From IMG/VR virus record IMGVR_UViG_3300036799_000060: 64,000 bases of DNA. The stretch is one strand, 5' to 3'. This document shows positions 1 through 64,000 of this stretch, piece by piece. Source of the stretch: a virus. Both the position numbers and the translations under genes were made by a program. Numbering within the stretch: the first letter of the stretch is position 1; each line of letters opens with the position of its first letter. Below the pieces are notes generated by a model. The model searched no databases, was not told the origin of the DNA, and saw nothing but the letters and a program-made list of their open reading frames with translations.

Positions 1-276
1 GTGATCACACGCACAGCGAGTGTGCCGCAGCGGCACTCCCCGGCGGTCGACCCCCCGCCGCCCGCTGCGGCCGTGCGGCCCGGCCGTGACTCCCCCGAAC
101 ATGGCCGCAGGCCGCACCACCGGGCGGCGCCGACGGCGATCCCCCGTCGCGCGTCGGCGCCGCCTCCTACCTCCCCCGTACCCACGGTGGACCCGCCGCC
201 TACCACGGTGAGCCCTATCCCGGTTCCTGACAATCCGGCAACACCTACCCCGAACACGGCCTTTACCGGCCCATGA
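1..276 (+). CDS. possible 3' end of a Pro-rich protein truncated by the window edge
   Basis: Frame open from base 1 to TGA 274-276 with G/C-rich third positions. Low-complexity Pro/Ala-rich product, so it could be a chance open frame in high-GC DNA. Confidence 0.2.
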   Translation: MITRTASVPQRHSPAVDPPPPAAAVRPGRDSPEHGRRPHHRAAPTAIPRRASAPPPTSPVPTVDPPPTTVSPIPVPDNPATPTPNTAFTGP

Positions 277-295
277 CTCACCTACCATCGTCCGG

Positions 296-898
296 GTGGG
301 CGGCGGTGAGCGGGAACCGGTGCGGGCGGCGGCCAGGGCGCTGCGGGGTGCCATCGCGGCCGGTGAGGCGCTGATCGCCCACCCGGACGAGACAGGGCAG
401 CAGTTCATCACCGGGTCGGCGGCTGAGACTCAGATCCCGTGGAACGCGGGCGCGGCGTGGGCGGTCCTGGACCCGCATGCCGGGGTGCGGGCGCTGGAGA
501 ATCAGATGCGGGCCGAACTCGGCTTGGCCCCGGTGCGGCGCGGCGGCAGCGACCGGAACACGTGGGAAGCCATCGAGTCGATGGTGACCCTGGCGGGTGC
601 CCTGGCGGGTGAGTCGCAAGCGTTCTATGCGCGGCAGCTAGATAAGTGGGCTCAGATGGCGCTAGCCTTGCCGTCTGTCGACCGGCTGCCGCAGTGGCAA
701 GCTCTGCCGATGCGCTCGCCGCCGGATTGCCCGTACTGCCACACACCGAACCTGCGTCACCATGAAGCGCTCGGGATCGTCGCATGCCTGTTCCTGAACT
801 GCCCGGCGATCACTGATGGTGTGCGGCCGTGGGCCGAGGTGGGGTCTAAGCGCGGCCAGCTTCGCTGGCGCTGGCGGGACGGGATGGTGCAGCCTTGA
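296..898 (+). CDS. hypothetical protein (200 aa)
   Basis: Listed ORF with strong GC3 bias and balanced composition. CPYC...C...C cysteines near the C-terminus. No domain recognised. Confidence 0.6.
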   Translation: MGGGEREPVRAAARALRGAIAAGEALIAHPDETGQQFITGSAAETQIPWNAGAAWAVLDPHAGVRALENQMRAELGLAPVRRGGSDRNTWEAIESMVTLAGALAGESQAFYARQLDKWAQMALALPSVDRLPQWQALPMRSPPDCPYCHTPNLRHHEALGIVACLFLNCPAITDGVRPWAEVGSKRGQLRWRWRDGMVQP

Positions 899-932
899 TG
901 GACGATGATCCGACTACCGCCGGGGACACTGA

Positions 933-1205
933 ATGAGCCAGGCGTCGGGGACGGCTGTGGCGAACAGCCTCACCGGGCCGGTGGTGATGAGCCTGGCTGA
1001 CCTGGCTGGCTACCTGCATCCGCGTGTGAGCGAGGAGCAGCTACGGCGGATCTTCGCCCAGCTACCCGGGCTGAACCCGGTGGGCACCAGCCCGAACTCT
1101 TCCGGCCGTGGCCGCCCGGTGGACGTGTACGACGCGGCCACGGTACAGGAATGGCATGCAGCGAACCGGAGGTGGCTCTTATGGACGGCCCGCCCGTGGG
1201 GATGA
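933..1205 (+). CDS. hypothetical small protein, possibly DNA-binding
   Basis: Listed ORF with GC3 bias. Its stop overlaps the next start (ATGA at 1202-1205). The MSLADLAGYL...EEQLRRIF segment looks helix-turn-helix-like. Confidence 0.5.
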   Translation: MSQASGTAVANSLTGPVVMSLADLAGYLHPRVSEEQLRRIFAQLPGLNPVGTSPNSSGRGRPVDVYDAATVQEWHAANRRWLLWTARPWG

Positions 1206-1669
1206 TGACGCAGACGGCCGAGTGGCCGACGGAGCTGGCCATGCTGGTGCGGGACTGCACCTACCGGCCCGGCTGGGCTGTAAAGCTCGGGCACATCGAC
1301 CGGGGCCAGGGCTCTGAGGGCCTGACGCTGATCATCACGACGCTGGGCTATGACTCCTACCACCCGGAGAACGGGCAGACGTACCGGGTGAACCATTACT
1401 TCCCGGTGCCCCCGGCAGCCTACGATGCCCAGTCGTGGCGCCGCTGGCTGCTGGAACGGTTCTTGATGGTGGAGCGGCACGAGGCGTGTGAGTTCTTCAC
1501 CATCGCCGGGGTGAAGCCGTACGCGCCGCACCACGGGCCTGGCCATGATCCGTACATCGTGTTCGAGGTGGGCACCGAGGCTGACCAGCAGATGCGCTAC
1601 ACCGGGGAGATGGCCTCCACACCGGCCCGGATGCCGGACTGGCCAGTGTCCCATAACGACGGCGTGTGA
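1202..1669 (+). CDS. hypothetical protein (155 aa)
   Basis: In-frame ATG at 1202 forms an ATGA overlap with the upstream stop. GC3 bias. No domain recognised. Confidence 0.6.
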   Translation: MMTQTAEWPTELAMLVRDCTYRPGWAVKLGHIDRGQGSEGLTLIITTLGYDSYHPENGQTYRVNHYFPVPPAAYDAQSWRRWLLERFLMVERHEACEFFTIAGVKPYAPHHGPGHDPYIVFEVGTEADQQMRYTGEMASTPARMPDWPVSHNDGV

Positions 1670-2190
1670 TGGCGCGGGGAATCCTGGCCGGTGGGCCGCT
1701 GCACGGCAAACGGCTTGACGAGGCGGCGGGCGAGCATCTGGGCGTGGTGGCGTCGGTGCCGGTGCACTCGCTGTGGTCGCGCATCCCGCCGAGGCCGCGA
1801 TGGTGGCGTGACCCGCTGGGCTGGCTCCACTGGGTGCCGCCTGAGCGGGCGCCGGTTCCCGAGTCGGTGTTCGTCCAGCACCTCTACCGGGCGAACGGCC
1901 AGTTGCGGGACGGCACGCTGGTGCTGTGGTGGTGCGGCCGTTACGACGGGGAGCCGCCTGCGGACCCGGACACGGCGCTGCACCTGCTGATGGCAGAGTC
2001 GGCACGGGTGCCGCCGTGGGACCGGCAGCGCGCGCACTGGGAGATGAGCATGGAGTGGTTCACGGCGATCCGCCGTGCGGCGGGGATCTACGGCCTGGAC
2101 GACGGGCCGAACCCGGGGGATGTGCTGCTGGGCGCCGAGGTGCGGGTGACGGTGGGCTCGCCCCGCCTGGTGACTGAAGAGACGCCCTGA
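1666..2190 (+). CDS. hypothetical protein (174 aa)
   Basis: ATG 1666 overlaps the upstream stop (ATGA-type coupling). GC3 bias. Confidence 0.6.
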   Translation: MMARGILAGGPLHGKRLDEAAGEHLGVVASVPVHSLWSRIPPRPRWWRDPLGWLHWVPPERAPVPESVFVQHLYRANGQLRDGTLVLWWCGRYDGEPPADPDTALHLLMAESARVPPWDRQRAHWEMSMEWFTAIRRAAGIYGLDDGPNPGDVLLGAEVRVTVGSPRLVTEETP

Positions 2191-2200
2191 CTTGCCAAGA

Positions 2201-2383
2201 TCAGTTTGCGGCGGATATCTTGCCCTTGGATCGGTCTGTGGAGACGCGCACCTCGCGCACCTGCCCGCCGATCCTTTCGAGTATCAGGGCCACGGCCCGC
2301 TGATCGGCTGAGGGGCCTTCCGGGTGGCAGGCGGGGCAGGTGTCCTGCCCGCAGCGTTTACCGGGGCGGCATAGCACCAGCAC
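2201..2383 (-). CDS. hypothetical Cys-rich ORF, possibly the frameshifted 3' part of 2358-2672
   Basis: Reverse-strand ORF with good GC3 in a 490-bp gap between forward genes. Contains C..C..CPAC. Overlaps the end of the upstream reverse ORF in another frame. Confidence 0.35.
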   Translation of the reverse strand: MLVLCRPGKRCGQDTCPACHPEGPSADQRAVALILERIGGQVREVRVSTDRSKGKISAAN

Positions 2384-2672
2384 GGCACGTCCAGTCCCGT
2401 TCGCGGAGCCACTGCATCCCGGCGATGGTGTGGCGGCCCTTGCACTGCTCGCAATACCAGAGCGCGGCCGGGTCCTGGTGGGGGCTCGCGGCGCGGGTGG
2501 CGCCGTCGGGCAGCGGGGTGAACCGGGCGCCCTTGGCCTTCAGCCATCCGGCTACCAGCGACTCGGGTTTGCCCTTGCCCCACTTCACCAGCGGCGGCAC
2601 TTCCACGCATACGCCGTCCTGGGTGCCGATCTGAAAACAGGCGTCGCCCCAATCGACCTGTATCCAGCGCAT
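2358..2672 (-). CDS. hypothetical Cys-containing protein (104 aa from ATG 2672)
   Basis: Reverse-strand ORF with high GC3 and a WYCEQCKGRH motif. Its start lies only 9 bp from the divergent start at 2681. Confidence 0.4.
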   Translation of the reverse strand: MRWIQVDWGDACFQIGTQDGVCVEVPPLVKWGKGKPESLVAGWLKAKGARFTPLPDGATRAASPHQDPAALWYCEQCKGRHTIAGMQWLRERDWTCRAGAMPPR

Positions 2673-2680
2673 ACACCGGA

Positions 2681-3034
2681 GTGTACGAGGTGGCCCGGAC
2701 ACGCGGCAGCACCAAGCAGCGCGGCCTCGCTGGGGGCCATCAGTCCAAGCGGCAGACGGCGCTGCGGGATCTTCAGGACATGGATCTGTGCGCCCGGTGT
2801 GAGCTGCGCGGCCGGGTGCACTACATGTGGCGGTCGCTGGTGACGAGGCGGCCCGATGGGCGGCTGGTGGCGCCGCTGCTGGATCTGGACGACTTTCCGG
2901 GGCGCGTGTTCGGCGGGCCTCAGGTCAAGCGCTTGTCCTACCGTCGCTGTAACCGCAGCGCGGGGGCGTCGCTGGGCAATAGGCTGAGGGCTTTGACCAG
3001 GCCAGCTACACCGGCCAAGTACACCAGGTGGTGA
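2681..3034 (+). CDS. HNH-like protein, apparently degenerate
   Basis: N-terminal TRGSTKQRGLAGGHQSKR and C-terminal LDLDDFPG...GGP...RRCNRSAGASLGN resemble the actinophage RGYG..HQ / LDLDH..P..GGP..H..CN HNH family. Asp and Tyr sit where that family has His. Confidence 0.5.
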   Translation: MYEVARTRGSTKQRGLAGGHQSKRQTALRDLQDMDLCARCELRGRVHYMWRSLVTRRPDGRLVAPLLDLDDFPGRVFGGPQVKRLSYRRCNRSAGASLGNRLRALTRPATPAKYTRW

Positions 3035-3038
3035 CCCC

Positions 3039-3194
3039 GTGGCTGACAGCGTGGCCGAGCCCAGCAAGGGCACCAAGACGGAGACGACGACCCGCCAGTA
3101 CGACGACGCGGGCAAGCTGGTGTCGGAGACGACGACCATCGTGGTGCGGGTGCAGGCCGACGATGACAAGCCCTGGCCGGGAATGTACCTGTAA
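3039..3194 (+). CDS. small hypothetical protein (51 aa)
   Basis: Unlisted ORF (below the track cutoff). GTG 3039 lies 5 nt after the upstream stop, preceded by AGGTGG. Very high GC3. Product VADSVAEPSKGTKTETTTRQYDDAGKLVSETTTIVVRVQADDDKPWPGMYL has a YD-repeat-like core. Confidence 0.4.
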   Translation: MADSVAEPSKGTKTETTTRQYDDAGKLVSETTTIVVRVQADDDKPWPGMYL

Positions 3195-3198
3195 GACG

Positions 3199-3555
3199 AT
3201 GCCGGACTATTACGATCTGGGCATGCGCTTTCCGCCACGGCCGCCTGAGGAGCCGTCGGAACTGGCCCTGGTGACGGCGGCCAAGGACGCCGCCTACAGC
3301 GAGCGGGACATGCTGGTGGCGGCACTGTCCAAGGTGTTCCCGGCGCACCTCGCCGAACATGAGGGCGAGTGGGAAGAGGGCTGGCGCACCATCGTGTGCG
3401 TGCACCTGCCGACGGGGCAGGCGACCTGGCATGTGCACGACAGTGAGCGCGGCTGGTTCGGTCATCTGCGGGTGCTGGCTGGCCACTGGGATGGGCACAC
3501 GGTGGAAGAGAAGTACGACCGGCTAGCGCGCCTGGCTGTCTGCCTTGGTACTTAG
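3199..3555 (+). CDS. hypothetical protein (118 aa)
   Basis: ATG 3199 (MPDYYDLG...) within listed ORF 3028-3555. The part upstream of this ATG is Arg/Pro-rich noise, while the downstream part has good composition and GC3. Confidence 0.6.
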   Translation: MPDYYDLGMRFPPRPPEEPSELALVTAAKDAAYSERDMLVAALSKVFPAHLAEHEGEWEEGWRTIVCVHLPTGQATWHVHDSERGWFGHLRVLAGHWDGHTVEEKYDRLARLAVCLGT

Positions 3556-3564
3556 GCTGGGCGG

Positions 3565-4095
3565 ATGAGCCTTACTCCCGATGACCTGCCGCCCGCTGAC
3601 GACGGCATGCAGCAGATGGTGTGCGCCTGCCTGAACGAGACGTTCCACGTGGTGCTCGCCGATGGTGGCGCCACGGTCAAGGCGATCTGCGCCAGGTGCA
3701 AGGCCGTGAACGCGGCATGGTCGGGGTTCGACTGGGGGCCTGGTTTGGATACCAGCCAGATGCTCCCCGGCGGTGGTGAGCGCGACATGCTGAACGTGCA
3801 GCAGCGTGCCACATCGCAGGTGGTGAGCGGGGCCGACTGGGTCGGCGACCCGGCCGATCCTGAGCCGCTGCGGCCAGACGCGGAACTACCCGAGCTGCCG
3901 GTCACCAGCCCCGAGGTGGCCAACGCCGTCCTGGAGGGCGGCCACTATGACACGCGGCTGGTGTTCATCCCCGACGACGTGACCACGTTCCAGATCCGGG
4001 GGTATAGCGAGGGCCTGTACCGCCGCACATCCACCATGCGTGGGGGCCGGACGGTCTACGCGCTGACCCCCTTCCCGGGAGATTTCAATGGCTGA
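3565..4095 (+). CDS. hypothetical protein (176 aa)
   Basis: Listed ORF with GC3 bias. CAC...CARC cysteines. Its stop overlaps the next ATG (ATGGCTGA). Confidence 0.6.
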   Translation: MSLTPDDLPPADDGMQQMVCACLNETFHVVLADGGATVKAICARCKAVNAAWSGFDWGPGLDTSQMLPGGGERDMLNVQQRATSQVVSGADWVGDPADPEPLRPDAELPELPVTSPEVANAVLEGGHYDTRLVFIPDDVTTFQIRGYSEGLYRRTSTMRGGRTVYALTPFPGDFNG

Positions 4096-4234
4096 CCAGG
4101 ACGCACCGCAGCCCGGCATTCCCGTGCCCCCGCACGGCTCGGGCAAGACATGCCCGCATGGCAAGACCGGTGCGTGCAAGCAGTGCCGCAACCAGGACGG
4201 CATGGGCAAGCCCGTCAGCCCGACCAGCTACTAG
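4088..4234 (+). CDS. small Cys-rich protein (48 aa)
   Basis: Unlisted ORF. ATG 4088 overlaps the upstream stop. Product MADQDAPQPGIPVPPHGSGKTCPHGKTGACKQCRNQDGMGKPVSPTSY. GC3 bias. Confidence 0.45.
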   Translation: MADQDAPQPGIPVPPHGSGKTCPHGKTGACKQCRNQDGMGKPVSPTSY

Positions 4235-4254
4235 ACGCCAGGACTGTCGTCTAC

Positions 4255-4338
4255 ATGAGGCGGGATCTGATCTGGCCGGTGGCCGCGTTCATCGCGTACG
4301 CCGTCGGCTCGCTGCTGCTAGTGGTGGCCTGCACGTGA
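4255..4338 (+). CDS. tiny membrane protein (27 aa)
   Basis: ATG 4255 within listed ORF 4150-4338. Product MRRDLIWPVAAFIAYAVGSLLLVVACT is a single hydrophobic helix. Confidence 0.3.
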   Translation: MRRDLIWPVAAFIAYAVGSLLLVVACT

Positions 4339-4392
4339 CCATGGGCATCGTCTACTCTGTGCACCCATAGGGGAAAGCCAGGGAGGTGCGCC

Positions 4393-4497
4393 GTGGACGA
4401 GACGCGGCAAGGTGTTCAGTGGAGACGCGGCATGCTGACGGTGCTCGGTGGCCTGCTGGCGGTGGCGATCGTGCTGATGGTGGCGGCGGTAGTCTGA
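4393..4497 (+). CDS. tiny membrane protein (34 aa)
   Basis: GTG 4393 preceded by GGGAGG at 4381-4386. The product ends in the hydrophobic helix MLTVLGGLLAVAIVLMVAAVV. Its stop overlaps the next ATG (TGATG). Confidence 0.35.
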   Translation: MDETRQGVQWRRGMLTVLGGLLAVAIVLMVAAVV

Positions 4498-4685
4498 TGT
4501 ACCCGGAACTGGCGGAACTGCTGGCGGCCCTGGCCGATGGCGTGGACCTGCTGCTGGCCAGCGCTGGGCCTGATCAGGCGGTGCAGGCGGCCCGGCACCG
4601 GATCAGATCCGCCCGTGACGCCGCACATCTGGAGGCGGCGATGCCCGCCGAGTTCCAGCCCGGGGGGAAGGCAGCAGACTTCTAA
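4497..4685 (+). CDS. hypothetical small protein (62 aa)
   Basis: ATG 4497 (MYPELAELLAALADG...) within listed ORF 4386-4685. GC3 bias. Followed by a hairpin terminator. Confidence 0.45.
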   Translation: MYPELAELLAALADGVDLLLASAGPDQAVQAARHRIRSARDAAHLEAAMPAEFQPGGKAADF

Positions 4686-4724
4686 GCGTGATCATCTCCC
4701 AACGATGAACAGGGGGTGACCACT

Positions 4725-4750
4725 GGGCCGGGGCTGCGTCGCCCCGGCCC
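4725..4750 (+). terminator. GC-rich hairpin, putative terminator
   Basis: Perfect 10-bp stem GGGCCGGGGC / GCCCCGGCCC with the 6-nt loop TGCGTC, about 40 nt after the stop at 4685. No U-tract. Confidence 0.5.
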
Positions 4751-4778
4751 ATCCATGTAGCCACTTAGGGCGTTTCCG

Positions 4779-4788
4779 GTGATATCAC
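4779..4788. promoter_or_regulatory. perfect 10-bp palindrome GTGATATCAC (candidate operator)
   Basis: Lies in a lower-GC intergenic stretch (4751-4889) between a terminator hairpin and the next gene. Confidence 0.25.
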
Positions 4789-4889
4789 TCGACTGCTAGC
4801 CGTCCGAGGGCCAGGCTTGGGCTGTGCGGCGTAGCTGACCTGCGGAGAGGCCCCATGCAGCTACCCGTGCCCACCGTGATGGTGCGGCC

Positions 4890-5123
4890 GTGACAGCGGC
4901 AGACATCCTGCCACTGATTTCCGGCCCGGCTGCGGCCGTGGCGGTGCTGATCTGGGTGGTCTGGATGCAGCGCAAAGACATAGCTGACCTGCGCCGTGCG
5001 CTGGAGGCTGAGCGCAGGCGGGGGGATGCCTCCGAAGAGGCCGCGCGTAGCACGCTGGCCGTCATCAGGGCTATCACCGGGGGACGGCTGCCGGTGCAGC
5101 CTGATGGTGGCGACGGGTTGTGA
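4890..5123 (+). CDS. small membrane protein with charged C-terminal helix (77 aa)
   Basis: Listed ORF. N-terminal hydrophobic segment ILPLISGPAAAVAVLIWVVW followed by RKDIADLRRALEAERRR. GC3 bias. Confidence 0.5.
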   Translation: MTAADILPLISGPAAAVAVLIWVVWMQRKDIADLRRALEAERRRGDASEEAARSTLAVIRAITGGRLPVQPDGGDGL

Positions 5124-5170
5124 GGTGGCGGCCGTGGCGTTGGCAATGGCGCGGCTGGAGGTGGCCGATC

Positions 5171-5329
5171 GTGCGCGCAGCCAGAATCGAAGCGGAACAG
5201 TCCGAGGCCGCCAACGAGCGGGTTCAGACACAGCTTGTGGTCCCGTTGCGGGACATGCGGCAGCGCAACCACCTGGTCGAGGTGATCCAGGCCGAGATGA
5301 TCAAGTGGCGTTCGCGGGAGGACGGCTAA
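5171..5329 (+). CDS. small hypothetical protein (52 aa)
   Basis: GTG 5171 within listed ORF 5120-5329, preceded by GGAGGTGG. The part upstream of this GTG is a Trp/Arg-rich non-coding-looking stretch. Confidence 0.4.
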   Translation: MRAARIEAEQSEAANERVQTQLVVPLRDMRQRNHLVEVIQAEMIKWRSREDG

Positions 5330-5333
5330 GAGA

Positions 5334-5651
5334 GTGCACGCGCAGCGCTTGGTCGCCGAGATCGCGGTGCAAGCGATTTTCTACGGCTCGGTGCTGTTCA
5401 TTGCGGCGGTTTCGACGTTCTGGCCGTGGTGGCGTACGCAGCTTGGCTGGACGATCATTGCCAAGTCGGCGGCGCTGGCGCTCGCGGTGATGCCCGCCAT
5501 GTTCATCTACTGGTTCGGGCGGAACACGTTCACCCAGTCGGACTGGCTGGGATGGGTGTCGGTGGGTGCGCTGCTGATGGTGCCGCCGATCCTGGCATGG
5601 CGCGGGATAGTGCTCTGGCGCGTTCAGCGTCATGGTGCGGAACCTCACTAG
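5334..5651 (+). CDS. integral membrane protein (105 aa, about 4 TM segments)
   Basis: Listed ORF with several hydrophobic stretches (IFYGSVLFIAAVSTFWPWW, WTIIAKSAALALAVMPAMFIYWF, WLGWVSVGALLMVPPILAW). Confidence 0.6.
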   Translation: MHAQRLVAEIAVQAIFYGSVLFIAAVSTFWPWWRTQLGWTIIAKSAALALAVMPAMFIYWFGRNTFTQSDWLGWVSVGALLMVPPILAWRGIVLWRVQRHGAEPH

Positions 5652-5666
5652 GAAGCTGGGACCATC

Positions 5667-5834
5667 ATGGGTGGCAAGCTGCGGGCCTGCTGGGTGTGTG
5701 TGATCGCGGCGCTGGTGCTGGCGCTGGTGTGGCTGCTGTCGGTTGTCACTTCCGGGTTCGCGGCACCATCATGGGTGGCGCCAGCGTCGGTGCTGGCGCT
5801 CGCGCTGGCTGTCCTGCTCAGCCTGATCCCGTAG
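5667..5834 (+). CDS. small membrane protein (55 aa)
   Basis: Unlisted ORF from ATG 5667. Product MGGKLRACWVCVIAALVLALVWLLSVVTSGFAAPSWVAPASVLALALAVLLSLIP has two hydrophobic helices. Confidence 0.45.
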   Translation: MGGKLRACWVCVIAALVLALVWLLSVVTSGFAAPSWVAPASVLALALAVLLSLIP

Positions 5835-5845
5835 AGGAGCCAACC

Positions 5846-6016
5846 ATGATCGTGCTCGGCGTGATCTTGCTGGTGCTCGGCCTGGTGCTCGGCCTCGGCC
5901 TGCTGGTGACCCTCGGCCTGGTGCTGCTGGTGATCGGGGTCGTGCTCATGGCGCTGTCGTTCGTCCCGGCGCCGTCGGCGAACGCGCGGCCGTGGTACCG
6001 GCGCCGCTGGTACTGA
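5846..6016 (+). CDS. small membrane protein (56 aa)
   Basis: ATG 5846 preceded by GAGGAG. Product MIVLGVILLVLGLVLGLGLLVTLGLVLLVIGVVLMALSF... lies within listed ORF 5426-6016. Confidence 0.5.
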   Translation: MIVLGVILLVLGLVLGLGLLVTLGLVLLVIGVVLMALSFVPAPSANARPWYRRRWY

Positions 6017-6041
6017 CGGGGGGTAGCGTGCGGCCACTACG

Positions 6042-6329
6042 ATGGTCTGCATGGCTACCGGGCGGGTGCACCACATGCTGTGGGTGGATACGTCATCGAT
6101 GATGGCGGCCCTGGCGAGGGTGGGCAGCCTGGTGCGGGTGTCGCTGGACTCGCTGGACTCGCTGACGATGGTGGCCATAGACGCCGAGGATGTGCGGGTG
6201 GATACGGTCACCGTCACCTCGGCTGACCATTTCCGGCCATCCCGGCCGCTGCCTGCTACCGAGGAGCCCGACCACAACTGGGCTAGCTCGGCCACCATGC
6301 GGATCTCCTCGGACCGGCCGCACCCATGA
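6042..6329 (+). CDS. hypothetical protein (up to 95 aa; start uncertain)
   Basis: Listed ORF. Its stop overlaps the next ATG (ATGA at 6326-6329), which favours the forward frame over the antisense shadow ORF 5648-6298. Confidence 0.4.
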   Translation: MVCMATGRVHHMLWVDTSSMMAALARVGSLVRVSLDSLDSLTMVAIDAEDVRVDTVTVTSADHFRPSRPLPATEEPDHNWASSATMRISSDRPHP

Positions 6330-6442
6330 TGGACGCCTCGTACCTGGTGAAGCTGGCTGCCCTGTTGGACAAGCCCTGGCGGGGCGAAGCCCTGGACCTA
6401 ATCGCTGGCATATGGGCGATGGACGGCCCCCATGGCCCGTGA
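6326..6442 (+). CDS. small hypothetical protein (38 aa)
   Basis: Unlisted ORF, product MMDASYLVKLAALLDKPWRGEALDLIAGIWAMDGPHGP. Overlapping start and stop with both neighbours. Confidence 0.3.
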   Translation: MMDASYLVKLAALLDKPWRGEALDLIAGIWAMDGPHGP

Positions 6443-6623
6443 TTTCTCACCCGCCGCCCGGGACGGTGCCGTGAGGCTGACCGCCGAGCTGCTGTCGATA
6501 GACGATGGCGAGCAGCCTGACGTGCTCGCGCTGACCTGCCGCATGTGGTGCTATCACCGCGAGCGGCGGCGGCAACTCGCACCGCTCACCGACCCCGAAG
6601 GCGGCCAGGCCGATGGGACCTGA
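6432..6623 (+). CDS. hypothetical small protein (63 aa)
   Basis: Listed ORF with GC3 bias. Start overlaps the upstream stop. Confidence 0.45.
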   Translation: MARDFSPAARDGAVRLTAELLSIDDGEQPDVLALTCRMWCYHRERRRQLAPLTDPEGGQADGT

Positions 6624-6816
6624 CTGGTGGCTCGCCCCACCCTGGCGGGGCCACTGCGGCACCCTGGATTGTGACAACGACTTTCGCGCATGCCCAGAGT
6701 GCAGCCCAAGTTCCCCCCAAAAGAAGGGCTGGCCGGGTAACCCTGGCAGGACACTGGCTGACGAGCCTTCGAGCCAGGTGGATCCCCGGCCAGCCCGCTG
6801 GGGGCGGCCGTCATGA
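6613..6816 (+). CDS. hypothetical small Cys-rich protein (67 aa)
   Basis: Listed ORF with HCGTLDC...CPEC cysteines. Overlaps the upstream stop. Confidence 0.4.
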   Translation: MGPDWWLAPPWRGHCGTLDCDNDFRACPECSPSSPQKKGWPGNPGRTLADEPSSQVDPRPARWGRPS

Positions 6817-6868
6817 CGGACACCGAGATCGTCGCCGCAGCCGTCCACGTCGCCTGCGAGGTGGCCCG

Positions 6869-7183
6869 ATGAGCGAAGGCGTCGCCTCCACTACGGCGAT
6901 CATGTGGACGCATGAGCAGCACGCCTCGGCCGCGTCCGAGGTGGCCGACCTGACGCAGAACGAGTACACCTGGCGTACCCGGGTGGGACAGGGCTACCTG
7001 TGCTGGTGCCCCCTCAAGGGCGTTCCCGCGCTGCCCCACATCCACTACCCGGCCGATACGGTAGGGATACGCTGCGTCTACTGCGGGGAGCCGTTCGCGG
7101 TTCACCCGGTGCCGTGCGACCACACTGATGGTGAGCCGCACAGGGTGGCGCCCGGCAAGGTGGAGCGCGATGGCCAGTCCTGA
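6869..7183 (+). CDS. hypothetical Cys-rich protein (104 aa)
   Basis: ATG 6869 (MSEGVASTT...) within listed ORF 6545-7183. CWC...CVYCGE...C motifs. GC3 bias. Confidence 0.55.
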   Translation: MSEGVASTTAIMWTHEQHASAASEVADLTQNEYTWRTRVGQGYLCWCPLKGVPALPHIHYPADTVGIRCVYCGEPFAVHPVPCDHTDGEPHRVAPGKVERDGQS

Positions 7184-7349
7184 CGATCCGGCCGACCCGA
7201 TCGGCGAGCTTGACGAGATGGCCGCCTCCGTGGCTGAGATGTTCGCCTCCTACTGCAAGGCGGGCATACCGGCGCATCACGTCGCTGTCATGCTCGGCAC
7301 CTGGATGGGGACTATGGGCGGCGCCGGTCAGCCGCCTGGCGATGGTTGA
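7170..7349 (+). CDS. hypothetical small protein (59 aa)
   Basis: ATG 7170 (MASPDDPADPIGELDEMAASV...) within listed ORF 7128-7349. Overlaps the upstream stop. Confidence 0.5.
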   Translation: MASPDDPADPIGELDEMAASVAEMFASYCKAGIPAHHVAVMLGTWMGTMGGAGQPPGDG

Positions 7350-7666
7350 CGAGGCGGGGAATCATGATCACGCGCTGGAGATCACCAGAGACCGCCCGGC
7401 TGAGGGTTCATTGGTCCGTGGCGAGGTGCGCCTATCGGTCACCTGGCCGCGCAGCGCACGTGAACCTGTGGCGGGATCGCCGGTACCGGGCGGCCAAGGC
7501 ACGGGACACGTTCCTGCGCAAGATCGCCTGGCATCTGCCGAGGCGCCTGATCATGTGGTGCTACATCCGGGTCGCCGCGCACGCCACCACCGGGGAGTAC
7601 AGCGGGACAGTGGTCCCGGACCTGACGATGATGGAAGCGCTCAAACGCTGGCCCGATGGCGGCTAG
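7346..7666 (+). CDS. hypothetical protein (about 100 aa; start 7346 or ATG 7364)
   Basis: Listed ORF with GC3 bias and a hydrophobic RRLIMWCYIRVAAHATTG segment. Confidence 0.55.
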   Translation: MTRRGIMITRWRSPETARLRVHWSVARCAYRSPGRAAHVNLWRDRRYRAAKARDTFLRKIAWHLPRRLIMWCYIRVAAHATTGEYSGTVVPDLTMMEALKRWPDGG

Positions 7667-7850
7667 CGCATGTGAGTGCCATAGCTCACTGCACGGCCCA
7701 GATGGGTGCGGTGCCCTGGCTGAGTGGCGCTGGCACTTCCCTGCTGGGCAAACCCTGCCCCACGAACCTGGGTACATCGACCTGTGCCAGGCGTGCAAGA
7801 CGGAGTGGAGACGCCACGGCCTGTCCCCTGTCAAGGTGGTGCGGCTATGA
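7656..7850 (+). CDS. small Cys-rich (zinc-ribbon-like) protein (64 aa)
   Basis: Listed ORF with CEC...C...CQAC cysteines. Overlaps both neighbours (ATGA at 7847-7850). Confidence 0.5.
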   Translation: MAASACECHSSLHGPDGCGALAEWRWHFPAGQTLPHEPGYIDLCQACKTEWRRHGLSPVKVVRL

Positions 7851-8200
7851 AGTGCACAGGCGGCAAGGATGTGGAACGCCTGGAGCTACAGGTGAACCGC
7901 CCCCCACGGGCGTGGCACAGGCGCGGGGGGCGCTGCCCCCACCAGATCTGGCGTGCTGGGCGCCTGGTGTACGACGGGGCACAGATCCCAGTCACCTGGG
8001 ACTGGGGGCCGCAGGTGGGCAGGTGCACTGGCGTGCGCGTCACAGAGGCGGGCCTGGTGGCGAGCGTAGAGATAGACAGGCCCATCCCAGCAGGGACACT
8101 GGCCGAGGGTATGAGCTTCAGGGTCAGGCACCAGGGCAGCATCGCAAGCCAGTGGCTAGAGGTACGCGTAGGCGACACATGCAGGGTCCTCCCTATCTAG
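7847..8200 (+). CDS. hypothetical protein (117 aa)
   Basis: ATG 7847 (MKCTGGKDVERLELQV...) within listed ORF 7724-8200. ATGA overlap with the upstream stop. Confidence 0.55.
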   Translation: MKCTGGKDVERLELQVNRPPRAWHRRGGRCPHQIWRAGRLVYDGAQIPVTWDWGPQVGRCTGVRVTEAGLVASVEIDRPIPAGTLAEGMSFRVRHQGSIASQWLEVRVGDTCRVLPI

Positions 8201-8431
8201 GGTCTGATCTACCACCCCCGCCCCCGCCCGGCTGTGCCGGGACTCCTAGCACCGCGATGGTGGAGTGCCAAGGGACTCCACCCACCCCGCACGGTGGCAC
8301 CCGGCCCCGCTGGCAGGGCCAGCAGATAGCCCGGTCACCATCCCGCGTACGACTCCGCGCCGCAGCCAGTGTGTGCGTGTGTTCACGCGTTGGCGTTGCT
8401 CGTCACGCGCTGTGAAAACACTTGAGACAGT

Positions 8432-9076
8432 TTGGGGCCAATAGTGGACGAGTGGGTGGCTGTGCAGCGGGCGGCGCTGGGCCTGGCGCCTAGGCAGGAC
8501 GATGACGACCTGCCCTCGTTTGTGGGCGAGGTGGATGAGGATGGCCTGGTCGCTGACGCGGAGGAGATGGCGCAGGAGGTTAGCGAGCTTGCGAGGTTCA
8601 ACCCGAACCATGCCCCGCCTGGCTCGGCGGCGGGTGGCCAGTTCACTACTGGCGGGGGCGGCCCTGGCGGGCGAAGTGACGCGCCGGGTACGGCGACGCG
8701 CAAGCGTCGGCTTCACCGGGAGGCGGCGCATCTCCGGGAGCAGGCGCGGGAACTCGCGGCCCAGATAGCTGGCCTGGTGAAGGAGCTGCGGGGGGCGGCG
8801 CGGGCTTCGAAGGCGGCGAAGGCGACGCATGCGGCTTCGAAGCGGGCGGCGGCGTCGGCGGCGAAGGGCGCGAAGGCGGCGAAGAACGCGAAGCCGGGGC
8901 AGAACGCGGCGAAGGCGAAGGCCAAGACGGTGCATCACAGGGCCGCGCAGTCGGCGGCGGCGAAGGCGGCTGGCCGGGTGGTGGTGCTGCATAAGCGGAT
9001 CTTGGGTTTGCGGCATCGCATCCGGGAGCTGCGGGCGCAGGCGGACCGGCTGGACGCGAAGGCGAACTCGCTGTGA
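8432..9076 (+). CDS. Ala/Lys-rich protein with N-terminal NPxH...GGQF motif (histone-H1-like tail)
   Basis: Listed ORF (TTG 8432 or GTG 8444). Acidic N-terminus, FNPNHAPPGSAAGGQF, then AKAAKATHAASKRAAASAAKGAKAAKNAKPGQNAAKAKAK low-complexity and a C-terminal coiled coil. Confidence 0.6.
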   Translation: MGPIVDEWVAVQRAALGLAPRQDDDDLPSFVGEVDEDGLVADAEEMAQEVSELARFNPNHAPPGSAAGGQFTTGGGGPGGRSDAPGTATRKRRLHREAAHLREQARELAAQIAGLVKELRGAARASKAAKATHAASKRAAASAAKGAKAAKNAKPGQNAAKAKAKTVHHRAAQSAAAKAAGRVVVLHKRILGLRHRIRELRAQADRLDAKANSL

Positions 9077-9090
9077 GCGAGGCATGTGTG

Positions 9091-9210
9091 ATGCTGCCGT
9101 CCCGGGCTTTGTGGCTGATCTGGCGGGGCAGGCTGGCCAGGGCGGCTGCCTGGGTTGCTGCTAGCTGCTGTTTGCTGGCTCTTGCCCTGGCTGTGGGCTG
9201 CGGCCTGTAG
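9091..9210 (+). CDS. possible small membrane protein (39 aa)
   Basis: Unlisted ORF from ATG 9091, product MLPSRALWLIWRGRLARAAAWVAASCCLLALALAVGCGL. Moderate GC3. Fills the 9076-9222 gap. Confidence 0.25.
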   Translation: MLPSRALWLIWRGRLARAAAWVAASCCLLALALAVGCGL

Positions 9211-9221
9211 GGTGGCGAGCC

Positions 9222-9602
9222 GTGGCCGCGCTGACGATCGACGTTGACCTGTCTGAGGTGCTGGCTGGGCAGCGGTCGATCCTGGCGAACCAGGCTACGA
9301 TCTTGACGGCTCTATCGAACCTCACAGACAAGGTGGGTACGTTGGCTACTCAGGCGGATGTGGATGCGCTGTCCGGGCGTGTGCAGGTGCTCACCGACGC
9401 GGTAAACACGGGCGTGGGGGCGCTGAAAACCTCGCTGGCTGGCATCCGCCAGGACATCAGCGACCTGAAGAACGCCAACCCGGCCCTGGACCTGTCGTCG
9501 CTGTCGGCCAACGTGGCGGCGGCCGAGGCGGCGGTGGGGACGCTCGGCGGGCAGGTGGCCGACGCGGGCGAGCTGGACGCCGAGAACCCGGCGACGCCGT
9601 AG
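9222..9602 (+). CDS. coiled-coil, fibre-like protein (126 aa)
   Basis: Listed ORF. Heptad-like, Ala/Leu/Thr-rich sequence (LANQATILTALSNLTDKVGTLATQADVDALSGRVQVLTDAVN...). Confidence 0.55.
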   Translation: MAALTIDVDLSEVLAGQRSILANQATILTALSNLTDKVGTLATQADVDALSGRVQVLTDAVNTGVGALKTSLAGIRQDISDLKNANPALDLSSLSANVAAAEAAVGTLGGQVADAGELDAENPATP

Positions 9603-9604
9603 CT

Positions 9605-10321
9605 GTGCTGTTCGGGGCGAATCAGAACCACTACCCGGAGATGGCCGCTAGGGTCCACGGGATGAGTGTGCAGCGCTCGTATAAGCCGATGGCTCTGGGC
9701 TGGCCGGTGATGCCGGACGGGCAGGTGGCGCACTGGTCGATCCGCCCGGATCGTGACGCGCTGCTGGCGGGCGAGCTGGACGCTGGCCTGGTGTCGCTGC
9801 TGGGGGAGGCGCCGCCGGGTTCGCTGCTGACGGGCTGGCACGAGGCCGAGCACGCCGACCTGCCGGGCACGGTGGCGCAGCAGCAGGCGTGGGTGCACGG
9901 CATCCACACCTACCTGCACCACCTGGTGCACGACACCCGGTCCGATGTGCTGTATGGGCCGGTGACGACGATGGGCTCCGGGCGTGGCTGGGTGGTTCCG
10001 GGGATGGACTTCTACGGCGTGGATCTGTACGACCTGCACGGCACCACTGATCCGAAGGCGGCGCTGTCGGCCTGGTCGGCGAAGATGCCGGACACTGGGT
10101 ACCGGGTGGTGGCGGAGACCAACTCGTCGGTGAAGGGGCACCGGCCGTCGTGGTTCAAGGCGGTGTATGAGTGGCTGGCTGGGAACCACGGGATTGCGCT
10201 GGAGACGTTCTGGCTGCCGTCAGGGCCGCTGTCGGGGCCGTGGGTAGATGATGACTGGCCGACGATCTCGGCGCTGCGCCGGGTGGCGGAGTCGGCGGGC
10301 CGCCCGCCGTGGCGGCCGTGA
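9605..10321 (+). CDS. putative glycoside hydrolase-like protein (238 aa)
   Basis: Listed ORF. TGWHEAEH and VVAETNS resemble the acid/base and nucleophile Glu motifs of clan GH-A (GH26/GH5-like) TIM-barrel enzymes. This assignment is from memory only. Confidence 0.4.
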   Translation: MLFGANQNHYPEMAARVHGMSVQRSYKPMALGWPVMPDGQVAHWSIRPDRDALLAGELDAGLVSLLGEAPPGSLLTGWHEAEHADLPGTVAQQQAWVHGIHTYLHHLVHDTRSDVLYGPVTTMGSGRGWVVPGMDFYGVDLYDLHGTTDPKAALSAWSAKMPDTGYRVVAETNSSVKGHRPSWFKAVYEWLAGNHGIALETFWLPSGPLSGPWVDDDWPTISALRRVAESAGRPPWRP

Positions 10322-10608
10322 CTGAGATCGGGCAGGTGGATGCAGACCACCCGGCTGCTGACCGGCCCAGCCCGCATGAGGGTTGCGGCTGGTTTATGCC
10401 AGAGCTTTATTGTCCAGAGCATGGCAACTACGACATGACATTTCTGTCGGTCAAGAAAGGCCCACTCACGCACGTGAAAGCGGTACTCGGAATGCCCCGT
10501 GAGACCGATCCGAGGGCAAACCGCAGATCAGGAGGTAGCGGAGACGCACGAGATCGGGGAGTGGATCGATCCGCATGCCTAGAGAGCAGGAGATCTCGGT
10601 CAAGGTGA
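10318..10608 (+). CDS. possible small protein (96 aa)
   Basis: GTG 10318 forms a GTGA overlap with the upstream stop. CGWFMPELYCPEHG motif. GC3 is weaker than in neighbours and the 3' third overlaps the next gene. Confidence 0.3.
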   Translation: MTEIGQVDADHPAADRPSPHEGCGWFMPELYCPEHGNYDMTFLSVKKGPLTHVKAVLGMPRETDPRANRRSGGSGDARDRGVDRSACLESRRSRSR

Positions 10609-10805
10609 ACGTCATCCCGGAGATCGGCGAGGTGCGGCGGGTGTCGCTCGGCCCGCATGACCGGCTGGTGGTGATGGTGCCTGAGAAGATCACCGTGCAG
10701 CAGCGGGGCCAGCTCCGGGATCGCTGCGCGGCGGTGTTCGGCCCGGATTACCCGGTGCTGATTCTTGACGGCGGGATGGACTTGGCGGTGATTGACGATG
10801 CCTGA
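10575..10805 (+). CDS. hypothetical small protein (76 aa)
   Basis: Listed ORF with GC3 bias. Confidence 0.5.
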   Translation: MPREQEISVKVNVIPEIGEVRRVSLGPHDRLVVMVPEKITVQQRGQLRDRCAAVFGPDYPVLILDGGMDLAVIDDA

Positions 10806-11043
10806 GATCGTGGCGGACGCCGAGCGGATGCTGGTGCCCAAGCCGGGGCCGGATCAGGTTGTGCTGGCGATCTGCGGCGACGATGGGGCGATCTGCTGGA
10901 CGATCGGCGATAAGGCGACGATGGGTGAGCCGGGCATCATGGGGGCGCTGATCGGCTGCCTGGAAGATGGGCAGCGGATACTGCGGGAGCGTCCCCCCAC
11001 GGTGATCGGCGGGAACTCGTTCCGCACGTTCTTGACCCCGTAG
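10798..11043 (+). CDS. hypothetical small protein (81 aa)
   Basis: ATG 10798 overlaps the upstream stop. Lies within listed ORF 10792-11043. Confidence 0.5.
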   Translation: MPEIVADAERMLVPKPGPDQVVLAICGDDGAICWTIGDKATMGEPGIMGALIGCLEDGQRILRERPPTVIGGNSFRTFLTP

Positions 11044-11058
11044 CACCACCCGCACGAA

Positions 11059-11095
11059 CTGACGGCCCCGGTGTCCGCTCCCCCGGGGCCGTCAG
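11059..11095 (+). terminator. hairpin, putative terminator or attenuator upstream of the terminase genes
   Basis: 13-bp stem CTGACGGCCCCGG / CCGGGGCCGTCAG with an 11-nt loop, directly after the stop at 11043. Confidence 0.5.
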
Positions 11096-11120
11096 CATTC
11101 CGGCTGAAGGGAGACGGGGC

Positions 11121-11579
11121 ATGGAGATGATCTGCCAGGGGCCTGACTGCGGGATCGTGTTCGAGGCGAAGCGGAAGAACGCGAAGTACCACGACAAGGC
11201 ATGCTCTGTCCGGGCCAGCCGCGCCGGTCGGCTGGGTGAGGCGACCCCGGCTGGGCCGGGCCGTGGCAGGCGGGTGCCGGTGGCGGTGGCGTCCGAGCTA
11301 GGGCGGACGACGCGGCGGGCGCTTGAGGCGGTGGACCGGGTGGACACGTGGGCCGGGCAGGCGGCGCTCGTGCTCGCGGCGCGGATCGACCGGGGCGGCG
11401 CGGAGACGGGCTCGGCTCTCGCGTCGATGATCAAGGAACATGCGCTGGCGATGGACCGGGCGCTGGCCGAGGCCCGGCAGGGCGACCCGGTGGAGGCGCT
11501 TCAGGACGGGGTGGCCAAGCGGGCCGCCGACGATGTGGCCAGGCAGCGCGAGAAGCATGGCAACGCTTCAGCTAGTTGA
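11121..11579 (+). CDS. terminase small subunit (putative)
   Basis: Position immediately upstream of and overlapping TerL. N-terminal zinc-finger-like CQGPDCG...KYHDKAC followed by a helical region, as in many actinophage small terminases. Confidence 0.6.
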   Translation: MEMICQGPDCGIVFEAKRKNAKYHDKACSVRASRAGRLGEATPAGPGRGRRVPVAVASELGRTTRRALEAVDRVDTWAGQAALVLAARIDRGGAETGSALASMIKEHALAMDRALAEARQGDPVEALQDGVAKRAADDVARQREKHGNASAS

Positions 11580-13071
11580 GCCTGCCTACTGGCATCTGGC
11601 CGAGTCGTTCCGCACCGAGGGGCCTGCGGTAGCGGACCTGTGCGACGGGGCCAGCTACTCGCCGGACGGCGAGCAGCGGATGCTCCTGGACGGGATCTTC
11701 GCCAAGACGGCTGCGGGTAAGAGCGTGGCGTTCGCCATTGCGATCCTGGCGTGCCGCCAGAACATCAAGACATCCACTGAGAAGATGGCGGCGCTCGGGT
11801 GGCTGTTCCTGTTCCACATCGACCCGATCATCTGGACTTCGCACGAGTGGGATCAGGTCACCGAGTCGTTCCGCGGCCTGGACGAGATCATTGCCGGTTC
11901 GCCGTATCTGTCGCGGCAGATGCGCAGCATCAACCGGGCGCAGCGGGACATGGAGATCGTGACCCGCCGTGGCGGGCGGATGCTGTTCAAGACGAGGACG
12001 CCGGGCGGCGGCCGTGGCCTTACCGGGGAAAAGGTGATCCTGGACGAGGCGTGGAAGCTGCGGGCGACGCATGTCGGGTCGCTGACGCCCACGATGAGCG
12101 CCCGGTCGATCACGGGCGATCCGCAGATCGTCTACGGCTCCAGCGCGGCGCATGAGGATTCCGAGGTGCTGCACCCGCTGATTGAGCGCGGGCGGGCGGC
12201 GGCGACAGATCCACGTGCGGCGCTGCTGGAGCGGCGGCTGATGTTCGCCGAGTGGTGCGCTCCGCCCCCGGAGATCGCCTGCGATCGTGGGAGCCGGTGC
12301 ACGCATGACCTCGACACACCGGGCTGCGGCTGTGACAAGCCCGAGTTCATCCGCATGGGGAACCCGGCGCTGGACCGGCGGATCGACCTGGAGTTCATCC
12401 AGACGGCTGAGCGGCGGGATATGCCGCCGCACGAGTTCGGCCGCGAGCGGATGGGCTGGCATGACAAGCCGCCGGGGCAGGGCCAGGTGATCCCGCTGCT
12501 GGAGTGGGCGGCTGGCCTGGACGCCAAGTCCAACCCGGGGTCTACGTTTGCCCTGTCCGTCGTCTACACGTGGGACAAGAAGCGGGCGGCGATCGGCCTG
12601 GCGGGGCGGCGGCCGAGGGACCACGGCTGGCATGTGGAGATCGCCGACCTGCTGGACACCACGGCGCTGCTGCCACGGCTGAAGGCGATCATTGCGAAGG
12701 CGCGCAAGCGGGGGCGCACATGCTGCGGTATCGCGGTCGACCGGGGCGCGTTCGAGGCCGAGTGCATCCCGTCGCTGGAGCGGGCGCATCTGCCGGTGGT
12801 GCGGATGGGCACGGCCGAGGTGGCGGCGGCCTACTCGGGGTTCTACAACTCGGTGATGGCCGGGCATGACCTGTTCCACCGTGGCCAGGATGACCTGACT
12901 CTCGCGCTCATGGGCGCGTCCACCCGTACGGTGGGCGACGCCGGGGAGGCGTGGGGGCGGCGGATCTCCGGTATCGAGATCGCCCCGATTGTGGCAGTAA
13001 CGAACGCCCGGTGGCTGCATGACCGTGAGGCGCCGGACGAGGTGAGCGAACCGGGAGCGTGGGCGCTGTGA
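11557..13071 (+). CDS. terminase large subunit
   Basis: 504 aa from ATG 11557. ATPase-like AILACRQN(I/K)T and VILDEAW (Walker B-like) motifs, then a nuclease-type C-terminal half. Gene order is TerS-TerL-HNH-portal. Confidence 0.85.
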   Translation: MATLQLVEPAYWHLAESFRTEGPAVADLCDGASYSPDGEQRMLLDGIFAKTAAGKSVAFAIAILACRQNIKTSTEKMAALGWLFLFHIDPIIWTSHEWDQVTESFRGLDEIIAGSPYLSRQMRSINRAQRDMEIVTRRGGRMLFKTRTPGGGRGLTGEKVILDEAWKLRATHVGSLTPTMSARSITGDPQIVYGSSAAHEDSEVLHPLIERGRAAATDPRAALLERRLMFAEWCAPPPEIACDRGSRCTHDLDTPGCGCDKPEFIRMGNPALDRRIDLEFIQTAERRDMPPHEFGRERMGWHDKPPGQGQVIPLLEWAAGLDAKSNPGSTFALSVVYTWDKKRAAIGLAGRRPRDHGWHVEIADLLDTTALLPRLKAIIAKARKRGRTCCGIAVDRGAFEAECIPSLERAHLPVVRMGTAEVAAAYSGFYNSVMAGHDLFHRGQDDLTLALMGASTRTVGDAGEAWGRRISGIEIAPIVAVTNARWLHDREAPDEVSEPGAWAL

Positions 13072-13223
13072 GCGCAGGTGGTGCAGGTGATAGCAACAGC
13101 CGGGCCGTGGAGCGGGAGGAGAACCTGAAGCGGCTCGTTGCGGCGCTGGTGGCAGAGTTCGGTGCCCGCAAGGTATACGGGGTGGCTGAGCAGTTGTGGC
13201 TGAAGTCCACCACCGATGAGTGA
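13068..13223 (+). CDS. small hypothetical protein (51 aa)
   Basis: Unlisted ORF. GTG 13068 overlaps the TerL stop (GTGA) and its own stop overlaps the HNH start. GC3 bias. Confidence 0.4.
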   Translation: MSAGGAGDSNSRAVEREENLKRLVAALVAEFGARKVYGVAEQLWLKSTTDE

Positions 13224-13605
13224 CGCCGGGCCGCTGCCCTACGTGGAGTGGACACCCCCACCGGTTACCGGGCTAGCTGCGCCGGTCGCGGGTGAGCGGG
13301 TGCGGCTGGTGATCACCAGCGGTGTGGTGGAGCTTCAGCCGTGCGGCCTGTACGCCTCCCATTTCCACCCGATGCCTGAGAAGCATCACGTAGTGCCCGA
13401 GTCGTGGTGGGTGAAGGCAGGCAAGCCGGTCGCGTCGCCGATGAAGCTGCTTTGCCCGAACTGCCACTACTCCACCCACGTGGCGCTAGACGGGATTTTG
13501 CGCGGGCTGGACGTGGGCCTGCTGCCGCCCCGGTGCGTGGTGCTGGCGCGGGAGGGGATCGCTGGCGCCGAGGCGGCGGGGCTCACCCCGGCGCTGACCC
13601 TGTAG
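13216..13605 (+). CDS. HNH endonuclease (terminase-associated)
   Basis: HHVVPESWW...CPNCHYSTH is a classic HNH core. It lies between terminase and portal, as in HK97-like cos phages. Confidence 0.8.
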   Translation: MSDAGPLPYVEWTPPPVTGLAAPVAGERVRLVITSGVVELQPCGLYASHFHPMPEKHHVVPESWWVKAGKPVASPMKLLCPNCHYSTHVALDGILRGLDVGLLPPRCVVLAREGIAGAEAAGLTPALTL

Positions 13606-13614
13606 GAGGGACCG

Positions 13615-13944
13615 ATGACCCAGGCAGCCGCCCTCATCGCCGTGCGGGCGCAGGTGCATGCCTGGCGCGGGTATGTGCGCGGCCAGGTGCATGAGCGGCG
13701 GTGGAAGCTGCGGCGCTACCTGTCCGCCCATTCAGCGGTGGTGCTGGTGCTCGCGGGCGGGCTCGGGGCGCTCGCCGGGGGCTGGCTGATCGGCCGCTGG
13801 TGCCTCGGCCTGGTGCTCATCGCCGAGTCGGTGTTCGCCATCTATGTGGGGCTGAACCGTGACGACGGCACCGACATGCCGATACGCGGTGCCCGCACCG
13901 TGGCGCAGGTGCTTGAGGACGAGAGGTACCGCCCGGACGAGTAG
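13615..13944 (+). CDS. membrane protein (109 aa, 2 TM)
   Basis: Listed ORF with hydrophobic AVVLVLAGGLGALAGGWLIGRWCLGLVLIAESVFAIYVGL. Confidence 0.55.
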   Translation: MTQAAALIAVRAQVHAWRGYVRGQVHERRWKLRRYLSAHSAVVLVLAGGLGALAGGWLIGRWCLGLVLIAESVFAIYVGLNRDDGTDMPIRGARTVAQVLEDERYRPDE

Positions 13945-13956
13945 CGAGGAGGGGCC

Positions 13957-15456
13957 GTGACGCGGCTGATCGACCGCTGGCTGTCGCGCGCCGACCAGCC
14001 TGGCTACAACGAGAACTACTACACCGGGGCGGAGTACGCCACCGGGCTGGACGTGTCCGGCCAAGGCCGGGAGGGCTCGCCGCAGGGGATCGTGCGGCTG
14101 GCCCGGCAGGCGTACCGGCAGAACGGGATCGTGTTCGCGTGCGAGGCCGTCAAGCAATGGCTGTTCTCCGAGGCCCGGTTCCAGTTCGAGGCGCTGGACG
14201 ACGGGCACATTTTCGGCGACACGTCGCTGCGGCTGCTGGAGCACCCGTGGCCGAACGGTGACAGCGGGAACCTGCTCGGCCGGGCGTGCAACGACGGCAG
14301 CATGGGCAACTGTTACTTCCGCAAGGCGGTCCCGGCTGGGGGCGGCGATCCGGTGCTGGTGCGGATGGTGCCGGAAAAGGTGACGATCATCAGCCAAGAG
14401 CTGGCCGACGATCTGGGCCGGACGTGGAAGCAGCCCATCGGCTACCTGGAGGACATGGGGCCGGGCCGCGAGCCGCAGATGTTCACCACCGAAGAGGTGG
14501 GGCATTTTGCGCCGCTGGTGGACCCGGATGCGGCGTGGCGGGGCATGTCGTGGCTGACGCCGATCCTGTCCGATGTCCGGTCGGACGCCAAGCTGACCGA
14601 GTACAAGACGTTCCACCTGGACAACGGCGCCATGCCGGGCCTGGTGATCAAGTACGCGGTGAAGCTGTCAAACAAGACGATCGACACGCTGCGCAAGCGG
14701 GTGCGGGCGAAGTACGGCGGCGCGGAGAACGCGGGGAACGTGCTGGTGCTGGACGAGGGCGCCGACCTGGCGGTGGCCGGATCGACGCTCGAACAGTTGC
14801 AGTACGACGCGGTGTCCAAGGCCGGTGAGCGGCGCGTGTGCGCGGCGGCGGGGCCGGGCCTGCTGGTGATCTGCGGGTTCGACAAGGGCGGCTACCAGGA
14901 GGCGATCCGCGAGCTGGCGGACCTGTGGGCGCGGCCGAACTGGCGGATGCTGTGCGCGTCGCTGGAGCACCTGATCCCGGGGCCGATGGCGAATCCCGAG
15001 GTGCCGGTGCGCCTGTGGTACGACGTGGGCGGCATCGCCGCGCTGCGCGAGGGCGAGTTGCAGCGGGCACAGGCGTTCCTGGTCAAGGCGCAGGGGCTCG
15101 CGTCGTCGGTGGCGGCGGGGTTCACCCGGCAGTCGGCGGTCAAGGCGGCCGAGACGGGCGACCTGGCGCTGCTGGTGCCGTCGCCGGATGCGCCGCCTCC
15201 GGGTGTGTCGGGGCGGGAGACCGCTACCGAGCGGCTGGGGCCGGGCGGGCAGATGCAGCAGCCGCCGACCGGCGGCCCGGCTGGGAACACGGCCGGGAGG
15301 CCGCCGCAGGGTGGCAGGCCGCAGCAGCTTGCCGGGGCGACGGCCCCGAACGTGCCGAATGCCAAGCCGGGTGCGGCGGCGGCGCTGCCGTCGCTGCCGC
15401 TGGGGGCGCGCGGCGGTACCGGGAACGCGAACGCCAACGGGAGTCCGAAGAAGTGA
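13957..15456 (+). CDS. portal protein (HK97 family)
   Basis: 499 aa in the expected position. The region GMSWLTPILSDVRSDAKLTEYKTFHLDNGAMPGLVIKY is typical of HK97-type portals. Gly/Pro-rich C-terminal tail. Confidence 0.85.
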   Translation: MTRLIDRWLSRADQPGYNENYYTGAEYATGLDVSGQGREGSPQGIVRLARQAYRQNGIVFACEAVKQWLFSEARFQFEALDDGHIFGDTSLRLLEHPWPNGDSGNLLGRACNDGSMGNCYFRKAVPAGGGDPVLVRMVPEKVTIISQELADDLGRTWKQPIGYLEDMGPGREPQMFTTEEVGHFAPLVDPDAAWRGMSWLTPILSDVRSDAKLTEYKTFHLDNGAMPGLVIKYAVKLSNKTIDTLRKRVRAKYGGAENAGNVLVLDEGADLAVAGSTLEQLQYDAVSKAGERRVCAAAGPGLLVICGFDKGGYQEAIRELADLWARPNWRMLCASLEHLIPGPMANPEVPVRLWYDVGGIAALREGELQRAQAFLVKAQGLASSVAAGFTRQSAVKAAETGDLALLVPSPDAPPPGVSGRETATERLGPGGQMQQPPTGGPAGNTAGRPPQGGRPQQLAGATAPNVPNAKPGAAAALPSLPLGARGGTGNANANGSPKK

Positions 15457-15466
15457 GGGAGGGCTT

Positions 15467-18307
15467 GTGCACGGGATCGCGTGGGATGAGGCTGAGCGGG
15501 CGTTCTGGAACCCGCGCCTGCATCCCCGCGACCCCGGGGGCAAGTGGGCGGCCAAGGCTGGCGAGCTGGACGCGCTGGCCAACGAGGTGCAGCACGAGCA
15601 CTTTGTGAACGCGTTCCTGGGCGGCACGGCCAAGGTGGACGATGCGGGCGCGCTGGCCCCGGCGGCAGCCCATCTGCACGATGCGGCGGACGCGTTGCGC
15701 AAGGGTGACACGCACGGCGCGGAGGCCAACCTGGCCGAGGCGGAGCGGCACGCGGCGGCGATGCCCGGCAAGCGGATGAAGGGCCATCACCACAAGATCA
15801 AGGGCCACCACCACCACCTGCGCAAGTACAACGGGGGCAGCTCGTTCGGTGAGTCCCTGGCGGGGGAGCTGGCCGGTGCCCTTGCGGCACGGGCGTTCAA
15901 CCCGCGCCAGCCGCGTGACCCGCACACCGGCAAGTGGGTTGCGGTGGCGGGGCACCTGGACAAGCTGGCGTCTGAGATCGGGCATCACCCGAGCGCGGTA
16001 GCAGCGAGGCGGGCTGCGTCGGCGCTGCGGCACGGCGACCGTGAGGGCGCGATCCGGCATCTGGCGTCGGCGCACCGGCAGGCGGCCACGATGCGCGGCG
16101 GCGAGCGTCACGTGGTGGCGATTGACCGGCACCTGGCTGGGCTGATGGAGCCGCAGCCGATGACCCCGGAGGAGCTGGCCAGCCTGGCTGGGCATATCCC
16201 GCCGGGGATGGAGGCGCCTGCCACTCATGTGGGGCTGGCGATGCTCGGGCTTGAAGGCGGACCGGGGGACCTGGCCGCGATGCTGGCGGCTGAGCCTAAG
16301 CCGCCACGGGTGTGGACCGGTGGCGTTGCCCGGTTCTCGCGGTGGGGGCTGGCGGAGCGGCTGGCCGACCTGGCGGACGCCGACCCAAAAGGTGAGGCCG
16401 TCCGGGCGGCGGCTGGCGGGCACCACATCCCGGGGACGCCGTACCACTACCGGCACGGGTGGATTCCGGTTGCCCCGTACTTCAAGCAGCCGGGTGATCT
16501 TCAGCCGGGTGATGTGGTGGAGTTCCGGGGCCACAAGCACATGGTGCTTCAGGCGCCTGGCCAGGCTGGGCGGGTGAACCTGCCGCCGGACAAGGGCAGC
16601 GGCGTGTATCTGCGGCCGATCGCTGGCAGCAGCATCTTCCCCGAGTCCGGGGTGAAGCATTACGCCACGGCCAGGGTGCATCAGCACAAGATGATCGGCC
16701 CGGGGATCGTCGGTGTGCAGACGGTGACGGGCAAGGGCGAGGTGCTGGGCGGCGCGGCCAAGGTCGACCTGTTCTCGTCAGCGTTCGCGCAGCACCAGCG
16801 CGCGGCCGACGATCTGGCGGCGAGCCTGCCCGGTGTGATCGGCCCGGGGGAGACGCGCCCGCTGAACGGTGCGCAGATCTATGACCGGTTCCCGCCACGG
16901 CCGGGTGAGAGCGCGGGGGCGTACCGGCGGCGGATCTATGGCATGTCGATGCCGCACAACCTGGTGTCCACCACCACGGCCCGCCCGGGGCATGGGAACC
17001 ACGCCATCGGCGGCGGGACGATCCCGAGCCTGGCGACGCCGGGGAAGCCGCCGCACATAACGAATGTGAAGCCGGACCGGCAGCTTCAGCCGCTCATGAC
17101 CCCGGCCGACCCGGCGATGAACGGGCCGCAGCCGAAGGACATGGACGAGGCGGTGACGCAGATCGCGTTCGGGTTGATCCGCAACGCGCAAGGCCCGCTA
17201 GGCGACTACCCGAACGCGGCCGAGATGCTGAGGTTCTGGCCGCCGCACGTGTCCGAGTCCCCGGTGGATTACCGCAACCGGCTCGCGGCGATGACGCCGA
17301 AGGATTTCAAGGACGGCGCGGAGGTGGCGCGCGGCCGCGCCCGGGTCGGCGCGGGCGGCCTCGGTGCGCAGTTCGCGGCTGGGCCTGAGCCGGATCACCG
17401 CCCGGAGTGGGCCAAGGCCGCTGGGCTGGTGTGGAACAGCCAGTTCGGCTGGGTGGTGGAGTCGGATAACGCCAGGCTGCTGGCCGGGGACTCCCTGCCG
17501 CCGGGCTCGGCGCCGCACGTCCAGGTGCCCTCGTCTGCGCTTGCGCCTGAGGGCGAGTCGCGGGTGCAGGTGCTCGGGAAAGGTGTCACCCCTGAAGAGG
17601 TGTCCCTGATTCACTCGATTGAATCGGGGGTCAGGAGCACCGATGAGGAGGGTGTCGGCGGGGCGCAGTCCGAGGCGGAGTTCCTGACGCTGAACGACGG
17701 CGAGCGGGTGATGCACAAGTCCTACCTGTCCTGGGATCAGGGCGGGGACTTCTCCCCAGCGGACCTGGCGGACGCCGAGTACCTGTCTGGGCAGGTGGCG
17801 GATGTGATCGGCGGCACCGGGGCGCCTGCGGTGGTGCGCGGTGATACGCCGGATGACATCTACATGCAGTTCAAGGACATGGAGATAGCCGCTAACTGGC
17901 TGTCGGACCGGGGTATCGACTACGGCGACCCGTTCAGTTCGTCGCCTGACACGTTCATGAATCCGCAGTCGTACCGGATCGGCCTGCTGGACTACCTGAC
18001 GCAGAACAGCGACCGGCACTACCACAACTACGGGTTCGATGCCGACGGCAACCCGGTGCCGATCGACCACTCGTCCACGTTCGGCATCCAGGGCGGCGGC
18101 TGGGATTCGCCGTTCCTTCAGGCGGCCGATACGGCGCTGGAGCATCACCGCAGCGACGCCATCTCGGTGGCTGAGCTGGACGAGATCGGCAAGCGGCTGG
18201 AGCACGTGAAGGGCCAGTTCACTGACGCGGGCCGGGGCGACTGGTACAACGGCGTGCTGTCGCGGCTGGCCGAGTTCCGGCGGGCGACCGAGACGGGGCA
18301 GTTCTGA
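15467..18307 (+). CDS. large head-module protein (946 aa) with C-terminal PI3/4-kinase-like (atypical protein kinase fold) domain
   Basis: GTG 15467 lies 10 nt after the portal stop. Two NPR.(H)PRDP..GKW motifs and a His-rich KGHHHKIKGHHHH run. The C-terminus has VMHKS, DAEYLSG, LDYLTQNSDRHYHNYG (DRHxxN catalytic loop, 18011-18028) and PIDHSSTFG (DxG-like). Confidence 0.6.
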   Translation: MHGIAWDEAERAFWNPRLHPRDPGGKWAAKAGELDALANEVQHEHFVNAFLGGTAKVDDAGALAPAAAHLHDAADALRKGDTHGAEANLAEAERHAAAMPGKRMKGHHHKIKGHHHHLRKYNGGSSFGESLAGELAGALAARAFNPRQPRDPHTGKWVAVAGHLDKLASEIGHHPSAVAARRAASALRHGDREGAIRHLASAHRQAATMRGGERHVVAIDRHLAGLMEPQPMTPEELASLAGHIPPGMEAPATHVGLAMLGLEGGPGDLAAMLAAEPKPPRVWTGGVARFSRWGLAERLADLADADPKGEAVRAAAGGHHIPGTPYHYRHGWIPVAPYFKQPGDLQPGDVVEFRGHKHMVLQAPGQAGRVNLPPDKGSGVYLRPIAGSSIFPESGVKHYATARVHQHKMIGPGIVGVQTVTGKGEVLGGAAKVDLFSSAFAQHQRAADDLAASLPGVIGPGETRPLNGAQIYDRFPPRPGESAGAYRRRIYGMSMPHNLVSTTTARPGHGNHAIGGGTIPSLATPGKPPHITNVKPDRQLQPLMTPADPAMNGPQPKDMDEAVTQIAFGLIRNAQGPLGDYPNAAEMLRFWPPHVSESPVDYRNRLAAMTPKDFKDGAEVARGRARVGAGGLGAQFAAGPEPDHRPEWAKAAGLVWNSQFGWVVESDNARLLAGDSLPPGSAPHVQVPSSALAPEGESRVQVLGKGVTPEEVSLIHSIESGVRSTDEEGVGGAQSEAEFLTLNDGERVMHKSYLSWDQGGDFSPADLADAEYLSGQVADVIGGTGAPAVVRGDTPDDIYMQFKDMEIAANWLSDRGIDYGDPFSSSPDTFMNPQSYRIGLLDYLTQNSDRHYHNYGFDADGNPVPIDHSSTFGIQGGGWDSPFLQAADTALEHHRSDAISVAELDEIGKRLEHVKGQFTDAGRGDWYNGVLSRLAEFRRATETGQF

Positions 18308-20061
18308 TGGCGACTTTGCGCGCGTTCCCGGTGGGCGGCGGCAGGCCGCTGCGCGGCCAGGTCACCGTCTCGGGTGGGGAGCTTCAGCCGGGCGGCGATC
18401 CGGTGATGCTGCGGTTCGTTCAGCAGGTGATCGCCCAGGGCGCGACCCCGGATGAGGCGGTCAGCCAACTGGACGGGTGGACGAACGGCTACGTGATCTA
18501 CTCCACCAGCGCAGCTAACCCGGTCGTGTTCGGTGGGCAGGCGCGGCGGTTCGATGTGAACGAGCTGCGCGACCCGTCGGGGAAGTGGACCCGTGGCGGG
18601 ATGGCCGGGCTGCCGTCCGTCCGCAAGCTGGCGCCGCGAGTGAAGCCGATCACGGCGGCCGAGGCGCGGGGCAACTCGCGGGCCGTGTCCCTGTCGGAGT
18701 TCCAGACGATCGCCCAGGCGGGGCGGGGCAAGCTGGCCGGGCTGGCCCGGCGGCGGGACGGCGTGGAGGGCCTGGACCGGAACTGGCCGACCCTGAAGGC
18801 TGCCGCGTTCGCGGAGGTACGCAAGCCGTGGGGCGGCATGACGATTGACGCCGCCACGGGCAAGCCGCTCGCTTCCGACGCGGACCGGTATGCGCTGTCG
18901 GTGAAGCCGCCCGGCATCCACACCATCTCGGTGCCTGAGGACGCGTCCCAGGCCGATTTCGGGGCGGCGATGGACCGGGCTCGGGTGGAGTTCCGGGGCG
19001 AACTGGACAAGGCCCAGCATTACCTCGGGATCTTCCACGACGACGACAACAACCGGGTAGACATCGACCCGGTGGTGGTTGTGGACTCCGTGCCCGAGGT
19101 GGAGCAGATCGGCGCCTACACCCACGCGATCGGCGGCGCCTACCACTTCAAGAGCGGCGATGGGTTCTTCGCGCCGCACGTGGCCGAGGGAGCTAGCCGG
19201 ATGACAGCCGACCTGCCGGACCTGGGTGAGGGCGTGCACTGGGCTGGGCCTGGCCAGTGGCGGTCGGCGGCGGACGCGGCCCAGGAACCGTTCGATGGGG
19301 ACGACGGCACGGCCGACGGCAGCGCGGTGGGCTCGAACCCGGACGTGCCCGGGGACGCGGGGGACAACCCGGTGTCGCGCGGCCTGGACTGGGAGCCGCT
19401 GGAGTACCTGCTGCGGGCGTACGACCCTGGTGAGCGGCGCGGCCCGGACGGCAAGTGGATTCACGGCGCGTCCCCGGTGGCTGGCCTGATCGGTACGAGC
19501 CATCTGCCGCAGTCCCCGGCGCAGGGTGAGCCGTCCACGGCGCAACTCATGAACATGATCTCCGACCTGCGCGCCCAGATCTCGGTCAACGACACGCGGC
19601 TGCGGTCCGAGCAGGCGTCGAAGCTGCGGGATGTGGTGGAGCAGATGCGCGCCGAGGAGCACCGGATCGCCGCCGAGAAGATTGCGGGCAAGACGGCGGA
19701 GGAACTGAAGGCTGAGCGGCGCAAGGCGATCATCCGCACGGTGGCCACGGTGCTGGGCCTGGTGGCGGTCGGTGTGCTGATCGTCGCCACGGCCGGGATG
19801 GCGGTTCCGCCGCTGGCCGAGGCCGGGGTGGCGGTTGGGCCGCTGATCGGCGGCGAGTTGATCTCGGCTATCGGCGAGCACCGGGCGCGGAAGAAGGCGG
19901 CCGAGAGCATCGGCCGGGCGGACATGGCGTCGGTGCGGGATCAGGTGGTGGAGGCGATGACGACGCTGGTGGCCAAGGTGTGCGGTGTTGGCGCCGATGT
20001 GGCCGCCCGTGCGGCCGAGTCGCTGGTGTCGGCGGCCGAGGGCCAGGTCCAGTCCGCGTAG
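18307..20061 (+). CDS. head-module protein (584 aa) with C-terminal coiled coil and TM segments
   Basis: ATG 18307 overlaps the upstream stop. Motifs RDPSGKW and ERRGPDGKW. C-terminal IIRTVATVLGLVAVGVLIVATAGMAVPPLAEAGVAVGPLIGG is hydrophobic. Confidence 0.6.
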   Translation: MATLRAFPVGGGRPLRGQVTVSGGELQPGGDPVMLRFVQQVIAQGATPDEAVSQLDGWTNGYVIYSTSAANPVVFGGQARRFDVNELRDPSGKWTRGGMAGLPSVRKLAPRVKPITAAEARGNSRAVSLSEFQTIAQAGRGKLAGLARRRDGVEGLDRNWPTLKAAAFAEVRKPWGGMTIDAATGKPLASDADRYALSVKPPGIHTISVPEDASQADFGAAMDRARVEFRGELDKAQHYLGIFHDDDNNRVDIDPVVVVDSVPEVEQIGAYTHAIGGAYHFKSGDGFFAPHVAEGASRMTADLPDLGEGVHWAGPGQWRSAADAAQEPFDGDDGTADGSAVGSNPDVPGDAGDNPVSRGLDWEPLEYLLRAYDPGERRGPDGKWIHGASPVAGLIGTSHLPQSPAQGEPSTAQLMNMISDLRAQISVNDTRLRSEQASKLRDVVEQMRAEEHRIAAEKIAGKTAEELKAERRKAIIRTVATVLGLVAVGVLIVATAGMAVPPLAEAGVAVGPLIGGELISAIGEHRARKKAAESIGRADMASVRDQVVEAMTTLVAKVCGVGADVAARAAESLVSAAEGQVQSA

Positions 20062-20207
20062 GGCTGCGCCTAGCCCTGTGGGCCGCTCCCGGGCGTTCAG
20101 GTACTTCTATGTGTCATCGGTGGGCTGAGCCCCCCCAGGCCGTCTGCGGCCCTTACAGCGTCCCCCCACCGGGGACGGTGATTCACCTATCAGGGAGGGC
20201 TGCGGCC

Positions 20208-20465
20208 GTGGCCGACGACATGCTGACGCACCGGCTGGAGGCCGTCTCGCGCGGCTACAGCCAGCACCACTACCGGGCCGCCGGTCCATGGACCGATGTG
20301 GGGATCGCCCGGCACCTGCACGGCATATGGGTGGAGGGCGCGGCGGGCCGCCACACGATCAGCCAGTCCTATTTCGGCCGGTACGACGCGGACACGGCAA
20401 CGGTGACCGGGCAGGGGGGCAAGCCGGTTCCGGTGACTCATGTCAGGCGGGCTGCCGGTGGCTGA
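20208..20465 (+). CDS. small hypothetical protein (85 aa)
   Basis: GTG 20208 preceded by GGGAGGG. Begins VADDMLTHRLEA, nearly identical to the start of the next gene. Confidence 0.45.
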   Translation: MADDMLTHRLEAVSRGYSQHHYRAAGPWTDVGIARHLHGIWVEGAAGRHTISQSYFGRYDADTATVTGQGGKPVPVTHVRRAAGG

Positions 20466-22368
20466 CGACATGCTGGCCTACCGGCTGGCGCAGATGGAGC
20501 GCGCGTTCAACCCGCGCGAGGCCCGGGGCTTCGGTGGCAAGTGGGTGCATGTCGGCGGGTCGGACTTCACGTTTGACGGCCCGGCCGGTGGCGACGGGCA
20601 TGTGCGGGCGATCATGTCGGCGGCTGATGTGATCGGCCAGCAGCCGGGGATGGCCGACGCGGCGACGGATGTCCGCAACGCGGGCAAGGCCGTGGCCCGG
20701 CGGGACCTGGCGGCGGCGAACCGGCACCTGGACGGTGCCGCCTACCTGGACAGCATCTACGCGGGCGGCTCCAACCGGAACGACATTGAGGCGATCCGCA
20801 AGAGCCTGGCACGGGTCCCCAAGGGTGCGGTGACCGAGCCAGGCCGCCCGGCTGTGCCGAGTTCGCTCGGCGTGCACCAGGGGCGGCTGAGGGGCAAGCC
20901 GGTGGCGCCTGGCCTGGTCGGTGCCTACGCGTCCGCGACGCGGACGGCGGAGACGGCCACGGCGTCCACGGTGCACGAGCCGGTGGGCACGCCCGGCGGG
21001 CCGGGGCTGTGGAAGCACAAGACGTGGCAGCTTCCGCCGTATATCCAGCATCTCGCCAATGACCTGAAGGCCAAGGTCGGCGAGTCGCGGGCTATCGAGA
21101 TGGCCGTGGGCATCGTCCGCAACTGGAGCGAGGGCCACGACGGCAAGGGCAACAAGGTCAGCGCCGAGGTGCAGGCAGCGGCGGCGAAAAACATCGCGCA
21201 ATGGGACGCGATGAAGGCACGCACCCGACATGGGGCAGCGAGGAGTTCAGCAATGGCGGACGACCAGTACGACGCCGACGGCCTGAGCCAGGAGTGGGAC
21301 CGCCTGGACGACCTGCCGGACCTGTCCGGGGTTCAGCTTGAAGATCTGGACGCTGCGGCCAGCGAGGGCAGCGGCTTCAATGACTGGCACGCCGGGGAGG
21401 TGTCCCGTGCCGCCAAGCTGGGCTCTGGTGCCCGGTTCGCCGCCCTCAAGGCGAAGCTGGCCGCGAAGGGGATCAACAACCCGGGCGCTCTGGCGGCGAA
21501 GATCGGCCGCGCCAAGTACGGCAAGAGCAAGTTCGGTGCGCTGGCGCAGCGTGCCCGCAAGGGCAAGGGCGGCCCGGCCCCGGCGATGCGGGCGGCCACG
21601 GCCGGTGAGATCTTCCGGTACTGGCCGCTGGAGGAGTGCCGCATCATGTCCCGTTCCGAGGGCGGCGAGTACGCCTCGGGCCGGGTGGTGGAGGCGTACG
21701 CAGCGATCTACAACACCCCGGCGGAGATCAAGGACCACGAGGGCCACTACGAGGAGGAGATCGACCGGGGTGCGTTCAGCGACGTGCTGCGGGCGATCTC
21801 CCCCGAGCGCAACCGTGGATTCTGGAACGCCACCTGCCTCTACAACCACGGCATGACCGTGCACGGCACCCCGGCCGAACGGTTCTCCCTCCCGGCGGGC
21901 GTGGCCAAGCACATCTCGTCCGAGTCCAAGGGCCTGCTCACCCGCACCGAGTACGCGAACACGCCGCTCGGTGAGGAGCTGCTGGAGCTGGTCAACATGG
22001 GCGCGCTGCGCAGCCAGTCGTTCACGGGTGGCATCGTCCGCTCGGACCCGACGCTGCGCGGCCCCGGTGACAAGTACCGCCGCGCCTACGGCGGCGCGCT
22101 CCAGCGGGTCAAGCGGCTGGTGCTGGGCCTGCGCGAGTACGGGCTTACGCCGTTCGCGGCGTACTCGGGCGCTGAAGTGCTGGGCGTCCGCATGCAGCTT
22201 CCCGGCTCTCTCCTCACCGAGGAGGAGTGGGAGGAGGAGGACACGTCGGCCGACACAGGCCACGGCGGCTCCCCCGAAGAGGAGAACGTGTCCCGTTCCA
22301 CCGGTAACCGGCTGTACCGCCTCCGCGCCGAGGAGGCGCTGCGGGCCGCCGGTATCGAACTGTCCTGA
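20458..22368 (+). CDS. capsid maturation (prohead) protease, HK97/S78 family, with N-terminal extension
   Basis: C-terminal half: AYAAIYNTPAEIKDHEGHYEEEIDRGAFSDVL...CLYNHG...GLLTRTEY...GALRSQSF matches the HK97 prohead protease pattern. The N-terminus carries FNPREARGFGGKW. Start is GTG 20458 or ATG 20440. Confidence 0.85.
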   Translation: MADDMLAYRLAQMERAFNPREARGFGGKWVHVGGSDFTFDGPAGGDGHVRAIMSAADVIGQQPGMADAATDVRNAGKAVARRDLAAANRHLDGAAYLDSIYAGGSNRNDIEAIRKSLARVPKGAVTEPGRPAVPSSLGVHQGRLRGKPVAPGLVGAYASATRTAETATASTVHEPVGTPGGPGLWKHKTWQLPPYIQHLANDLKAKVGESRAIEMAVGIVRNWSEGHDGKGNKVSAEVQAAAAKNIAQWDAMKARTRHGAARSSAMADDQYDADGLSQEWDRLDDLPDLSGVQLEDLDAAASEGSGFNDWHAGEVSRAAKLGSGARFAALKAKLAAKGINNPGALAAKIGRAKYGKSKFGALAQRARKGKGGPAPAMRAATAGEIFRYWPLEECRIMSRSEGGEYASGRVVEAYAAIYNTPAEIKDHEGHYEEEIDRGAFSDVLRAISPERNRGFWNATCLYNHGMTVHGTPAERFSLPAGVAKHISSESKGLLTRTEYANTPLGEELLELVNMGALRSQSFTGGIVRSDPTLRGPGDKYRRAYGGALQRVKRLVLGLREYGLTPFAAYSGAEVLGVRMQLPGSLLTEEEWEEEDTSADTGHGGSPEEENVSRSTGNRLYRLRAEEALRAAGIELS

Positions 22369-22425
22369 CCGGCCTCAGGGCGTCAGTCAATCGCGGCAGG
22401 GAGCCGCCAACTGAGAGGGGGAGCC

Positions 22426-23934
22426 GTGAGGCTCCAGGAAATGCTGGACCGCCAGAGCGCGATCCGCAACGAACTGTCCGAGATGGACGCCGACCCGACG
22501 ACCACCGAGGAGGGCGACGGCAACATCCGGGACACGCTCATTGACGAGTATGAGCAGATCGAGAAGCTGAAGGAGCCGGTGCTTCAGCGGATGGAGAAGA
22601 TCAAGCTCATCCAGCGGTCCGACGGCGGCACCGCTGGCGGCTCGCGCGAGTCCGGCTACGACCCGGGTGCCACCGGCCAGGCGTCGCGGTCGTCGTGGGG
22701 CGGCGGCGGAACGCCTGAGTTCATGACGCGCCTGGACCCGTTCGCCGAGCTGGACAAGGTGCGCGACGGCCTGGTGCGCGGCAGCGACATGGTGGCCCGG
22801 TCGATGTCGGTCATCGATATGCACAACAAGCGGGGCATGCTGCTGCCCGAGCGGGCGGAAGAGGCCACGCGCAAGGTGATGTCCGACCCGCTGATCGCCC
22901 GGCACGCGCTGCTCACCGGCCACGATGAGTACGTGGAGGCGTTCAGGATGTACCTGAACGACCCGATGGGTGAGGGGCTCCGCGCCGCGCAGCGGTCGCT
23001 CACTCTGGGTACCGCGTCGGGGGGGTTTTTGTTGCCCTACGTGCTTGACCCGACCATCGTGTTGACCTCGGATGGGAGCACCAACCCGTACCGGGCGATG
23101 GCCGAGATCAAGACCACCACGTCCAACGCGTGGCAGGGAGTGAACTCGGCGGGTGTGCAGATGGGCTGGCTGGATGAAGGCGGCCAGGCCATCGACAACA
23201 CCCCGACGGCCGGGCAGATCCAGGTGTTCCCGAAGAAGGCTGCGGCGTGGGTGATCGCGTCGTTCGAGTCGAACGCTGACACGAACTTCGCCGACCAGCT
23301 TCCCCGCCTGCTCGCGGACTCCAAGGACATCCTGGAGGAGACGGCTTTCGCCCGGGGAACGGGTGGCGTGGCCAACGCCGGGCAGCCGTTCGGGATCATC
23401 ACCCGGCTGGGCACTGCGCAAAAGGTGCTCGCGGGCGGTTCGGCCGTTCCGGCGTTCACCGGCACCGCCGGTTCGGGCGGCGCCAACGGCGGCGGTGTCG
23501 CGGACGTGATGGCGCTGAACGCGGCGCTCGGCCCGAGGTTCCGCCTGTCGGACCGGGTCGGCTGGGTCATGAACATCACCAACATCAACCGCATCCGCAC
23601 GATCGACCAGTTCGGCGGCGGCTCGTTCTGGGCCAACCTGGGCCAGGGCACCCCGCCGACCCTGCTGGACAAGCAGATCAGGGAATCGCCGTCGATCACC
23701 CAGACCCCGGGTACGGGCACCGCGCTGGTTGCGGCGTCGGCCGTGTTCGGCGACTGGAGCAAGTTCTACATCGTGGACAGGATCGGGTCCACGATGCTGT
23801 TCGACCCGCTCCTGAAGGGCGCCGGTACGGCGAACATGCCGACCGGCAACCAGGGCTGGTTCTACTACTGGAGGGTCGGCAGCGATGTTGCTGCGGCGAA
23901 CGCCTTCCGGTGGAGCACTGGCGGCACCGCGTAG
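22426..23934 (+). CDS. major capsid protein (HK97 fold) with N-terminal scaffold-like delta domain
   Basis: GTG 22426 follows GAGAGGGGGAG. N-terminal coiled coil (LQEMLDRQSAIRNELSEM...EKLKEPVLQRMEKIKLIQ), then LTLGTASGGFLLPYVLDPTIV..., typical of HK97-type capsid proteins. It directly follows the protease. Confidence 0.9.
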   Translation: MRLQEMLDRQSAIRNELSEMDADPTTTEEGDGNIRDTLIDEYEQIEKLKEPVLQRMEKIKLIQRSDGGTAGGSRESGYDPGATGQASRSSWGGGGTPEFMTRLDPFAELDKVRDGLVRGSDMVARSMSVIDMHNKRGMLLPERAEEATRKVMSDPLIARHALLTGHDEYVEAFRMYLNDPMGEGLRAAQRSLTLGTASGGFLLPYVLDPTIVLTSDGSTNPYRAMAEIKTTTSNAWQGVNSAGVQMGWLDEGGQAIDNTPTAGQIQVFPKKAAAWVIASFESNADTNFADQLPRLLADSKDILEETAFARGTGGVANAGQPFGIITRLGTAQKVLAGGSAVPAFTGTAGSGGANGGGVADVMALNAALGPRFRLSDRVGWVMNITNINRIRTIDQFGGGSFWANLGQGTPPTLLDKQIRESPSITQTPGTGTALVAASAVFGDWSKFYIVDRIGSTMLFDPLLKGAGTANMPTGNQGWFYYWRVGSDVAAANAFRWSTGGTA

Positions 23935-24051
23935 CCAAACCCCTAGCTACACCGCCGAGTGTGCGGGGATCGGCTCCCGCGACGGCGTGGCCCCGGCCGT
24001 GATCCACGGGGCACCCACATTCCCTCTCCCCCCGGCCAGGAGATCAAGCAG

Positions 24052-25965
24052 ATGGAACTGATCAAGCAGCGTCCCAAGATGCTGTGGCACAGCAACGACC
24101 CCCAGTCGGACACCGGTTACGGGGTGGAAACGGCGCTGTTCGCGCCGCGCATCCGCGACGCCGGGTGGGACATCGTGCTGTCGTGCATGGGCGGCGGGTA
24201 CGGCCCGCACGAGTGGGAGGGCATCACCTGCCTGCCACCGGGGATGACGCCGTTCTCCACTGACATCCTCGCCTCTCACGCTGTGCACCATTTCGGCCGT
24301 GACCCGGGTCTGGTGCTGGTGCACTATGACGCGTGGGCGATCGGCCCGGAGGCCGTGGCCGGGCTGGCCTGCGCCGCGTGGTCCCCGGTGCACTCGCACG
24401 GGATGAGCCGGGGGGACAAGCTGTTTTACCGGCTGTCCGGCGCCTACCCGATCTCCTACAGCCTGCACGGTGTGCGGATGATGCAGGCGGCTGGGCTGGA
24501 GCCCGCCTATGTGCCGCACGGTGTGGACACGTCGCTGTTCCGGCCACAGTCCCCGGAGGAGCGGCAGGCGGCCCGGGAACGGTTCGGGATCTCCCCGGAG
24601 ACGTTCGTGGTGGGGATGGTGGCCGCGAACAAGGGCACCGACCCGCCGCGTAAGGCGTGGGGCGAAGTCATGGCGGCGTTCGCCGCGTTCCACGACCGGC
24701 ACCCGGACTCGCTGCTGTTCGCGCACACTCTGGCCGCGACGCCGGACGGGTACGGCCTGGACTTGCGCCCGCTGATCCGCCACTACGGGCTCGGCGATGC
24801 GGTGCTGTTCAGCGACGACTACGGGCAGGTTGCCAACTTCTACACGCAGGGGTATGTGTCGCGGATCACCGGCCTGGCTGACGTGTTCCTGAACCCGTCC
24901 TACGGGGAAGGGTTCGGCCTCGGCCCGGTGCAGGCGCAGGCGTGCGGCGTGCCGGTGATCGTCGGCGACAACTCGGCCCAGACTGAGCTGTGCGGCTCCG
25001 GGTGGCTGGTGGACTGCCAGCCGTACTGGCATCCCCGCGATGAGGCGAACTGGTATGTGCCGTTCATCGCCTCCATTGAGAAGGCGCTGGAGAAGGCTTA
25101 CCGGGTGTCGCGGCAGCCAGCGCAGCGGGACAAGCTGGCCCGGCGGGCACGCGCGTTCGCGGAGGGCTACGACGCCGACCTGGTGATGAACACGTACTGG
25201 AAGCCCGCGCTCGAAATGCTGGAGCAACTGTGCGGCGCGGCGCTGGTGCGGCCACCTGCCAAGGCGGCGGTGCCGCTGCCCACGGTGGAATCGGACGGGC
25301 TGCGGTGGCTGGCCAGGGGGCCGCACACCGACGACTGGATTTCGGTCGGGCACGAGGACACGCTGGCCCCGGTGCTCGCCGCGCTGTTCCCATCTGACGG
25401 GGTGCTGCTGGACGTGGGCGCGCACGTCGGCCGGTGGGCGCTGCGGCTGGCCGGGCGGGCTAGCCAGGTCATCGCGGTGGAGGCGATGCCGGACACGGCC
25501 GCGTCGCTGCGCTACCACATCGCCCTGAACGGCATTGAGAACGTCGCGGTGATGGAGGTAGCCGCGTGGGACGTGCCGGACAAGCTGATCATGGCGGACA
25601 AGAACCGGCGGGTGACCGGCGGGTCGACCAAGGCGTTCGAGCGTGACGAGGTTCCCGACGGCGAGGGCGTGCAGGTTGAGGCGATACCGCTGGACGCGCT
25701 GCTTGACGAGGTGGAGCGGATCGACCTGGTCAAGCTGGACGTGGAGGGCGCCGACCTGAAGGCCCTGTGGGGGATGCGGGAGACGCTGGCCCGGCTGCGC
25801 CCGGTCCTGTTCATCGAAGATCACTCGATTTACGGCTACTACACCCAGGCCGAGCTTTACGACCTGCTCGAAGAACTGGGCTATGACGTGCAGCCGTTCA
25901 CCGCGCACCTGGCCGGGGACCGGGTGGCGCCGTATGCGATTGCCCGGCCGAAAGCGGAGGTGTGA
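24052..25965 (+). CDS. glycosyltransferase (GT-B/GT4-like) fused to FkbM-family methyltransferase
   Basis: ATG 24052 follows CCAGGAG. The N-terminal approximately 400 aa carry NPSYGEGFGLGPVQAQACGVPVIVGD (the GT4 E-x7-E region). The C-terminal approximately 200 aa carry LLDVGAHVGRWALRLA...VEAMPDT...IDLVKLDVEGADL (FkbM signature). Confidence 0.8.
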   Translation: MELIKQRPKMLWHSNDPQSDTGYGVETALFAPRIRDAGWDIVLSCMGGGYGPHEWEGITCLPPGMTPFSTDILASHAVHHFGRDPGLVLVHYDAWAIGPEAVAGLACAAWSPVHSHGMSRGDKLFYRLSGAYPISYSLHGVRMMQAAGLEPAYVPHGVDTSLFRPQSPEERQAARERFGISPETFVVGMVAANKGTDPPRKAWGEVMAAFAAFHDRHPDSLLFAHTLAATPDGYGLDLRPLIRHYGLGDAVLFSDDYGQVANFYTQGYVSRITGLADVFLNPSYGEGFGLGPVQAQACGVPVIVGDNSAQTELCGSGWLVDCQPYWHPRDEANWYVPFIASIEKALEKAYRVSRQPAQRDKLARRARAFAEGYDADLVMNTYWKPALEMLEQLCGAALVRPPAKAAVPLPTVESDGLRWLARGPHTDDWISVGHEDTLAPVLAALFPSDGVLLDVGAHVGRWALRLAGRASQVIAVEAMPDTAASLRYHIALNGIENVAVMEVAAWDVPDKLIMADKNRRVTGGSTKAFERDEVPDGEGVQVEAIPLDALLDEVERIDLVKLDVEGADLKALWGMRETLARLRPVLFIEDHSIYGYYTQAELYDLLEELGYDVQPFTAHLAGDRVAPYAIARPKAEV

Positions 25966-25969
25966 AACG

Positions 25970-26143
25970 GTGGAGCACCTGCGGTTCTTCTGGCCGCCGT
26001 GTATGAACCTGCCGCTCGGCGGGCACCGGATTCTGGTTGTCGGCCTCGGCCGCCTGGACCGGCATGGGCGGATGCACCGCTGGCAGATCTGCTGCTACCC
26101 GATGCAACTGAGTTTCTGCTGCGGCCGGAACGAGGATCTGTGA
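25970..26143 (+). CDS. small Cys-rich protein (57 aa)
   Basis: GTG 25970 lies 9 nt after GGAGG. Very high GC3. Product VEHLRFFWPPCMNLPLGGHRILVVGLGRLDRHGRMHRWQICCYPMQLSFCCGRNEDL. GTGA overlap with the next gene. Confidence 0.4.
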   Translation: MEHLRFFWPPCMNLPLGGHRILVVGLGRLDRHGRMHRWQICCYPMQLSFCCGRNEDL

Positions 26144-26799
26144 CCGGCTGGTGGGGCGGCTCGGGTGATGATCCGGTGACGCGGCAGGCGCTCGCCTACG
26201 GCGCGAGCCAGCACCCGGAAGAACTCGCCGCCGTGGTGGAGCTGGCCCGCTCGGCCAGGCCGCTGATCATTGTGGAGATCGGCTGTGACCGGGGCGGCAC
26301 CCTGTATGCGTGGCGGCAGATCTGCCGCGAGGTGTACGGGATCACCCTGGCCGACAACGGCCAGGACGCGGGGGGCTCGGGCCTGCCGCTGGAGCGGCAC
26401 GGCGCGCAGGTGCATGTCGGCGACTCCCACAGCCCGGCGGCGCGGGCGTGGCTGTGCAACCACCTGTACGCCACGAACCTGGACCGCTGGTGCCCGCTAG
26501 TGGACGTGCTGGCGATCGACGGCGACCACACCTACGAGGGCGTGTGGGCCGACCTGGAGATGTACGGCCCGCTGGTGAAGCCAGGCGGCCTCATCTTGCT
26601 GCATGACATCCACTCGGTACCTCCTCACCCGGAGTTCCGGCTGGACGTGCCGAGGGTGTGGGCGGAGTGCGTGGCGGCGGCCTATGACACTTCCGAGATC
26701 CATGCGGGCGGCCCCGGCTGGGGAGTGATCCGCAGGCAGGTAAGCGACTCATTCAGGAGGACCGGCGATGTCCGAGCACCCAGCGTTCACCCAGCCTGA
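26140..26799 (+). CDS. class I SAM-dependent methyltransferase (CmcI / cephalosporin-hydroxylase-like family)
   Basis: GTG 26140. IIVEIGCDRGGTLYAW (SAM motif I) and VLAIDGDHTYEGVWADLEMYGPLVKPGGLILLHDI are typical of CmcI-type sugar O-methyltransferases. Confidence 0.7.
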   Translation: MTGWWGGSGDDPVTRQALAYGASQHPEELAAVVELARSARPLIIVEIGCDRGGTLYAWRQICREVYGITLADNGQDAGGSGLPLERHGAQVHVGDSHSPAARAWLCNHLYATNLDRWCPLVDVLAIDGDHTYEGVWADLEMYGPLVKPGGLILLHDIHSVPPHPEFRLDVPRVWAECVAAAYDTSEIHAGGPGWGVIRRQVSDSFRRTGDVRAPSVHPA

Positions 26800-27004
26800 G
26801 TACAGCGAGGGCGCGAACCCGCATGCCTCCGCCGACGACCGGCCTGGTTCGGTGGTGGCGGCCGAGGCCGCCGAGAAGGCCGAGAAGGCCAAGGCCAAGA
26901 AGGCCGCCGCCAAGGACGAGGGCGAGGACAAGGGCGGCCCTGGCGGGGCTAGCTCCGTCGGTGGGCACCAGTCCGCCGGGGGGAAGGCTGGCGGGAAGGC
27001 ATGA
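26768..27004 (+). CDS. low-complexity Ala/Lys/Glu/Gly-rich protein (78 aa)
   Basis: ATG 26768 follows AGGAGG. Listed ORF. Looks disordered. Confidence 0.5.
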   Translation: MSEHPAFTQPEYSEGANPHASADDRPGSVVAAEAAEKAEKAKAKKAAAKDEGEDKGGPGGASSVGGHQSAGGKAGGKA

Positions 27005-27330
27005 GGGGCGCGGCGGCGCTGATCACCGGTCACATCGACTGGGAGTGCCCGAACTGCCAGACGCGGGACACCACGCCGCTGCTGATCCCGAACCGGTACC
27101 ACCCGTGCCCGGGGCTGCGCGGCCTGCTCGCGCCGCTGGTGCGCGCCGGGACCGATTGCAAGATCACCGCGCTGCCGCGTGAGGACTATCTGGGCGGCGA
27201 GGTGCAGCGCACCGATGAGGCCGGGCGCCCGTATGGGGGCGTGAAGGTGGAGCGGTCCGACGGCTCGAACGACCTGTTCATGTTCGCACCGCTCGCGCAG
27301 GCGAGCGCGGAAGAGATGGGGCACCGATGA
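27001..27330 (+). CDS. hypothetical protein with zinc-ribbon-like CPNC...HPCPG (109 aa)
   Basis: Listed ORF with ATGA overlap at both ends. Confidence 0.55.
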   Translation: MRGAAALITGHIDWECPNCQTRDTTPLLIPNRYHPCPGLRGLLAPLVRAGTDCKITALPREDYLGGEVQRTDEAGRPYGGVKVERSDGSNDLFMFAPLAQASAEEMGHR

Positions 27331-27686
27331 CCAACGCGGCGGCGGGGGCTGGTGAAGCTCTCCCGGTGACGGCGGAGACGGGGCCGCCGGTCGGGGATGC
27401 CCAGGCGGCTGCGCTGGCGCTGGCGGAACTGGCGCTGGCGTCCGAGCGGTATCAGCGGGCGGTGGACAAGTCGGGCAAGGCCGAGCAGCAGGCGGCCGAC
27501 CTGGCGGCCACGGCCGTGGAGAACCTGTCCGAGGCGTCCGCTGCGCTGGAGGCGGCCGAGGCTGCGGCTAAGGCCCAGTTCGGTGACGAGGTGGACGTGG
27601 GCGCGCTCGCGTCGATGGTGGCGGCCGAGACGGCCCGTCATCAGGAGGCGCTGGCCGCTATCCAGGCCGCGCAGAACGGGAGCTAG
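27327..27686 (+). CDS. Ala-rich coiled-coil protein (119 aa)
   Basis: Listed ORF with ATGA overlap with the upstream gene. Confidence 0.55.
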   Translation: MTNAAAGAGEALPVTAETGPPVGDAQAAALALAELALASERYQRAVDKSGKAEQQAADLAATAVENLSEASAALEAAEAAAKAQFGDEVDVGALASMVAAETARHQEALAAIQAAQNGS

Positions 27687-27688
27687 CG

Positions 27689-28174
27689 ATGGCGTTCGGC
27701 ACCTCATCCAAGATCTTCCGCAACTGGCTCGGCGACCTGATGTCCAACGTCACCTCGGCGATCGACCTGGACACCGACGTGCCCAAGGTGGCCCTCTATG
27801 GGAACACCGGCACCCCGAACCAGGACGACACCGCCGCCCACAACGCCTACAACGGTGCAGGCGGCGCGTGGGTGACGGCCAACGAGGTGACCGACACGAA
27901 CTGGGCCGCTGGCGGCCGGGCTCTGTCCGGGATCACAACCCACTTCGCGGACACGGCGGGGGTCGTCTGGTATGACGCCGCCGACACCGCCGGGGCCGGG
28001 AACGTGACCGTGGCCAACGTTTACGGGGTGCTCGTCTATGACGACACGATCACCACCCCGGTGGCCGACCTCGGCATGTCCTACCACGCGTTCTCCACCC
28101 AGCCAGCCGGGGTGACGGCCGGGACGTTCACCGTCGTGTGGGACGCGCTGGGAATCTTCCGCTACACCCTGTAA
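27689..28174 (+). CDS. hypothetical virion-module protein (161 aa)
   Basis: Listed ORF. Composition suggests beta-rich structure. Lies within the head/neck block. Confidence 0.55.
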   Translation: MAFGTSSKIFRNWLGDLMSNVTSAIDLDTDVPKVALYGNTGTPNQDDTAAHNAYNGAGGAWVTANEVTDTNWAAGGRALSGITTHFADTAGVVWYDAADTAGAGNVTVANVYGVLVYDDTITTPVADLGMSYHAFSTQPAGVTAGTFTVVWDALGIFRYTL

Positions 28175-28187
28175 GGGGGGGGGGCCT

Positions 28188-28778
28188 GTGTCTGACTACA
28201 CCCCGACCAAGGTCGAGGTTCTGTCGGCGTCGATCGCTGCTGGCACCCAGCTTGCGACGTTCACCACTGAGGCATCGCTGATGGGTGGCATCCTTGTGCC
28301 GAAGATCCCGGGTGGCTATTTCTTCAACAACAGCTCGGTTGGCCGCACGCTGAAGTTCAAGGGCTACGGCAAGATGGGCTCCACCACTACTGGCCCGATT
28401 TTCACTATCACGCCGCGCCTGTTCACCCACGGGACAGCTTTTAGCGCGGGCGGCGGCATCCTCCTCGGGACGTTCGCCACCCTGATCATGGCGGCCTCGC
28501 AGACCCTGGCTCCGTACGACATTGAGCTAGATATGTGGATGGACAACCCGAACGAGGGCGCAACGTCGAACTTCTCCACGTTCGGGAAGATCACCTCGCC
28601 CAAGGGGTTCACTACGCCGTTCGCTGTCACACTGCCTGACAACAATGTCACGACGAACCTGGCCACCACCTTTGATGCATGGGCGACGTATGACCTGCAC
28701 ATCGGCGTGGCCTGCAACACCTCCAACGCCGCCAACCTGATCAACCTCCAGCGCTACAAGCTGTACGGCGAGAACTGA
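28188..28778 (+). CDS. hypothetical virion-module protein (196 aa), lower-GC gene
   Basis: Listed ORF starting at GTG. Thr/Ser/Asn/Phe-rich, and visibly more A/T than its neighbours. Confidence 0.55.
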   Translation: MSDYTPTKVEVLSASIAAGTQLATFTTEASLMGGILVPKIPGGYFFNNSSVGRTLKFKGYGKMGSTTTGPIFTITPRLFTHGTAFSAGGGILLGTFATLIMAASQTLAPYDIELDMWMDNPNEGATSNFSTFGKITSPKGFTTPFAVTLPDNNVTTNLATTFDAWATYDLHIGVACNTSNAANLINLQRYKLYGEN

Positions 28779-28819
28779 CGCTCCCCCCGGAGGTCTGACG
28801 CGCAGGGAGGTGTCACCCC

Positions 28820-30937
28820 GTGACCACCCCGCACGGCGGACGGTACTGGCGGCGGAACCGCAAGTGGCGCAAGCGGCTGACCCCGGCCATCCCCCCGCCG
28901 CCGCAGACCGGTGGGGGGGGCGCCACCCCCACCGTCCGGTCGTCGTCCACCTATGCGAGCGCGGTCAGCGAAACCACGTTCAGCATCGCGCTGCCGTCGG
29001 GCTGGCAGCCAGGCGACGTCTGCTACATCGCGGTCGAGTCGCGTGGCACCGGTGCGACGATCAGCACACCAACCGGTTTTACAGCAGTCGGGCCGACGTT
29101 TAACCCGGTCGGGGTGACGAACACGGCGATGGCCGTGATGCGCCGCGTCTTGCAGGCCGGTGACACCGACCCGGTGGTATTCACGGGCGCGTCGGCACGG
29201 TTCTCGGCGGTGGCGGTTGCCGTCCAGGGCGCTGACGGGACGACCCCCGAAGATGGGGTGACGCCGGTTGAGGACGCGCAGTCGGCGGCGACCAACAGTC
29301 CGGTAGCTGATTCAGTCACCCCGGCCGGGTCCAACGACTTGCTGCTTTGCTTCTTCGGCGCTGGTGATCCGACGACGGCGAACGTGGCGATGACGTTCAC
29401 GCAGCCGGCGGGGATGACGCTGGTGGCGCAGGCGTCGAGCGCCCTCGCTGCGTCTACTGACGCGGGCATGATGGCCGCCAGCCTGGCGCTGGCGTCGAAC
29501 GCGGCGACGGGCGCCCAGACGGCGACGATCACCCCATCGTCGGGGTCGGTGGCGTGTAACAGCCAGACCGTCACGCTGGTGCTGAAGTCGGCTGGCGGCG
29601 CCCCGGCGACTTCGGCTGCGGCGGGGCTCGCGTCGGCCACGGGCTCGGCACCGGATGCCACGGTGCAGGCGATCGTCGCGGCGGCGGCGGGCCTGGCGTC
29701 AGGTACAGGTTCGGCGTTCACGGTGGGTGCGGCTGTCACGGTGCAAGCCGGGCTGGCGGCAGCTACGGGCACCGCGCCGGGGGGCACGGCCACGGCTGCG
29801 GCGTCGCCAGCGGCGGGGCTTGCCTCGGGTACGGGCGCTGCGCCTACGGTGTCTCTGGCCGCTACGGCGGCGGCGGGCCTGGCGAACGGCACCGGCTCCG
29901 CCCTTGGTGTGACGCTGGCTGCGTCGGTTAAGGCCGGGCTGGCCAGTGGCACCGGGGCGGCTGCGCCGGTCGGCCTGGCCGCTACGGCTGTGCTCGGCCT
30001 CGCCTCAGGCACCGGGAGCGCGCCGGGGGTCACGGCGTCCACGGCGGGCGCCACGAACGCCATCGCGGGTCTGGCGTCGGCCACCGGGTCGGCCCCGGCG
30101 GTGAGCCTGGCTGCGTCGGTGACGGCTGGGCTGGCCTCCGCTACCGGCCAGGCACCGGCCACCGGGCTGGCTGCGTCAGTCAAGGCGGGGCTGGCCAGCA
30201 GCACCGGTTCGGCTCCGGGTGCCACGGTCACCGCTGCTGCGGCGGCCCTGGTGGGGCTCGCCTCGGCTGCGGGCTCGGCTCCGCCCGTCACCGCGTCCAC
30301 AGTGCCAGCTACCCAGGCCAGCGCTGGTGTGGCGTCGGCAACCGGCACAGCACCCGCTATCAGCCTCGCGGCCTCGGCCGCGCTCGGGCTCGCGTCCGCG
30401 ACGGGCGCGGCCCGCACCCCGGCGGTGGCAGCCACCGTCGCCGCTGGGCTCGCCACGGGAACCGGGGTCGCTCCGGGGCCTGCTCTCTCGCTGGCGAGCC
30501 GTGGCGTGGCCGGGCTGGCGTCGGCATCTGGGGCGGCGCCGACGCCAGCCGGTCAGGGTGCGAACTTCTACCAGGCTGGCCGGGCCGACGGCACGGGTAC
30601 CGCTCCGGGGCCTGCCCTGGCCCTGGCTGCCCTGCCGTCTGTGGTGGCGGCGCTGGCATCCGGGCAGGCGATGACGGCGGCGGTGCTGTCTGTCATCCCG
30701 TCCGTATTCGGGACCGCCCTGGCCGGGGGCGGTCCTCTGGCGGCGGCGGCCGTCGGCGGTGGCTTGCCTTCCCAGGCGGCTGCGGGCGGCTCCGCCGCCA
30801 GTGTTGCTGCGGGCGGCCGGACTGAGGTGGGTGGCAGCTACAGCGACATCTACGGCGACACCTACCACGATGACGTGACGACCGGCGCGGCGGGCGGCGG
30901 CGCGGGCAACGGGGCGAGAGGGGGCGGCCAGCCGTGA
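28820..30937 (+). CDS. repeat protein (705 aa): basic N-terminus, globular domain, about 16 tandem AGLASGTGSAP-type repeats, Gly/Ala-rich C-terminus
   Basis: GTG 28820 lies 9 nt after GGGAGG. The repeats are read directly from the translation. Confidence 0.7.
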   Translation: MTTPHGGRYWRRNRKWRKRLTPAIPPPPQTGGGGATPTVRSSSTYASAVSETTFSIALPSGWQPGDVCYIAVESRGTGATISTPTGFTAVGPTFNPVGVTNTAMAVMRRVLQAGDTDPVVFTGASARFSAVAVAVQGADGTTPEDGVTPVEDAQSAATNSPVADSVTPAGSNDLLLCFFGAGDPTTANVAMTFTQPAGMTLVAQASSALAASTDAGMMAASLALASNAATGAQTATITPSSGSVACNSQTVTLVLKSAGGAPATSAAAGLASATGSAPDATVQAIVAAAAGLASGTGSAFTVGAAVTVQAGLAAATGTAPGGTATAAASPAAGLASGTGAAPTVSLAATAAAGLANGTGSALGVTLAASVKAGLASGTGAAAPVGLAATAVLGLASGTGSAPGVTASTAGATNAIAGLASATGSAPAVSLAASVTAGLASATGQAPATGLAASVKAGLASSTGSAPGATVTAAAAALVGLASAAGSAPPVTASTVPATQASAGVASATGTAPAISLAASAALGLASATGAARTPAVAATVAAGLATGTGVAPGPALSLASRGVAGLASASGAAPTPAGQGANFYQAGRADGTGTAPGPALALAALPSVVAALASGQAMTAAVLSVIPSVFGTALAGGGPLAAAAVGGGLPSQAAAGGSAASVAAGGRTEVGGSYSDIYGDTYHDDVTTGAAGGGAGNGARGGGQP
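29618..30610 (+). repeat. in-frame tandem repeats (about 16 units of 17-22 aa, core (A/L/V)GLA(S/A/N/T)(G/A/S)(T/S)G(S/T/A/Q)AP)
   Basis: AGLASATGSAP, AGLASGTGSAF, AGLAAATGTAP, AGLASGTGAAP, AGLANGTGSAL and so on, spaced by short V/T/A/S linkers. Period is about 54-66 nt. Confidence 0.85.
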
Positions 30938-31974
30938 CCTGGTACTGGCCGCTTCCCACACGCCCGGTGGATCAGGGCACGGGCGAGCTGGCCGACCTGG
31001 CGAACACCTACGGCGCGGGCGGGCAACTGGCGCAAGCGCTGGCGGCGGCGCTCGGCTCGCCGGGGCTGTCCGCGTCGGCGGCGATGGATTACGTGCGGTC
31101 GGTGCTGGCGCTGCCGGTGTTCCCGGAGGTGAACTACGGCAACCTGTTCGGCGACGGCTCCGACGGGGTGGCCACCCTGGACGGGGTGGCCACGGTGGCT
31201 TGGGCGTCCAAGGCCGGATCGGTTTACACGCTGACCCGCAACGCGAAGCTGACCAGCCTGACGATCAATAACGGTGTGACGCTGAACACGGGGCCGGGCC
31301 GGTGGCTGGTGTTCTGCCGGGGCACTGTCACGATCAACCCGGGCGGCATCATCGACGCCTCGGGCGGGGCCGGGCAGGCGAACGGGACAGCGGGCGCGTC
31401 CCAGGGCAGCGGCACCCTGGCCGGTGGCCGGGCCGGTGGTGCGGGGAACACCGGGGCCGGGTCGGCGGGCACGAGCCAGGCCAACGCGATTGGGCTCGGC
31501 AGCGCGGGGGCTGGTGGCGCGGGTTCGGCGGGGGCTGGTGGCGCGGCGGGCACGGTGACGAACGTCGCCTCGGTGGCGAACATGGCGGTGCCGCCGGTCC
31601 TGGGCGTGGCGGCGGTGTTCGCCAACGTCTTTGTGGTCGGCGGCGGCCCAGGCGGCGGCGGCGGGACTGGTGACAACACCAACAAGGGCGGCGGCGGCGG
31701 AGCCGGTGGCGGGCCGATCTTCGTCGTCGCTTGGGCGCTGGTGAACAACGGCACGATTCAGGCGCCGGGCGGTGCTGGCGGTACCCCGGCGACGGGGAAC
31801 TGCGGTGGCGGGGGTGGCGGCTCGGGTGGCCTGGTGCTGGTTTACACGCTGACGGCGGTGACGGGTTCGGGTTCGGTGAACGTGGCGCCCGGCGGCGCGG
31901 GCTCGGGCGTGGGCACGGGCGCGGCCGGTTCGGCTGGCTCGGCCGGGGCGCAACTGTTCCAGGTCCTTAACTGA
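30934..31974 (+). CDS. glycine-rich beta-helix/fibre-like protein (346 aa)
   Basis: GTGA overlap with the upstream gene. Runs such as GGAGQANGTAGASQGSGTLAGGRAGGAGNTGAGSAG and GGGPGGGGGTGDNTNKGGGGGAGGG are typical of actinophage glycine-rich minor structural proteins. Confidence 0.65.
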   Translation: MTWYWPLPTRPVDQGTGELADLANTYGAGGQLAQALAAALGSPGLSASAAMDYVRSVLALPVFPEVNYGNLFGDGSDGVATLDGVATVAWASKAGSVYTLTRNAKLTSLTINNGVTLNTGPGRWLVFCRGTVTINPGGIIDASGGAGQANGTAGASQGSGTLAGGRAGGAGNTGAGSAGTSQANAIGLGSAGAGGAGSAGAGGAAGTVTNVASVANMAVPPVLGVAAVFANVFVVGGGPGGGGGTGDNTNKGGGGGAGGGPIFVVAWALVNNGTIQAPGGAGGTPATGNCGGGGGGSGGLVLVYTLTAVTGSGSVNVAPGGAGSGVGTGAAGSAGSAGAQLFQVLN

Positions 31975-31984
31975 GGGAGGCGGC

Positions 31985-32806
31985 GTGCTCAGTGCTGGGC
32001 AGGTGTACCGGGCCACGGTCACGGTCGCCAGCGGCTCCTCCCCGTCTACAGCAGTGCTGACGATCACCAAGCCGGACGCCACTACGGTGGCGCAGTCCGG
32101 GCCGTGGACATGGACGCAGATTTCGCCGGGCCAGTGGCAGACGTTCTTTGACTACACGCTGCCGACCCCGGGGCTGTTCAGGTTCGCGTGGGTGACGACC
32201 GGGCCGGGCACGGCGCCGACGCCGATCTTCGAGAACGTGCGGTTCTACATCTCGGCCGTGGGGCTGAACGAGATGAAGAACCACCTCAACAAGAAGTCGC
32301 TCACCGACGATGACGAACTGGCCAGCTTCATGATGGCCTCCACCGAGCTGGTGGAAAACAAGGTGGGGATCATCGTCCCCCGGGCGTTCACCGACCGGGT
32401 GGAGGGCAGCCGTCACCCGATGCAGCTTGTGGTGCCGCAGCGGCCGGTGCTGTCGGTGCAGTCGGTGGCGTCGGCGCTGGCCGGTGGCCCGGTGTGGGAC
32501 AACGTGGCCTCGCCGGGGGTGCTCGCGGCGGACACCGAGGCGGGGCTGATCTACCAGCCGTCAGGGTTCCAGTTCTGGTGGGGGCCGTGGGATGTGGCCT
32601 ACACGTGCGGGCGGCAGGTGGTGGATGAGCGGTTCATCCACGCCGTCAAGGAACAGGTGCGGCATCTGTGGGAGACGCAGCGCGGTAGCCAGCCGCCGAC
32701 CGTGCTGCAGGGCGAGGAGGTCTACACCTCCACCACGGGCTTTACGTTCAGCGTGCCCCGGCGGGTGCTCGAACTGCTGGAGCAGGACACCGTTCCGTCG
32801 TCATGA
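31985..32806 (+). CDS. head-tail connector/adaptor (gp6-like) with N-terminal Ig-like extension
   Basis: GTG follows GAGGGAGG. ISAVGLNEMKNHLNKKSLTDDDELASFMMASTELVENKVG matches the usual N-terminal helix pattern of gp6-like head-tail adaptors. Confidence 0.6.
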   Translation: MLSAGQVYRATVTVASGSSPSTAVLTITKPDATTVAQSGPWTWTQISPGQWQTFFDYTLPTPGLFRFAWVTTGPGTAPTPIFENVRFYISAVGLNEMKNHLNKKSLTDDDELASFMMASTELVENKVGIIVPRAFTDRVEGSRHPMQLVVPQRPVLSVQSVASALAGGPVWDNVASPGVLAADTEAGLIYQPSGFQFWWGPWDVAYTCGRQVVDERFIHAVKEQVRHLWETQRGSQPPTVLQGEEVYTSTTGFTFSVPRRVLELLEQDTVPSS

Positions 32807-32928
32807 TCGCCGCCGTTCTGGTGGCCGAGCCGTTCCCGTGGTGGCTGCGTGCGGTGCTGTCTGCCTGTCTGACGGCGCTCGCGCTCGGGATTGTCGCGGC
32901 CGTGATGGGCCGGGGAAAGGGGCACTGA
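32803..32928 (+). CDS. tiny membrane protein (41 aa)
   Basis: Unlisted ORF with ATGA overlap at 32803. Product MIAAVLVAEPFPWWLRAVLSACLTALALGIVAAVMGRGKGH. Its stop abuts the next GTG. Confidence 0.35.
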   Translation: MIAAVLVAEPFPWWLRAVLSACLTALALGIVAAVMGRGKGH

Positions 32929-33387
32929 GTGCCGTACGCATCGACGTGCCCGGCCGCGATAGCCGGGCTCCTGTCCCTGTTCCAGACGATCAGCCTGGAC
33001 GGCGAGGTGCGCGACGGCCCCGACGTGGGCGACAGTTCGGCCCGTGAGGTGATCACGGTCGGCTATGTCGGCCCCGACGATGACACGGCGGCCGAGGCGG
33101 CCGAGGTGCGCGGCGACATGGGCGGGGCTCGGGACAAAGAGTCCTACGACATCCATTGCGCCACGGCGGTCCTGATCGGCGATGAGGGGACGGCCGGGGC
33201 TCGGGTGCGGGCGTTCGCCCTGCTCGGCCAGTGCGGCGACTGGCTGCGCCGCAGCCGGAACCTGGGCGGCGCCGTGATGTCGGCGCGGATCTCCACCTGG
33301 ACGCTGCGCGATGACTCAACCACGGGCGGCGCGTACTGCCGCATCCGCTTCGACGTGCACGTAGAAGCGTTCACCGCACCGATTTAG
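32929..33387 (+). CDS. neck / tail-completion-like protein (152 aa)
   Basis: Listed ORF. Assignment rests on position between adaptor and tail tube, plus size and pattern (VRDGPDVGDSSAREVITVGYVG...) reminiscent of tail terminator/completion families. Confidence 0.4.
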   Translation: MPYASTCPAAIAGLLSLFQTISLDGEVRDGPDVGDSSAREVITVGYVGPDDDTAAEAAEVRGDMGGARDKESYDIHCATAVLIGDEGTAGARVRAFALLGQCGDWLRRSRNLGGAVMSARISTWTLRDDSTTGGAYCRIRFDVHVEAFTAPI

Positions 33388-33397
33388 GAGGGGCCAG

Positions 33398-33757
33398 ATG
33401 GGCGCTGCCCTGGCGGCACAGTCATTCCCGCACAACGGTGCGGCGATCACCTACACCACGTCGGGGTCCGGCACGCCGCTGGCCACCACGAACAACACGT
33501 TCCCGTGCGGCCAGGGGCTCGCGCTGCTGGTGAAGAACGGGTCCGGCGGCACGCTGACCGTGAACTTCACGGTTCCGGCGGGGATCACCGTGGACGGCCT
33601 GCCGCTCACCACGCCGTACGCGCCGACGATCGCTACGGGCGCAGATGCGATCTATCCGCTCCCGGCGGCCAGGTACCAGGACCCGGTGTCCGGTCTGGGC
33701 ACCGTCGGGTTCTCCACCGTCACCTCGGTGTCGGCGGCCGTCATCTCCACGAACTGA
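33398..33757 (+). CDS. hypothetical structural-module protein (119 aa)
   Basis: Listed ORF. Beta-rich, Thr/Gly/Ala-rich. Confidence 0.5.
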   Translation: MGAALAAQSFPHNGAAITYTTSGSGTPLATTNNTFPCGQGLALLVKNGSGGTLTVNFTVPAGITVDGLPLTTPYAPTIATGADAIYPLPAARYQDPVSGLGTVGFSTVTSVSAAVISTN

Positions 33758-33768
33758 GGGAGCTACCC

Positions 33769-34053
33769 GTGACCGAGCCAGCCGCGCCCGTCGCTGCTAC
33801 CGCAGAGATCACCCCGATGGTGAAGCTCATCCACCCCGGCATCGGCGGCCAGGTGGCCGAGGTGCCCGCCGCTGGCGTGGGCCAGTGGTACGCGTCCGGG
33901 TGGGTGCCCCTCACTGAGGAGAACGCCCCGCCCGAGGAGGCACCGGCCGAGCCTCCGCAGCCCATAACCGCCGCCCAAGCCGCCGAGGCGGCAGCGGAGG
34001 ACAGCCCAGCGAAGCCAGCGGCCAAGGCTGGCAAGGCCAGCAAGGGAGAGTGA
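33769..34053 (+). CDS. hypothetical protein with acidic/Pro-Ala-rich tail (94 aa)
   Basis: GTG 33769 follows GAGGGA. Lies within listed ORF 33505-34053. Confidence 0.5.
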   Translation: MTEPAAPVAATAEITPMVKLIHPGIGGQVAEVPAAGVGQWYASGWVPLTEENAPPEEAPAEPPQPITAAQAAEAAAEDSPAKPAAKAGKASKGE

Positions 34054-34056
34054 GCA

Positions 34057-34536
34057 ATGCCCCCGTCGCCACTGACTGCCACCTCGCGGTACGTCTCCGA
34101 GGGCGTTCGGAAGATCTACTTCATGTCCACGACGGCCAACTACCTGGCTCCGACGCGGGGTGAGCTGAACGCCGGGATCGACCTCACCAACGAGATCGCC
34201 GAGATGTCCGGGTTCACCGTCTCCTCGGACACCCAGGACGTGCCGGACATGAGCGGGCGCTTCACAGCCAAGATCCCCGGGCGGATCACCGCCGACGACT
34301 CGTCCATCCGGTTCTACGCGTCCCAGACTTCGGCGGACGTGCGCACCGTGCTCCCCCGGGATACGGCGGGCTACATCGTCACCTTGTGGGAGGGCGATGT
34401 GTCCACCCAGAAGATGGACGTGTGGCCGGTGAAGGTCACGGCCTCGTCGGTGCAGACGGTGATTGACGATCCGGCGTCGATCCTGGTCGGGTTCACCGTC
34501 ACCAAGGTCCCGGCGCAGAACGTCACTATCCCGTAG
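34057..34536 (+). CDS. major tail (tube) protein
   Basis: 159 aa, immediately upstream of the G/GT chaperone pair and followed by a strong hairpin. The KIYFMSTTANYLAPTRGELNAGIDLTNEI... pattern is like siphophage tube proteins. Confidence 0.65.
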   Translation: MPPSPLTATSRYVSEGVRKIYFMSTTANYLAPTRGELNAGIDLTNEIAEMSGFTVSSDTQDVPDMSGRFTAKIPGRITADDSSIRFYASQTSADVRTVLPRDTAGYIVTLWEGDVSTQKMDVWPVKVTASSVQTVIDDPASILVGFTVTKVPAQNVTIP

Positions 34537-34540
34537 ACAA

Positions 34541-34568
34541 CGCGGGCCGCCTGACCAGGCGGCCCGCG
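34541..34568 (+). terminator. hairpin after the major tail gene
   Basis: 12-bp perfect stem CGCGGGCCGCCT / AGGCGGCCCGCG with loop GACC. Confidence 0.55.
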
Positions 34569-34629
34569 TGCTGGGGTGCCCTGCTAAAGCACCAGCGAAT
34601 CCACCCTACTCGAAGGGACCGCCCCCCCG

Positions 34630-35040
34630 ATGGCTCTGCTTACTCATGATCAGATTCTCAAGGTTGACGACCGCCAGATCGAAGAGGTGGAGGTGCCCGA
34701 GTGGGGCGGCTCTGTTCTGGTGGCGGGCATGGACGGCAACGGCCGCGATGAGTATTTCGCGTCGATGGCCGTCATGCGGCAGCGGCCCGGGAAGGCGCCG
34801 CAGATGGGCATGAACGCCGAGAGCGCCACATCCAAGCTGGTGGCCCGGTGCATCCTGGACCCCGACGACCCCGACCGCAAGGCGCTGATGTTCACCCCGC
34901 AGGAGGTGTGGGCGCTCGGCGAGAAGTCCGGGGCGGCGCTGAACCGGGTGTATGAGGTGGCGCTGAAGCTGTCCGGCCTGGACAACGAGGACATGGAAGA
35001 ACTGGGAAAAGCCTCAGGCGGGGAGATCATCCCGAGCTGA
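34630..35040 (+). CDS. tail assembly chaperone (G-like)
   Basis: Listed ORF between tail tube and tape measure. Carries a slippery heptamer near its 3' end. Confidence 0.75.
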   Translation: MALLTHDQILKVDDRQIEEVEVPEWGGSVLVAGMDGNGRDEYFASMAVMRQRPGKAPQMGMNAESATSKLVARCILDPDDPDRKALMFTPQEVWALGEKSGAALNRVYEVALKLSGLDNEDMEELGKASGGEIIPS

Positions 35041-35228
35041 TCTTCTACCTGGCGCTGGCGCGGGATCTCGGCTGCACCAAGGCCGAGCTGCTGTCGCGGA
35101 TCTCCTCACGGGAGCTGTCCGAGTGGTGGCTGTTCTACGAGCTGGAAGCCGAGGAGGCCAAGCGGCAGCGCGACCGCAAGCCCGGCGACAGGGACGGCAA
35201 GCCGAAGATCAACACACGGGGGCTGTAG
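34630..35228 (+). CDS. tail assembly chaperone, -1 frameshift product (GT-like; join 34630..35010,35010..35228)
   Basis: After GGGAAAA (35004-35010) the -1 frame stays open for 72 codons (SLRRGDHPELIFYLALARDLGCTKAELLSRISSRELSEWWLFYELEAEEAKRQRDRKPGDRDGKPKINTRGL) and ends at TAG 35226-35228. Confidence 0.65.
35004..35010 (+). promoter_or_regulatory. -1 programmed frameshift slippery heptamer G_GGA_AAA
   Basis: X_XXY_YYZ pattern in the zero frame (ctG GGA AAA), 30 nt before the G stop. Confidence 0.7.
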
Positions 35229-35795
35229 ATGGCTGAGATCACCGGCACCGGGGTGCCTGAGATGAAGGCGCTTGCGGTGAAGCTGCGGGCGGCCGACCCG
35301 GCGCTCCAGCGGGAGCTACGCCGCCAGTTCCGGCAGATCGCCAACCCGCTGGCCGAGTCGGCGCGGCAGTCGATCATGTCGATGCCAGCTAAGGATGAGG
35401 ATGCGCCGCCGCATCTGCGGGCCGAGGTGGCCAAGACGGTGTATGCGTCGGTGGGGATCACCAAGACCGGTGTGCGGGTGGACATCGTGTCCAACGGCAA
35501 CCGGATGCCTGAGGGGATGAGGAACATCCCGGCGTACCTGGATCAGCCGCAGGGCTGGTCGCACCCGGTGTTCGCGCACGGTGAACGGTTCCATCTGGGC
35601 CGGTCGCGGGCACGCAAGTTCCGGTTCCGCCCGGCGGTGCTGCGCCCGCTGGTGAAGCGCGGTAGCTGGACGTGGGTCAAGCAGGTGGGTAAGCCGGGCT
35701 GGTTCGAGGGGCCGCTGGAGGCCCGCGCCGGGTTCGAGGGGCGGGACGCGGCGCAGGCCGCTATCGAGTCGGTCAAGCGGAAACTCGGCGCCTAG
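35229..35795 (+). CDS. hypothetical protein (188 aa), possibly HK97 gp10-like
   Basis: ATG directly abuts the GT stop. It sits unusually between the chaperones and the tape measure. The gp10-like call is weak and rests only on the general pattern RAEVAKTVYASVGITKTGVRVDIVS. Confidence 0.45.
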   Translation: MAEITGTGVPEMKALAVKLRAADPALQRELRRQFRQIANPLAESARQSIMSMPAKDEDAPPHLRAEVAKTVYASVGITKTGVRVDIVSNGNRMPEGMRNIPAYLDQPQGWSHPVFAHGERFHLGRSRARKFRFRPAVLRPLVKRGSWTWVKQVGKPGWFEGPLEARAGFEGRDAAQAAIESVKRKLGA

Positions 35796-36016
35796 CCGGA
35801 CAGTGTTTCATCGCCCCGGTAGGGCGGCGGGTCGTCTGGCTGGCGGGTGTCGGGGACGTGCGAGGCGGACATGGTGAATACGCCGCGTTCGTCCCATTCG
35901 ATGTGCATCCACCCGGGGCCGGGCTGCGGGTAGTAGGACATTTCGCGGGTGGTGCCGTCGGGTAGCTGCTCGTGCACGTCCCAGCGCCAGACCCGGGTCA
36001 CCTGTACACCGCTCAT
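35792..36016 (-). CDS. small hypothetical protein (74 aa), reverse strand
   Basis: ATG 36016 (MSGVQVTRVWRWDVHEQLPDGTTREMSYYPQPGPGWMHIEWDERGVF...) within listed ORF 35792-36151. GC3 bias. Confidence 0.5.
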   Translation of the reverse strand: MSGVQVTRVWRWDVHEQLPDGTTREMSYYPQPGPGWMHIEWDERGVFTMSASHVPDTRQPDDPPPYRGDETLSG

Positions 36017-36027
36017 ACTTGGCGAGC

Positions 36028-36453
36028 CTAGCTGTCCTGGCACACCTGGTGGCGGACAACGACGGCACCTAGCTGGCTGGCCCGGTCGGCTGTCCAGCCG
36101 GACCCGTAGGTGGTTGCCTGGCGGCAGTGCAGCCGCAGCAGGTGGGTGCATCCCTCGGCGATCAGTTCATCCCGCCAGCGGAACCCGCCCTCGCCGTGGA
36201 AGCGGCGCACCTTGGGCTCGTGGATGATCAGCGTGCCGTCGGCCTCGCTGTACCCGGCGGCCTCGGCGGCGGCCTGGCCGATCGCGTCGGCGCCGTCGGC
36301 TCCCCCGGAGATCACCACGTCCGGGCGGAGCCGGGCAATGGCGAGATCGGCTCGGGCGCGGGCGCGTTCGGGGTCGCCGGGGCAGTCCAGCACCCGGGTT
36401 CCGATGATCGCCAGCCTGATAGCCACACCCCGGATACTAGGCGGCCCGGCCAT
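36028..36453 (-). CDS. SLOG-superfamily / DUF2493-like protein (141 aa), reverse strand
   Basis: ATG 36453. IRLAIIGTR...DVVISGGADGADAIGQAAAEAAG... resembles the Rossmann-like GGA.GaD core of DUF2493/YpsA-type SLOG domains. Confidence 0.5.
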   Translation of the reverse strand: MAGPPSIRGVAIRLAIIGTRVLDCPGDPERARARADLAIARLRPDVVISGGADGADAIGQAAAEAAGYSEADGTLIIHEPKVRRFHGEGGFRWRDELIAEGCTHLLRLHCRQATTYGSGWTADRASQLGAVVVRHQVCQDS

Positions 36454-36605
36454 CCGCCTCCTGTGACGCTCTGCGGCCCCCTGCCCGCCTGACGGGTGGG
36501 GGGCCACGTCCTGTGTATGGGCTCTGGCGGCCACGCCGCAGGAGCCGTTCTGACGTGCCCCGTGGGGGGACGTGTAACCGCTTCACGACTCATACAGGAG
36601 GGCGC

Positions 36606-39494
36606 GTGGCAACCACGCTGCGGTTCATCCTCCTAGGCGACGATCAGGCGTCCAGGGCGTTTGACAAGTTCGCCAAGTCGGTCGAACGGTCCAACCAGGC
36701 GGTAACCCGCTCGAACGCGCAACTGAAGGCGCAGCAAAAGGGGCTCGCCACTGCGGCTATGAGTTTCACCCGGCTGGCTGGCGAGGTGACCGGGACGGGT
36801 TCGGCGTTCACTGTCGCCTCTAGCAAGGCGTCGGTGATGACCCGGGTGCTGGCCGGGCTGAACCTGGCCACCGGGCTGGCGGAGCCGCTGATCTCCTCGC
36901 TGGTGGTGTCCACCGTCGCTTTGTCGTCGGCGCTGGTAGCGGGCGGGGCTGGCCTGGCCGCGTACGGGGTGGCGTTCAAGCCGCTGGCGACGCAAATCGG
37001 CACCATCATGAAGTTGCAGCAGCAGGCCGCCAACGGGTCGAAGGCGGCGCAGAAGCAGCTTCAGCAGGCCCTCAAGACGACGCCGCCTGTGGTGGTGCGG
37101 TTCGCTAAGTCGCTGAAGGACGCGCAGACCGCCTACACGTCGTGGGCGGACAAGCTGGCCCGGCCGGTGCTGAAGCCACTCCAGATCGCCCTCGGGGCGG
37201 TGAACCCGCTGCTGAAGGCGATTTCGCCGCTGGTGAAGGCGGCTGCCGGGGCGCTGACGGTGGTGGTGGGGCAGCTCGCGGCGCCGATCCACAACGGCGG
37301 CCTGGAGCGGATCGTGCAGACGATCTTGCCTCATGTCCAGCCGGTGATCATCGGCATGGCGCAGGCCATCGGGAACATCGTGGTCGGCATCGGCGGGGTG
37401 CTGAAGGCGTTTCTTCCGTTCAGCGACAGCATGGTGTTCGGCCTGGACAAGATCACCAGGAAGTTCCGCGACTGGGGGACCACCCTGTCCGGGCACTCCG
37501 GGTTCCACGCCATCGTGGCGCAGTGGAAGCAGGACTGGCCGGTGATCAAGCCGGTGCTGGAGAACCTGCTGAAGATCTTCAAGAACGTTGTCGCGGACCT
37601 GGCGTCGATGGCCACGCCGTCTAACTCCAAGGCGCTGTGGCAGATCGCTAACCCGCTCCTCGCGCTGGCGCTGCGGCTGTCAAGCCATCCGGCGCTGGTG
37701 ACGGCGCTGGCGTACCTGGTGCTGCTGTCCAAGGGCGGGGGGCAGCTTAAGACGGCGTTCGATGGGCTGAAGACCGGATGGGGCACCCTCTCGAACGTTG
37801 TCAACAAGCTGACCGGCGGCAAGATCGGCACCGGTATGCAGTCGGCCGGGGACACGATGCTGGCCGCGTCGCGGAACATGCAGAAAGCGGCCGACACGAT
37901 GGCCGCCGCCAGCGGCGGCAAGGCTGCGGCTGGCGGCGCGGCGGGGGAGGCTGCGGCGGGCGCGGCTGGTGGCGGCGGGCTGCGCGGCATCTTGTCCAAG
38001 GCGGGCAAGCTCGGGCTGGGCGCGCTCGGTGAGATCGGGCTGCCCCTGTTCGCCACCTCCAAGATCAAGCTGCCCGGGTTCGATAAGAACGTTCTCCACT
38101 CGGACATCCAGTCGTTCCAGGACAACTTCACCACGCCGCTGAAGAAGGCGTGGAACGCCGTTGTGCCCGCGCTCGGGTCGGCGTTCACCCCCGGTGGGGC
38201 GCTGAACAAGTCGCTGCTGCACGGCTGGGATCACATGGTGCACGGGCTCACCTCGGCCGTCGGGTCCGCTTTCAGCCCGGGGGGCGCGCTCAACAAGTCC
38301 ATGCTGCGCGGCGGCGCCAACATGATCAACTCGTTCAACAACGGGGCCACGCACGCGTGGGTGACGGTGCGGCAATGGCTGAACCGCACCTCGGACCGGG
38401 TGACGACGGCCGTAGGCAACCTGGGCCGCACCCTATGGAACAACGGGCTGCAATCCATCCGGGGCCTGCTGAACGCCGGGCAGTTCTTCTGGAACGGCAC
38501 CGCCCGGCCGTGGCTGTCCGGTGTCGGTGGCCGCATCCGCAACGCGGTGGGCAACCTGACCCGCACCCTGTTCGCCACCGGGCAGAACGTGGTGCACGGG
38601 CTGCTGACCGGCATCCGCAGCTTCATGGCCGGGATCGGTTCCTGGGTCAAGGGCAACATTGTGGACCCGCTGGTCAACGCCGTGAAGCACTTCTTCGGCA
38701 TCAACTCGCCGTCCACCGTCATGGCCGGGATCGGCGGCCACCTGGTCGGCGGCCTGATCAAGGGCATCGTGGACGCCAACCCGGTGGCCGTGATCAAGAA
38801 GGTGTTCGGCTCCATGCCTGCGGCGCTCGGGCACCTGGTGGAAAAGGGCCTGATCGGGTTCGGCTCGCTCGGCTCCCGGGCGCTTAAGGCCCTCGGTGCC
38901 GTCGGCGGGTTCTTCAAGAACCTGTTCGGCGGCGGTGGCGGCGGCCCGCCGTCGGCTAACCGGACGCTGGCGATGAAGATGTTCCCGTGGCCCGCGTCGA
39001 TGTTCGGCGCGTTTGACTACCTGGAGATGCGCGAGGCGGGCTACTCGCTGACGGCGCGCAACCCTAGCTCGGGCGCCTACGGCATGGCCCAGTTCATTAA
39101 CGGGCCGAGCGAATATTTCCAGTACGGCGGCAACCCGTCCACGGCTTCTGGCCAGTTGATCGGCATGTTCAACTACATCCGCCAGCGCTATGGCAACCCG
39201 GTCAACGCGGCTGCCCACGAACGGGCTTTCAACTGGTATGCGGGCGGCGGCCCGATTGACGAACCGGTGATCGGCCTCGGCATGCGCTCCGGGCGCGGTT
39301 ACGGCTTCGGCGAGGCCGGGGGCGAGTACGTGTCCAGCCAGGCATCCATGCGGGACGTGGCGGCGCTGCTGGCGTCGATCCATTCCGAGCTGATCCGGCA
39401 GGGCCGGACCCACGCAGCTAACCCGGACAGGACGGGTGCGGCTGTGTCCAAGGCGCTCAACTCGACTACCCGGGCTATCGCGGTGAGGGGGTGA
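36606..39494 (+). CDS. tape measure protein with C-terminal lysozyme-like/transglycosylase motif
   Basis: 962 aa from GTG 36606 (after GGAGGG). Long helical, Ala/Gly/Leu-rich sequence with hydrophobic blocks. The C-terminal EMREAGYSLTARNPSSGAYGMAQFINGPSEYFQYGG...FNYIRQRYGNP is a peptidoglycan-hydrolase-type motif known in actinophage tape measures. Confidence 0.9.
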   Translation: MATTLRFILLGDDQASRAFDKFAKSVERSNQAVTRSNAQLKAQQKGLATAAMSFTRLAGEVTGTGSAFTVASSKASVMTRVLAGLNLATGLAEPLISSLVVSTVALSSALVAGGAGLAAYGVAFKPLATQIGTIMKLQQQAANGSKAAQKQLQQALKTTPPVVVRFAKSLKDAQTAYTSWADKLARPVLKPLQIALGAVNPLLKAISPLVKAAAGALTVVVGQLAAPIHNGGLERIVQTILPHVQPVIIGMAQAIGNIVVGIGGVLKAFLPFSDSMVFGLDKITRKFRDWGTTLSGHSGFHAIVAQWKQDWPVIKPVLENLLKIFKNVVADLASMATPSNSKALWQIANPLLALALRLSSHPALVTALAYLVLLSKGGGQLKTAFDGLKTGWGTLSNVVNKLTGGKIGTGMQSAGDTMLAASRNMQKAADTMAAASGGKAAAGGAAGEAAAGAAGGGGLRGILSKAGKLGLGALGEIGLPLFATSKIKLPGFDKNVLHSDIQSFQDNFTTPLKKAWNAVVPALGSAFTPGGALNKSLLHGWDHMVHGLTSAVGSAFSPGGALNKSMLRGGANMINSFNNGATHAWVTVRQWLNRTSDRVTTAVGNLGRTLWNNGLQSIRGLLNAGQFFWNGTARPWLSGVGGRIRNAVGNLTRTLFATGQNVVHGLLTGIRSFMAGIGSWVKGNIVDPLVNAVKHFFGINSPSTVMAGIGGHLVGGLIKGIVDANPVAVIKKVFGSMPAALGHLVEKGLIGFGSLGSRALKALGAVGGFFKNLFGGGGGGPPSANRTLAMKMFPWPASMFGAFDYLEMREAGYSLTARNPSSGAYGMAQFINGPSEYFQYGGNPSTASGQLIGMFNYIRQRYGNPVNAAAHERAFNWYAGGGPIDEPVIGLGMRSGRGYGFGEAGGEYVSSQASMRDVAALLASIHSELIRQGRTHAANPDRTGAAVSKALNSTTRAIAVRG

Positions 39495-39495
39495 C

Positions 39496-42400
39496 ATGGC
39501 CGAGTCGCTGACGATCGCCGGGCAGATTGAACTGCTCGGCCCCGACGGGGGCATGCCGTCCCAGGTGCCGCAGTGTGCGGGTGCCACGTTCCTGCTCGCA
39601 CCCGGTTACGACCTGTCTGCGCCGCAGACCGTGGTGGACATTCTGGCCGCTGGGCTGCTAGACGGCGAGGTCCCGATTGGGCGCCGTGCCAGCAACCGGA
39701 CGATCACCTTGCCTATCAAGCTGACCGCGCCGGACCGGACGACGCTGGCGGCGGCGCGGGAGTTCCTGCTGTCCACCATTGACGAGGACTACTGGCAGCT
39801 CGTGTGGACCCGTGACGGCGGGCTGCCGATGGTGCTGGACTGCTTCCGCGCGGCCCCGGCCGTGGCGCAGTCGGACGTGCTCACCGAACAGCAGTTGGTC
39901 AGCCTTATTCAGGTGTCGTTCCAGGCGCTCCCGTACGGCCGCAGCGATCAGCCCGAGGTGCTGGAGTTCCCGGCGCCGTCCCAGACGTTCAACCAGCCAG
40001 CCAGCCCGGTCAGCGTTGACATCTTCGGCACGGCATCGAACTTCCTTCAGGGCGACGATGCCGGGTTCGAGGCCACGGTGGGCAACTGGCTGGCGGCGGT
40101 GAACTGCGCCGTGGCGCGTACGACGGCGCAGGCGCATTCGGGTACCGCGTCGCTGGGCATCACCAGCTCGGCGGCCGGGAACATGGAGGCGATCTCGTGT
40201 AGCGCGGGCGCGTTCGGGACGCTCATGTTTGCCGTCTCCCCGGGCCGCACCTATACCCTGTCCGGCTGGTTCCGGGCGGCCACAGCCGGGCGGAGCTGCA
40301 ACGTCGGCCTTGACTTCTACGACCCGCAGGGCGTCCAGGTCGGGGCCAGGCTGGCTGGCTCGAACATCACCGACACCACCACGGGGTTCACCCAGGCCAC
40401 GGCGTCGATCGTCGCACCGGCCACGGCCGCTTGGGCGCGGGTGCATCCGCAGGTGGTGTCCACGGCCGCTGGCGGCGAGCTTCACTACCTGGACGATGTG
40501 TCGCTGGACGGCGGCGCCGTCTATTCCTACACCGACAGCAACCAATGGCTGCTGTCGTCGCTGACCCCGGTGACGGGGCACCACTCGGCGAAGTGGATTC
40601 AGACGGCCCAGGACTACCCGGTCTACGACCACATCCTCCCGGCGGCGATCGACATCACGAACCGGGGCAAGTGGACGTTCTGGCTTGGGCTCGGCACGTC
40701 CACGCCAACGGTGTGGACTAAGGGCACGGTGACGTTCGCCGTCACGCTGACGGACAACACTGGCGCCCAGATCTCGTTCTCCGGGCGGCAGCAGTGCACC
40801 GCCTCCAAGATCGACTCTCAGCCGCACTGGCAACTGATCTCGGTGCCGATCGCCCAGGCGCAGTCGGGGTTCGATTACACCCACGTGGCCCGGTACTCGA
40901 TTGCCGCCTGGAACCTGTGGAACGCGGCGCTGGTGCCGGGTGGCCTGACGACGATCGGCCAGCCGGTGCTCCAGTCCGGTGCCTACCTGGCGGAGGTGAT
41001 CGCTGCCGCGACGGCCACCGGGTCGGCGCTGACGCGCGGGTTCTTCGGCACCATGCCGGGGATCGTCGGCAGCGCGCGGGCGCCGCTGGCCATCCAGGCC
41101 ACGCCTGGTGTCGGCTCGTTCTCCACCGTGTCCGAGTTCACCACGCCGGGCAGCAACGCGTTCACCACGCCTGTGGGTCTGACGGTGGTGGACAAGTCCG
41201 AGGTGTGGAGCGGCGGCGGCGGCGGTGCGGGGCGCAGCTCGAACGTCGGCAACCCCGGTGGCGGCGGCGGTGGCGGAACCGAATATGCGGCCGAGACAGC
41301 TATCCCGGTCAATGCTTCCACGAGCTACCCGCCGTTCGTCGGTTCCGGTGGCGCGGGTGGGGCGGCCGGTTCACAGGGCGCCAGCGGCACCGACTCGCAC
41401 TGGGCTGGGCAGTCCGGCCCGACTGTGTACGCCAACGGCGGCCGTGGCGGCTGGCAGTCGTCTACGTGGGGCGGTGGCAAGGGCGGTACGGGCAGCTCGA
41501 ACCGGATTCACTTCCCCGGCGGCAACGGGCACCAGTCCAACGCCAACGGGGATGGGTTCGGTGGCGGCGGCGGCAGCTCGGGTGGTTCGGCCTCGGGTGG
41601 CAACCCTGGTGACGGCGACTCCTACCGGGGTGCGGCGGCGCCGACTGGCGGCGGCCCTGGCGGCGACGGCGGCCGGTCCTCGGGTTCGCCTAAGAACGGG
41701 TCCTCCCCGTCGATCGGCCCGGGTGGCGGCGGCGGCGGCGGTTCCCAGCAGTCGGGTTCCACGGGCGCGGCCGGGGCGAACGGCAAGGTGCGGCTGACCT
41801 ATGGCGCGACGGGCATTCTGCCGCTGGCGTCGCTGCTGTGCCATGTGCCGGGCCGCGATGAGCCGCCCGCGTTCCAGCCGCTCTGCCCGATCCCGACCAG
41901 CGACGTGCCGAACGGTGGCACCGAGTACACGGTGCCGGTGGTGCAGAACTTGAACGCCAGGTACAACGGCACCTACACGATCTACCTGGTGGCCTCCACC
42001 TACAACACCCCGTCCAGCCCGCGCACCGTCACGATCCAGTTCCGGCAGTACCCGTTCTCGGCGGGCACTGCGCAGACGCAGAACCTCGTGCGGACATTCA
42101 CCCCGAGCGCCGATGTGGTGAACGGCTACACCGACATGGGCGCGATCACGCTGCCGATCGCCGATCTCCCGGCGGGCAACCTGTCGGCGATCTTCGCGTT
42201 CACGATCACCTCCACCAACACCTCGGACCGGTTCCAGGACTTGATCATCTTGAGTGCCGCCGGGTCCACGGTGCTGGTGAACGTGCCGGGCAGTTCGATC
42301 TTCAACAACCTGTGGGTCGACCCGCCGGACACGAACCGGGCGGTGGGCCTGGTGCTCGGCAGCGACGCCGACCGGGACCGGGCGTTCAGCGCCGCCCAGT

Positions 42401-42537
42401 ACATCGAACGCTATTCGGGCGGGCCACTGTCGGTGGAGCCGGGCACCCACTCGCGGCTGCTGGTGTACGCCGCGCAAGGGCTGCCCGGGTTCACCGCGTC
42501 CTACGTCCCGCACTGGTGGATGGACCGGGCGCAGTGA
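39496..42537 (+). CDS. minor tail protein (1013 aa): Dit-like N-terminus, CBM4/9-like module, glycine-rich domain
   Basis: Directly follows the tape measure. The central GNWLAAVNCAVARTTAQAHSGTASLGITS...GRTYTLSGWFRAA...ELHYLDDVSLDG resembles CenC-type carbohydrate-binding modules. A long GGGGGxG-rich region lies around nt 41200-41800. Confidence 0.75.
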   Translation: MAESLTIAGQIELLGPDGGMPSQVPQCAGATFLLAPGYDLSAPQTVVDILAAGLLDGEVPIGRRASNRTITLPIKLTAPDRTTLAAAREFLLSTIDEDYWQLVWTRDGGLPMVLDCFRAAPAVAQSDVLTEQQLVSLIQVSFQALPYGRSDQPEVLEFPAPSQTFNQPASPVSVDIFGTASNFLQGDDAGFEATVGNWLAAVNCAVARTTAQAHSGTASLGITSSAAGNMEAISCSAGAFGTLMFAVSPGRTYTLSGWFRAATAGRSCNVGLDFYDPQGVQVGARLAGSNITDTTTGFTQATASIVAPATAAWARVHPQVVSTAAGGELHYLDDVSLDGGAVYSYTDSNQWLLSSLTPVTGHHSAKWIQTAQDYPVYDHILPAAIDITNRGKWTFWLGLGTSTPTVWTKGTVTFAVTLTDNTGAQISFSGRQQCTASKIDSQPHWQLISVPIAQAQSGFDYTHVARYSIAAWNLWNAALVPGGLTTIGQPVLQSGAYLAEVIAAATATGSALTRGFFGTMPGIVGSARAPLAIQATPGVGSFSTVSEFTTPGSNAFTTPVGLTVVDKSEVWSGGGGGAGRSSNVGNPGGGGGGGTEYAAETAIPVNASTSYPPFVGSGGAGGAAGSQGASGTDSHWAGQSGPTVYANGGRGGWQSSTWGGGKGGTGSSNRIHFPGGNGHQSNANGDGFGGGGGSSGGSASGGNPGDGDSYRGAAAPTGGGPGGDGGRSSGSPKNGSSPSIGPGGGGGGGSQQSGSTGAAGANGKVRLTYGATGILPLASLLCHVPGRDEPPAFQPLCPIPTSDVPNGGTEYTVPVVQNLNARYNGTYTIYLVASTYNTPSSPRTVTIQFRQYPFSAGTAQTQNLVRTFTPSADVVNGYTDMGAITLPIADLPAGNLSAIFAFTITSTNTSDRFQDLIILSAAGSTVLVNVPGSSIFNNLWVDPPDTNRAVGLVLGSDADRDRAFSAAQYIERYSGGPLSVEPGTHSRLLVYAAQGLPGFTASYVPHWWMDRAQ

Positions 42538-43043
42538 GCGATGAGAAGCTGTACGCGCTCCAGCAGCGCCACGACCTGCTCATCGCGCAGGGCTGGACGC
42601 TGCCGTGGGAGGCCGTCAAGAGCGCGGACGAGTCCCGCACCTCCACCACGCTGACCAACGACGGCGATCTCCAGTTCACGAACGTGCCGATCGGCTCCTA
42701 CTGGGTGTCGTTCGATTGCCTCTACACGGGCGGCGCGGGCGTGTCCGAGGGCGACTTCAAAATCGACTTCAACCTGCCTGGCGGGGTCGGGTCGCTGAAC
42801 ACCAACGGGATCGCCCGGCTGGCCTCCGACGCGGGCGCCCTGCACCAGGTGTTCGTGACTGGCGCGTCGGGGTTCACCGCCTGGACTAACGGGCTGGCTA
42901 ACACGTTCGGGTTTTCGCTGACCGGCCTGCTGGTGGCCGCCGCCACTGGCACGTTCGTGCTGCGGTGGGCGTGCGGCACCAACACCGGCACCAGCTCGCG
43001 GCTGCTGCAAAACAGCCGCCTGTCGATCGCCAGGAGGATCTGA
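42534..43043 (+). CDS. minor tail-module protein (169 aa)
   Basis: GTG 42534 forms a GTGA overlap. Lies within listed ORF 42312-43043. Confidence 0.55.
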   Translation: MSDEKLYALQQRHDLLIAQGWTLPWEAVKSADESRTSTTLTNDGDLQFTNVPIGSYWVSFDCLYTGGAGVSEGDFKIDFNLPGGVGSLNTNGIARLASDAGALHQVFVTGASGFTAWTNGLANTFGFSLTGLLVAAATGTFVLRWACGTNTGTSSRLLQNSRLSIARRI

Positions 43044-43381
43044 TGACTACCCCCGCACCGGTCACCGGCCCAGGCCGCTCCAGCATCACCCGGGAACTAC
43101 TCGACCAGCAGCTCGCCAACGTGGCGGCCGGGTTCAGGGAGTACCTGTCTGACGTGTCCCCGGCGGCGCGGCTGGCCGAGGCACTGGCGGGCATCAGCGC
43201 CGAGACGCTGACCGCCCCGGAGCCGGAAGGGTTCGGGTACACCGCCGACCAGGCATACGCCATCGGGCTGTTCGGGAACATGCTCGCCGCCGGGTACGGC
43301 TGGTGGCACGGGCAGGCCGCCGCCGCGCAGCCTAGCCCCACCCCGGCTGAGCATTCGGCCAAGTTCGTGCCGCTGGGCTGA
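43043..43381 (+). CDS. hypothetical tail-module protein (112 aa)
   Basis: ATG 43043 follows AGGAGG and overlaps the upstream stop. Confidence 0.55.
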   Translation: MTTPAPVTGPGRSSITRELLDQQLANVAAGFREYLSDVSPAARLAEALAGISAETLTAPEPEGFGYTADQAYAIGLFGNMLAAGYGWWHGQAAAAQPSPTPAEHSAKFVPLG

Positions 43382-43384
43382 CCC

Positions 43385-44542
43385 GTGCCGCAGACGACGC
43401 AGCTAGTCACATTCAACCCGCAGGGCTCCCCGGCGTCGGCGCGGTGGCTGTCCCAGCAGGGGTTCGTGTCGAACCTTGTCTACAGCTTCGCCAACCCGGG
43501 CGGGTGCGACACGCTCACGGCCAAGTTCATGAAGCCACCCAAGTGGCGGGGTGACGCGCTCCAGTCCGGGCGGCTGATCTTCGGGGTTCGCGGGGGCACG
43601 ATCGTCTGGTCGGGCATCCTGGACGAACCGATACCGAGTGACACCGACGGGTGGGACATCACCGCCCACGGGGCGGGCCAGTTCGGTAAGGACTACCTGG
43701 GCATCTACTCGGTGGCGTGGGGCACGGGCGTGTTCAACGACATCGTGGATCAGGCCATCGCCAGGGGCCTGGACTGGGTTCGCGGCCTGGACATCGGCGC
43801 GGTGGCGAACATCTTCACCGGGCAGCAGGTGGACTCCGGTACCGAGTTCATCCCGGATCTGCTGTCGCTCGGCTGTGAGAAGGGCGGCCTCACCTGGTCG
43901 GTGACGACCGGGGCAGGCGGGGCGAACACGCTGTCGGTGTATGCGCTGCCGACGGTGGCGAACCGCATCCTGATTTCGGGGCAGCCCGAGGCCCGGTCGA
44001 TCGGTGACGGCCCGTCCACCCTGTACGCCCGCTACCAGTCCGCTGCGGACACTACCAAGGCGCCTGCGGTGAACTCGCTCACCTCGGTCACTCAGTCGGC
44101 GGAGGAGACGGCGCATGGCCGCCGCGAGAACATCATGGACATCACCTCGGCCGGGACCTACACCTCGGGCCTGGCGCAGGGCGTCGCAAGCTCGGTGCTC
44201 CAGCGCTATCAGCGGGCCGCGTTCGCCGACGCGTTCCTTATCCAGCCGGGTGAGCTGCTGAGCCAGGGCGGCACGCCGCAGGATCTCGGGTTCTACCTGC
44301 CTGACGGGCTCACGTCGATGGTGTGTGAGTTGTGGCTGTCTGACTTCGGCTACGGCGGCGACGTGACACCGGGGCCGATGAAGTTCCTGGTCGGCAACTA
44401 CTCCTACGACCAGGACGCCAACACGGCGACGGCCATCCCGTTCGAGTCGGCGCTGCACGACTTCGCCTCCCTGATGCAGGGCGCGGTGGATTCCACACCG
44501 CCCCGGACACAGCCGATCAAGAAGAAGAAGAAGAGGAAATGA
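43385..44542 (+). CDS. minor tail protein (385 aa) with poly-Lys C-terminus
   Basis: Listed ORF in the tail block. Ends PIKKKKKRK, encoded by (AAG)5-AGG-AAA at 44519-44539. Confidence 0.6.
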   Translation: MPQTTQLVTFNPQGSPASARWLSQQGFVSNLVYSFANPGGCDTLTAKFMKPPKWRGDALQSGRLIFGVRGGTIVWSGILDEPIPSDTDGWDITAHGAGQFGKDYLGIYSVAWGTGVFNDIVDQAIARGLDWVRGLDIGAVANIFTGQQVDSGTEFIPDLLSLGCEKGGLTWSVTTGAGGANTLSVYALPTVANRILISGQPEARSIGDGPSTLYARYQSAADTTKAPAVNSLTSVTQSAEETAHGRRENIMDITSAGTYTSGLAQGVASSVLQRYQRAAFADAFLIQPGELLSQGGTPQDLGFYLPDGLTSMVCELWLSDFGYGGDVTPGPMKFLVGNYSYDQDANTATAIPFESALHDFASLMQGAVDSTPPRTQPIKKKKKRK

Positions 44543-44548
44543 GGGCGC

Positions 44549-45406
44549 ATGAGCCTGCTCGGTGCTGACTACGCGTTCTTCCCGCATCCGCCGATCGCCG
44601 CGCTGAAGGCCGCCGGGGTCAGGTTCGTGGTGCGGTACGTCTCGTCCCTGCCGGTGAACGACACCAACGGCAAGAACCTGCTCAGCGGCGAGTGCAAGGC
44701 CCTGCTCGCGGCCGGTATCGCGGTGTGTGTCGTCGCGGAGGAGGGCGCTTCGCGGATGCTCGGCGGCAAGTCCGCCGGGGTCGCGGATGCCAAGCACGCC
44801 GATCAGGTGACGACGGCGCTCGGCCTGAAGGGCATCCCGGTGTACTTCGCGTGTGACTTCGATGCCAGCGAGGCCAACCAGGGGCCGATCAATGCCTACC
44901 TGGACGGTGCCGCGTCGGTGGTCAGCCGTGGCCGGACCGGCCTGTACGGCGGCTACTGGCCGGTGTCGCGGGCGCTGGACGCGGGCAAGTGCGCCTACGC
45001 GTGGCAGACGCTCGCCTGGTCGGGTGGGCACTGGGATGCGCGCGCGAACATGCGCCAGTTCCTTGCCTTCACCGTCGGCGGCCTGGCGATCGACAAGGAC
45101 ACCACGGCCGCCGGGCACGCGGGGCTCGCCGATGACTTCGGCCAGTGGCCCCGGCCCAAGGTGGTGGAGCCGCCGGTCACGCCAGCTACCCCCACCAAGG
45201 TGTTCGCCAACGGCCATCAGTCGTGGCGGCAGCTCGCCCACGCCCACGGCACGACGGTCGACCGGGCGCTGTGGCTGACTGCCGTCAACCAGCCTGACGG
45301 GTACAGCCGCCCCCGTCAGGTCGCCTACATCCAGGCAGGCGACTGGAACGCGGTCATGCCAGGCCCGCACGGTACGACTGCGGGTATGGCGATGTGGGTT
45401 GGCTGA
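44549..45406 (+). CDS. endolysin, DUF1906/Rv2525c-like glycoside hydrolase domain plus C-terminal domain
   Basis: GADYAFFPHPPIAALKAAGVRFVVRYVS...PVYFACDFDA...GLYGGYW matches the TIM-barrel glycosidase-like DUF1906 pattern. It sits immediately upstream of the holin. Confidence 0.65.
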   Translation: MSLLGADYAFFPHPPIAALKAAGVRFVVRYVSSLPVNDTNGKNLLSGECKALLAAGIAVCVVAEEGASRMLGGKSAGVADAKHADQVTTALGLKGIPVYFACDFDASEANQGPINAYLDGAASVVSRGRTGLYGGYWPVSRALDAGKCAYAWQTLAWSGGHWDARANMRQFLAFTVGGLAIDKDTTAAGHAGLADDFGQWPRPKVVEPPVTPATPTKVFANGHQSWRQLAHAHGTTVDRALWLTAVNQPDGYSRPRQVAYIQAGDWNAVMPGPHGTTAGMAMWVG

Positions 45407-45416
45407 GGAGGCCAGC

Positions 45417-45662
45417 ATGTCGAACTATGCGATCAGCCTGATTCGGACCTGGGTTCCGGTGGGTGTCGGGGCCGTTGCCTCGTGGCTCGCCACCCGGGGC
45501 CTGAACCTGGACGACCAGACGCAGGCGGCCGTGACGGCGCTGTGCACGGCCGGGCTCACGGCGCTGTATTACGCGCTGGTGCGGCTGGCGGAGAAGAAGT
45601 GGCCGCAAGCTGGGATTCTGCTCGGGCACACGGCCAAGCCGGTCTACGCTAAGGCCGCATGA
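45417..45662 (+). CDS. holin (81 aa, 2 TM)
   Basis: ATG 45417. RTWVPVGVGAVASWLA and AVTALCTAGLTALYYALV helices with a basic tail LAEKKWPQAGILLGHTAKPVY, as in many actinophage holins. Adjacent to the lysin. Confidence 0.6.
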   Translation: MSNYAISLIRTWVPVGVGAVASWLATRGLNLDDQTQAAVTALCTAGLTALYYALVRLAEKKWPQAGILLGHTAKPVYAKAA

Positions 45663-45901
45663 TCACCGTGATAGTGGCTGGCGTGCTGCTGGCCGTCGGC
45701 GGGGTTGCAGCCCTGGTGGCGGTGTGGGCGGCGGGCAGGGCCGCTGAACAGGAATGGGTGCGGGTTGACCGGGCGTGGCGGCTGACGGGCGGGGATGTGG
45801 TGGATGCGGTGGCGGCGGAGGTTCGTTCCGAGGTGCGTCGGCGCTCCGACCGGCTCCGTATCCGCCCAGCTCAGAGGCCGTTTGGCCCTGTGCGGCCCTG
45901 A
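45659..45901 (+). CDS. membrane-anchored protein (80 aa), lysis-cassette accessory?
   Basis: ATGA overlap with the holin. N-terminal TM segment MITVIVAGVLLAVGGVAALVAVWAA. Confidence 0.5.
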   Translation: MITVIVAGVLLAVGGVAALVAVWAAGRAAEQEWVRVDRAWRLTGGDVVDAVAAEVRSEVRRRSDRLRIRPAQRPFGPVRP

Positions 45902-46027
45902 GAGCCACACAGACAGGTTGTACCCCCGTTTGCACACGATCACCTTAGGAGGGACCTAGGCGCCTGGGAGCGGCCAGCGTGGCCTGGCCTGCGTCAACTC
46001 CTGGGCACCGGCAAGTCAAGGACCGGA

Positions 46028-46067
46028 AAAGGCGGCCCGCTGGGGATCATCCTGGCGGGCCGCCTTT
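46028..46067. terminator. hairpin terminator at the end of the late operon
   Basis: 13-bp perfect stem AAAGGCGGCCCGC / GCGGGCCGCCTTT with a 14-nt loop. A/T runs flank the stem on both strands. Confidence 0.6.
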
Positions 46068-46171
46068 CGCATGTCCCCCCAACATGGAATGATCCGGGGT
46101 GACAACCACCCAAGCCGTCCGGGGCGGTCGTGTCGGCGGTGCTGCACAACAATTAGACGGGAGGGCATCAG

Positions 46172-46648
46172 ATGATCAGGAGATTGATCCTCGCCGCAGC
46201 CGCAGCGGCGGCACTGGTGGCGCCAGCCGCCATCGGTGCGACCTCGGCCAGCGCAACGGCGAGTGGCAGCATGTGCACGGCGTTCGGTGCAAACCTCTGC
46301 CTCGGGGTGGGCAACATCAGCCTCGGTGAGCAGATCACCAGCGTCCACGAGCCGGGCCGCACGATGTTCTGGGGAGGTGGCGGGGTCGGAACCATCAGCC
46401 AGATCTGCTTCAAGAACGCTCCGTCCCTGTGCATCGCGCCGAGCCAGAACAGCAACAACGTGAAAGTCGTGCTCGGCAATGCCTTCGGCACCAACTGGGA
46501 GAAGCTCCAGGGGCCGAACGGTTTCTACTGGTGGAACACCAGGACTGGTCTCTACCTGACCGATTTCGATTGCACCGGCTGCATCGTCGCTGTCGGCCCG
46601 CATCCGTTCCCGGGAGGTGGGGAGCAGCAGTGGCTCGGCCCGGCCTGA
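46172..46648 (+). CDS. secreted ricin-B/beta-trefoil lectin-like protein (158 aa)
   Basis: Signal peptide MIRRLILAAAAAAALVAPAAIGATSASA. Paired cysteines plus NWEK and QQW motifs resemble the (QxW)3 fold. Its GC content is lower than the flanks. Confidence 0.5.
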   Translation: MIRRLILAAAAAAALVAPAAIGATSASATASGSMCTAFGANLCLGVGNISLGEQITSVHEPGRTMFWGGGGVGTISQICFKNAPSLCIAPSQNSNNVKVVLGNAFGTNWEKLQGPNGFYWWNTRTGLYLTDFDCTGCIVAVGPHPFPGGGEQQWLGPA

Positions 46649-46670
46649 CGGGCTGACCCGGGGAACCACC

Positions 46671-46710
46671 GAGGCCCGGCCCACCCTGCCTTTAGGGGGT
46701 GCCGGGCCTC
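46671..46710 (+). terminator. hairpin terminator after the lectin-like gene
   Basis: GAGGCCCGGC...GCCGGGCCTC stem, extended by CACCC/GGGGT with one bulge, followed by TTCC. Confidence 0.5.
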
Positions 46711-46739
46711 TTCCCGTGGTCCGGGAAGCCTACCGCCAC

Positions 46740-46783
46740 GGCCGAGGCTCCGCCTCCCCCTGCTAGGAGACGGAGCCTCGGCC
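46740..46783 (-). terminator. hairpin terminator for the converging leftward operon
   Basis: 13-bp perfect stem GGCCGAGGCTCCG / CGGAGCCTCGGCC with an 18-nt loop, about 190 nt downstream of the stop at 46972. Confidence 0.5.
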
Positions 46784-46971
46784 CTTCCACTACCACACGC
46801 CCGCCACAGACGTGTACCCCCAAGATAGCAGGGGCAGCCGGTCTGTCTAGTCGCGTCTACCGGGGGAGCGGTAGCTGGCGCTGTGAGCGCAGCGGCACAG
46901 CGGCGTGCCGTCAAACAGGGCATGCCACAGCCACACCGGGAACAGTGGGCTAGTCCAGCCCAGCCACCGTT

Positions 46972-47601
46972 TCACGGGTGGGCTCGGCGTGAGGCGTCCG
47001 GCCAGGACCCCTCTTCGGCTTCCATCGCGGCCCTGGCCGCTGCCACGCTGATCATCATGCCGGGGAAGTCGTGCGGGGTGATGTCGGCCACGGTCAGCCT
47101 GCCGGGGAAGATCTGGTAGAGGTGCTGGTCGGCGCCTGAGCAGTAGCAGCAGTAGATCACCACGGTCTCTTCGCGCTTGCCGCCGAACTGCACCGCGCTG
47201 GTCGGCTGTGTCCACGAGTAGATCGGCCGGTAGAAGTGCCGGTGCTTGTGCGGCCGGTAGTCCCAGGCTGCCGCCGTCACGATGCGCACCGCATCCCACA
47301 CCTGGCCGGTGTGGTAGGTGAAGCCGTGCCACAGGCGGCGCAGCAGGTGACGTGGCGGGTCCTGGAACGGGCCGCGCTGAAGTTCTCTGATCGCCGTCTC
47401 GGTCGCTGCGGCCGGTGGCTGGAGGCCGGTGGCGGTGTCCCAGGTGCCGTCTGCCGCGCGGATGGGCTCGCCGATCTCCGCCGTCTCGGCCAGCAGGGCC
47501 GGGCAGTTCGGCGGGCAGCCCTCGGTGCCGCCCTTGCGCATGTCGTGTGGCATGTTCCAGTCGTGGTCTACGGCCTTCGGGTGGCCGTCGTCCAGTCCCA
47601 T
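46972..47601 (-). CDS. hypothetical protein (209 aa)
   Basis: Listed ORF with GC3 bias. His/Cys-containing (CPPNC, YCCYCSG). No domain recognised. Confidence 0.6.
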   Translation of the reverse strand: MGLDDGHPKAVDHDWNMPHDMRKGGTEGCPPNCPALLAETAEIGEPIRAADGTWDTATGLQPPAAATETAIRELQRGPFQDPPRHLLRRLWHGFTYHTGQVWDAVRIVTAAAWDYRPHKHRHFYRPIYSWTQPTSAVQFGGKREETVVIYCCYCSGADQHLYQIFPGRLTVADITPHDFPGMMISVAAARAAMEAEEGSWPDASRRAHP

Positions 47602-47623
47602 CGTGGATCACTCTCCTCCTGGG

Positions 47624-48130
47624 CTACAGCAGCCCATCTCGAACGGGCACATCCTCTTCCGCCCGGGGTTCGGGCGGGATCGGAAGCTCGGTGTAATCCT
47701 CGGCCGGAAGCTCACAGCCGCGCGGGCACGGTTCGGTGCCGCAGTCCCGCTCGTGGTCGACCCCTGCGGGGGCGTTCACGGTACCGCCACAGGTGCAGGC
47801 GTGCACATAGACGACCCCGGTGTCGTGGCAGCGGCAGCAGCGGGCGGTGCACCAGTGCATGCCCGCGAAGCTCACCCCGCCAGGCTGGTAGGCGGCGCAG
47901 GCGAGGCCGCGCGCCAGCCAGGTGAACGCGTCGGCGGAGCGGCCCGCCTTGGAGCGGAACATCAGGTCGTCGCCGTGCTCGGCGATGTACTGCCCAGCCT
48001 CGGCCGCCAGGGCCAGGCGGGCTGCCTCGGTCAGGGCGCGCACCTCGGCGATGGCGACGGGGACGGCGACGGCCAGCAGCCCTAGCGCGGGCTCACGTTC
48101 CAGCACCCCGGCCGGGTCAGTGGCGGGCAT
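47624..48130 (-). CDS. hypothetical Cys-rich protein (168 aa)
   Basis: Listed ORF with a WCTARCCRCHDTGVVYVHACTCGG cluster. Confidence 0.55.
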   Translation of the reverse strand: MPATDPAGVLEREPALGLLAVAVPVAIAEVRALTEAARLALAAEAGQYIAEHGDDLMFRSKAGRSADAFTWLARGLACAAYQPGGVSFAGMHWCTARCCRCHDTGVVYVHACTCGGTVNAPAGVDHERDCGTEPCPRGCELPAEDYTELPIPPEPRAEEDVPVRDGLL

Positions 48131-48236
48131 GGTTGTCTCCCGGGGCCTCGTTCCGCACTAGGCGCAGGTACCACAGCAGGGTGAACAAGTTCTCGTGCCG
48201 GGCTAGCCGGACGCGGATGCGCTCACGTAGGTTCAT
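48117..48236 (-). CDS. small hypothetical protein (39 aa)
   Basis: Unlisted ORF, product MNLRERIRVRLARHENLFTLLWYLRLVRNEAPGDNHARH. ATGA overlap with the upstream stop. High GC3. Confidence 0.35.
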   Translation of the reverse strand: MNLRERIRVRLARHENLFTLLWYLRLVRNEAPGDNHARH

Positions 48237-48817
48237 GGCGTTTCCACATCCTTATCCACGGCCTGTGGAGCGTAGGTGACCGCTGACGCGGCGGCCTCGC
48301 TGAGCATCTGGTCGGCGTCGGCGCACGCGTCGCACAGGCCGCCCTGAAGCAGGATCGGCCCCAACGGCAGCGACGCGCCGGGGAACCGGAACACGGCGGC
48401 GGGGATCTCCCCGGCTATGACGTGCATCTGCCCGTGGACGGTGACAGCGCGACACCGGTCGCACACGTCATCTTCGGGGGTGCCCAGCGTCGTCTCGGCC
48501 GCCGAGGCGGCGCAGTTGCGGCAGCCCAGTAGCTCGGGCGCGTAGCGCAGCCACACCATCGGCTGCGGGTGCGCCGTGTCCAGGTGCGGGCATGTCGTGG
48601 TGGTGCCGTCGCCGAGCCGTGCGGCGAGCATGTTCTGCCACTCGGCGAGGACACCCACGAGCGGGCCGGGTATTTCGTAGGCCCGGCCGCCGACACGGTG
48701 GCCGAGCCCGGTGAGGATCTGGCGGCCATCGGCGGCGGCTGCGGCAGCCCCAACGAGGGCGGACAGCGGGTGGCCGTCGGGCAGGCGTGTCCAGCCCGGC
48801 CCTGGTGGTGTGCTCAT
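48233..48817 (-). CDS. hypothetical protein (194 aa)
   Basis: Listed ORF with CPH...CRNC...CDRC...CDAC cysteine pairs. Confidence 0.55.
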   Translation of the reverse strand: MSTPPGPGWTRLPDGHPLSALVGAAAAAADGRQILTGLGHRVGGRAYEIPGPLVGVLAEWQNMLAARLGDGTTTTCPHLDTAHPQPMVWLRYAPELLGCRNCAASAAETTLGTPEDDVCDRCRAVTVHGQMHVIAGEIPAAVFRFPGASLPLGPILLQGGLCDACADADQMLSEAAASAVTYAPQAVDKDVETP

Positions 48818-49389
48818 CGTCTGCCTCTCTGCCTGTTCAGCCGCTCGGCTTCCCGTTCAGAGCAGGTGCGCGCGGCTGGCTTGGTCCGGTGGAGGTGCCC
48901 GCACGAGAGCGTGCCGCTGCCTCCGGTGATCTGGCCGGTGTAACGCTCGCTGCCGTACCCGGGCGGCCAGGACCCGACCGGTACGGCCGCCTCATGCAGC
49001 GTGGGGGCTACCCGAGCCGGTACAGCGCTTCGCCGCGTGGCGGCTGGTCGCGGAGCACGAGCAGTTGACTGTGCAGCAGCCGCAGGCCGTGCTCGGCGTC
49101 GGCGGGGCTGAGGTTGTGCATCCCGGCGGCGACCTGTGCGGCGCTGCGGCCGTGGCCGGGCGGGAAGGTTCTCAATTGGGACATCAGACGCGAGGCCAAG
49201 TCCGGCGGCACTGGCAGGTGGGCCATCTCTTCTCTCCAGGTCCCTCGCCCGGCGGGCAACCTGCCGGGTTTCCCCAACCACCGATACCCAGTAGCGGCGG
49301 TCCTCGGCGTGGGTGACGATGCCAGGCAGGCGGGCGCCATCCACCACGGCCCACACCAGTGGGTGCAAGGCTAGCTCCCGCGCCGTCAT
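48814..49389 (-). CDS. composite ORF: coding-looking ends (about 49230-49389 and 48814-48990) joined in frame through a non-coding-looking middle
   Basis: Listed 191-aa ORF. GC3 is high only at the two ends. The middle is Arg/Pro-rich and overlaps the better ORF 49008-49226 in another frame. Confidence 0.3.
   Translation of the reverse strand: MTARELALHPLVWAVVDGARLPGIVTHAEDRRYWVSVVGETRQVARRARDLERRDGPPASAAGLGLASDVPIENLPARPRPQRRTGRRRDAQPQPRRRRARPAAAAQSTARAPRPAATRRSAVPARVAPTLHEAAVPVGSWPPGYGSERYTGQITGGSGTLSCGHLHRTKPAARTCSEREAERLNRQRGRR
49008..49226 (-). CDS. small hypothetical protein (72 aa)
   Basis: ATG 49226 preceded by GGAGAG. Very high GC3. Product MAHLPVPPDLASRLMSQLRTFPPGHGRSAAQVAAGMHNLSPADAEHGLRLLHSQLLVLRDQPPRGEALYRLG. 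Confidence 0.45.
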   Translation of the reverse strand: MAHLPVPPDLASRLMSQLRTFPPGHGRSAAQVAAGMHNLSPADAEHGLRLLHSQLLVLRDQPPRGEALYRLG

Positions 49390-49619
49390 GGCAGATCATC
49401 CACGTAGGCGGCCTTAGTGCGCCACCGACGGCCGCACTCGCCGCACTTGGTCTCGGAATAGTCCGAGCGGGTGCGGTGGTAGCCATTGAACGCCGAGTGG
49501 TTGCACCGCCGCTGGGTGACGTACCAGCTAGCCCGGTGGCTGCGCATGCACTCCACCGTCCGCCCGTGATCCCGTTCCTGCCGGTGCTTCTCGGCCAGTT
49601 CCAGGCCGCGCTCGCTCAC
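49386..49619 (-). CDS. small zinc-ribbon-like protein (77 aa)
   Basis: Listed ORF with C..H...CNH...CGECG cysteines and histidines. Confidence 0.55.
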   Translation of the reverse strand: MSERGLELAEKHRQERDHGRTVECMRSHRASWYVTQRRCNHSAFNGYHRTRSDYSETKCGECGRRWRTKAAYVDDLP

Positions 49620-49792
49620 TGCCTATCCCAGAACGTCAGGCCGGTGATCTGCGCCGTGGCCGGTGCAGATGCCTTCGCCACCCGGCTGGCCTTGTCGGCG
49701 GTCTCCTCGGTGGTGGAGTCGCCGGGCACCACCATTGAGGCGCGCTCGGTCTTGGTGTAGGTGTACTCCACCACCACGACCTTGCCGCTCAT
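49616..49792 (-). CDS. small hypothetical protein (58 aa)
   Basis: ATG 49792 (MSGKVVVVEYTYTKTERASMVVPGD...) with ATGA overlap with the upstream gene. Confidence 0.5.
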   Translation of the reverse strand: MSGKVVVVEYTYTKTERASMVVPGDSTTEETADKASRVAKASAPATAQITGLTFWDRQ

Positions 49793-50172
49793 GACTCGCC
49801 TACCGTCACGTAGCCGGTGCCGCCGCAGGCGGTGCAGTTCAGGACGTACAGCGAGCCGGGGCCGCCGCACGTCGCGCAGTGCACCTCGGTGCCTTCGTCG
49901 GGGTCGTCGTCGGCCTGGTCAAGCCCAGCGGTGATGAACGCCCGCACGGCCGCCTCGGCCTCCACCACCCGCTCGAACGGGCCAGCGTAGCCGACGATCG
50001 GCCGCATCTGCCCGGACGGGTCGATGGCCGCCTTGTTGACCAGGGACAGGCCCTCGCTCGGCCACCACTGCACGAACAGGTTCTCGGTGTCCGGCAGCGG
50101 CCCCCACTCCTGCGCTCCCCACGCCAGCGGGCGCCGCTGCACCTTCGCGGCGATCTGCTCATTCTCCGTCAT
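49789..50172 (-). CDS. hypothetical protein with C-terminal DnaJ-type CxxCxGxG zinc finger (127 aa)
   Basis: HCATCGGPGSLYVLNCTACGGTGYV at the C-terminus. Confidence 0.55.
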   Translation of the reverse strand: MTENEQIAAKVQRRPLAWGAQEWGPLPDTENLFVQWWPSEGLSLVNKAAIDPSGQMRPIVGYAGPFERVVEAEAAVRAFITAGLDQADDDPDEGTEVHCATCGGPGSLYVLNCTACGGTGYVTVGES

Positions 50173-50600
50173 CGCTCCTCCTTGCGGGCCATCATCGCGG
50201 CCGTGGCGTAGGCGTCGCGCAGGCCCCGGGCGTAGAACGAGCCCTCGTTGTCGCCGCGCTGGGAACAGCGGGTGGCGTCGTCTGAGCCGTGCTGGGACAG
50301 GCCGTCCAGCCGCTCACTCAGGGGGGACTGGCCGCAGCGCGGGCAGGCGGTGCCGCTCGTGTGCGGGCGGAGTATGCAGCCGAACAGGGCCGCCGCTGCC
50401 GCCGCGTATTCGGAGTACAGCCGGGCGATTTCACCCTGCCCGCTGGCCTTGCACGCGTCGCGCAAGATGTCATGCAGGGTGCGGTGCCCGGGTGCGGGCG
50501 GGTTGGGGCACAGGGCGCACGCGTGGCCCTTGGGCGGGTTCTTGTGGAACTCGATAACGTCGCGGATCATCTGGTCCTGCTGGCTGGCCAGGGTGCTCAT
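50169..50600 (-). CDS. hypothetical Cys/His-rich protein (143 aa)
   Basis: Listed ORF with GC3 bias and overlapping start/stop with neighbours. Confidence 0.55.
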   Translation of the reverse strand: MSTLASQQDQMIRDVIEFHKNPPKGHACALCPNPPAPGHRTLHDILRDACKASGQGEIARLYSEYAAAAAALFGCILRPHTSGTACPRCGQSPLSERLDGLSQHGSDDATRCSQRGDNEGSFYARGLRDAYATAAMMARKEER

Positions 50601-51031
50601 GCCGCTACCTCCAGTAGCTCTCGTGTCAAGGTGGCCACCTCGTCACGCGCGGCCTCGGCCAGCAGGTAGACGCGGTGGCTCTCGGTGCCGCCCTCGGCGG
50701 CGTTGCACTCTGCCGCGTAGGCCACAGCCTCGGCGCGGCCGAACTGGCCGCCGTCGGCGCCACGGTGAACGGCCGAGCCGTCGCGGGTGTCGATCACCAC
50801 GTGGGTGGGCTGCTCGGCCAGGGAAGCGAAGTCCCACGCCTCCTGCTCGGCGAAGCTGGCTAGGTCGGCCGGGGTGGCGCAGTGCCAGGTGACCCCGGGC
50901 CGGTGCGCCTTCAGGTACCGGCGCGGCCCGAAGTGCTGCGCCGGGTCGCCTGGCCTGGTCGGGTTCGGGGTGCCGGACAGCACCACCTCATCCACGGTCC
51001 ACCCGCCGGGGGTGGCCCACCGGGCCGTCAC
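50597..51031 (-). CDS. hypothetical protein (144 aa)
   Basis: GTG 51031 forms a GTGA overlap with the upstream stop. Lies within listed ORF 50597-51103. Confidence 0.5.
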   Translation of the reverse strand: MTARWATPGGWTVDEVVLSGTPNPTRPGDPAQHFGPRRYLKAHRPGVTWHCATPADLASFAEQEAWDFASLAEQPTHVVIDTRDGSAVHRGADGGQFGRAEAVAYAAECNAAEGGTESHRVYLLAEAARDEVATLTRELLEVAA

Positions 51032-51372
51032 GGGCGCACCCCCTGCGGGTGGTCGGGGCAGCCGACCCGGTGGGCGCCCGCCTCGTTCTTCAGGCAGCCG
51101 CACGGCAGCAGGGCGCGGTGGACGTGCACGGCGAACTCCACATCGTGCCCGCAGTCGCGGCGGCGGATCTGGCGGCGGGTGGTCACGGTCACCTGGCAGC
51201 CGAGGCGGCGGCCCAGGTAGCCAGCCAGGCTGGCACCCACCTGGTAGGCGGGAGCCGACGGGAGCCGCAGCAGGAACAGGCCCTCACCGTCGGCGCGGAC
51301 AGCCAGCCGGACGGGCGCCGGGTACAGGGTGCGCATCGCGGCGGTGACATCGCGGGCGGTGATGGCGGCCAT
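51028..51372 (-). CDS. hypothetical protein (114 aa)
   Basis: ATG 51372 overlaps the upstream stop (TGATG). C-terminal CGH...H.H...CGC...H..CPDH cluster. Confidence 0.5.
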   Translation of the reverse strand: MAAITARDVTAAMRTLYPAPVRLAVRADGEGLFLLRLPSAPAYQVGASLAGYLGRRLGCQVTVTTRRQIRRRDCGHDVEFAVHVHRALLPCGCLKNEAGAHRVGCPDHPQGVRP

Positions 51373-52109
51373 CAGTAGCACACCCCCAGCAGTTCAGCCA
51401 GCGAGGCCGCGAACCGCTGCGCCTCACCCGCGCCGTCGAACGTCTTGCCCGTCAGGACGTGGTGCAGCTTGCCCGTCTCGCCGTCGATGACGCACACCCG
51501 GGTGTACCAGCCTTCGGAGCCGCCGTTCAGGGCGTAGACGATGGTCTGCCCATCGCGGCCACCGGGCCACGGGCCGTCCTTGTCCAGCGCCACGCTCGGC
51601 ATGAAGTATTCGTTGTGGCCGGGGCCGGACTCGCCGACGGCGGACTCCAGGTCGGCGAACACCTCGCGGATAGTGCGGTTCCGCGCCCACCGGATGTAGC
51701 CGGTTTCCTGGCCCTGGTCGCCGAGCACCGGCTCCCACACCTGGGTGTCCACGGTGGGGCCGAACGGCGGCGACTCCGGGTCCGGCGGCGCGTTGTAGCA
51801 GATGCACTCGGCCACGGCGTGCAGGCCCGGGTTGCCGCACGGCAGTTCGCCAGCGGCCACGGCCTCCACCACGGTGTCAACCCGGCCGGTGCCGTGGACG
51901 CGGCGCAGGGTCCCGTCGGCCATCGTGCCGATGAAGTGGTCAACGTCGTCTGAGACGCCCTGGCGGCGCCGGAACCCGGCCAGTGTCTCCATCGAGTCGG
52001 ACCGCTTGGTGACGGCCGCAGCTAGGACGGTCTCGCGGATCAGGGCGTACCGGCGGACGGTGCGCGTCTCGACCCGGTGGCCGCGCGGGGTGGTGAAAGT
52101 GACTCGCAT
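51372..52109 (-). CDS. hypothetical protein (245 aa)
   Basis: ATG 52109 (MRVTFTTPRGHRVETRT...) within listed ORF 51372-52265. GC3 bias. Confidence 0.55.
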   Translation of the reverse strand: MRVTFTTPRGHRVETRTVRRYALIRETVLAAAVTKRSDSMETLAGFRRRQGVSDDVDHFIGTMADGTLRRVHGTGRVDTVVEAVAAGELPCGNPGLHAVAECICYNAPPDPESPPFGPTVDTQVWEPVLGDQGQETGYIRWARNRTIREVFADLESAVGESGPGHNEYFMPSVALDKDGPWPGGRDGQTIVYALNGGSEGWYTRVCVIDGETGKLHHVLTGKTFDGAGEAQRFAASLAELLGVCY

Positions 52110-52110
52110 G

Positions 52111-52341
52111 TCACACCAGCCATTCGCTGATGTCGGTGCCGAACTCATCCGCGAGATCAGCAGCCGCGCGGTACCGCAGTTCCGCTGGCGACTCGACCTC
52201 GGTGAAGTTGGCGGGAACCTCCGGGCTCCCGGTGGTGCGGGCCTCGCGCCGGGCCTTGCGCTCACGGGCCAGTGCCTTGCGGCTGGCCTCGGTGCGCTCG
52301 GCGACGGTCTCAGGCTGCGGGCCGGTGTTGGCGGTAGCCAT
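52111..52341 (-). CDS. small charged protein (76 aa), first gene of the leftward operon
   Basis: Listed ORF. Lys/Arg/Glu-rich N-terminus and acidic C-terminus. Confidence 0.5.
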   Translation of the reverse strand: MATANTGPQPETVAERTEASRKALARERKARREARTTGSPEVPANFTEVESPAELRYRAAADLADEFGTDISEWLV

Positions 52342-52507
52342 GTGGTGCTCCTATCTCTCTTCTCCGCTCCTCATGATACACCAATGTGCCCGGTGGCGTC
52401 TACCTGGGATTACCTGCAAAGACGCCACGCGGCAGTCAAGCCAGTGCAAACCTAACGCCAGGAAACTGCCGTCCAGGAGATCCGCCCGGCCCGGGTGAGA
52501 GGAGGCG
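52342..52507. promoter_or_regulatory. divergent intergenic control region
   Basis: 166 bp between divergent starts (52341 minus, 52508 plus). Locally lower GC. Inverted repeat GTGGCGTCT (52393-52401) / AGACGCCAC (52420-52428) encloses the direct repeat TACCTG-N5-TACCTG (52401-52417). GAGAGGAGG lies before ATG 52508. Confidence 0.45.
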
Positions 52508-53335
52508 ATGCGCGAGCCGCTTCGCCCCACTCCGCTACTCCCGGGAGGACCCGCGAATATGTTCACGCGCATGGCCGCCTCGGCGGCACAGCACACCCGC
52601 AACGCAACCAGCCTGGCCGCCTCGGTCATGGCCCAGGCCCACTGGCCCCGCACCGGGCGCCGCGCCCGCCACCTGACGATCACCGCCGCCGCCCTGGCCG
52701 CGTTCATCCCCGGCGGCCTCGCTGCGGCCTCGGCCGCTGCACCCGCAGCCGTCCACCACATCAGCTACCCGGCGCCTACAGCGTGGCTCGTGGCGCCGCC
52801 TGGCACCGGCTGGCCCGAACCGCCGGTCAGCGGCGACGCGGCCCGCGCCACGGCCACCGTCCACGCCATCCACACAGTAGCCAGGATCAAGGCTCACCGC
52901 CGCGCCGTGCGCCGAGCCCGAGCCAGGCGGCTGGCCGCCATCGCGGCAGCCGCCGCAGCGGCCCAGGCCGCGCAGCAGCAGGCCAGCCAGCAGCAGGCCG
53001 CCCCACCGGCCGTAGCCGGGCCGGTCACCACCACGCCAGCCGCGCCGACGCCGCCACCGGCCACAGGCGGGGTCCTCACCCCCGATGAGGTGGGCCAGTT
53101 CTGGCTCGGCGCTGGCGGCCCCGCCTCAGCCGAACTAGCGGCCGAGGCCGTGGCCATGTGCGAGTCCGGCGACAACCCCGGCGCGTTCAACCCGTCGGGC
53201 GCGACCGGCCTCTGGCAGATCCTCGGCGCCGTCGTGCCGGGCGACCTGACGGACCCGGCGGTGAACGCAGCCAACGCCGTAGCCAAGTTCGAGGCGTCCG
53301 GCGACACGTGGGCACAGTGGGTGTGCCAGCCCTGA
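52508..53335 (+). CDS. membrane-anchored/secreted lysozyme-like transglycosylase
   Basis: N-terminal hydrophobic LTITAAALAAFIPGGLAAASAAA, a Pro/Ala/Gln linker, then C-terminal AEAVAMCESGDNPGAFNPSGATGLWQI...DPAVNAANAVAKF...WAQW, typical of actinobacterial transglycosylase-like domains. Confidence 0.7.
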   Translation: MREPLRPTPLLPGGPANMFTRMAASAAQHTRNATSLAASVMAQAHWPRTGRRARHLTITAAALAAFIPGGLAAASAAAPAAVHHISYPAPTAWLVAPPGTGWPEPPVSGDAARATATVHAIHTVARIKAHRRAVRRARARRLAAIAAAAAAAQAAQQQASQQQAAPPAVAGPVTTTPAAPTPPPATGGVLTPDEVGQFWLGAGGPASAELAAEAVAMCESGDNPGAFNPSGATGLWQILGAVVPGDLTDPAVNAANAVAKFEASGDTWAQWVCQP

Positions 53336-53400
53336 TGTCACACCTGGTGAGGTAGCCTGCTGGGCAGTCGCCTACGTGGCTGACGTATCGGTATGGCACA

Positions 53401-53440
53401 GGAACGGCCCCCCGGAGTTGAGCGCCCGGGGGGCCGTTCC
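53401..53440. terminator. strong hairpin between the transglycosylase gene and the 3' end of the tRNA array
   Basis: Perfect 15-bp stem GGAACGGCCCCCCGG / CCGGGGGGCCGTTCC with a 10-nt loop. Confidence 0.6.
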
Positions 53441-53474
53441 GTTGGTCCTGGAGAACTCAGCAGCGTGTTCACGG

Positions 53475-53550
53475 TGGAGGCGCTGGCGGGACTCGAACCC
53501 GCGACTTACAGCTTTGCAGGCTGCACCATTGGCCGCTCTGGCACAGCGCC
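53475..53550 (-). tRNA. tRNA-Cys(GCA)
   Basis: The reverse complement folds as a 76-nt cloverleaf. Acceptor GGCGCTG/CAGCGCC, anticodon loop CT-GCA-AA, T-arm GCGGG-TTCGAGT-CCCGC, CCA encoded. Confidence 0.9.
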
Positions 53551-53651
53551 GTGGTGGACCCCCCGGGCTTCCAACCCAACCCGGGAGCACGGGGCTCGCG
53601 CGGGGAGTCCGTGGACCGATACCGCTGCGCAAGCGGCCGGTGCTCCAACCG

Positions 53652-53725
53652 TGGGCGCGGCCGGATTCGAACCGGCACCGCGTGGCTTAGGAGGCCACGG
53701 CTCTGTCCAGTTGAGCTACGCGCTC
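53652..53725 (-). tRNA. tRNA-Arg(CCT)
   Basis: D-arm GCTC/GAGC, anticodon stem GTGGC/GCCAC, loop CT-CCT-AA, T-arm GCCGG-TTCGAAT-CCGGC. The acceptor has one A2xC71 mismatch. Confidence 0.85.
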
Positions 53726-53726
53726 G

Positions 53727-53800
53727 TGCGGCTGGCGGGACTCGAACCCGCAACCCCCAGCTTCGGAAGCTGGCGCTCTGTCCTGTTGGGCTACAGCCAC
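53727..53800 (-). tRNA. tRNA-Arg(CCG)
   Basis: Acceptor GTGGCTG/CAGCCGC, stem CCAGC/GCTGG, loop TT-CCG-AA, T-arm GCGGG-TTCGAGT-CCCGC. Confidence 0.85.
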
Positions 53801-53801
53801 G

Positions 53802-53882
53802 TGCCAGGTGAGGGAATCGAACCCCCGGCGCCCGTAGGCGACTGCTTTACAGGCAGCGAAGCGGCCATCGCTAACCCCTGGC
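53802..53882 (-). tRNA. tRNA-Tyr(GTA), type II
   Basis: 81 nt. Loop CT-GTA-AA, long variable arm CGCC-TAC-GGCG, T-arm GGGGG-TTCGATT-CCCTC. Confidence 0.85.
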
Positions 53883-53883
53883 T

Positions 53884-53960
53884 TGGGGAGGGTGACGGGA
53901 CTCGAACCCGCAAGGGGCTGGCTCACAACCAGGTGCCCGATCCGTCTGGCTTCACCCACC
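53884..53960 (-). tRNA. tRNA-His(GTG)
   Basis: Extra 5' G(-1) opposite C73, loop TT-GTG-AG, T-arm GCGGG-TTCGAGT-CCCGT, CCA encoded. Confidence 0.85.
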
Positions 53961-53961
53961 G

Positions 53962-54034
53962 TGGGCGGTGCTGGACTCGAACCAGCGGCCTGCCGGGTGT
54001 GGACCGGCTGCTCTCCCAACTGAGCTAATCGCCC
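53962..54034 (-). tRNA. tRNA-Val(CAC), C at position 33
   Basis: Acceptor GGGCGAT/ACCGCCC, D-arm GCTC/GAGC, stem GCCGG/CCGGC, loop TC-CAC-AC, T-arm GCTGG-TTCGAGT-CCAGC. Confidence 0.8.
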
Positions 54035-54094
54035 GTGCGGTGAGGGGGGCCGGGTGCTCGCAAGCATGGACCGGGGTTAACTTCCCTCACCTCG

Positions 54095-54167
54095 TACGCC
54101 CGGAGGGATTCGAACCCCCATCTGACTGATTCGTAGTCAGCCGCTCTGTCCATTGAGCTACAGACGC
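54095..54167 (-). tRNA. tRNA-Arg(ACG)
   Basis: D-arm GCTC/GAGC, stem GCTGA/TCAGT, loop CT-ACG-AA, T-arm GGGGG-TTCGAAT-CCCTC. The acceptor has three G-U pairs. Confidence 0.8.
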
Positions 54168-54288
54168 TCGGTCGGTCCAGCGGCAGCCCGGCACTCGATT
54201 ACGGTCACTGTGCCGGTGCCCGGGGAAGCGTTAACCGCCTGTGCCGCCTGCCGGGCGAGGGAGCCTAGGACCACTCCCGCTGAACCGG

Positions 54289-54360
54289 TGGGTGACGCAG
54301 GGATCGAACCTGCGGCCTCCGCCTTGTCGGGGCGGTGCTCTCCCGCTGAGCTAGACACCC
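54289..54360 (-). tRNA. tRNA-Val(GAC), C at position 33
   Basis: D-arm GCTC/GAGC, stem CCGCC/GGCGG, loop CC-GAC-AA, T-arm GCAGG-TTCGATC-CCTGC. Confidence 0.8.
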
Positions 54361-54392
54361 GGGGGAGGGCTGAAGGCACGCCTTCGCCCTCG

Positions 54393-54466
54393 CGGGACCG
54401 ACGGGACTCGAACCCGCCCTACCGGGTTGACAACCCGGCGTGCTGACCGCGTGACACTACGGCCCC
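54393..54466 (-). tRNA. tRNA-Asp(GTC)
   Basis: Acceptor GGGGCCG/CGGTCCC, stem CCGGG/CCCGG, loop TT-GTC-AA, T-arm GCGGG-TTCGAGT-CCCGT. Confidence 0.85.
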
Positions 54467-54476
54467 ATGTTGTGCG

Positions 54477-54549
54477 CTCCTGCGGCAGGATTCGAACCTG
54501 CACCTCTCGCCTTAACAGGACGCTGCCCTACCAGTTGGGCTACGCAGGA
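54477..54549 (-). tRNA. tRNA-Asn(GTT)
   Basis: Acceptor TCCTGCG/CGCAGGA, D-arm GCCC/GGGC, loop CT-GTT-AA, T-arm GCAGG-TTCGAAT-CCTGC. Confidence 0.85.
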
Positions 54550-54580
54550 AAGACCGGTGGCCATCAGTACCCTTCAAGCC

Positions 54581-54964
54581 ATGCCCCACAAAGATCCTGA
54601 GGCGCGGCGGGCCTACCACCGTGACTACATGCGCAAGCGGCACGCGGAAGATGCCGAGGCCCGCAAGCTCCAGCTTGCGCGGGTGAAGCGGAACAACGAT
54701 CGGTACGCGGCGGCTAAGCGGGCCTGGTATGACGCCTACCTTGCCGAGCATCCCTGTGTGGACTGCGGCGAGGCCGACCCCGAGGTGCTGGACTTCGACC
54801 ACATCCCCGGGCGTGGCCCCAAACTGGCCAACGTGTCGGTGCTACTCCAGCAGCACTACTCGCTTCGCCGCCTCATAGCCGAGGTGGCGCTATGCGAGGT
54901 GCGCTGCGCGAACTGCCATCGCCGCATCACCCGGCGGCGCGAGCGCGAGGCGCTGGCCGCCTAG
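54581..54964 (+). CDS. HNH endonuclease (127 aa), antisense to the tRNA array
   Basis: ATG 54581. HPCVDCGEADPEVLDFDHIPGRGPKLANVS...CEVRCANCHRRIT is a clear HNH/zinc-finger core. Its stop at 54962-54964 abuts the tRNA at 54965. Confidence 0.8.
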   Translation: MPHKDPEARRAYHRDYMRKRHAEDAEARKLQLARVKRNNDRYAAAKRAWYDAYLAEHPCVDCGEADPEVLDFDHIPGRGPKLANVSVLLQQHYSLRRLIAEVALCEVRCANCHRRITRRREREALAA

Positions 54965-55042
54965 TTGCGGAGGTGGGATTCGAACCCACGATAGGCGCTG
55001 CTTATGAGACAGCCGAGGACGACCGAACTCCTCTACTCCGCA
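54965..55042 (-). tRNA. tRNA-Met(CAT) (elongator-like; Ile2 not excluded)
   Basis: Acceptor TGCGGAG/CTCCGCA, stem GCTGT/GCAGC, loop CT-CAT-AA, T-arm GTGGG-TTCGAAT-CCCAC. Unusually long D-loop (11 nt) and variable loop (7 nt). Confidence 0.75.
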
Positions 55043-55043
55043 G

Positions 55044-55121
55044 TGCCGTCGGCGGGAATCGAACCCGCGTCGTTTCCGAGTTGAAAGCCCGGCTGCCCCT
55101 GGCCATCAGAGCAACGACGGC
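55044..55121 (-). tRNA. tRNA-Glu(TTC)
   Basis: Acceptor GCCGTCG/CGACGGC, stem CCGGG/CTCGG, loop CT-TTC-AA, T-arm GCGGG-TTCGATT-CCCGC. 78 nt with a 7-nt variable loop. Confidence 0.75.
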
Positions 55122-55122
55122 G

Positions 55123-55194
55123 TGACCCCGGTGGGATTCGAACCCACACCGACCAGGCTGAGAACCTGGCATCCTTCCCGTAGACGACGGGGCC
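55123..55194 (-). tRNA. tRNA-Glu(CTC)
   Basis: Acceptor GGCCCCG/CGGGGTC, Glu-type short D-stem GTC...GAT, stem CCAGG/CCTGG, loop TT-CTC-AG, T-arm GTGGG-TTCGAAT-CCCAC. Confidence 0.8.
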
Positions 55195-55282
55195 TTGTGC
55201 GGCTCGGCCAGGCTGGCGTGCGGGGCCTTGCGGCACCGGGCAGTCTGCTGCCTGAGAGGCCAGTAAGTTCTGGCCGAGCCAG

Positions 55283-55356
55283 TGCATCGCCCCGGACTCG
55301 AACCGGGAACCCCGCCGGGTAGAAACCGGCCGCGCTGTCCGTTGCGCCAGCGATGC
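55283..55356 (-). tRNA. tRNA-Arg(TCT)
   Basis: Acceptor GCATCGC/GCGATGC, D-arm GCGC/GCGC, stem GCCGG/CCGGC, loop TT-TCT-AC, T-arm CCCGG-TTCGAGT-CCGGG. Confidence 0.85.
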
Positions 55357-55357
55357 G

Positions 55358-55430
55358 TGCCGTGCCAAGGACTCGAACCCTGCCACTCCGGGGTAAAAGC
55401 CCGGTGCCCAGCCAGCTAGGCGTACACGGC
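55358..55430 (-). tRNA. tRNA-Lys(TTT)
   Basis: Acceptor GCCGTGT/GCACGGC, stem CCGGG/CCCGG, loop CT-TTT-AC, T-arm CAGGG-TTCGAGT-CCTTG. Confidence 0.85.
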
Positions 55431-55431
55431 G

Positions 55432-55505
55432 TAGGCCAGTAGGGATTTGAACCCTCATCACCTGTTCATAAGGCAGGCGCACTAACCATGTTGTGCTACT
55501 GGCCG
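55432..55505 (-). tRNA. tRNA with anticodon TAT (Ile-AUA type), atypical and AT-rich
   Basis: D-arm GCAC/GTGC, T-loop TTCAAAT. The anticodon arm is CCTGC-CTTATGA-ACAGG with a C31xA39 mismatch and G37. Alternatively it folds as a 5-bp stem GCCTG/CAGGT with a 9-nt loop. The acceptor register is ambiguous (C1xT72, or shifted by 1 nt). Confidence 0.55.
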
Positions 55506-55506
55506 G

Positions 55507-55580
55507 TGGGCACCCTAGGGGTTGAACCTAGCTGCTACCGCCTTATCAGAGCGGCCTCGTCACCGGCTGAGTCGGTGCCC
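55507..55580 (-). tRNA. tRNA-Ile(GAT)
   Basis: Acceptor GGGCACC/GGTGCCC, stem CCGCT/GGCGG, loop CT-GAT-AA, T-arm CTAGG-TTCAACC-CCTAG. Confidence 0.85.
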
Positions 55581-55951
55581 TTGGCTCGCCAGCGGCGCAT
55601 ATAGCTGGCTTGCCATGCCCGGCGAAACGCCTTGCACTGTTCGCACGGGCACCGCCACCGGCCCACGCCGGATGGACACAGGGTGGCAGCGTAGTTCTCC
55701 TGGCTGGTCTTGTCCTGGTGGCAACCGGCTCCCCCGCAGAGAAGCTGGCACTTGTCAACCTCGGCCAGGAACCGGGGCAAGGCCCAGTTCGTGATCTCGG
55801 AGATGTTGGCCACCTTGGTGGCCGGATCGACGTGGTCGAAGTGGAGCCCGTCAGTGGTCCCACAGCCAGCGCAGTGCCCGCCAAGGCGGGCTCGGGCCAT
55901 CTCTAGCCGCTCGGCCCGGCGGCGGCGCTGGTATTCCGCGAAGTCGCGCAC
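55535..55951 (-). CDS. HNH endonuclease (138 aa)
   Basis: Listed ORF starting at GTG. HCAGCGTTDGLHFDHVDPATKVANIS...CQLLCGGAGCHQDKT. Its last approximately 15 codons overlap the 5' half of tRNA-Ile(GAT). Confidence 0.75.
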   Translation of the reverse strand: MRDFAEYQRRRRAERLEMARARLGGHCAGCGTTDGLHFDHVDPATKVANISEITNWALPRFLAEVDKCQLLCGGAGCHQDKTSQENYAATLCPSGVGRWRCPCEQCKAFRRAWQASYMRRWRAKGTDSAGDEAALIRR

Positions 55952-55984
55952 CTGGCCAGGTTATCAGGGTGCGCCTTCACTGGG

Positions 55985-56079
55985 AGGATGGGGCGGGATT
56001 CGAACCCGCACGGGGACTCCCGCCCCCTAACTGTTTTCGGGACAGCAGCCGGTAGGCCCAACCGTCGGCTTACCCATCC
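55985..56079 (-). tRNA. tRNA-Ser(CGA), type II, C at position 33
   Basis: Acceptor GGATGGG/CCCATCC, stem GCTGT/ACAGT, loop CC-CGA-AA, long variable arm GGGG-GCGGGAGT-CCCC, T-arm GCGGG-TTCGAAT-CCCGC. Oversized D-loop (about 16 nt), 95 nt in total. Confidence 0.7.
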
Positions 56080-56083
56080 ATCG

Positions 56084-56172
56084 CGGAAGGCGAGCGAATC
56101 GAACGCCCGCAGGACTCGCGCCCTGACCTCCGGTTAGCAACCGGGTGCCTTACCAGCCTCGGCCAGCCTTCC
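56084..56172 (-). tRNA. tRNA-Ser(GCT), type II
   Basis: Acceptor GGAAGGC/GCCTTCC, loop TT-GCT-AA, long variable arm, T-arm GGGCG-TTCGATT-CGCTC. 89 nt. Confidence 0.8.
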
Positions 56173-56182
56173 ATCGTGATGA

Positions 56183-56566
56183 TCACATCCGTGCCCGCCG
56201 CGCCCGCGCTCGGTTCCGGTTCCACGCCCGGCAGAGATCGCAATGGCACCTGTGGACGCAGTACATAGCTCGCGTGCCATGCCGGTACCCGGTGGCCTTG
56301 CTGGCGTTCTCGGCCAGCAGTTCGGTCTTGGTCTCGTGGCAGTAGTGGCATAGAACCTGGCACTTCGCCAGTTCTGCCTCGCGTCGCGCTTGCGCCCAAC
56401 TCCAGATCCGGTGACTGGCCTTGGCCAGTGCATTTTTGTGATCTAGCTCCAGGTCGTCCGTATCGCCACACCAGGCGCAGCGCTTGCCAGTGAACCATTC
56501 AGCGCGGCGCCGGGCCGCCCACTCCCGCTGGTACCTAGCCTGCTGGGCAGGATCGGCATAGGGCAT
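56183..56566 (-). CDS. HNH endonuclease (127 aa)
   Basis: Listed ORF. CAWCGDTDDLELDHKNALAKAS...CQVLCHYCHETKT. Confidence 0.75.
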   Translation of the reverse strand: MPYADPAQQARYQREWAARRRAEWFTGKRCAWCGDTDDLELDHKNALAKASHRIWSWAQARREAELAKCQVLCHYCHETKTELLAENASKATGYRHGTRAMYCVHRCHCDLCRAWNRNRARARRARM

Positions 56567-56592
56567 GTGTCCAGTCTAGCGGGCTGAACCTT

Positions 56593-56669
56593 TGGTAGCG
56601 CTCCGGGGACTCGAACCCCGAACACCCCGGGTCTGAGCCGGGTGGCTCTGCCAATTGGCCTAGAGCGCC
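56593..56669 (-). tRNA. tRNA with Leu anticodon CAG but class I (short variable loop) structure
   Basis: Acceptor GGCGCTC/GAGCGCT, D region TAGGCCAATTGGCAGAGCC, stem CCCGG/CCGGG, loop CT-CAG-AC, 5-nt variable GTGTT, T-arm CGGGG-TTCGAGT-CCCCG, A73, CCA encoded. Confidence 0.75.
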
Positions 56670-56670
56670 T

Positions 56671-56746
56671 TGGAGCGGCCGACGGGGATCGAACCCGCAT
56701 CCTCCACCTTGGCAAGGTGGTGCGCAGCCAGTTGCGCCACAACCGC
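56671..56746 (-). tRNA. tRNA-Gly(GCC)
   Basis: Acceptor GCGGTTG/CGGCCGC, D-arm GCGC/GCGC, stem CCACC/GGTGG, loop TT-GCC-AA, T-arm GCGGG-TTCGATC-CCCGT, CCA encoded. Confidence 0.85.
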
Positions 56747-56747
56747 A

Positions 56748-56819
56748 TGGAGCCCAACCCCGGTGCCGACCCGGGCGTCCCGTCCGTACCAGGGACGGGT
56801 GCGCGCTGGCGCGCTGGGC
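56748..56819 (-). tRNA. tRNA-Thr(GGT), miniaturised non-canonical form
   Basis: Acceptor GCCCAGC/GTTGGGC, D-hairpin GCGC-CAGC-GCGC (4-nt loop), loop CT-GGT-AC, T-arm CCCGG-GTCGGCA-CCGGG, T73, CCA encoded. Confidence 0.65.
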
Positions 56820-56823
56820 ATCG

Positions 56824-56895
56824 CTCCAGGGGCAGGGCTCGAACCTGCGTGATCCCGGTTCAAAGCCGGGGGTGGTAGCCGTCAACCACCCTGGA
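56824..56895 (-). tRNA. tRNA-Gln(TTG)
   Basis: Acceptor TCCAGGG/CCCTGGA (U1-A72), stem CCCGG/CCGGG, loop CT-TTG-AA, T-arm GCAGG-TTCGAGC-CCTGC. Confidence 0.85.
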
Positions 56896-56966
56896 TGGAG
56901 CCGCCTCCCGGTGCCGACCCGGGCCGCGCTGCTTACAGGGCAGCGGCCACGGCCGCGTGCGGCGGC
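56896..56966 (-). tRNA. tRNA-Thr(TGT), miniaturised non-canonical form, C33
   Basis: Acceptor GCCGCCG/AGGCGGC, D-hairpin CACG-CGGC-CGTG, stem GCTGC/GCAGC, loop CC-TGT-AA, T-arm CCCGG-GTCGGCA-CCGGG, T73, CCA encoded. Confidence 0.65.
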
Positions 56967-56970
56967 AAAG

Positions 56971-57044
56971 TGCCCCGGGCGGGAATCGAACCCGCAACAC
57001 CCGGCATCTCGGGCCGATGGCTCTGCCAGTTGGCCTACCAGGGC
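56971..57044 (-). tRNA. tRNA with Leu anticodon GAG, class I structure, C33
   Basis: Acceptor GCCCTGG/CCGGGGC, D region TAGGCCAACTGGCAGAGCC (paralogous to the CAG tRNA), stem TCGGC/GCCGG, loop CC-GAG-AT, variable GTGTT, T-arm GCGGG-TTCGATT-CCCGC, A73. Confidence 0.75.
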
Positions 57045-57115
57045 TGGAGCCGCCACCCGGTGCCGACCCGGGTCTCCCGCCTTACGGGGGCGGGGCCGCA
57101 GCCGTGCGCGGCGGC
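57045..57115 (-). tRNA. tRNA-Thr(CGT), miniaturised non-canonical form, C33
   Basis: Acceptor GCCGCCG/TGGCGGC, D-hairpin CGCA-CGGC-TGCG, stem CCGCC/GGCGG, loop CC-CGT-AA, T-arm CCCGG-GTCGGCA-CCGGG, T73, CCA encoded. Confidence 0.65.
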
Positions 57116-57119
57116 GAAG

Positions 57120-57193
57120 CTACCGGGGCTGGACTCGAACCAGCGGCGGCCAGGGTTCAGAGCCCTGGTTGGGATGCCAGCACCCACCCGGTA
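57120..57193 (-). tRNA. tRNA-Gln(CTG)
   Basis: Acceptor TACCGGG/CCCGGTA (U1-A72), stem CAGGG/CCCTG, loop CT-CTG-AA, T-arm GCTGG-TTCGAGT-CCAGC. Confidence 0.85.
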
Positions 57194-57198
57194 TCGCG

Positions 57199-57272
57199 TA
57201 GGCGGCGCGGGATTCGAACCCACAAGCACCAGGGTTTGAGCCTGGTCGCTCATCCGTTTGGCGTAGCCGCCC
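57199..57272 (-). tRNA. tRNA with Leu anticodon CAA, class I structure
   Basis: Acceptor GGGCGGC/GCCGCCT, stem CCAGG/CCTGG, loop CT-CAA-AC, 5-nt variable TGCTT, T-arm GTGGG-TTCGAAT-CCCGC, A73. Confidence 0.75.
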
Positions 57273-57276
57273 CTAG

Positions 57277-57350
57277 TACGCCCCGTGGGAGTCGAACCCA
57301 CACCCCGATCATTAAGAGTGACCTGCTCTGTCCAGTTAAGCTACGGGCGC
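57277..57350 (-). tRNA. tRNA-Lys(CTT)
   Basis: D-arm GCTT/GAGC, stem GGTCA/TGATC, loop CT-CTT-AA, T-arm GTGGG-TTCGACT-CCCAC. The acceptor has a G7xG66 mismatch. Confidence 0.8.
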
Positions 57351-57770
57351 TAGTCGATGGCTGCCGAACGTCCGCGCCGTACGACGGCGGTGATCGTTGG
57401 CGCAGACCACCTCACACTTGGCCATTTCCGCCACGATGGCGGCGAGGCCGTTCTTGCTGATCATGTCGCTGATGTTCGCCACCTTGTCGCCCTGGTGATC
57501 GAACTCCAGGACCACGATGTCCGTCTCCCCACAGTCCACGCACGGGTGCGTCCGCAGGTAGTCAGCGACTAGCCGTTGCGCCGCGCGCCTGTTCCGTTCC
57601 CGGCTGGTGGCCCTGGCCGCAGCGTGCCGCGTCCTTGTGGTGAGGTAGTACGCCGCGTTGTACGCGCTTTTGCACTCGCTGCACATGCTGTTGCGGCCAT
57701 CGGTGCGGGCGCGGTTCACCGGGAAGCCTGCCAGCGGCTTGTCCCGCTGGCACTTGTAGCAATGCTTCAC
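57336..57770 (-). CDS. HNH endonuclease (144 aa), paralog of 54581-54964
   Basis: GTG 57770 (VKHCYKCQRDKPL...). HPCVDCGETDIVVLEFDHQGDKVANIS...CEVVCANDHRRRT. Its 3' end overlaps the 5' end of tRNA-Lys(CTT) by about 15 nt. Confidence 0.75.
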   Translation of the reverse strand: MKHCYKCQRDKPLAGFPVNRARTDGRNSMCSECKSAYNAAYYLTTRTRHAAARATSRERNRRAAQRLVADYLRTHPCVDCGETDIVVLEFDHQGDKVANISDMISKNGLAAIVAEMAKCEVVCANDHRRRTARTFGSHRLAPVA

Positions 57771-57801
57771 GGCGTCAGAGCCTACGGCTAAGAGCCGACA
57801 G

Positions 57802-57877
57802 TGGAGCGGATGACAGGAATCGAACCTGCGTAGCCAGCTTGGAAGGCTGGAGCCTAATGCCATTCGGCCACATCCGC
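57802..57877 (-). tRNA. tRNA-Gly(TCC)
   Basis: Acceptor GCGGATG/CATCCGC, stem CCAGC/GCTGG, loop CT-TCC-AA, T-arm GCAGG-TTCGATT-CCTGT, CCA encoded. Confidence 0.85.
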
Positions 57878-57881
57878 ACAG

Positions 57882-57955
57882 TGACTCCCGCAGGGTTCGA
57901 ACCTGCCTACCTCCGGGGTTTCAGTCCGGCGCTCATCCACCTGAGCTAGAGAGCC
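57882..57955 (-). tRNA. tRNA-Phe(GAA)
   Basis: Acceptor GGCTCTC/GGGAGTC, D-arm GCTC..., loop CT-GAA-AC (A31xC39 mismatch), T-arm GCAGG-TTCGAAC-CCTGC. Confidence 0.8.
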
Positions 57956-57959
57956 ATAG

Positions 57960-58034
57960 TCGGGGCGGCGGGATTCGAACCCGCGATTACCTGCTCCCAA
58001 GGCAGGTGGCCTAGCCAAACTGGCCCACGCCCCA
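57960..58034 (-). tRNA. tRNA-Pro(TGG)
   Basis: Acceptor TGGGGCG/CGCCCCG, D-arm GGCC/GGCC, stem CCTGC/GCAGG, loop CT-TGG-GA, T-arm GCGGG-TTCGAAT-CCCGC. Confidence 0.85.
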
Positions 58035-58059
58035 TCACCGGGCCAGCTAGGCCCGTTCG

Positions 58060-58133
58060 TCTGGATGGCAGGATTCGAACCTGCGCCCTCGTGCACCCGA
58101 AGCACGCGCGCTACCAAGCTGCGCCACACCCAG
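58060..58133 (-). tRNA. tRNA-Pro(CGG)
   Basis: Acceptor CTGGGTG/CATCCAG (C1-G72), D-arm GCGC/GCGC, stem CGTGC/GCACG, loop TT-CGG-GT, T-arm GCAGG-TTCGAAT-CCTGC. Confidence 0.85.
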
Positions 58134-58138
58134 TCCAG

Positions 58139-58211
58139 TGGAGATGGTGGGACTCGAACCCACGGCCTCCCGGTTGCGGGCCGGGTGCCCTACCAATTGG
58201 GCCACATCCCC
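58139..58211 (-). tRNA. tRNA-Ala(CGC), C33
   Basis: Acceptor GGGGATG/CATCTCC with G3-U70, D-arm GCCC/GGGC, stem CCCGG/CCGGG, loop CC-CGC-AA, T-arm GTGGG-TTCGAGT-CCCAC. Confidence 0.8.
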
Positions 58212-58296
58212 AGGTAATTCGGCGCTGCGGGCACCGGTCGGCACACCCGCCGATCCTGGCGGACCTCGCCTTCCGGGGGATCAACCCGCAGCCCCG

Positions 58297-58368
58297 TGGA
58301 GCCGGTGAGATTCGAACTCACGACCGTCTGCCTGCCGGGCAGGTGCACTACCGCTGTGCTACGGCCCC
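58297..58368 (-). tRNA. tRNA-Ala(GGC), C33
   Basis: Acceptor GGGGCCG/CGGCTCC with G3-U70, D-arm GCAC/GTGC, stem (C)CTGC/GCAG(A), loop CC-GGC-AG, T-arm GTGAG-TTCGAAT-CTCAC. Confidence 0.8.
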
Positions 58369-58374
58369 TTGATA

Positions 58375-58406
58375 GGTGGCGGTTATCTCCGACGCTTCCC
58401 GCCACC
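58375..58406. other. hairpin inside the tRNA array
   Basis: 8-bp perfect stem GGTGGCGG / CCGCCACC with a 16-nt loop, in the 185-bp gap between tRNA-Trp and tRNA-Ala(GGC). Confidence 0.4.
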
Positions 58407-58490
58407 AGCCAGGCGCCTCTCGGCCGTGTGTAGCCGGGCGAAGACCTGGTGCCAGGCGGATGGCGCCGCCCGGCAAAGGTGAACACGCTG

Positions 58491-58502
58491 TTGAGTTCTC
58501 AA
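58491..58502. promoter_or_regulatory. palindrome TTGAG-TT-CTCAA in an A/T-richer island (candidate operator or internal promoter element)
   Basis: Read directly from the sequence. On the minus strand the context is CCTTGAGAACTCAACAGCG, and a similar CTTGAGA occurs at 8421-8427 upstream of gene 8432. Confidence 0.25.
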
Positions 58503-58553
58503 GGTGCGAGCCGGTTGCCTGCCGTTCCCTCCCGGGTCGGGCTGGTGGCTGCG

Positions 58554-58626
58554 CAGGGGCCGCAGGATTTGAACCCGCATCTGTCGGTTTTGGAGACCGG
58601 CGCTCTAGCCGTTGAGCTAGACCCCC
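58554..58626 (-). tRNA. tRNA-Trp(CCA)
   Basis: Acceptor GGGGGTC/GGCCCCT, D-arm GCTC/GAGC, loop CT-CCA-AA, T-arm GCGGG-TTCAAAT-CCTGC, G73. Confidence 0.8.
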
Positions 58627-58646
58627 ATGTTGTCCTGGTAAAGCTA

Positions 58647-58681
58647 GAAGCCGCCTCCCGGGGCTCCCGGGTGGCGGCTTC
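58647..58681. terminator. hairpin upstream (in the transcription sense) of tRNA-Trp
   Basis: 9-bp perfect stem GAAGCCGCC / GGCGGCTTC enclosing a CCCGGG-rich 17-nt loop. On the minus strand it is followed by TAGCTTTACC. Confidence 0.45.
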
Positions 58682-59021
58682 AGGTTGGGCCTGACGGTCC
58701 TCTACCCTGTTGCCGCCCCGGTGGGCTGCCCGATCGTGTCATAGCCGGACAGCAGCGAGCATGCAGTATGATTCGCTGCTTCTCGCCTGGTGGTCCGACT
58801 GCGTGTCACGGTGCTTGCCCTTCACCTCGTTCGGTGATCTCCTAAAGTACCTGCCCGTACACCGATGTGTCAAACGGGTTTTACGGCGGGAATGTTCCGG
58901 GCGGCTGGACGGCGCCGCCCCGGCCACCCAGAGGTGCAGCCGGGGGCGGGCCGCTGGCTCACATTAACCCGGGCGGCAGCGGCCGTCCAGGACCGGGATG
59001 CGTCCCCCGCCGGGAGACACC

Positions 59022-59100
59022 AGAACGGCCGCTGCGCCTCCCGGACACTGTACCCCCAGTCCTACATGGGTGTACCGCCAGGATGGCGCAGCGGCCGTTC
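59022..59100. repeat. 17-bp perfect inverted repeat AGAACGGCCGCTGCGCC / GGCGCAGCGGCCGTTCT separated by 45 nt
   Basis: Read directly. Lies in an approximately 420-bp region (58700-59121) with no convincing ORF. A third copy of CAGCGGCCGT lies at 58977-58986. Confidence 0.7.
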
Positions 59101-59121
59101 TGAGGCCCTTCACGGGTGGCG

Positions 59122-59388
59122 TCAGCCGCCTGCGCCTCCGCCGGTCGGGCCGGGCTGGTAGCCGCCGAACGCGGGCGCCTTCGCGGCGCCGTTGCCGGTG
59201 TCCGTCCACTGTTCCAGTGCCGTGATCGCCTCACCGAGCCCGGCGGCCTTGGCCTTCTCCTCGGTGGCCTTCGCCGGGTGGCTGTCCGCTAGCGACTTGG
59301 CCGCCCCGGTGTGCCCGCTGCGGAGCGACTTGAGGTAGCCGATCAGCGCGGCCCTGTCGCCCGAGATCGTCACCTGAACTTTGCTCAT
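59122..59388 (-). CDS. small hypothetical protein (88 aa), paralog of 59435-59653
   Basis: ATG 59388 (MSKVQVTISGDRAALIGYLKSLRSGH...ITALEQWTDTGNGA...). GC3 bias. Confidence 0.5.
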   Translation of the reverse strand: MSKVQVTISGDRAALIGYLKSLRSGHTGAAKSLADSHPAKATEEKAKAAGLGEAITALEQWTDTGNGAAKAPAFGGYQPGPTGGGAGG

Positions 59389-59434
59389 GCCGTTCACCTC
59401 CTTCCCGAGCTTCCGTCGCCGTCCACCGGGCCAG

Positions 59435-59653
59435 CTAGGCCGGTGGCTTGGCGCCGTCGCCCGTGTTCTCCCACGAGCGCAGGATCGCCAGCGACTCCTC
59501 CAGGCCCTCCGCCTGGTAGGTGTGCCGGTCCCGGTCCGACTTGCGCCGGGCGTCCGTCGCGGCCTCGTTGTGCGCGTCGCGCAAGCCCTCCAGGTACTCC
59601 ACGAGCCCCGCCTGGCTGCCCACTATGCGCACCGTCACTGCTGCTGATGCCAT
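59435..59653 (-). CDS. small hypothetical protein (72 aa), paralog of 59122-59388
   Basis: ATG 59653 (MASAAVTVRIVGSQAGLVEYLEGLRDAH...LAILRSWENTGDGA...). Same architecture as its neighbour. Confidence 0.5.
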   Translation of the reverse strand: MASAAVTVRIVGSQAGLVEYLEGLRDAHNEAATDARRKSDRDRHTYQAEGLEESLAILRSWENTGDGAKPPA

Positions 59654-59674
59654 GTCCAATCACCTCCCCTCCAG

Positions 59675-59747
59675 TGCCCCCGCCGGGAATCGAACCCGGG
59701 CCACCACGCCCCTAACGGCGGGTACCTCTCCATTGGGCTACGGGGGC
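59675..59747 (-). tRNA. tRNA with Leu-type anticodon TAG, class I, irregular anticodon arm
   Basis: Perfect acceptor GCCCCCG/CGGGGGC, T-arm CCCGG-TTCGATT-CCCGG, A73, short variable loop. The anticodon arm folds only as a 4-bp stem CGCC/GGCG with the 6-nt loop G-T-TAG-G. The D-stem is weak. Confidence 0.6.
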
Positions 59748-59770
59748 TGCCACCCTCCCAGGTGGCTCGG

Positions 59771-60271
59771 TCAGGGCAACGCCTGGACTGACCCCTGGCT
59801 CACGAGCGGCTGCCCGCTGGCCAGCTTGCAGCCGTCCAGGATGTCCTGGTAGGAGGAGAACAGGTGGTTCCGGTAGCCGTACACCGGGCAGGTGATCGTC
59901 TTGCCGACCTGCTGGTTGAGCGCGGCCTGAATGTCGCTGCTGTCGGTCTTGCCGTGCAGCCACGCATCGGTGTTCTCGAACACCACCGGCCGCCCGTCGG
60001 CGAGCTTGCCGAACACCAGGTACTTGTGCCCGCTGGAGCCGGTGGACTGGTCGTCCAGTTGGGTGACCGTGAACGTCACCGTGTGCTGGGTGCCGTACTC
60101 CATCTGCCAGAACCACGAGCCGAAGATCACCACGGCCAGCGCGGCCAGCAGCAGGCCGCCGAGGCATCCCCAGTGCATCCGGTGCTCTTGTGAGCGGACC
60201 CGCCCGTAGGTGGGCACCCGGTAGGTAGTGCGCGTGGCCCTGGCCCGCGCCCGTTCGTAGCTGTCCATCAC
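59771..60271 (-). CDS. membrane-anchored hypothetical protein (166 aa)
   Basis: Listed ORF with one TM segment (CLGGLLLAALAVVIFGSWFW) followed by a soluble domain. A possible DUF1523-like pattern (FENTDAWLHGKTDSSD) is only a weak recollection. Confidence 0.55.
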   Translation of the reverse strand: MMDSYERARARATRTTYRVPTYGRVRSQEHRMHWGCLGGLLLAALAVVIFGSWFWQMEYGTQHTVTFTVTQLDDQSTGSSGHKYLVFGKLADGRPVVFENTDAWLHGKTDSSDIQAALNQQVGKTITCPVYGYRNHLFSSYQDILDGCKLASGQPLVSQGSVQALP

Positions 60272-60310
60272 TCTCTCTCCGTTCCCCCCGGCCGCCGTGC
60301 CGGGGAAGTC

Positions 60311-60646
60311 TCATACCGCCGGGGTGTGGCCCGCCGGGACGGGGGACCACTCAATCAGGAACTCGAACTCGCCCAGCGCAGCCACCTTGGCCCGGTGCGC
60401 CTCGGCCGCCACCCCGGCCGGGTCGGCTAGCTCAATCAGCCGGTCCAGCACGTCGCGCAGATCATAGAGTTCATCCGCGCCGCGCAGCGGCGAATCCTCG
60501 CCCTGCTCGCCAACCCACTCGCCGTACTCCTCAGCGATCTTCCTGGCGCATGAGGCGATCGGATTGCGCGAGGTGCGCCACTGCCCGGAAACGCCGTTCT
60601 CACGGCACCAGTCGGGCTGCCTGTCCCGGACGAGTTTGAAACCCAT
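60311..60646 (-). CDS. MazG-like nucleotide pyrophosphohydrolase (111 aa)
   Basis: ATG 60646. MGFKLVRDRQPDW...IAEEYGEWV...ELYDLRDVLDRLIEL matches the KLVRD..P / EE..E / E..D pattern of the small MazG/PRA-PH family. Confidence 0.55.
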   Translation of the reverse strand: MGFKLVRDRQPDWCRENGVSGQWRTSRNPIASCARKIAEEYGEWVGEQGEDSPLRGADELYDLRDVLDRLIELADPAGVAAEAHRAKVAALGEFEFLIEWSPVPAGHTPAV

Positions 60647-60647
60647 G

Positions 60648-60899
60648 TCAGGCCGCCACCGGGTCGGGCTGCGGGTACCGCCGCGCCAGAGCCGACCCGG
60701 GGTAGATCGCCACAAGCTCGCCGACGATCCCCGGGTTCTCCGCCAGCACGTCACGGTAGTTGCGGGCACAGTCAGCACCCACGCCGAGCCGCCGCGCGGC
60801 CTGGTGCAGCGACATGCCGAGCACGCCCGTGAAGAACGCGAACTCCTCACACGAGGTGTAGAACTCCGGGGTGTGGCTCTGGGCTCCGATGCTGGGCAT
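60648..60899 (-). CDS. helix-turn-helix protein (83 aa)
   Basis: ATG 60899. FFTGVLGMSLHQAARRLGVGADCARNYRD is HTH-like. The start overlaps the upstream stop. Confidence 0.5.
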   Translation of the reverse strand: MPSIGAQSHTPEFYTSCEEFAFFTGVLGMSLHQAARRLGVGADCARNYRDVLAENPGIVGELVAIYPGSALARRYPQPDPVAA

Positions 60900-61507
60900 C
60901 ACGCCACCCCCTTGGCCGCCGCATACCAGGCGCGGATCGCCGACCGGCGCATCCGCCACTCACCCGGCGAGGTAGGCCACTTCGCCACATACTCGAACTT
61001 GAACGCCTGATACGGCAGCGGCGCCCAGCCGCCCGTGCACGTCCAGCACTTGCCGTACCGCTCGGGGTCCAGCAGATCCCGGGGGCCGTCGGCGGCCGGG
61101 TTGTACGGCCGGGCCGAGCCGGTGGGCGCGGACTGGTCGAAGATCACAAGCTGGGTGCCGTTGCACTCCGGGCAGCGGGCCTTGTCCGGGCCGAGCGCGG
61201 CGATCAGCAGCGACCGGGCACAGTCGGCCGGGCCGCTCCCCGCGTACCCCCAGCCCATGCCCGTCGGCGAATGGTGGGGGACGTGGGACACCATGCCGGT
61301 GACTTCCCCGGCGGGCGTCTCAGTCAGGACGATGCAGCCGCCCGTCTCCCGGTAGACGCCGTGGTAGATCACGTCATCGGGGCAGGTGACACGCTCGGGG
61401 TCTTCGGTGACGGCCTGCCCGTCGGCAAGCTCCAGGTAGTTCCTGTCACAGCACAGCAGGTCCAGGGCGGCCCCGCTGGCCAGGTGCGTCGCACCCATGA
61501 TGATCAC
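60899..61507 (-). CDS. DUF6166-like protein with C-terminal zinc-ribbon (202 aa)
   Basis: HSPTGMGWGYAGSGPADCARSLL is the motif I associate with DUF6166. CPECNG...CWTCTGG lies downstream. Confidence 0.5.
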   Translation of the reverse strand: MIIMGATHLASGAALDLLCCDRNYLELADGQAVTEDPERVTCPDDVIYHGVYRETGGCIVLTETPAGEVTGMVSHVPHHSPTGMGWGYAGSGPADCARSLLIAALGPDKARCPECNGTQLVIFDQSAPTGSARPYNPAADGPRDLLDPERYGKCWTCTGGWAPLPYQAFKFEYVAKWPTSPGEWRMRRSAIRAWYAAAKGVA

Positions 61508-61559
61508 TCTTCTCCCTTTGGTTCAGCAGCAGACCAGATTCCGCCGCTCCGGTATCTCC

Positions 61560-62261
61560 TCAGCAGCCCCGCACGGGCATGACCAGGGCGCGGAACTGCT
61601 CGCCGATCGTCACGCCGACCGGGCCGCCTGTCTTGGTGAACTGGAGCGCCACACGCGGCGACACGCCGCCCGGCAGGCCGTCATCGACCTGGCCGAGGCG
61701 GGCCAGCCACTCGGCGGCGATCACCCAGCGGCGGTTAAACGCCATCCCGTCCAGCTTCGCCACCCGCTTGCGCAGCTTGTCCCAGTTCCGGTCCAGGGTG
61801 CGCTCACACCAGCCGTCGGGAAACTCGCGGCGCCCGATATGGCACTCCATGATCGTCAGGCCGTCAGCTACCAGCGTGAGCGCCACCGAGTCGGCTCCCT
61901 CGGTCGCGGCCAGGTTCAGCGTCATGCCGTGCTGGTGCCGCTTGTGGAGCCGCCGCTTCAGTTCGGCCCGGATGTCTTTGGCGGCCTTGGCCGTTTCCCG
62001 GGCGTCCAGCAGCATGCCCTCCACCAGGCCGTTCCGCGCGGTGCGGATCTGCGCCTGGCCGGTGGTGTACCGGTCGGTGGCCTCAGCCACCAGCGTCCCG
62101 TCCACCGTCCGCAGGTGCACCACACACAGCACCGGCAGCGTGGTGTCGGTGGAGGCGAACAGCGCCGCGTTCCACAGGGCGCGGGCCAGTTCGTCCGCGT
62201 CCGCCGTCAGCGTCGCCGCAGCCAGGTGGTACGGCTCGGGCTGCACCGCTGCGGCCGTCAC
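61560..62261 (-). CDS. DNA polymerase III beta-clamp-like protein (233 aa)
   Basis: GTG 62261 forms a GTGA overlap. LPVLCVVHLRTVDGTLVAEATDRYT resembles the clamp N-terminal LP.L..v.l...g.l.l.atD motif. The size fits short phage DnaN-like proteins. Confidence 0.45.
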   Translation of the reverse strand: MTAAAVQPEPYHLAAATLTADADELARALWNAALFASTDTTLPVLCVVHLRTVDGTLVAEATDRYTTGQAQIRTARNGLVEGMLLDARETAKAAKDIRAELKRRLHKRHQHGMTLNLAATEGADSVALTLVADGLTIMECHIGRREFPDGWCERTLDRNWDKLRKRVAKLDGMAFNRRWVIAAEWLARLGQVDDGLPGGVSPRVALQFTKTGGPVGVTIGEQFRALVMPVRGC

Positions 62262-62881
62262 CGGTCCCGCCCCCCCCAGCGCTTCGGCTGCTGCCGGGTG
62301 GGGGAGACGGCCGCCAGGGCCGCCACCTCCTCCTCGGTCGGCGGGGTGTCCGGCCAGTCCCGTATGCGGGCCAGCCGGTAGGCGCGGGTGGAGATCGGGT
62401 GCAGGTTCACCACGTGGTGCTCGCCTAGCTCCCCGTCTGGTTCGATCTTGGAGAACCAGTTGCCGTACCGCCAGCCGCGCGGGTACGCCGCGTCCAGCAG
62501 TGCCAGCGTCTCCTCCGCCTCGGCCACCGCCTCCAGCCCCCTGGACTGGAGGCTGCGGATCGCCTGCCGTTCGCGGGTGATGAACTGATCCCGCGTCGCA
62601 ATGTGGCCGTAGATCGTCGCCGACGGCGGGCCTAGCGGGCTGCCGTCGCCAGTGACCCGCAGCCACGCGTAGTCCCCCCAGCCGATCTGCTGCTGTTCTT
62701 CGCTCGCCTGCGCGAGCCAGCGGGCCTCGCGGGCCTTCAGTTCCAGGAATGTCTTGGACAGGTCGCGGGCCACCAGCGACGGGGCGGCGGCGAGGATCTT
62801 GGCCTCCTGGTCGGGGGTGAAGTGCTCCCCGTCGATGATGACCAGGTCGCCATCTTTGGATGTGAAGCTGATCACTGGCAT
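62258..62881 (-). CDS. hypothetical protein (207 aa)
   Basis: Listed ORF with GC3 bias and balanced composition. Confidence 0.55.
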   Translation of the reverse strand: MPVISFTSKDGDLVIIDGEHFTPDQEAKILAAAPSLVARDLSKTFLELKAREARWLAQASEEQQQIGWGDYAWLRVTGDGSPLGPPSATIYGHIATRDQFITRERQAIRSLQSRGLEAVAEAEETLALLDAAYPRGWRYGNWFSKIEPDGELGEHHVVNLHPISTRAYRLARIRDWPDTPPTEEEVAALAAVSPTRQQPKRWGGRDR

Positions 62882-63228
62882 GTCACTGCCCCCTTCCCGG
62901 CCGAGGCGGCCGTTGCGGCCGACTCCAGCACCGTGACGCCAAGCTCATCCAGCAGCCCGGCCCAGCGGCCGTTATCGTGCGCCCACTGCCACGCCTCACC
63001 CCTGGCGGAGTCAGGCAGGCTGGTGGACAGGAAATAGTGCAGCGCCGAGTTCCGCAGCGACGTGCGCGGGTCCGAGCAGATCGCCTGCGCGTCCTTGACC
63101 GGCACCCGCCACAGGACCCGGTGCTTAGCCGGGCCGCCGTGGGCCGAGATCATCACCACTAGGGCTGTGGGCGCGGGGGCACCGGACGCGGCCTCGGCCA
63201 CTGGCCGTGTGAGCGTGTCAGCGGCCAT
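62872..63228 (-). CDS. hypothetical protein (118 aa)
   Basis: ATG 63228 (MAADTLTRPVAEAASG...) within listed ORF 62872-63552. The part upstream of this ATG is Arg/Pro/Trp-rich noise. Confidence 0.5.
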   Translation of the reverse strand: MAADTLTRPVAEAASGAPAPTALVVMISAHGGPAKHRVLWRVPVKDAQAICSDPRTSLRNSALHYFLSTSLPDSARGEAWQWAHDNGRWAGLLDELGVTVLESAATAASAGKGAVTCQ

Positions 63229-63619
63229 CGCGCACCTCCGCCTCCAGCGCCGTCTTGACAGCGCAGCCGTCACGGTGCTTGACCACGGCCGGGCTCTTGC
63301 CCGGGGTGCCCTCGTACCGGGCGAACTCGCCGCAGCCCTCAGGCCACGACGGGCACCGGGCCGCATGTGACTGCGCCCGGTTCGCCCACTCCAGCGGCAG
63401 GTGCGGCAGCGGGCCATGCTCGCGGAAGCGCTGCGCCGCCGTCCGCAGCGTGTTGGCCATCGTCCGGTACTCGCCCACCAGGGCAACCAGGCCGGATTCG
63501 CCCGAGGCGGCCAGCTTGTCCGCGTCGGTGCGGTAGCTGTCGGCCTCCGCATGCAGCCAGCCCACCACGTCAGCCTTGTAAAGGCGGCTGTTCAGCTCGT
63601 ACTGCTCACTCGCCGTCAT
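63218..63619 (-). CDS. hypothetical protein (133 aa)
   Basis: ATG 63619 (MTASEQYELNSRLYKADVVGW...) within listed ORF 63218-63829. Confidence 0.5.
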   Translation of the reverse strand: MTASEQYELNSRLYKADVVGWLHAEADSYRTDADKLAASGESGLVALVGEYRTMANTLRTAAQRFREHGPLPHLPLEWANRAQSHAARCPSWPEGCGEFARYEGTPGKSPAVVKHRDGCAVKTALEAEVRDGR

Positions 63620-64000
63620 CGTCGGCCTCGCCGTCCAGCAGGCCCTCGTCGCGCAGGTTGGCGACCACGGTCTCCCAGTTGTCCGACACTGCGCGCAACA
63701 CCGTCTTTTCCCGCTCCTCCTGCTCCACCCGGGCCTCCCACCCGTCCATGTCCAGCCGGGCCAGGATGGCCTCTTCCACCAGCCGCTCCAGGTCGGCCGG
63801 TTCGATCGCGTCCAGCTCCCAGCACTCATCGGTGCCGAACTGGTCGATGTAGCCGTTCGTCCGGGAGTCCGTCACCTTGACGGGCGACGGCGGCGGGTTC
63901 AGGTCAAGCACCTGATCCATGTTCAGGGCGATCCGGTCGACCCGGGCGTCGCACCGGAACAGGTTCAGCCGGTCCTGCACGTCGCGGGGAATGTCGATCC
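63606..64000 (-). CDS. 3' part of a larger gene truncated by the window edge
   Basis: The frame is open to base 64000 (...IDIPRDVQDRLNLFRCDARVDRIALNMDQVLDLNPPPSPVKVTDSRTNGYIDQFGTDECWELDAIEPADLERLVEEAI...). The LNPPP.P.K.TDSR...ELDA motif seems familiar from DNA-metabolism (Toprim-associated) proteins, but I cannot place it. Confidence 0.45.
   Translation of the reverse strand, partial: IDIPRDVQDRLNLFRCDARVDRIALNMDQVLDLNPPPSPVKVTDSRTNGYIDQFGTDECWELDAIEPADLERLVEEAILARLDMDGWEARVEQEEREKTVLRAVSDNWETVVANLRDEGLLDGEADDDGE

Follow-up and report, generated by a model that had tools for sequence, protein, structure and literature searches.

Enzymes packaged in phage heads, such as the injected T4 Alt and the MuF fusions, work ahead of any phage gene expression. 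Effectors fused to MuF or portal domains are regarded as packaged and injected (PMC5512222, PMC9503650). One kinase clade has been described among such polyvalent proteins; it differs from the kinase presented here in being of the Ser/Thr/Tyr type, in having lost its C-terminal subdomain and in occurring in Verrucomicrobia and Bacteroidetes, and a search of the text that describes it found no mention of PI3K or phosphatidylinositol (PMC5512222). In the 2012 catalogue of polymorphic toxins (Zhang et al. 2012, PMC3482391) the one kinase listed is a lantibiotic-synthetase-type 'Tox-peptide kinase'. Outside the head module, the T7 gp0.7 kinase (T7K) phosphorylates many host proteins at the start of infection and disarms bacterial defences (PMC13645617).

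Here we describe ORF946, a gene on a 64,000-nucleotide stretch of viral DNA (IMG/VR record IMGVR_UViG_3300036799_000060; the whole stretch is called the window below). Like the MuF- and portal-fused polyvalent proteins (PMC5512222; PMC5576092), ORF946 occupies the slot after the portal, among late virion genes, and the relatives of its kinase are fused to Phage_Mu_F, portal, ART, NUDIX, Zeta toxin, 2H and GNAT domains, which is the typical polyvalent set. Unlike them, ORF946 shows no detectable MuF domain, and a single catalytic domain can be recognised in it. Its likeness to T7 gp0.7 is a functional analogy, that of a phage-encoded kinase directed against host proteins: the two belong to unrelated kinase lineages, we found no specific sequence similarity between them, and T7K is expressed early rather than from a head module.

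The gene, its operon and its N-terminal part

ORF946 (15467..18307, + strand; 946 aa) starts with GTG, ends with TGA at 18305-18307 and is matched over the same span by a JGI gene call (P0001) with an identical product. It lies immediately 3' of the portal gene (13957..15456, +; Pfam Phage_portal 55 bits, PHROG portal), with 10 nt from the portal stop to its own start, and a ribosome-binding site, GGGAGGG (15457..15463, +), sits directly past the portal stop and 3 nt before the GTG. On the other side, the start of ORF584 (18307..20061, +) overlaps the ORF946 stop as TGATG, pointing to translational coupling. The product of ORF584 has 584 aa, with two motifs of the NP/RD..GKW type and, in its C-terminal part, a hydrophobic segment (aa 475-500); over its N-terminal 72 aa it resembles the product of P0003, the second kinase gene of a related phage. 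There follow a prohead protease (S78/HK97) fusion (20440..22368, +), whose N-terminal extension of ~400 aa bears an FNPRE.R..GGKW motif, and the major capsid protein (22426..23934, +), whose nearest cultured relatives infect Mycobacterium and Gordonia.

The overall gene order is terminase, HNH, portal, ORF946, ORF584, protease, capsid and, farther on, tape measure and endolysin. ORF946 is encoded among late virion genes, and within the run from portal through ORF946, ORF584 and protease to capsid no promoter- or terminator-like sites were found beyond chance. No integrase occurs among the annotated ORFs, which are part of the window's ORFs. The source is an uncultured siphovirus-like actinobacteriophage.

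Upon examination of the N-terminal part, we found two copies of an NP..R..GKW motif, NPRLHPRDPGGKW (15509..15547, +; aa 15-27) and NPRQPRDPHTGKW (15899..15937, +; aa 145-157), and a similar stretch of helix comes after each (ALRKGD..GA and ALRHGD..GA, respectively). Between these two repeat units lies a His-rich run, KGHHHKIKGHHHHLRK (15779..15826, +; aa 105-120), which is not conserved in P0002, the positional counterpart of ORF946 in the related phage. The real genes of the window that carry the NP..R..GKW motif are only the three between portal and capsid, and among 150 proteins of the family the motif occurs 46 times, against 0.4 in shuffled sequences. An ultra-conserved module, HHIPGTPYHYRHGWIPVAPYFKQPGDLQPGDVVEFRGHKHMV (16421..16546, +; aa 319-360), is near-identical in P0002 and P0003 despite an overall identity of only ~35%, and Y.HGW[IVF] variants of it flank the kinase domains of other family members. 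The motif PPRPGESxxxYRxR(I/L) is present twice, in a Pro/Gly-rich linker region (16892..16936, +; aa 476-490) and again at aa 592-606 (17240..17284, +), and is kept in P0002, P0003 and P0004.

A preliminary description, made from the letters alone, had placed a 946-aa gene beside the portal, with a doubled NPR..GKW motif and a His-rich run in its N-terminal part; all of this is borne out, and the gene sits between the portal and the prohead protease and capsid genes. The same description had assigned ORF946 to the slot of MuF-like minor head proteins. The slot after the portal stands and the MuF domain does not: Pfam gave no match of ORF946 to PF04233 even at E <= 10, and hhalign of ORF946 against the MuF-containing N-terminus of a phage homologue (the L005 protein, below) returned a probability of 0.2. 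Pfam likewise detected no WXG100 or LXG domain. ORF946 had no match in NCBIfam and, in PHROGs, only two weak matches of unknown function (E 0.011 and 0.029), both inside the kinase domain. Because these two collections were uninformative, the N-terminal 700 aa are without a recognised head-targeting domain. By Pfam, PHROGs and NCBIfam the kinase is the sole recognisable catalytic domain, accompanied by the conserved module at aa 319-360 and the repeat motifs, and the protein has no transmembrane or hydrophobic segment (maximum Kyte-Doolittle value 1.15).

A compact domain of the PI3K/PI4K superfamily

From sequence conservation and a structural model, the C-terminal ~240 aa are predicted to be a minimal PI3K/PI4K-superfamily kinase with its catalytic site intact (17576..18295, +; aa 704-943, as delimited by the family HMM envelope and supported by PF00454, AlphaFold and Foldseek). 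The Pfam model PF00454 (PI3_PI4_kinase) matches the domain of ORF946 alone over the catalytic-loop/DFG region with 20.8 bits (E 4e-4), below the gathering threshold of 27.1 bits. It also matches all four close homologues, 39 of 40 domain sequences (best E 1e-10) and 37 of 44 full-length relatives (best E 7e-20); P0005 scores above threshold, with 39.5 bits. Since its own score falls below the threshold and those of relatives lie above it, ORF946 joins the superfamily by this route only transitively; its membership rests on the family evidence together with the predicted structure. When the 40-sequence family profile was compared with the PDB, PI4K2A came first (E 9.3e-6), followed by PI4K2B (3e-5) and then PI4KA, PI4KB and PI3Kalpha, in an alignment that spans LLDxLxxNxDRxxxNW, IDxGxAF and a conserved PF downstream.

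The active site can be read along the chain in kinase order. A glycine-rich loop, GVGGAQ (17651..17668, +; aa 729-734), lies between strands beta1 and beta2 of the model; G729, G732, A733 and Q734 are invariant among close homologues, and the 40-sequence alignment keeps G43 (domain numbering) in at least 90% of its members. The putative ATP-binding lysine of beta3, Lys751 in VMHKS (aa 748-752; codon 17717..17719, +; K62 in domain numbering), falls in the model strand 58-64 and is invariant (40/40). Glu771, the candidate alphaC glutamate (17777..17779, +; E82) in the DAEYLSG motif at aa 769, falls in the model helix 75-92 and is at least 90% conserved. The catalytic loop D849-R-H-Y-H-N854 (18011..18028, +), which shares its DRH with LDYLTQNSDRH (aa 841), aligns with DRGNDN in PI4K2A and with DRHxxN in PI4KB; D849, R850 and N854 (D160, R161 and N165) are invariant and H851 (H162) is at least 90% conserved. 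Finally, Asp867 (18065..18067, +) in PIDHSS (aa 865) aligns with the IDNG of PI4K2A and would be the metal-binding aspartate equivalent to that of DFG; it and the preceding isoleucine (D178 and I177) are invariant.

The AlphaFold model of the domain, built with the 40-sequence alignment, has a pLDDT of 93.3 and a pTM of 0.91. Foldseek returned 394 PDB matches at E <= 1e-3, headed by VPS34 kinase domains (E 7e-7 to 1e-5, TMq 0.50-0.55, probability 1.0) and followed by PI4KIIIbeta (within the top 50), Rio and PRPK. The preliminary description had proposed a PI3/4-kinase-like fold and had named profile and structure searches as ways to refute it; both gave PI3K/PI4K-superfamily matches. The motifs that it quoted all lie where it put them, DRHYHN exactly at 18011-18028, and judged by conservation in the 40 relatives its four kinase motifs all correspond to functional ones (Lys751, Glu771, D849-R-H-x-x-N854 and Asp867).

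By these comparisons the domain is nearest in sequence to the type II PI4Ks and nearest in predicted fold to VPS34. With the type II enzymes (PI4K2A and PI4K2B) it has in common the catalytic loop (L)LDY(L/I)xxNxDRxxxNW, the IDxGxAF segment and the downstream PF, and its model has the same bilobal kinase fold and catalytic residues. By contrast, the phage version measures only ~240 aa, far less than the eukaryotic enzymes, has no hydrophobic segment and is found at the C-terminus of phage and toxin proteins or in tandem within them; it is also without the insertions, palmitoylation and membrane-binding elements of eukaryotic type II PI4Ks. VPS34 and PI4KIIIbeta have the DRHxxN loop and match the model best in structure; their identity to it is only 12-17%, and their domains are double its size and come with helical and C2 accessory domains.

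HipA, Fam20/CotH, Rio and ABC1/COQ8 kinases matched the ORF946 family weakly at the same catalytic-loop positions (Fam20B at E 0.03-0.05, HipA_2 for 3/40 and ABC1 for 7/40 sequences, Rio2 and Rio1 by Foldseek). With the family profile and the high-confidence model, these matches were consistently weaker than those to PI4K and PI3K.

Relatives in phage heads and secreted toxins

The kinase domain belongs to a family that falls into at least 1,344 clusters at 50% identity, and the clade is absent from the searchable catalogues of polyvalent proteins and polymorphic toxins. The family is almost wholly without names in databases, and very few cultured phages carry the domain. In 109 of 150 proteins it ends within 30 aa of the C-terminus, and 52 of the 150 hold two to four copies, frequently as tandem repeats inside giant proteins. 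Among 44 relatives, seven have Phage_Mu_F, four ADPrib_exo_Tox, three portal domains, one Zeta_toxin and one WXG100_2; other fusion partners are NUDIX, 2H, GNAT and Rho_N/HeH/SAP.

Individual loci show the domain in other phages. On the viral contig L005, a 1315-aa protein directly 3' of the portal combines Phage_Mu_F (37 bits; cutoff 29.6), NUDIX and this kinase (E 8e-45), and it has an HExxH module in common with P0002 (E 3e-20). The related phage, of ~92.7 kb, has three tandem kinase genes 3' of its portal, and gp82 of Microbacterium phage Pumpernickel (2235 aa; two genes past the portal) has the domain at its end. The top matches of a structural search of BFVD were large phage proteins annotated as portal (one of 1201 aa), ADP-ribosyltransferase or NUDIX, and the matches included haloarchaeal tailed viruses and uncultured phages of unknown host. 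Relatives of ORF946 are clearly polyvalent, with two to four kinase copies or with MuF, NUDIX, kinase and HExxH together.

The family also extends to type VII secretion (T7SS) toxins of the WXG100/LXG type, polymorphic toxins of Actinobacteria and Firmicutes. Giant proteins of Actinoallomurus with an N-terminal WXG100_2 bear the same kinase domain family, for instance a chromosomally encoded 3231-aa protein that adds the kinase (E 9e-40) and Amidoligase_2, and that adjoins another kinase protein and a toxin made of WXG100_2 and glutamine deamidase. ORF946 differs from these toxins in having no WXG100 domain, which only cellular relatives possess, and in being a phage head-operon gene. By its distribution, the domain is a mobile cargo module of phage head proteins and bacterial secreted toxins.

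Proposed role and alternatives

We think it reasonably probable that ORF946 is a head-module kinase that is packaged, ejected with the DNA and used to phosphorylate a host component for takeover or against defence. Because its domain family rides on phage head proteins and on bacterial secreted toxins, ORF946 is most likely a host-delivered enzyme, and we infer its packaging, its ejection with the DNA, its phosphotransfer activity and the nature of its substrate. Delivery by the virion is made more plausible by the fusions of related domains to MuF, portal, ART, NUDIX and Zeta toxin in phages and to T7SS toxin N-termini in bacteria. ORF946 would be produced together with the head proteins and would enter the procapsid via its non-catalytic N-terminal part, whose NPxxPRDxxGKW motifs are common to both other genes between portal and capsid. 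It would then leave the capsid with the ejected DNA and, in the new host, the kinase with ATP would phosphorylate a host component, most likely one or more proteins, so that takeover may be favoured or defence blunted, as with T7 gp0.7 and T4 Alt. The closest sequence relatives of the domain are lipid kinases rather than protein kinases, an observation that runs against this proposal.

The protein might instead stay unpackaged and act late in the producing cell, on phage assembly proteins (portal, scaffold, protease or capsid) or on host assembly or lysis factors. ORF946 is co-transcribed with assembly genes and has no detected MuF domain, and the NP..R..GKW motif that it shares with ORF584 and the protease fusion could mark an assembly complex rather than target cargo. 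We nevertheless regard late action as unlikely: the same domain is cargo of WXG100 secretion-type toxins and of fusions with MuF or portal, contexts linked by the passage of a protein into another cell, and tandem copies and C-terminal placement are typical of effector arsenals rather than of assembly factors.

An injected enzyme could also be a true lipid kinase that phosphorylates host phosphatidylinositol or a related inositol lipid in or at the membrane, remodelling the envelope for DNA entry or takeover. Phosphatidylinositol and related inositol lipids are abundant and essential in Actinobacteria, and the Mycobacterium and Gordonia hosts of the capsid protein's nearest cultured relatives contain phosphatidylinositol. 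The best sequence matches of solved structure are type II PI4Ks, with similarity that goes past the catalytic loop and through the IDxGxAF...PF segment, and the best structural matches, VPS34 and PI4KIIIbeta, are lipid kinases as well. Yet the PI3K/PI4K superfamily also holds protein kinases, the PIKKs; the structural search also finds the domain in haloarchaeal tailed viruses and in uncultured phages of unknown host; ORF946 has no membrane-binding or hydrophobic segment; and the relatives' partners (ART, NUDIX, Zeta toxin, Rho_N/HeH/SAP) suggest that the targets are proteins or nucleotides of the cytoplasm. A lipid substrate is quite unlikely. A more specific form, in which the clade is the prokaryotic and viral sister of eukaryotic type II PI4Ks and ORF946 is a virion-injected kinase of host phosphatidylinositol at the onset of infection, we hold to be improbable. 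If true, ORF946 would create a phosphoinositide-like signal or lesion; it would be the first phosphoinositide kinase found to be delivered by a phage and would hint at how type II PI4Ks arose.

A MuF-type polymorphic toxin (PMC5576092), released with particles or at lysis, would poison non-immune competitors and so help a lysogen rather than an infection. The domain's presence in T7SS-type polymorphic toxin loci of Actinoallomurus fits such a function, as do its C-terminal position and the swapping of C-termini between related phages (ORF584 and P0003 have only their N-terminal 72 aa in common). A toxin is nonetheless very unlikely: the next gene 3' of ORF946 encodes the 584-aa head-module protein and not a small immunity-like one, no integrase was seen in the annotated part of the window's ORFs, and three paralogous kinases in one phage suit multi-target takeover better than toxin/immunity pairs. 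Kinase folds can perform other chemistry, as SelO and SidJ do in AMPylation or glutamylation, but such an activity, or a structural or scaffolding role in the head without any catalysis, is highly improbable for ORF946 because the canonical phosphotransfer residues are conserved in 40 divergent sequences (the Lys, the DRHxxN Asp and Asn and the DFG-type Asp invariant, the alphaC Glu at least 90%) and lie at canonical secondary-structure positions.

As a head-module kinase that is apparently injected, ORF946 would add a new class of cargo, a PI3K/PI4K-like kinase, to those of phage heads. Kinases of phages are increasingly seen as broad weapons against host defences, for which the T7 kinase is a precedent (PMC13645617), and here a kinase family is common to phage heads and type VII secretion toxins and is often multiplied within single proteins or phages. 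At ~240 aa the compact domain models the PI3K/PI4K fold in minimal form, and it may help to explain how type II PI4Ks arose. Identification of its target would expose a conserved bacterial vulnerability, probably in Actinobacteria, the phylum that includes Mycobacterium.

Fold and active site of the C-terminal domain

ORF946, the 946-aa gene directly after the portal gene (15467-18307, + strand), ends in a domain of ~240 aa that very probably forms an active enzyme of kinase fold within the PI3K/PI4K superfamily, for which we infer phosphotransfer itself. The Pfam PI3_PI4_kinase profile reaches the catalytic-loop/DFG region within the last ~260 aa at a sub-threshold 20.8 bits (cutoff 27.1, E 4e-4), and the same match recurs in all four close homologues. 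A four-sequence profile, set against PDB sequences, found only kinases at the catalytic-loop site (the Fam20B xylosylkinase, PI4K2A and PI4KB). Searched exhaustively with an HMM, 1.84 billion cluster representatives yielded 1,344 matches at E <= 1e-3 and 794 at E <= 1e-10, which shows that the family is large. From the best matches we built an alignment of 40 domain sequences (A3), all but one of which (39/40) match PF00454, with a best E of 1e-10. Against the PDB, the A3 profile places PI4K2A first (E 9.3e-6) and PI4K2B second (3e-5), followed by PI4KA, PI4KB and PI3Kalpha; the alignment to the PI4Ks runs from LLDxLxxNxDRxxxNW via IDxGxAF up to a conserved PF. Unlike all other PDB matches of this profile, which fall on the catalytic loop, entries 9x4g/9x4h (a 245-aa 'non-specific serine/threonine protein kinase') align to N-lobe positions 6-110 (E 0.005). 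A single N-lobe sequence query did not match 9x4g, and the entry is absent from the citations of the T7 kinase paper. Methyl-coenzyme M reductase gamma and FKBP, which appeared when whole ORF946 was compared with the PDB by phmmer, had E > 0.1 and were discarded as spurious.

The active site is intact. Lys751 (VMHKS), Asp849, Arg850 and Asn854 (DRHYHN), and Ile866 and Asp867 (PIDHSS) are among the invariant columns of A3, and Glu771 (DAEYL), His851 and one glycine of the G-rich loop are conserved in at least 90% of the sequences. They make up exactly the set on which a phosphotransferase of kinase fold depends. The preliminary description, which had proposed a PI3/4-kinase-like domain, quoted motifs that are all present in ORF946 where it placed them, and the functional residues it picked out (Lys751, Glu771, Asp849, Asn854 and Asp867) are exactly those conserved in A3.

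The predicted fold is that of a kinase. With A3 as input, AlphaFold returned a model with a pLDDT of 93.3 and a pTM of 0.91 (pLDDT 70.8 with four sequences). In its N-lobe, five strands bearing the G-loop and the lysine precede helix alphaC with the glutamate; a helix then leads into the catalytic loop, followed by two short strands ending at the DFG-type aspartate and by four C-lobe helices, an order that in the model corresponds to a minimal bilobal kinase. Foldseek matched the A3-based model to 394 PDB entries at E <= 1e-3, the best being VPS34 kinase domains (E 7e-7 to 1e-5, TMq 0.50-0.55), with PI4KIIIbeta, Rio1/2 and PRPK next. The low-confidence four-sequence model also matched kinase-fold proteins only; its ranking, with Rio2 and Fam20C highest, is superseded by that of the 40-sequence model. 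Profile and structure searches had been named beforehand as able to overturn the kinase claim. Both upheld it, because the A3 profile returned PI3K/PI4K kinases and both models returned kinase folds, with VPS34 first for the 40-sequence model; together with the PF00454 matches, these results bear out the proposed fold.

Head module and the region upstream of the kinase

ORF946 lies within a siphovirus-type structural module of textbook order. On the + strand, the large terminase (11440-13071; PHROG 9, E 4e-38) is followed by the portal (13957-15456; Pfam Phage_portal, 55 bits), ORF946, the 584-aa gene ORF584 (18307-20061), an HK97/S78 prohead protease with a long N-terminal extension (20440-22368) and the major capsid protein (22426-23934); a tape measure gene (36513-39494) and an endolysin gene (44549-45406) lie further along. 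A small HNH-endonuclease-like gene (13216-13605, + strand; weak Pfam match, 17.9 bits) sits between large terminase and portal, the usual site of HNH proteins that assist cos-type terminases. ORF946 is coupled to its neighbors as in an operon: its GTG start at 15467, preceded by GGGAGGG, lies 10 nt past the portal stop, and its own stop overlaps the ORF584 start as TGATG. Promoter- and terminator-like sites in between do not exceed chance. G+C is ~70% throughout the window. The closest cultured relatives of the capsid protein, from Mycobacterium and Gordonia phages, are only ~31% identical, and the 12.5-kb head region had no megablast counterpart among phage genomes; the window therefore represents a novel, uncultured actinobacteriophage. 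An identical ORF946 protein is present on a 90.8-kb JGI metagenome contig.

The S78/HK97-family domain of the 642-aa protease protein covers only aa ~410-590. The ~400-aa N-terminal extension of this protein, with an NP..R..GKW motif and a region rich in Ala and Lys, may act as a scaffold; the protease gene of the related ~92.7-kb phage additionally matches DUF6582. Directly after the capsid gene, 23959-25965 encodes a 668-aa protein in which a GT4 glycosyltransferase is fused to an FkbM-type methyltransferase, a combination likewise present in the related phage, and 25999-26799 encodes a second, Methyltransf_24/CmcI-like methyltransferase. These genes suggest glycosylation of virion proteins, possibly with methylated sugars.

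The slot after the portal was expected to hold a MuF-like protein with an injected effector domain. Slot and kinase both stand, but a MuF domain is not detectable: Pfam gave none in ORF946 at E <= 10, and hhalign against the genuine MuF region encoded on viral contig L005 gave a probability of 0.2. Pfam, PHROGs and NCBIfam recognize no domain N-terminal to the kinase; PHROGs yields two weak matches of unknown function inside the kinase domain only, and NCBIfam none. Pfam matches of the N-terminal helical repeats to YfdX (20.6 bits, cutoff 26.6) and HRDC (E 0.25) are non-significant. ORF946 contains no hydrophobic segment and is predicted to be soluble.

Three kinds of element lie in this upstream region. 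Tandem units at aa 15-100 and 145-215, each an NPxxPRDPxGKW motif followed by a helical stretch, are separated by a His-rich run, in agreement with the two motif copies and the run noted previously. The broader motif, (F)NPxxxR(D/G)xxGKW followed by small residues, occurs five times in the window, at 15503-15547 and 15890-15937 (ORF946), 18544-18588 and 19414-19458 (ORF584) and 20500-20544 (protease fusion); among real genes of the 64 kb it is confined to these three, all between portal and capsid. In the kinase family it occurs 46 times in 39 of 150 proteins, compared with 0.4 times in shuffles (~100-fold enrichment), and a variant, GRWTRGG, sometimes directly precedes the kinase domain. As a speculation, it is a candidate signal for head targeting, docking or protease processing. 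At aa 319-360 (16421-16546) lies a 42-aa module, HHIPGTPYHYRHGWIPVAPYFKxPGDLxPGDVVEFRGHKHMV, that is strikingly conserved, being near-identical in three homologous proteins (P0002, P0003 and P0007), which elsewhere are ~35% identical. In the L005 MuF protein and other relatives, abridged Y.HGW(I/V/F) forms (GPxGYIHGWxFVG) border the kinase domain. The third element, PP(R/H)xxESxxxYRxR(L/I), stands twice in a Pro/Gly-rich linker (16892-16936, aa 476-490; 17240-17284, aa 592-606) and is kept in P0002, P0003 and the homologue P0004.

Distribution of the kinase domain in phages and cells

In the closest related phage (~92.7 kb; L002 8001-14195, L003 4996-11190), the portal gene is followed by three kinase genes, vs one in the window. 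They encode 1002, 709 and 352 aa, each ends in the kinase domain, and the catalytic motifs are all intact, making a tandem kinase arsenal. The N-terminal 72 aa of ORF584 resemble the N-terminus of P0003, the product of the second of these genes (32% identity, E 6e-5); beyond aa 72 the two differ, and ORF584, which matches no family in Pfam, PHROGs or NCBIfam, has a strongly hydrophobic, transmembrane segment near its end (aa 475-500). Because only the N-terminal 72 aa are shared and ORF584 ends in such a segment, the pair looks, from sequence comparison, like a swap of C-terminal cargo in the same head-module slot.

The domain is distributed like cargo. In L005, the gene after the portal joins Phage_Mu_F (37 bits, cutoff 29.6), NUDIX, the kinase (E 8e-45) and an HExxH module, LHE(M/L)IH ... 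EEGFTELGAT.HA.EFF. This module, common to P0002 (aa 93-231) and the L005 protein (aa 1065-1255, nt ~9315-9890; 31% identity, E 3e-20), is N-terminal in the 1002-aa kinase protein and C-terminal in the MuF-NUDIX-kinase protein. It has no Pfam match, is absent from ORF946 and may be a metallopeptidase hub domain of polyvalent proteins. Two genes past the portal, Microbacterium phage Pumpernickel encodes gp82 (2235 aa, annotated hypothetical) with the kinase domain at its end. Among 44 full-length relatives, we found PF00454 in 37, Rho_N in 9, Phage_Mu_F in 7, ADP-ribosyltransferase and HeH in 4 each, SAP and portal-type domains in 3 each, and Zeta toxin, Arr-type ART, GNAT, 2H ligase and WXG100_2 in single cases. 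A kinase copy ends within 30 aa of the C-terminus in 109 of the 150 best representatives, and 52 of the 150 carry two to four copies. In BFVD, the best structural matches are to large phage proteins whose annotation reads portal, ADP-ribosyltransferase (Mycobacterium phage Onyinye), NUDIX or 'PI3K/PI4K catalytic domain-containing protein' (haloarchaeal virus HSTV-2). Word-indexed homologue searches, also when run with the family alignment, recovered no more than 3-5 relatives. When family domains were compared by tblastn with cultured phages and plasmids, matches were confined to Pumpernickel, Micromonospora pMLP1 and a single Verrucosispora plasmid.

Patterns drawn from the close homologues retrieved nothing from GTDB; a second scan, based on a cellular family member, did retrieve matches. 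The chromosome of Actinoallomurus sp. CA-150999 (L007 6-23468) carries a polymorphic-toxin locus of the type VII secretion kind, with a cluster of genes for giant putative toxins. One product, of 3231 aa, combines WXG100_2 at its N-terminus with the kinase (E 9e-40) and an amidoligase; it adjoins a 1200-aa protein that joins WXG100_2 to a glutamine-deamidase toxin, and a kinase protein of 1885 aa. In A. vinaceus (L006), a single ORF of at least 3866 aa has three kinase copies, and among NCBI family members one bears the misleading name 'ICP22 family protein'. The MuF-, portal- and WXG100_2-fused relatives thus place the domain both in phage heads and in type VII secretion-type toxins, two vehicles thought to place proteins in another cell. 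Within the frameworks of PMC5512222 and PMC3482391, such a distribution marks a conflict effector.

Proposed role and alternatives

We favor, with moderate confidence in the chain as a whole, a role at the onset of infection: ORF946 would be synthesized late, be taken into the procapsid by its N-terminal part, leave with the DNA and phosphorylate a host component. Functionally, such an enzyme would resemble T7 gp0.7, differing in that it would be pre-formed, as is T4 Alt. A role in late intracellular assembly, with the protein remaining unpackaged, is unlikely. That ORF946 is a lipid kinase acting on actinobacterial phosphatidylinositol, as its affinities to type II PI4K, VPS34 and PI4KB would favor, seems rather doubtful, since ORF946 lacks membrane-binding features, structurally similar domains occur in archaeal viruses and the partner domains target cytoplasmic molecules. 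A MuF-type polymorphic toxin serving bacterial competition is improbable, as ORF946 is not followed by an immunity-like gene. Given the invariant canonical catalytic set, a dead module or a chemistry other than phosphotransfer is very improbable.

Existing profiles already detect the domain, yet the clade appears undescribed: family members are named 'hypothetical protein' or not at all, a few UniProt entries being auto-labelled 'PI3K/PI4K catalytic domain-containing protein', and searches on PI3_PI4_kinase with phage and on phosphatidylinositol with MuF gave nothing relevant in a literature that leaves out most subscription journals. The kinase of the polyvalent-protein survey differs from the ORF946 clade: it is of Ser/Thr/Tyr type, has lost its C-terminal subdomain and comes mainly from Verrucomicrobia-Chlamydia and Bacteroidetes phages, and the survey's text does not mention PI3K or phosphatidylinositol (PMC5512222). 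The only kinase in the polymorphic-toxin catalogue is a lantibiotic-synthetase-type peptide kinase (PMC3482391), and the MuF-toxin paper mentions none. In this searched literature, a head or secretion-cargo role for the clade likewise appears undescribed. Injected effectors of the head module are already known, and what would be new is kinase cargo of a different superfamily; ORF946 thus extends known principles and adds no new category. As a lead on a large effector family that is still unstudied, it is solid, accessible to experiment and, after the recent work on the T7 kinase, timely.

Follow-up and report, generated by a model that had tools for sequence, protein, structure and literature searches.

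Leucine tRNA genes lacking the long variable arm in a phage tRNA array are probably ordinary tRNAs of a known actinobacterial architecture

The window, the whole 64,000-nt stretch analysed here, belongs to a metagenomic phage contig (IMG/VR record IMGVR_UViG_3300036799_000060) with terminase, portal and tape-measure genes. Its tRNA cluster comprises 34 genes, and all tRNA genes treated here lie on the minus strand. The features of interest are the following (the Rfam tRNA model has a gathering score of 29 bits).

53475..58626, minus strand: main tRNA array, 33 ARAGORN-called genes with Ile(TAT) among them (ARAGORN, Rfam)
53801..53882, minus strand: class II tRNA-Tyr(GTA), 14-nt variable arm, internal control
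54581..54964, plus strand: HNH endonuclease gene within the array (PHROGs phrog_2255, E=2e-21)
55535..55951, minus strand: HNH endonuclease gene within the array (PHROGs phrog_4234, E=1.5e-28)
55983..56079, minus strand: class II tRNA-Ser(GCT), 27-nt variable arm, internal control
56083..56172, minus strand: class II tRNA-Ser(GCT), 20-nt variable arm, internal control
56183..56566, minus strand: HNH endonuclease gene adjoining tRNA-Leu(CAG) (PHROGs phrog_4234, E=1e-39)
56593..56669, minus strand: tRNA-Leu(CAG), type I, encoded CCA (ARAGORN, Rfam tRNA 50.7 bits)
56970..57044, minus strand: tRNA-Leu(GAG), type I (ARAGORN, Rfam tRNA 48.6 bits)
57198..57272, minus strand: tRNA-Leu(CAA), type I (ARAGORN, Rfam tRNA 45.3 bits)
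57336..57863, minus strand: HNH endonuclease ORF within the array (PHROGs phrog_2255, E=7e-30); its bounds overlap the flanking tRNA genes, so the true start is probably internal
59674..59747, minus strand: aberrant type I Leu family member with UAG in the loop (ARAGORN 'tRNA-???', Rfam 41.9 bits)

The three regular leucine genes are each 74 nt long up to position 73, with A73 in 3/3, and Leu(CAG) reaches 77 nt with its encoded CCA (ARAGORN). Their variable loops measure 5 nt (GUGUU in Leu(CAG) and Leu(GAG), UGCUU in Leu(CAA)). G1.U72 is found in Leu(CAG) and Leu(CAA), and Leu(GAG) has C33 in place of U33, which is unusual in an elongator tRNA. A preliminary description of this DNA had reported four Leu tRNAs without the long arm, all with A73. 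The parsed features confirm A73 in every one, and the missing arm is as described for CAG, GAG and CAA; the fourth gene is armless too, but irregular. The Ser and Tyr genes were correctly said to retain long arms (14-27 nt), so the array is not generally truncated. The kinship noted between CAG and GAG also stands, as they have in common the D arm GGCCAA(T/C)TGGCAGAGCC and the variable loop GTGTT.

Together with CAA, these two genes form a mutual best direct-repeat family within the array (repeat family D3). Relatives of Leu(CAG) keep its acceptor stem and D arm unchanged, whereas their anticodon and T stems show compensating changes. The nearest neighbours of Leu(GAG), with its anticodon masked, are Leu tRNAs, as are 12 of the 15 nearest neighbours of Leu(CAA), which aligns by BLAST without gaps through the variable region to annotated tRNA-Leu of prophi86-1, Zooman and Cece.

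The fourth gene, at 59674..59747, is an irregular UAG tRNA with several defects. In the Rfam alignment its anticodon loop has 8 nt (CGUUAGGG, holding UAG) and its anticodon stem contains a C.U mismatch; the D loop falls one base short of that in relatives, a G.U pair occupies 10:25 and C stands at position 48. The variable loop (GUGGC) has 5 nt, and the acceptor stem begins with G1-C72 and C2-G71. Its initial 18 nt recur unchanged in type I Leu(TAG/TAA/CAA) genes of Thermobifida phage P318 and three IMG/VR contigs. An identical sequence occurs in three other assemblies (L055-L057) and it is therefore not an assembly error.

A side observation, and the more novel one, concerns three 71-72-nt 'spacers' between the Leu genes, which are compact tRNAs with the shape of tRNAPyl.

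56748..56819, minus strand: compact tRNA, Thr anticodon GGU (RNAalifold, covariance model R1 50.4 bits)
56896..56966, minus strand: compact tRNA, Thr anticodon UGU (RNAalifold, covariance model R1 83.8 bits)
57045..57115, minus strand: compact tRNA, Thr anticodon CGU (repeat family D11, RNAalifold, covariance model R1 90.3 bits)

In the CGU element, missed by ARAGORN and Rfam, the D stem (4 bp, 4-nt loop) follows the acceptor stem without a linker. Its anticodon stem has 6 bp and its variable loop 3 nt, the T loop reads GUCGGCA, position 73 is U and CCA is encoded. UGU has the same architecture, as does GGU except for a 7-bp anticodon stem. ARAGORN called no tRNA-Thr in the main array, and these elements supply the three Thr anticodons otherwise absent from it; in related arrays a canonical tRNA-Thr occupies the same slots. 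In the tRNAPyl of Methanomethylophilus alvus, too, the acceptor stem leads into the D stem without an intervening nucleotide, the D loop has 4 nt, the variable loop 3 nt and the anticodon stem 6 bp, and the G18G19 and T-Psi-C motifs are missing (PMC7609411). Unlike tRNAPyl (CUA, G73), the compact genes carry Thr anticodons and U73, and neither pylS nor any other pyl gene was seen.

The short-arm leucine genes belong to a larger family. The D arm TAGGCCAAYTGGCAGAGCC matches five IMG/VR contigs, where four of the matches fall in tRNAs of 74-77 nt whose anticodon is TAA or CAA, and 42 GTDB loci. Of the latter, 25 are lone, syntenic tRNA-Leu(CAA) genes on Actinomycetota chromosomes, flanked by a conserved ANTAR regulator and Liv-type ABC transporter. 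Another 15 lie inside dense arrays, 13 being called Leu (CAG, GAG or TAA) and two otherwise (ARAGORN). No Streptomyces genome has an exact match to the D arm. The D arm of the CAG and GAG genes thus appears to go almost always with a Leu anticodon. Set against 298 class I tRNAs of other kinds found at these loci, 63 distinct type I Leu tRNAs gave the following signature.

A73: 92% of type I Leu, 52% of other class I; 85% of 34 sequences outside the search patterns
U48: 90%, 36%; 82% of the 34
A14A15: 86%, 34%; 74% of the 34
13:22 unpaired: 97%, 20%; 94% of the 34
G1.U72: 44%, 10%; 35% of the 34

The signature persists in the 34 sequences that the search patterns did not pick. All four stems covary among the 63 relatives. 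Pairing in the stems is 89-99% (52-67% in shuffles), and a single position may show as many as six pair types.

From these comparisons we consider it likely, at roughly 80%, that the CAG, GAG and CAA genes encode ordinary phage leucine tRNAs of the known actinobacterial type I architecture. All three retain U8:A14, A15-U48 and G18G19 with U55C56 in addition to A73, and have a 3-bp D stem with a loop, AAYUGGCAGA, one base off that of E. coli tRNA-Leu. In E. coli, tRNA-Leu can do without its long arm and its anticodon, but A73, A15-U48 and G18G19 are essential to it (PMC9976931). In Streptomyces coelicolor, LeuRS leucylates a type I tRNALeu(CAA), for which the 5-nt variable loop and U8:A14 are required; the E. 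coli enzyme and one Streptomyces LeuRS failed on that tRNA (PMC6614811), so that LeuRS enzymes differ in whether they charge a type I tRNA-Leu. Bacterial LeuRS ignores the anticodon and long arm and reads A73 and the tertiary core (U8:A14, A15-U48 and the G18G19-U55C56 elbow). As all of these are retained, the host LeuRS would be expected to charge the phage tRNAs with leucine. The earlier suggestion that the phage supplies streamlined Leu tRNAs is supported by the same features, by the 5-nt loop and by a covarying family that almost always bears Leu anticodons.

Bacterial TyrRS also binds the long arm. Serine identity rests on it (PMC9976931). The arm being the main identity element for SerRS and a binding site for TyrRS, Ser and Tyr genes would have to retain it and only Leu could lose it. 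We infer that the short-arm Leu tRNAs are expressed, charged by LeuRS and descended from a host-type type I tRNA-Leu that was captured and then duplicated, with its anticodons altered; a synthetase blind to the anticodon would make such changes free of cost. The architecture appears as a single tRNA-Leu(CAA) in many Actinomycetota chromosomes, and with all Leu anticodons in the endonuclease-interrupted dense arrays of actinobacteriophages and in horizontally transferred clusters. The phage tRNAs would read CUG, CUC/CUU and UUG as leucine, which fits the phage's Leu codon counts (CTG 378, CTC 81, CTT 24, TTG 19, CTA 6, TTA 0), as these are all the Leu codons used in quantity.

It is possible, though we think it unlikely, that the tRNAs are leucine tRNAs whose short arm was selected for escape from tRNA-directed immunity or toxins that sense the class II shape, as part of a wider remodelling of the array. 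The array does depart from standard structure elsewhere: its three compact Thr tRNAs have no D/T-loop elbow motifs, five tRNAs have C33, one tRNA has the 8-nt loop, and Ser genes are present as GCT only. Phage tRNAs have been predicted to evade anticodon nucleases, with Ser(NGA) avoided (PMC10264068), and two further reports describe cleavage of the tRNATyr variable loop by Septu (PMC13096335) and a preference of MenT3 for tRNASer (PMC11541572). Type I is, however, the normal form of chromosomal tRNA-Leu(CAA) in many Actinomycetota and so need not be an anti-defence trait, and the Ser and Tyr genes, with their arms intact, also speak against such selection. Nor do we know of any defence system aimed at the tRNA-Leu arm, which weakens the idea further.

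We consider it improbable that the short-arm genes are pseudogenes in decay or serve as tRNA-like decoys that stay uncharged. The Bxz1 homologue of the CAG gene is annotated as a 'tRNA pseudogene' in RefSeq, the fourth gene has its several defects, and a promoter/terminator scan found none, all of which would suit decay. Yet for the three regular genes, pairing across the 63 distinct relatives is kept at 96-99% of positions in the acceptor, anticodon and T stems, with many compensating changes, the identity nucleotides of the family are conserved, gene order is kept in at least eight independent arrays, Leu(CAG) encodes CCA, and in the array, near-complete otherwise, Leu anticodons are found on these genes alone.

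The preliminary description had also raised charging with something other than leucine, an idea prompted by the loss of the Leu isotype hallmark; a synthetase other than LeuRS would act on these tRNAs, and in the infected cell some CUN/UUG codons would be decoded as a different amino acid. We compared codons of three proteins (terminase, portal and one more) with their homologues, a test too sparse for TTG (n=2) and CTA (n=1). CTG (n=80) aligned with L in 48%, V in 10% and I in 9%, and CTC (n=9) with L in 37%; these positions, as conserved as those of other codons, carry Leu first and then Val/Ile/Met. The Val/Ile/Met substitutions argue against circularity without removing it, since many homologues come from unknown phages that possibly have the same tRNAs. 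Recoding is not supported and we regard it as highly improbable: the fourth gene, with UAG in an 8-nt loop, recalls the tRNAThr(UAG) of yeast mitochondria, through which CUN is reassigned to Thr (PMC7609411), and its G1-C72 and C2-G71 could be counted in favour, but it lacks the ThrRS anticodon marks G35 and U36 and has the body of the Leu family, no foreign identity mark (G3.U70 included) was seen in the short-arm tRNAs, their LeuRS marks are all retained, most other synthetases require their own anticodon (PMC9976931), which is absent here, one tRNA body carries five different Leu anticodons and almost never others, and LeuRS is proven to charge the S. coelicolor chromosomal tRNA, which shares this architecture (PMC6614811). 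The short-arm genes of this phage thus look like ordinary leucine tRNAs and do not point to an altered code.

The short form is not novel here, contrary to what the preliminary description implied, as it is already known in actinobacteria and their phages. A type I shape is also seen in animal mitochondrial tRNA-Leu, whose identity marks are A73 and A14 (PMC9976931), but this tRNA is organellar, A/U-rich and structurally weak, has a dedicated LeuRS, and is not charged by S. coelicolor LeuRS (PMC6614811). The class II tRNA-Leu(CAG) of E. coli has the same A73, U8:A14, A15-U48, G18G19, 3-bp D stem and unpaired 13:22; it differs in its 15-nt variable stem-loop (5 nt in the window), in its D loop (AAUUGGUAGA, against AAUUGGCAGA) and in G rather than C at position 13. 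Deposited actinophages, with cluster C mycobacteriophages among them, have comparable Leu genes: Bxz1 (cluster C) has the same CAG/GAG/CAA trio (74-77 nt), prophi86-1 has TAG and CAA genes (76 nt), Microbacterium phage Zooman four Leu genes (74-81 nt) and Thermobifida phage P318 a TAG gene (74 nt), and some 180 Bxz1-like records match annotated tRNA-Leu. These genes are mostly 74-78 nt with A73, often G1.U72, and 70-78% identity to those of the window, while the phages are unrelated to it at the DNA level (terminase ~39% identical). We found no paper on the missing arm in these actinophages.

The transferred tRNA clusters of Mycobacterium mucogenicum/phocaicum, for which a phage origin has been proposed, contain a tRNALeu(TAG) with a short variable loop where the core-genome copy has a long one, and resemble the window in their dense tRNAs, HNH endonuclease gene and rare tRNA-Ile(TAT) (Behra 2019, PMC6582537). 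That report devotes a single sentence to one isoacceptor on a bacterial chromosome; the window has three regular isoacceptors on a phage contig. The biochemically tested counterpart is the type I tRNALeu(CAA) of the actinomycete S. coelicolor (Fan 2019, PMC6614811), a published exception to the earlier statement that bacterial tRNA-Leu is always class II. Like the window's genes it has a Leu anticodon, U8:A14, A73 and a variable loop of 5 nt, and the single cellular LeuRS charges it. Compared by description, its variable loop is ACAGC with C48, against GUGUU/UGCUU with U48 in the window. A further point of likeness is that the window's D arm is identical to that of the chromosomal type I tRNA-Leu(CAA) of 25 other Actinomycetota genomes. 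S. coelicolor has the type I form in CAA only, on its chromosome, whereas the phage-borne type I genes are CAG, GAG and CAA in the window and, elsewhere, TAG and TAA as well.

The three regular leucine genes of the window are conserved, covarying class I tRNAs that combine leucine anticodons with the full LeuRS identity core, and a fourth gene shares their body in an aberrant form:

56593-56669, minus strand, type I (short variable loop) tRNA-Leu(CAG)
56970-57044, minus strand, type I tRNA-Leu(GAG)
57198-57272, minus strand, type I tRNA-Leu(CAA)
59674-59747, minus strand, aberrant UAG-holding tRNA with a type I Leu-family body

ARAGORN names the first three tRNA-Leu, and with the Rfam tRNA model (gathering score 29) they reach 50.7 (CAG), 48.6 (GAG) and 45.3 (CAA) bits. 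A positional parse gives each of them a 7-bp acceptor stem, U8 and A9, a D region of 17 nt with a 3-bp D stem, an anticodon arm of a 5-bp stem and 7-nt loop, a variable loop of 5 nt (GUGUU in CAG and GAG, UGCUU in CAA), a normal T arm and A73. None has the variable region of at least 10 nt forming a stem-loop that marks a class II tRNA. As controls from the same array, the two Ser(GCT) tRNAs have variable arms of 27 nt and 20 nt and the Tyr tRNA one of 14 nt in the same parse. Minimum free energy folding of the single Leu sequences did not return a cloverleaf and was not used as a basis. The preliminary description had stated that all four Leu-anticodon tRNAs lack the long arm, that the Ser and Tyr tRNAs keep theirs, that A73 is present in all four and that the CAG and GAG genes are paralogs. 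The last three points were confirmed, while the first stands for CAG, GAG and CAA; the fourth gene is armless too, but it is not a regular tRNA-Leu(UAG).

The fourth gene bears A73 and a 5-nt variable loop in place of the long arm, and ARAGORN could not name its anticodon. Its Rfam alignment (41.9 bits) has an 8-nt anticodon loop, CGUUAGGG, on a mismatched anticodon stem. Compared with its closest relatives, the D loop is short by one base, and C occupies position 48, so the A15-U48 pair is absent. Its first 18 nt are found only in type I tRNAs with Leu anticodons. The same sequence occurs in three independent assemblies and is therefore real DNA; the contigs L055-L057 are near-identical strains and add no divergence by which to judge it. 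It may be in decay, or may serve as a CUA reader or as a four-base decoder. The yeast mitochondrial tRNAThr(UAG) that reassigns CUN codons likewise has an 8-nt loop (PMC7609411). Separately, a more distant 103-kb phage contig (L060) carries at 15784-15856 a tRNA with an enlarged loop and the four-base anticodon call agga, and at 16104-16203 a 100-nt "tRNA-Gln" with a long insertion; both are the same in L061.

The signature of the type I Leu tRNAs is the published E. coli leucine identity set, namely A73, A14, A15-U48 and G18G19 (PMC9976931, PMC6614811). In the window A73 is present in the three regular genes and the fourth, and CAG, GAG and CAA all have U8:A14 and A15-U48 (T8, A14, A15 and T as the last base of the variable loop), as well as G18G19 with U54, U55, C56 and A58. 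Their D loops are AAUUGGCAGA, AACUGGCAGA and AAACGGAUGA, and their T loops UUCGAGU, UUCGAUU and UUCGAAU, respectively. A single base separates the first of these D loops from its counterpart in E. coli tRNA-Leu(CAG); the E. coli sequence was verified against 5,426 genomes. For the comparison we collected 63 distinct type I Leu tRNAs, and 298 class I tRNAs of other kinds from the same loci served as the reference. Because the search patterns fix part of the D arm, which introduces an ascertainment bias, the signature was recounted on the 34 sequences that match neither pattern.

Frequency of signature features in type I Leu tRNAs (63 sequences), other class I tRNAs from the same loci (298 sequences) and type I Leu tRNAs matching neither search pattern (34 sequences)
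A73: 92%; 52%; 85%
U48: 90%; 36%; 82%
A14-A15: 86%; 34%; 74%
13:22 unpaired (mostly C.A): 97%; 20%; 94%
G1.U72: 44%; 10%; 35%

The short form can thus be recognised by C13.A22, A15-U48, A73 and a frequent G1.U72. Pairing across the 63 tRNAs reaches 96-99% in the acceptor, anticodon and T stems and 89% in the D stem, against 52-67% in shuffled controls, and the stems covary, with up to six pair types at any given position. A comparison of 425 tRNAs in which the anticodon was masked placed each Leu gene of the window nearest to Leu tRNAs of several different anticodons.

This family includes core chromosomal genes. The window CAG and GAG genes have in common a 19-nt stretch, TAGGCCAAYTGGCAGAGCC, covering positions 8-9 and the D arm, which was used as a search string. 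IMG/VR holds five exact matches, four of them 74-77-nt tRNAs with the anticodon TAA or CAA, and GTDB, searched with one genome per species, holds 42, nearly all in Actinomycetota. Of the latter, 25 are a lone, nearly invariant and syntenic 74-nt tRNA-Leu(CAA) in Actinomycetota MAGs. The flanks of this gene, an ANTAR response regulator and a Liv-type (branched-chain amino acid) ABC transporter, are conserved between genomes, which marks it as a core chromosomal gene; one Micromonosporaceae copy has the variable loop ACAGU, close to the ACAGC of S. coelicolor. These 25 lone GTDB loci, from many uncultured Actinomycetota, fall within L014-L049 (e.g., L030, 6881-6956). Another 15 of the 42 matches lie within dense arrays of 8-32 tRNAs per 8 kb, where 13 have a Leu anticodon (CAG, GAG or TAA) and two receive another ARAGORN call. 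Several of these copies have the complete acceptor stem of the window Leu(CAG) gene, and their anticodon and T stems carry compensating changes. The array copies of tRNA-Leu(CAG) in L011, L031, L038 and L050 have the anticodon loop CCCAGAC, hence C33, and the L022 copy, whose anticodon stem is broken, is miscalled as Ser by ARAGORN.

Two explanations had been offered for these tRNAs: that the phage supplies streamlined Leu tRNAs, or that they are charged with another amino acid and recode CUN/UUG codons. Recoding is not supported. The window terminase, portal and 166-aa protein were aligned with homologues at most 60% identical, and the residues facing each window codon were counted. CTG (n=80) faces L at 48%, V at 10% and I at 9%, followed by A, F and M, and the column consensus is L at 51 of the 80 codons; CTC (n=9) faces L at 37%, V at 13% and I at 12%. 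Conservation at CTG and CTC equals that at ATC, GTG, GCC and TTC codons, and since the Val, Ile and Met substitutions come from unaffected codons, the circularity of the test is limited. TTG (n=2) and CTA (n=1) were too few to judge. The tRNAs themselves carry no marks of another synthetase: they have no G3.U70 and no long arm, and their family has Leu anticodons only. A scan of the long ORFs for synthetase families with PHROGs and Pfam gave no match, LeuRS included, with a few ORFs of 400-650 aa outside the scan. Leu codons among the 6,172 window codons number 378 CTG, 81 CTC, 24 CTT, 19 TTG, 6 CTA and 0 TTA; the Leu tRNA set fits these counts, and UUA has no tRNA in the array. The identity core, the covariation and the Leu-only family support the supply of streamlined Leu tRNAs by the phage.

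On the plus strand of the window, whose G+C content is about 69%, lie genes for the large terminase subunit, portal protein, head protease and tape-measure protein. The terminase shares only about 39% identity with its Che9c-like mycobacteriophage homologues, and an identical copy of it is present on a JGI metagenome contig of 90,835 bp. The window comes from an uncultured actinobacteriophage of the siphovirus type that has no deposited close relatives: megablast of the Leu region against deposited phages returned a common tRNA-Gly as the sole match. A search of IMG/VR with the neighbouring 166-aa protein found no close relatives. ARAGORN detects 34 tRNA genes at 53475-59747, all on the minus strand and spanning 6.3 kb. 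Among them lie four HNH endonuclease genes, identified by PHROGs after Pfam had given no match for the small array ORFs at E<0.001. With its co-oriented tRNAs and HNH interruptions, the array belongs with the long tRNA arrays carrying homing endonucleases of phages and horizontally transferred elements. Its gene order, Lys(CTT), Leu(CAA), Gln(CTG), Thr, Leu(GAG), Thr, Gln(TTG), Thr, Gly(GCC), Leu(CAG), is common to IMG/VR contigs and MAG arrays. A promoter and terminator scan yielded nothing useful.

The Thr positions in this order hold elements that standard tools miss. Neither ARAGORN nor Rfam found a tRNA-Thr in the array, and ACC and ACG together make up 58 per 1000 codons in the window. 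The Leu, Gln and Gly genes are separated by three "spacers" of 74-76 nt that are mutually homologous (repeat families D9/D11) and share a cloverleaf with six compensated pairs. These compact, non-canonical elements are detected by covariance and homology and missed by ARAGORN and Rfam:

57045-57115, minus strand, compact Thr tRNA, anticodon CGU
56896-56966, minus strand, compact Thr tRNA, anticodon UGU
56748-56819, minus strand, compact Thr tRNA, anticodon GGU

Each has G1-C72, C2-G71, C3-G70, U73 and an encoded CCA, zero nucleotides between the acceptor and D stems (the 8-9 linker is absent), a 4-bp D stem with a 4-nt D loop, an anticodon stem of 6 or 7 bp with a 7-nt loop containing CGU, UGU or GGU, a 3-nt variable loop and the T loop GUCGGCA. 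Searching IMG/VR with the T-arm 15-mer CCGGGTCGGCACCGG gave about 10 real loci out of 120, the others being mostly chance matches in GC-rich DNA, so we used a covariance model instead, built from eight copies. Its hits comprise 20 distinct members, located in the window, in six MAG arrays and in five IMG/VR contigs, all with Thr anticodons (10 CGU, 7 UGU, 3 GGU) and all with U73. Their stems are 98-100% paired and covarying, as counted from an anchored parse, MAFFT having misaligned the 71-nt and 72-nt forms. Some related arrays have canonical tRNA-Thr genes in the same slots. Threonine identity is set by acceptor stem and anticodon (PMC9976931), and the compact elements keep these two. Judged by sequence, these elements are conserved, covarying putative tRNAs with exactly the three Thr anticodons missing from the array. 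BLAST found no match to them in deposited phages, and our literature search found no paper describing such compact Thr tRNAs. If they are charged and used, the tRNA complements of such phages have been under-counted, and a tRNAPyl-like body works with a standard amino acid. This side result may matter more than the Leu finding; together with the other departures in shape along the array, it is the most interesting material here.

Other parts of the array are also unusual. Both tRNA-Ser genes in 53475-58626 are GCT, and no UCN-reading tRNA was called there despite TCG and TCC at 47 per 1000 codons; Ser(NGA) avoidance is likewise reported for cluster C1 mycobacteriophages (PMC10264068). The same interval holds a rare tRNA-Ile(TAT), and ATA is nearly absent from codon use (2 codons). 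The inter-tRNA gaps 53551-53650, 54168-54286, 55195-55281, 58212-58295 and 58369-58552 have very stable predicted minus-strand folds (for 55195-55281, an 11-bp closing stem and -46 kcal/mol), and might hide more non-canonical tRNAs, for instance the missing Ser(UCN), or processing elements. The 495-nt segment 58627-59121, which separates tRNA-Trp from two small genes, has no convincing ORF and a very stable predicted fold (-266 kcal/mol). Large non-coding RNAs such as GOLLD adjoin tRNA clusters in mycobacteria (PMC6582537); Rfam rules out GOLLD for this segment, which matched no known family at a relaxed threshold.

U33 is nearly universal in tRNAs. Five tRNAs of the window have C33 in its place: Leu-GAG (56970-57044), Val-CAC (53961-54034), Val-GAC (54287-54360), Ala-CGC (58138-58211) and Ala-GGC (58296-58368), and C33 occurs in about 21% of class I tRNAs across the collected arrays. 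Its presence in these five may be tied to the proposed escape from anticodon nucleases (PMC10264068). The tRNA-Val(CAC) and its counterpart in the near-identical strain L055 (14309-14382) differ by a single base, anticodon-loop position 37, where the window has A and L055 has T. An array-wide reading, which we consider unlikely, is that the short-arm Leu tRNAs are one part of a redesign of tRNA shape that keeps what the synthetases need and drops or alters surfaces readable by host tRNA-directed immunity. The altered surfaces may be the Leu long arm, the elbow (D/T-loop) and linker of the three compact Thr tRNAs, base U33 of five tRNAs and, for the UAG tRNA, the size of its loop. If this reading were true, the array would be a natural set of "shape-orthogonal" tRNAs, and the compact Thr tRNAs a new class of functional bacterial-system tRNA invisible to standard finders.

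The supply of streamlined Leu tRNAs fits what is known of the enzymes. For bacterial LeuRS the anticodon plays no part in recognition and the arm is dispensable; SerRS is arm-dependent (PMC9976931). Streptomyces coelicolor has one chromosomal type I tRNALeu(CAA), with the variable loop ACAGC (Fan et al., 2019; PMC6614811). Its single LeuRS, an actinobacterial enzyme that charges a type I tRNA-Leu, does so at about half the efficiency seen with type II tRNA-Leu and requires the 5-nt variable loop and U8:A14; charging varies with the enzyme, and E. coli LeuRS does not charge this tRNA (PMC6614811). Host LeuRS would probably charge the window's type I tRNAs with leucine. Bacterial TyrRS, like SerRS, binds the long arm as well. 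Among class II isotypes, arm loss would then be possible for Leu alone, and the rule would be that the arm is lost only where the synthetase ignores it. A host-type type I tRNA-Leu that was duplicated and changed its anticodon is the probable source of the phage Leu set.

The short form is not new, and is under-appreciated rather than unknown. A 2023 review describes the long arm in tRNA-Leu everywhere but in animal mitochondria (PMC9976931), a textbook rule that needs correction. In Actinomycetota and their phages the short form seems to be widespread. When the CAA and GAG genes were searched by BLAST against deposited phages, annotated tRNA-Leu genes matched without gaps across the variable region, about 180 Bxz1-like records among them. 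ARAGORN calls Leu genes CAG, GAG and CAA of 74-77 nt in Bxz1, TAG and CAA of 76 nt in prophi86-1, four of 74-81 nt in Microbacterium phage Zooman and a TAG gene of 74 nt in Thermobifida phage P318. Type I tRNA-Leu has thus been present, uncommented, in many deposited actinophage genomes, and the class I form was already there in related phages.

Several known systems can be set beside the window. The compact Thr tRNAs match in architecture the M. alvus tRNAPyl as described (PMC7609411). Behra et al. (2019) mention in passing that a mycobacterial tRNA cluster acquired by horizontal transfer has a tRNALeu(TAG) with a short variable loop; that cluster and the window array alike contain an HNH endonuclease gene and a tRNA-Ile(TAT) (PMC6582537). 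Sequence kinship with the actinobacterial type I tRNALeu runs through the 25 chromosomal tRNA-Leu(CAA) genes of Actinomycetota MAGs, which carry the 19-nt stretch of the window CAG and GAG genes. With Leu anticodons and the 5-nt variable loops GUGUU, GUGUU and UGCUU, the window genes have the minimum described for S. coelicolor LeuRS (PMC6614811), and they add phage-borne CAG, GAG and CAA members to a leucine tRNA type shown to work in Streptomyces.
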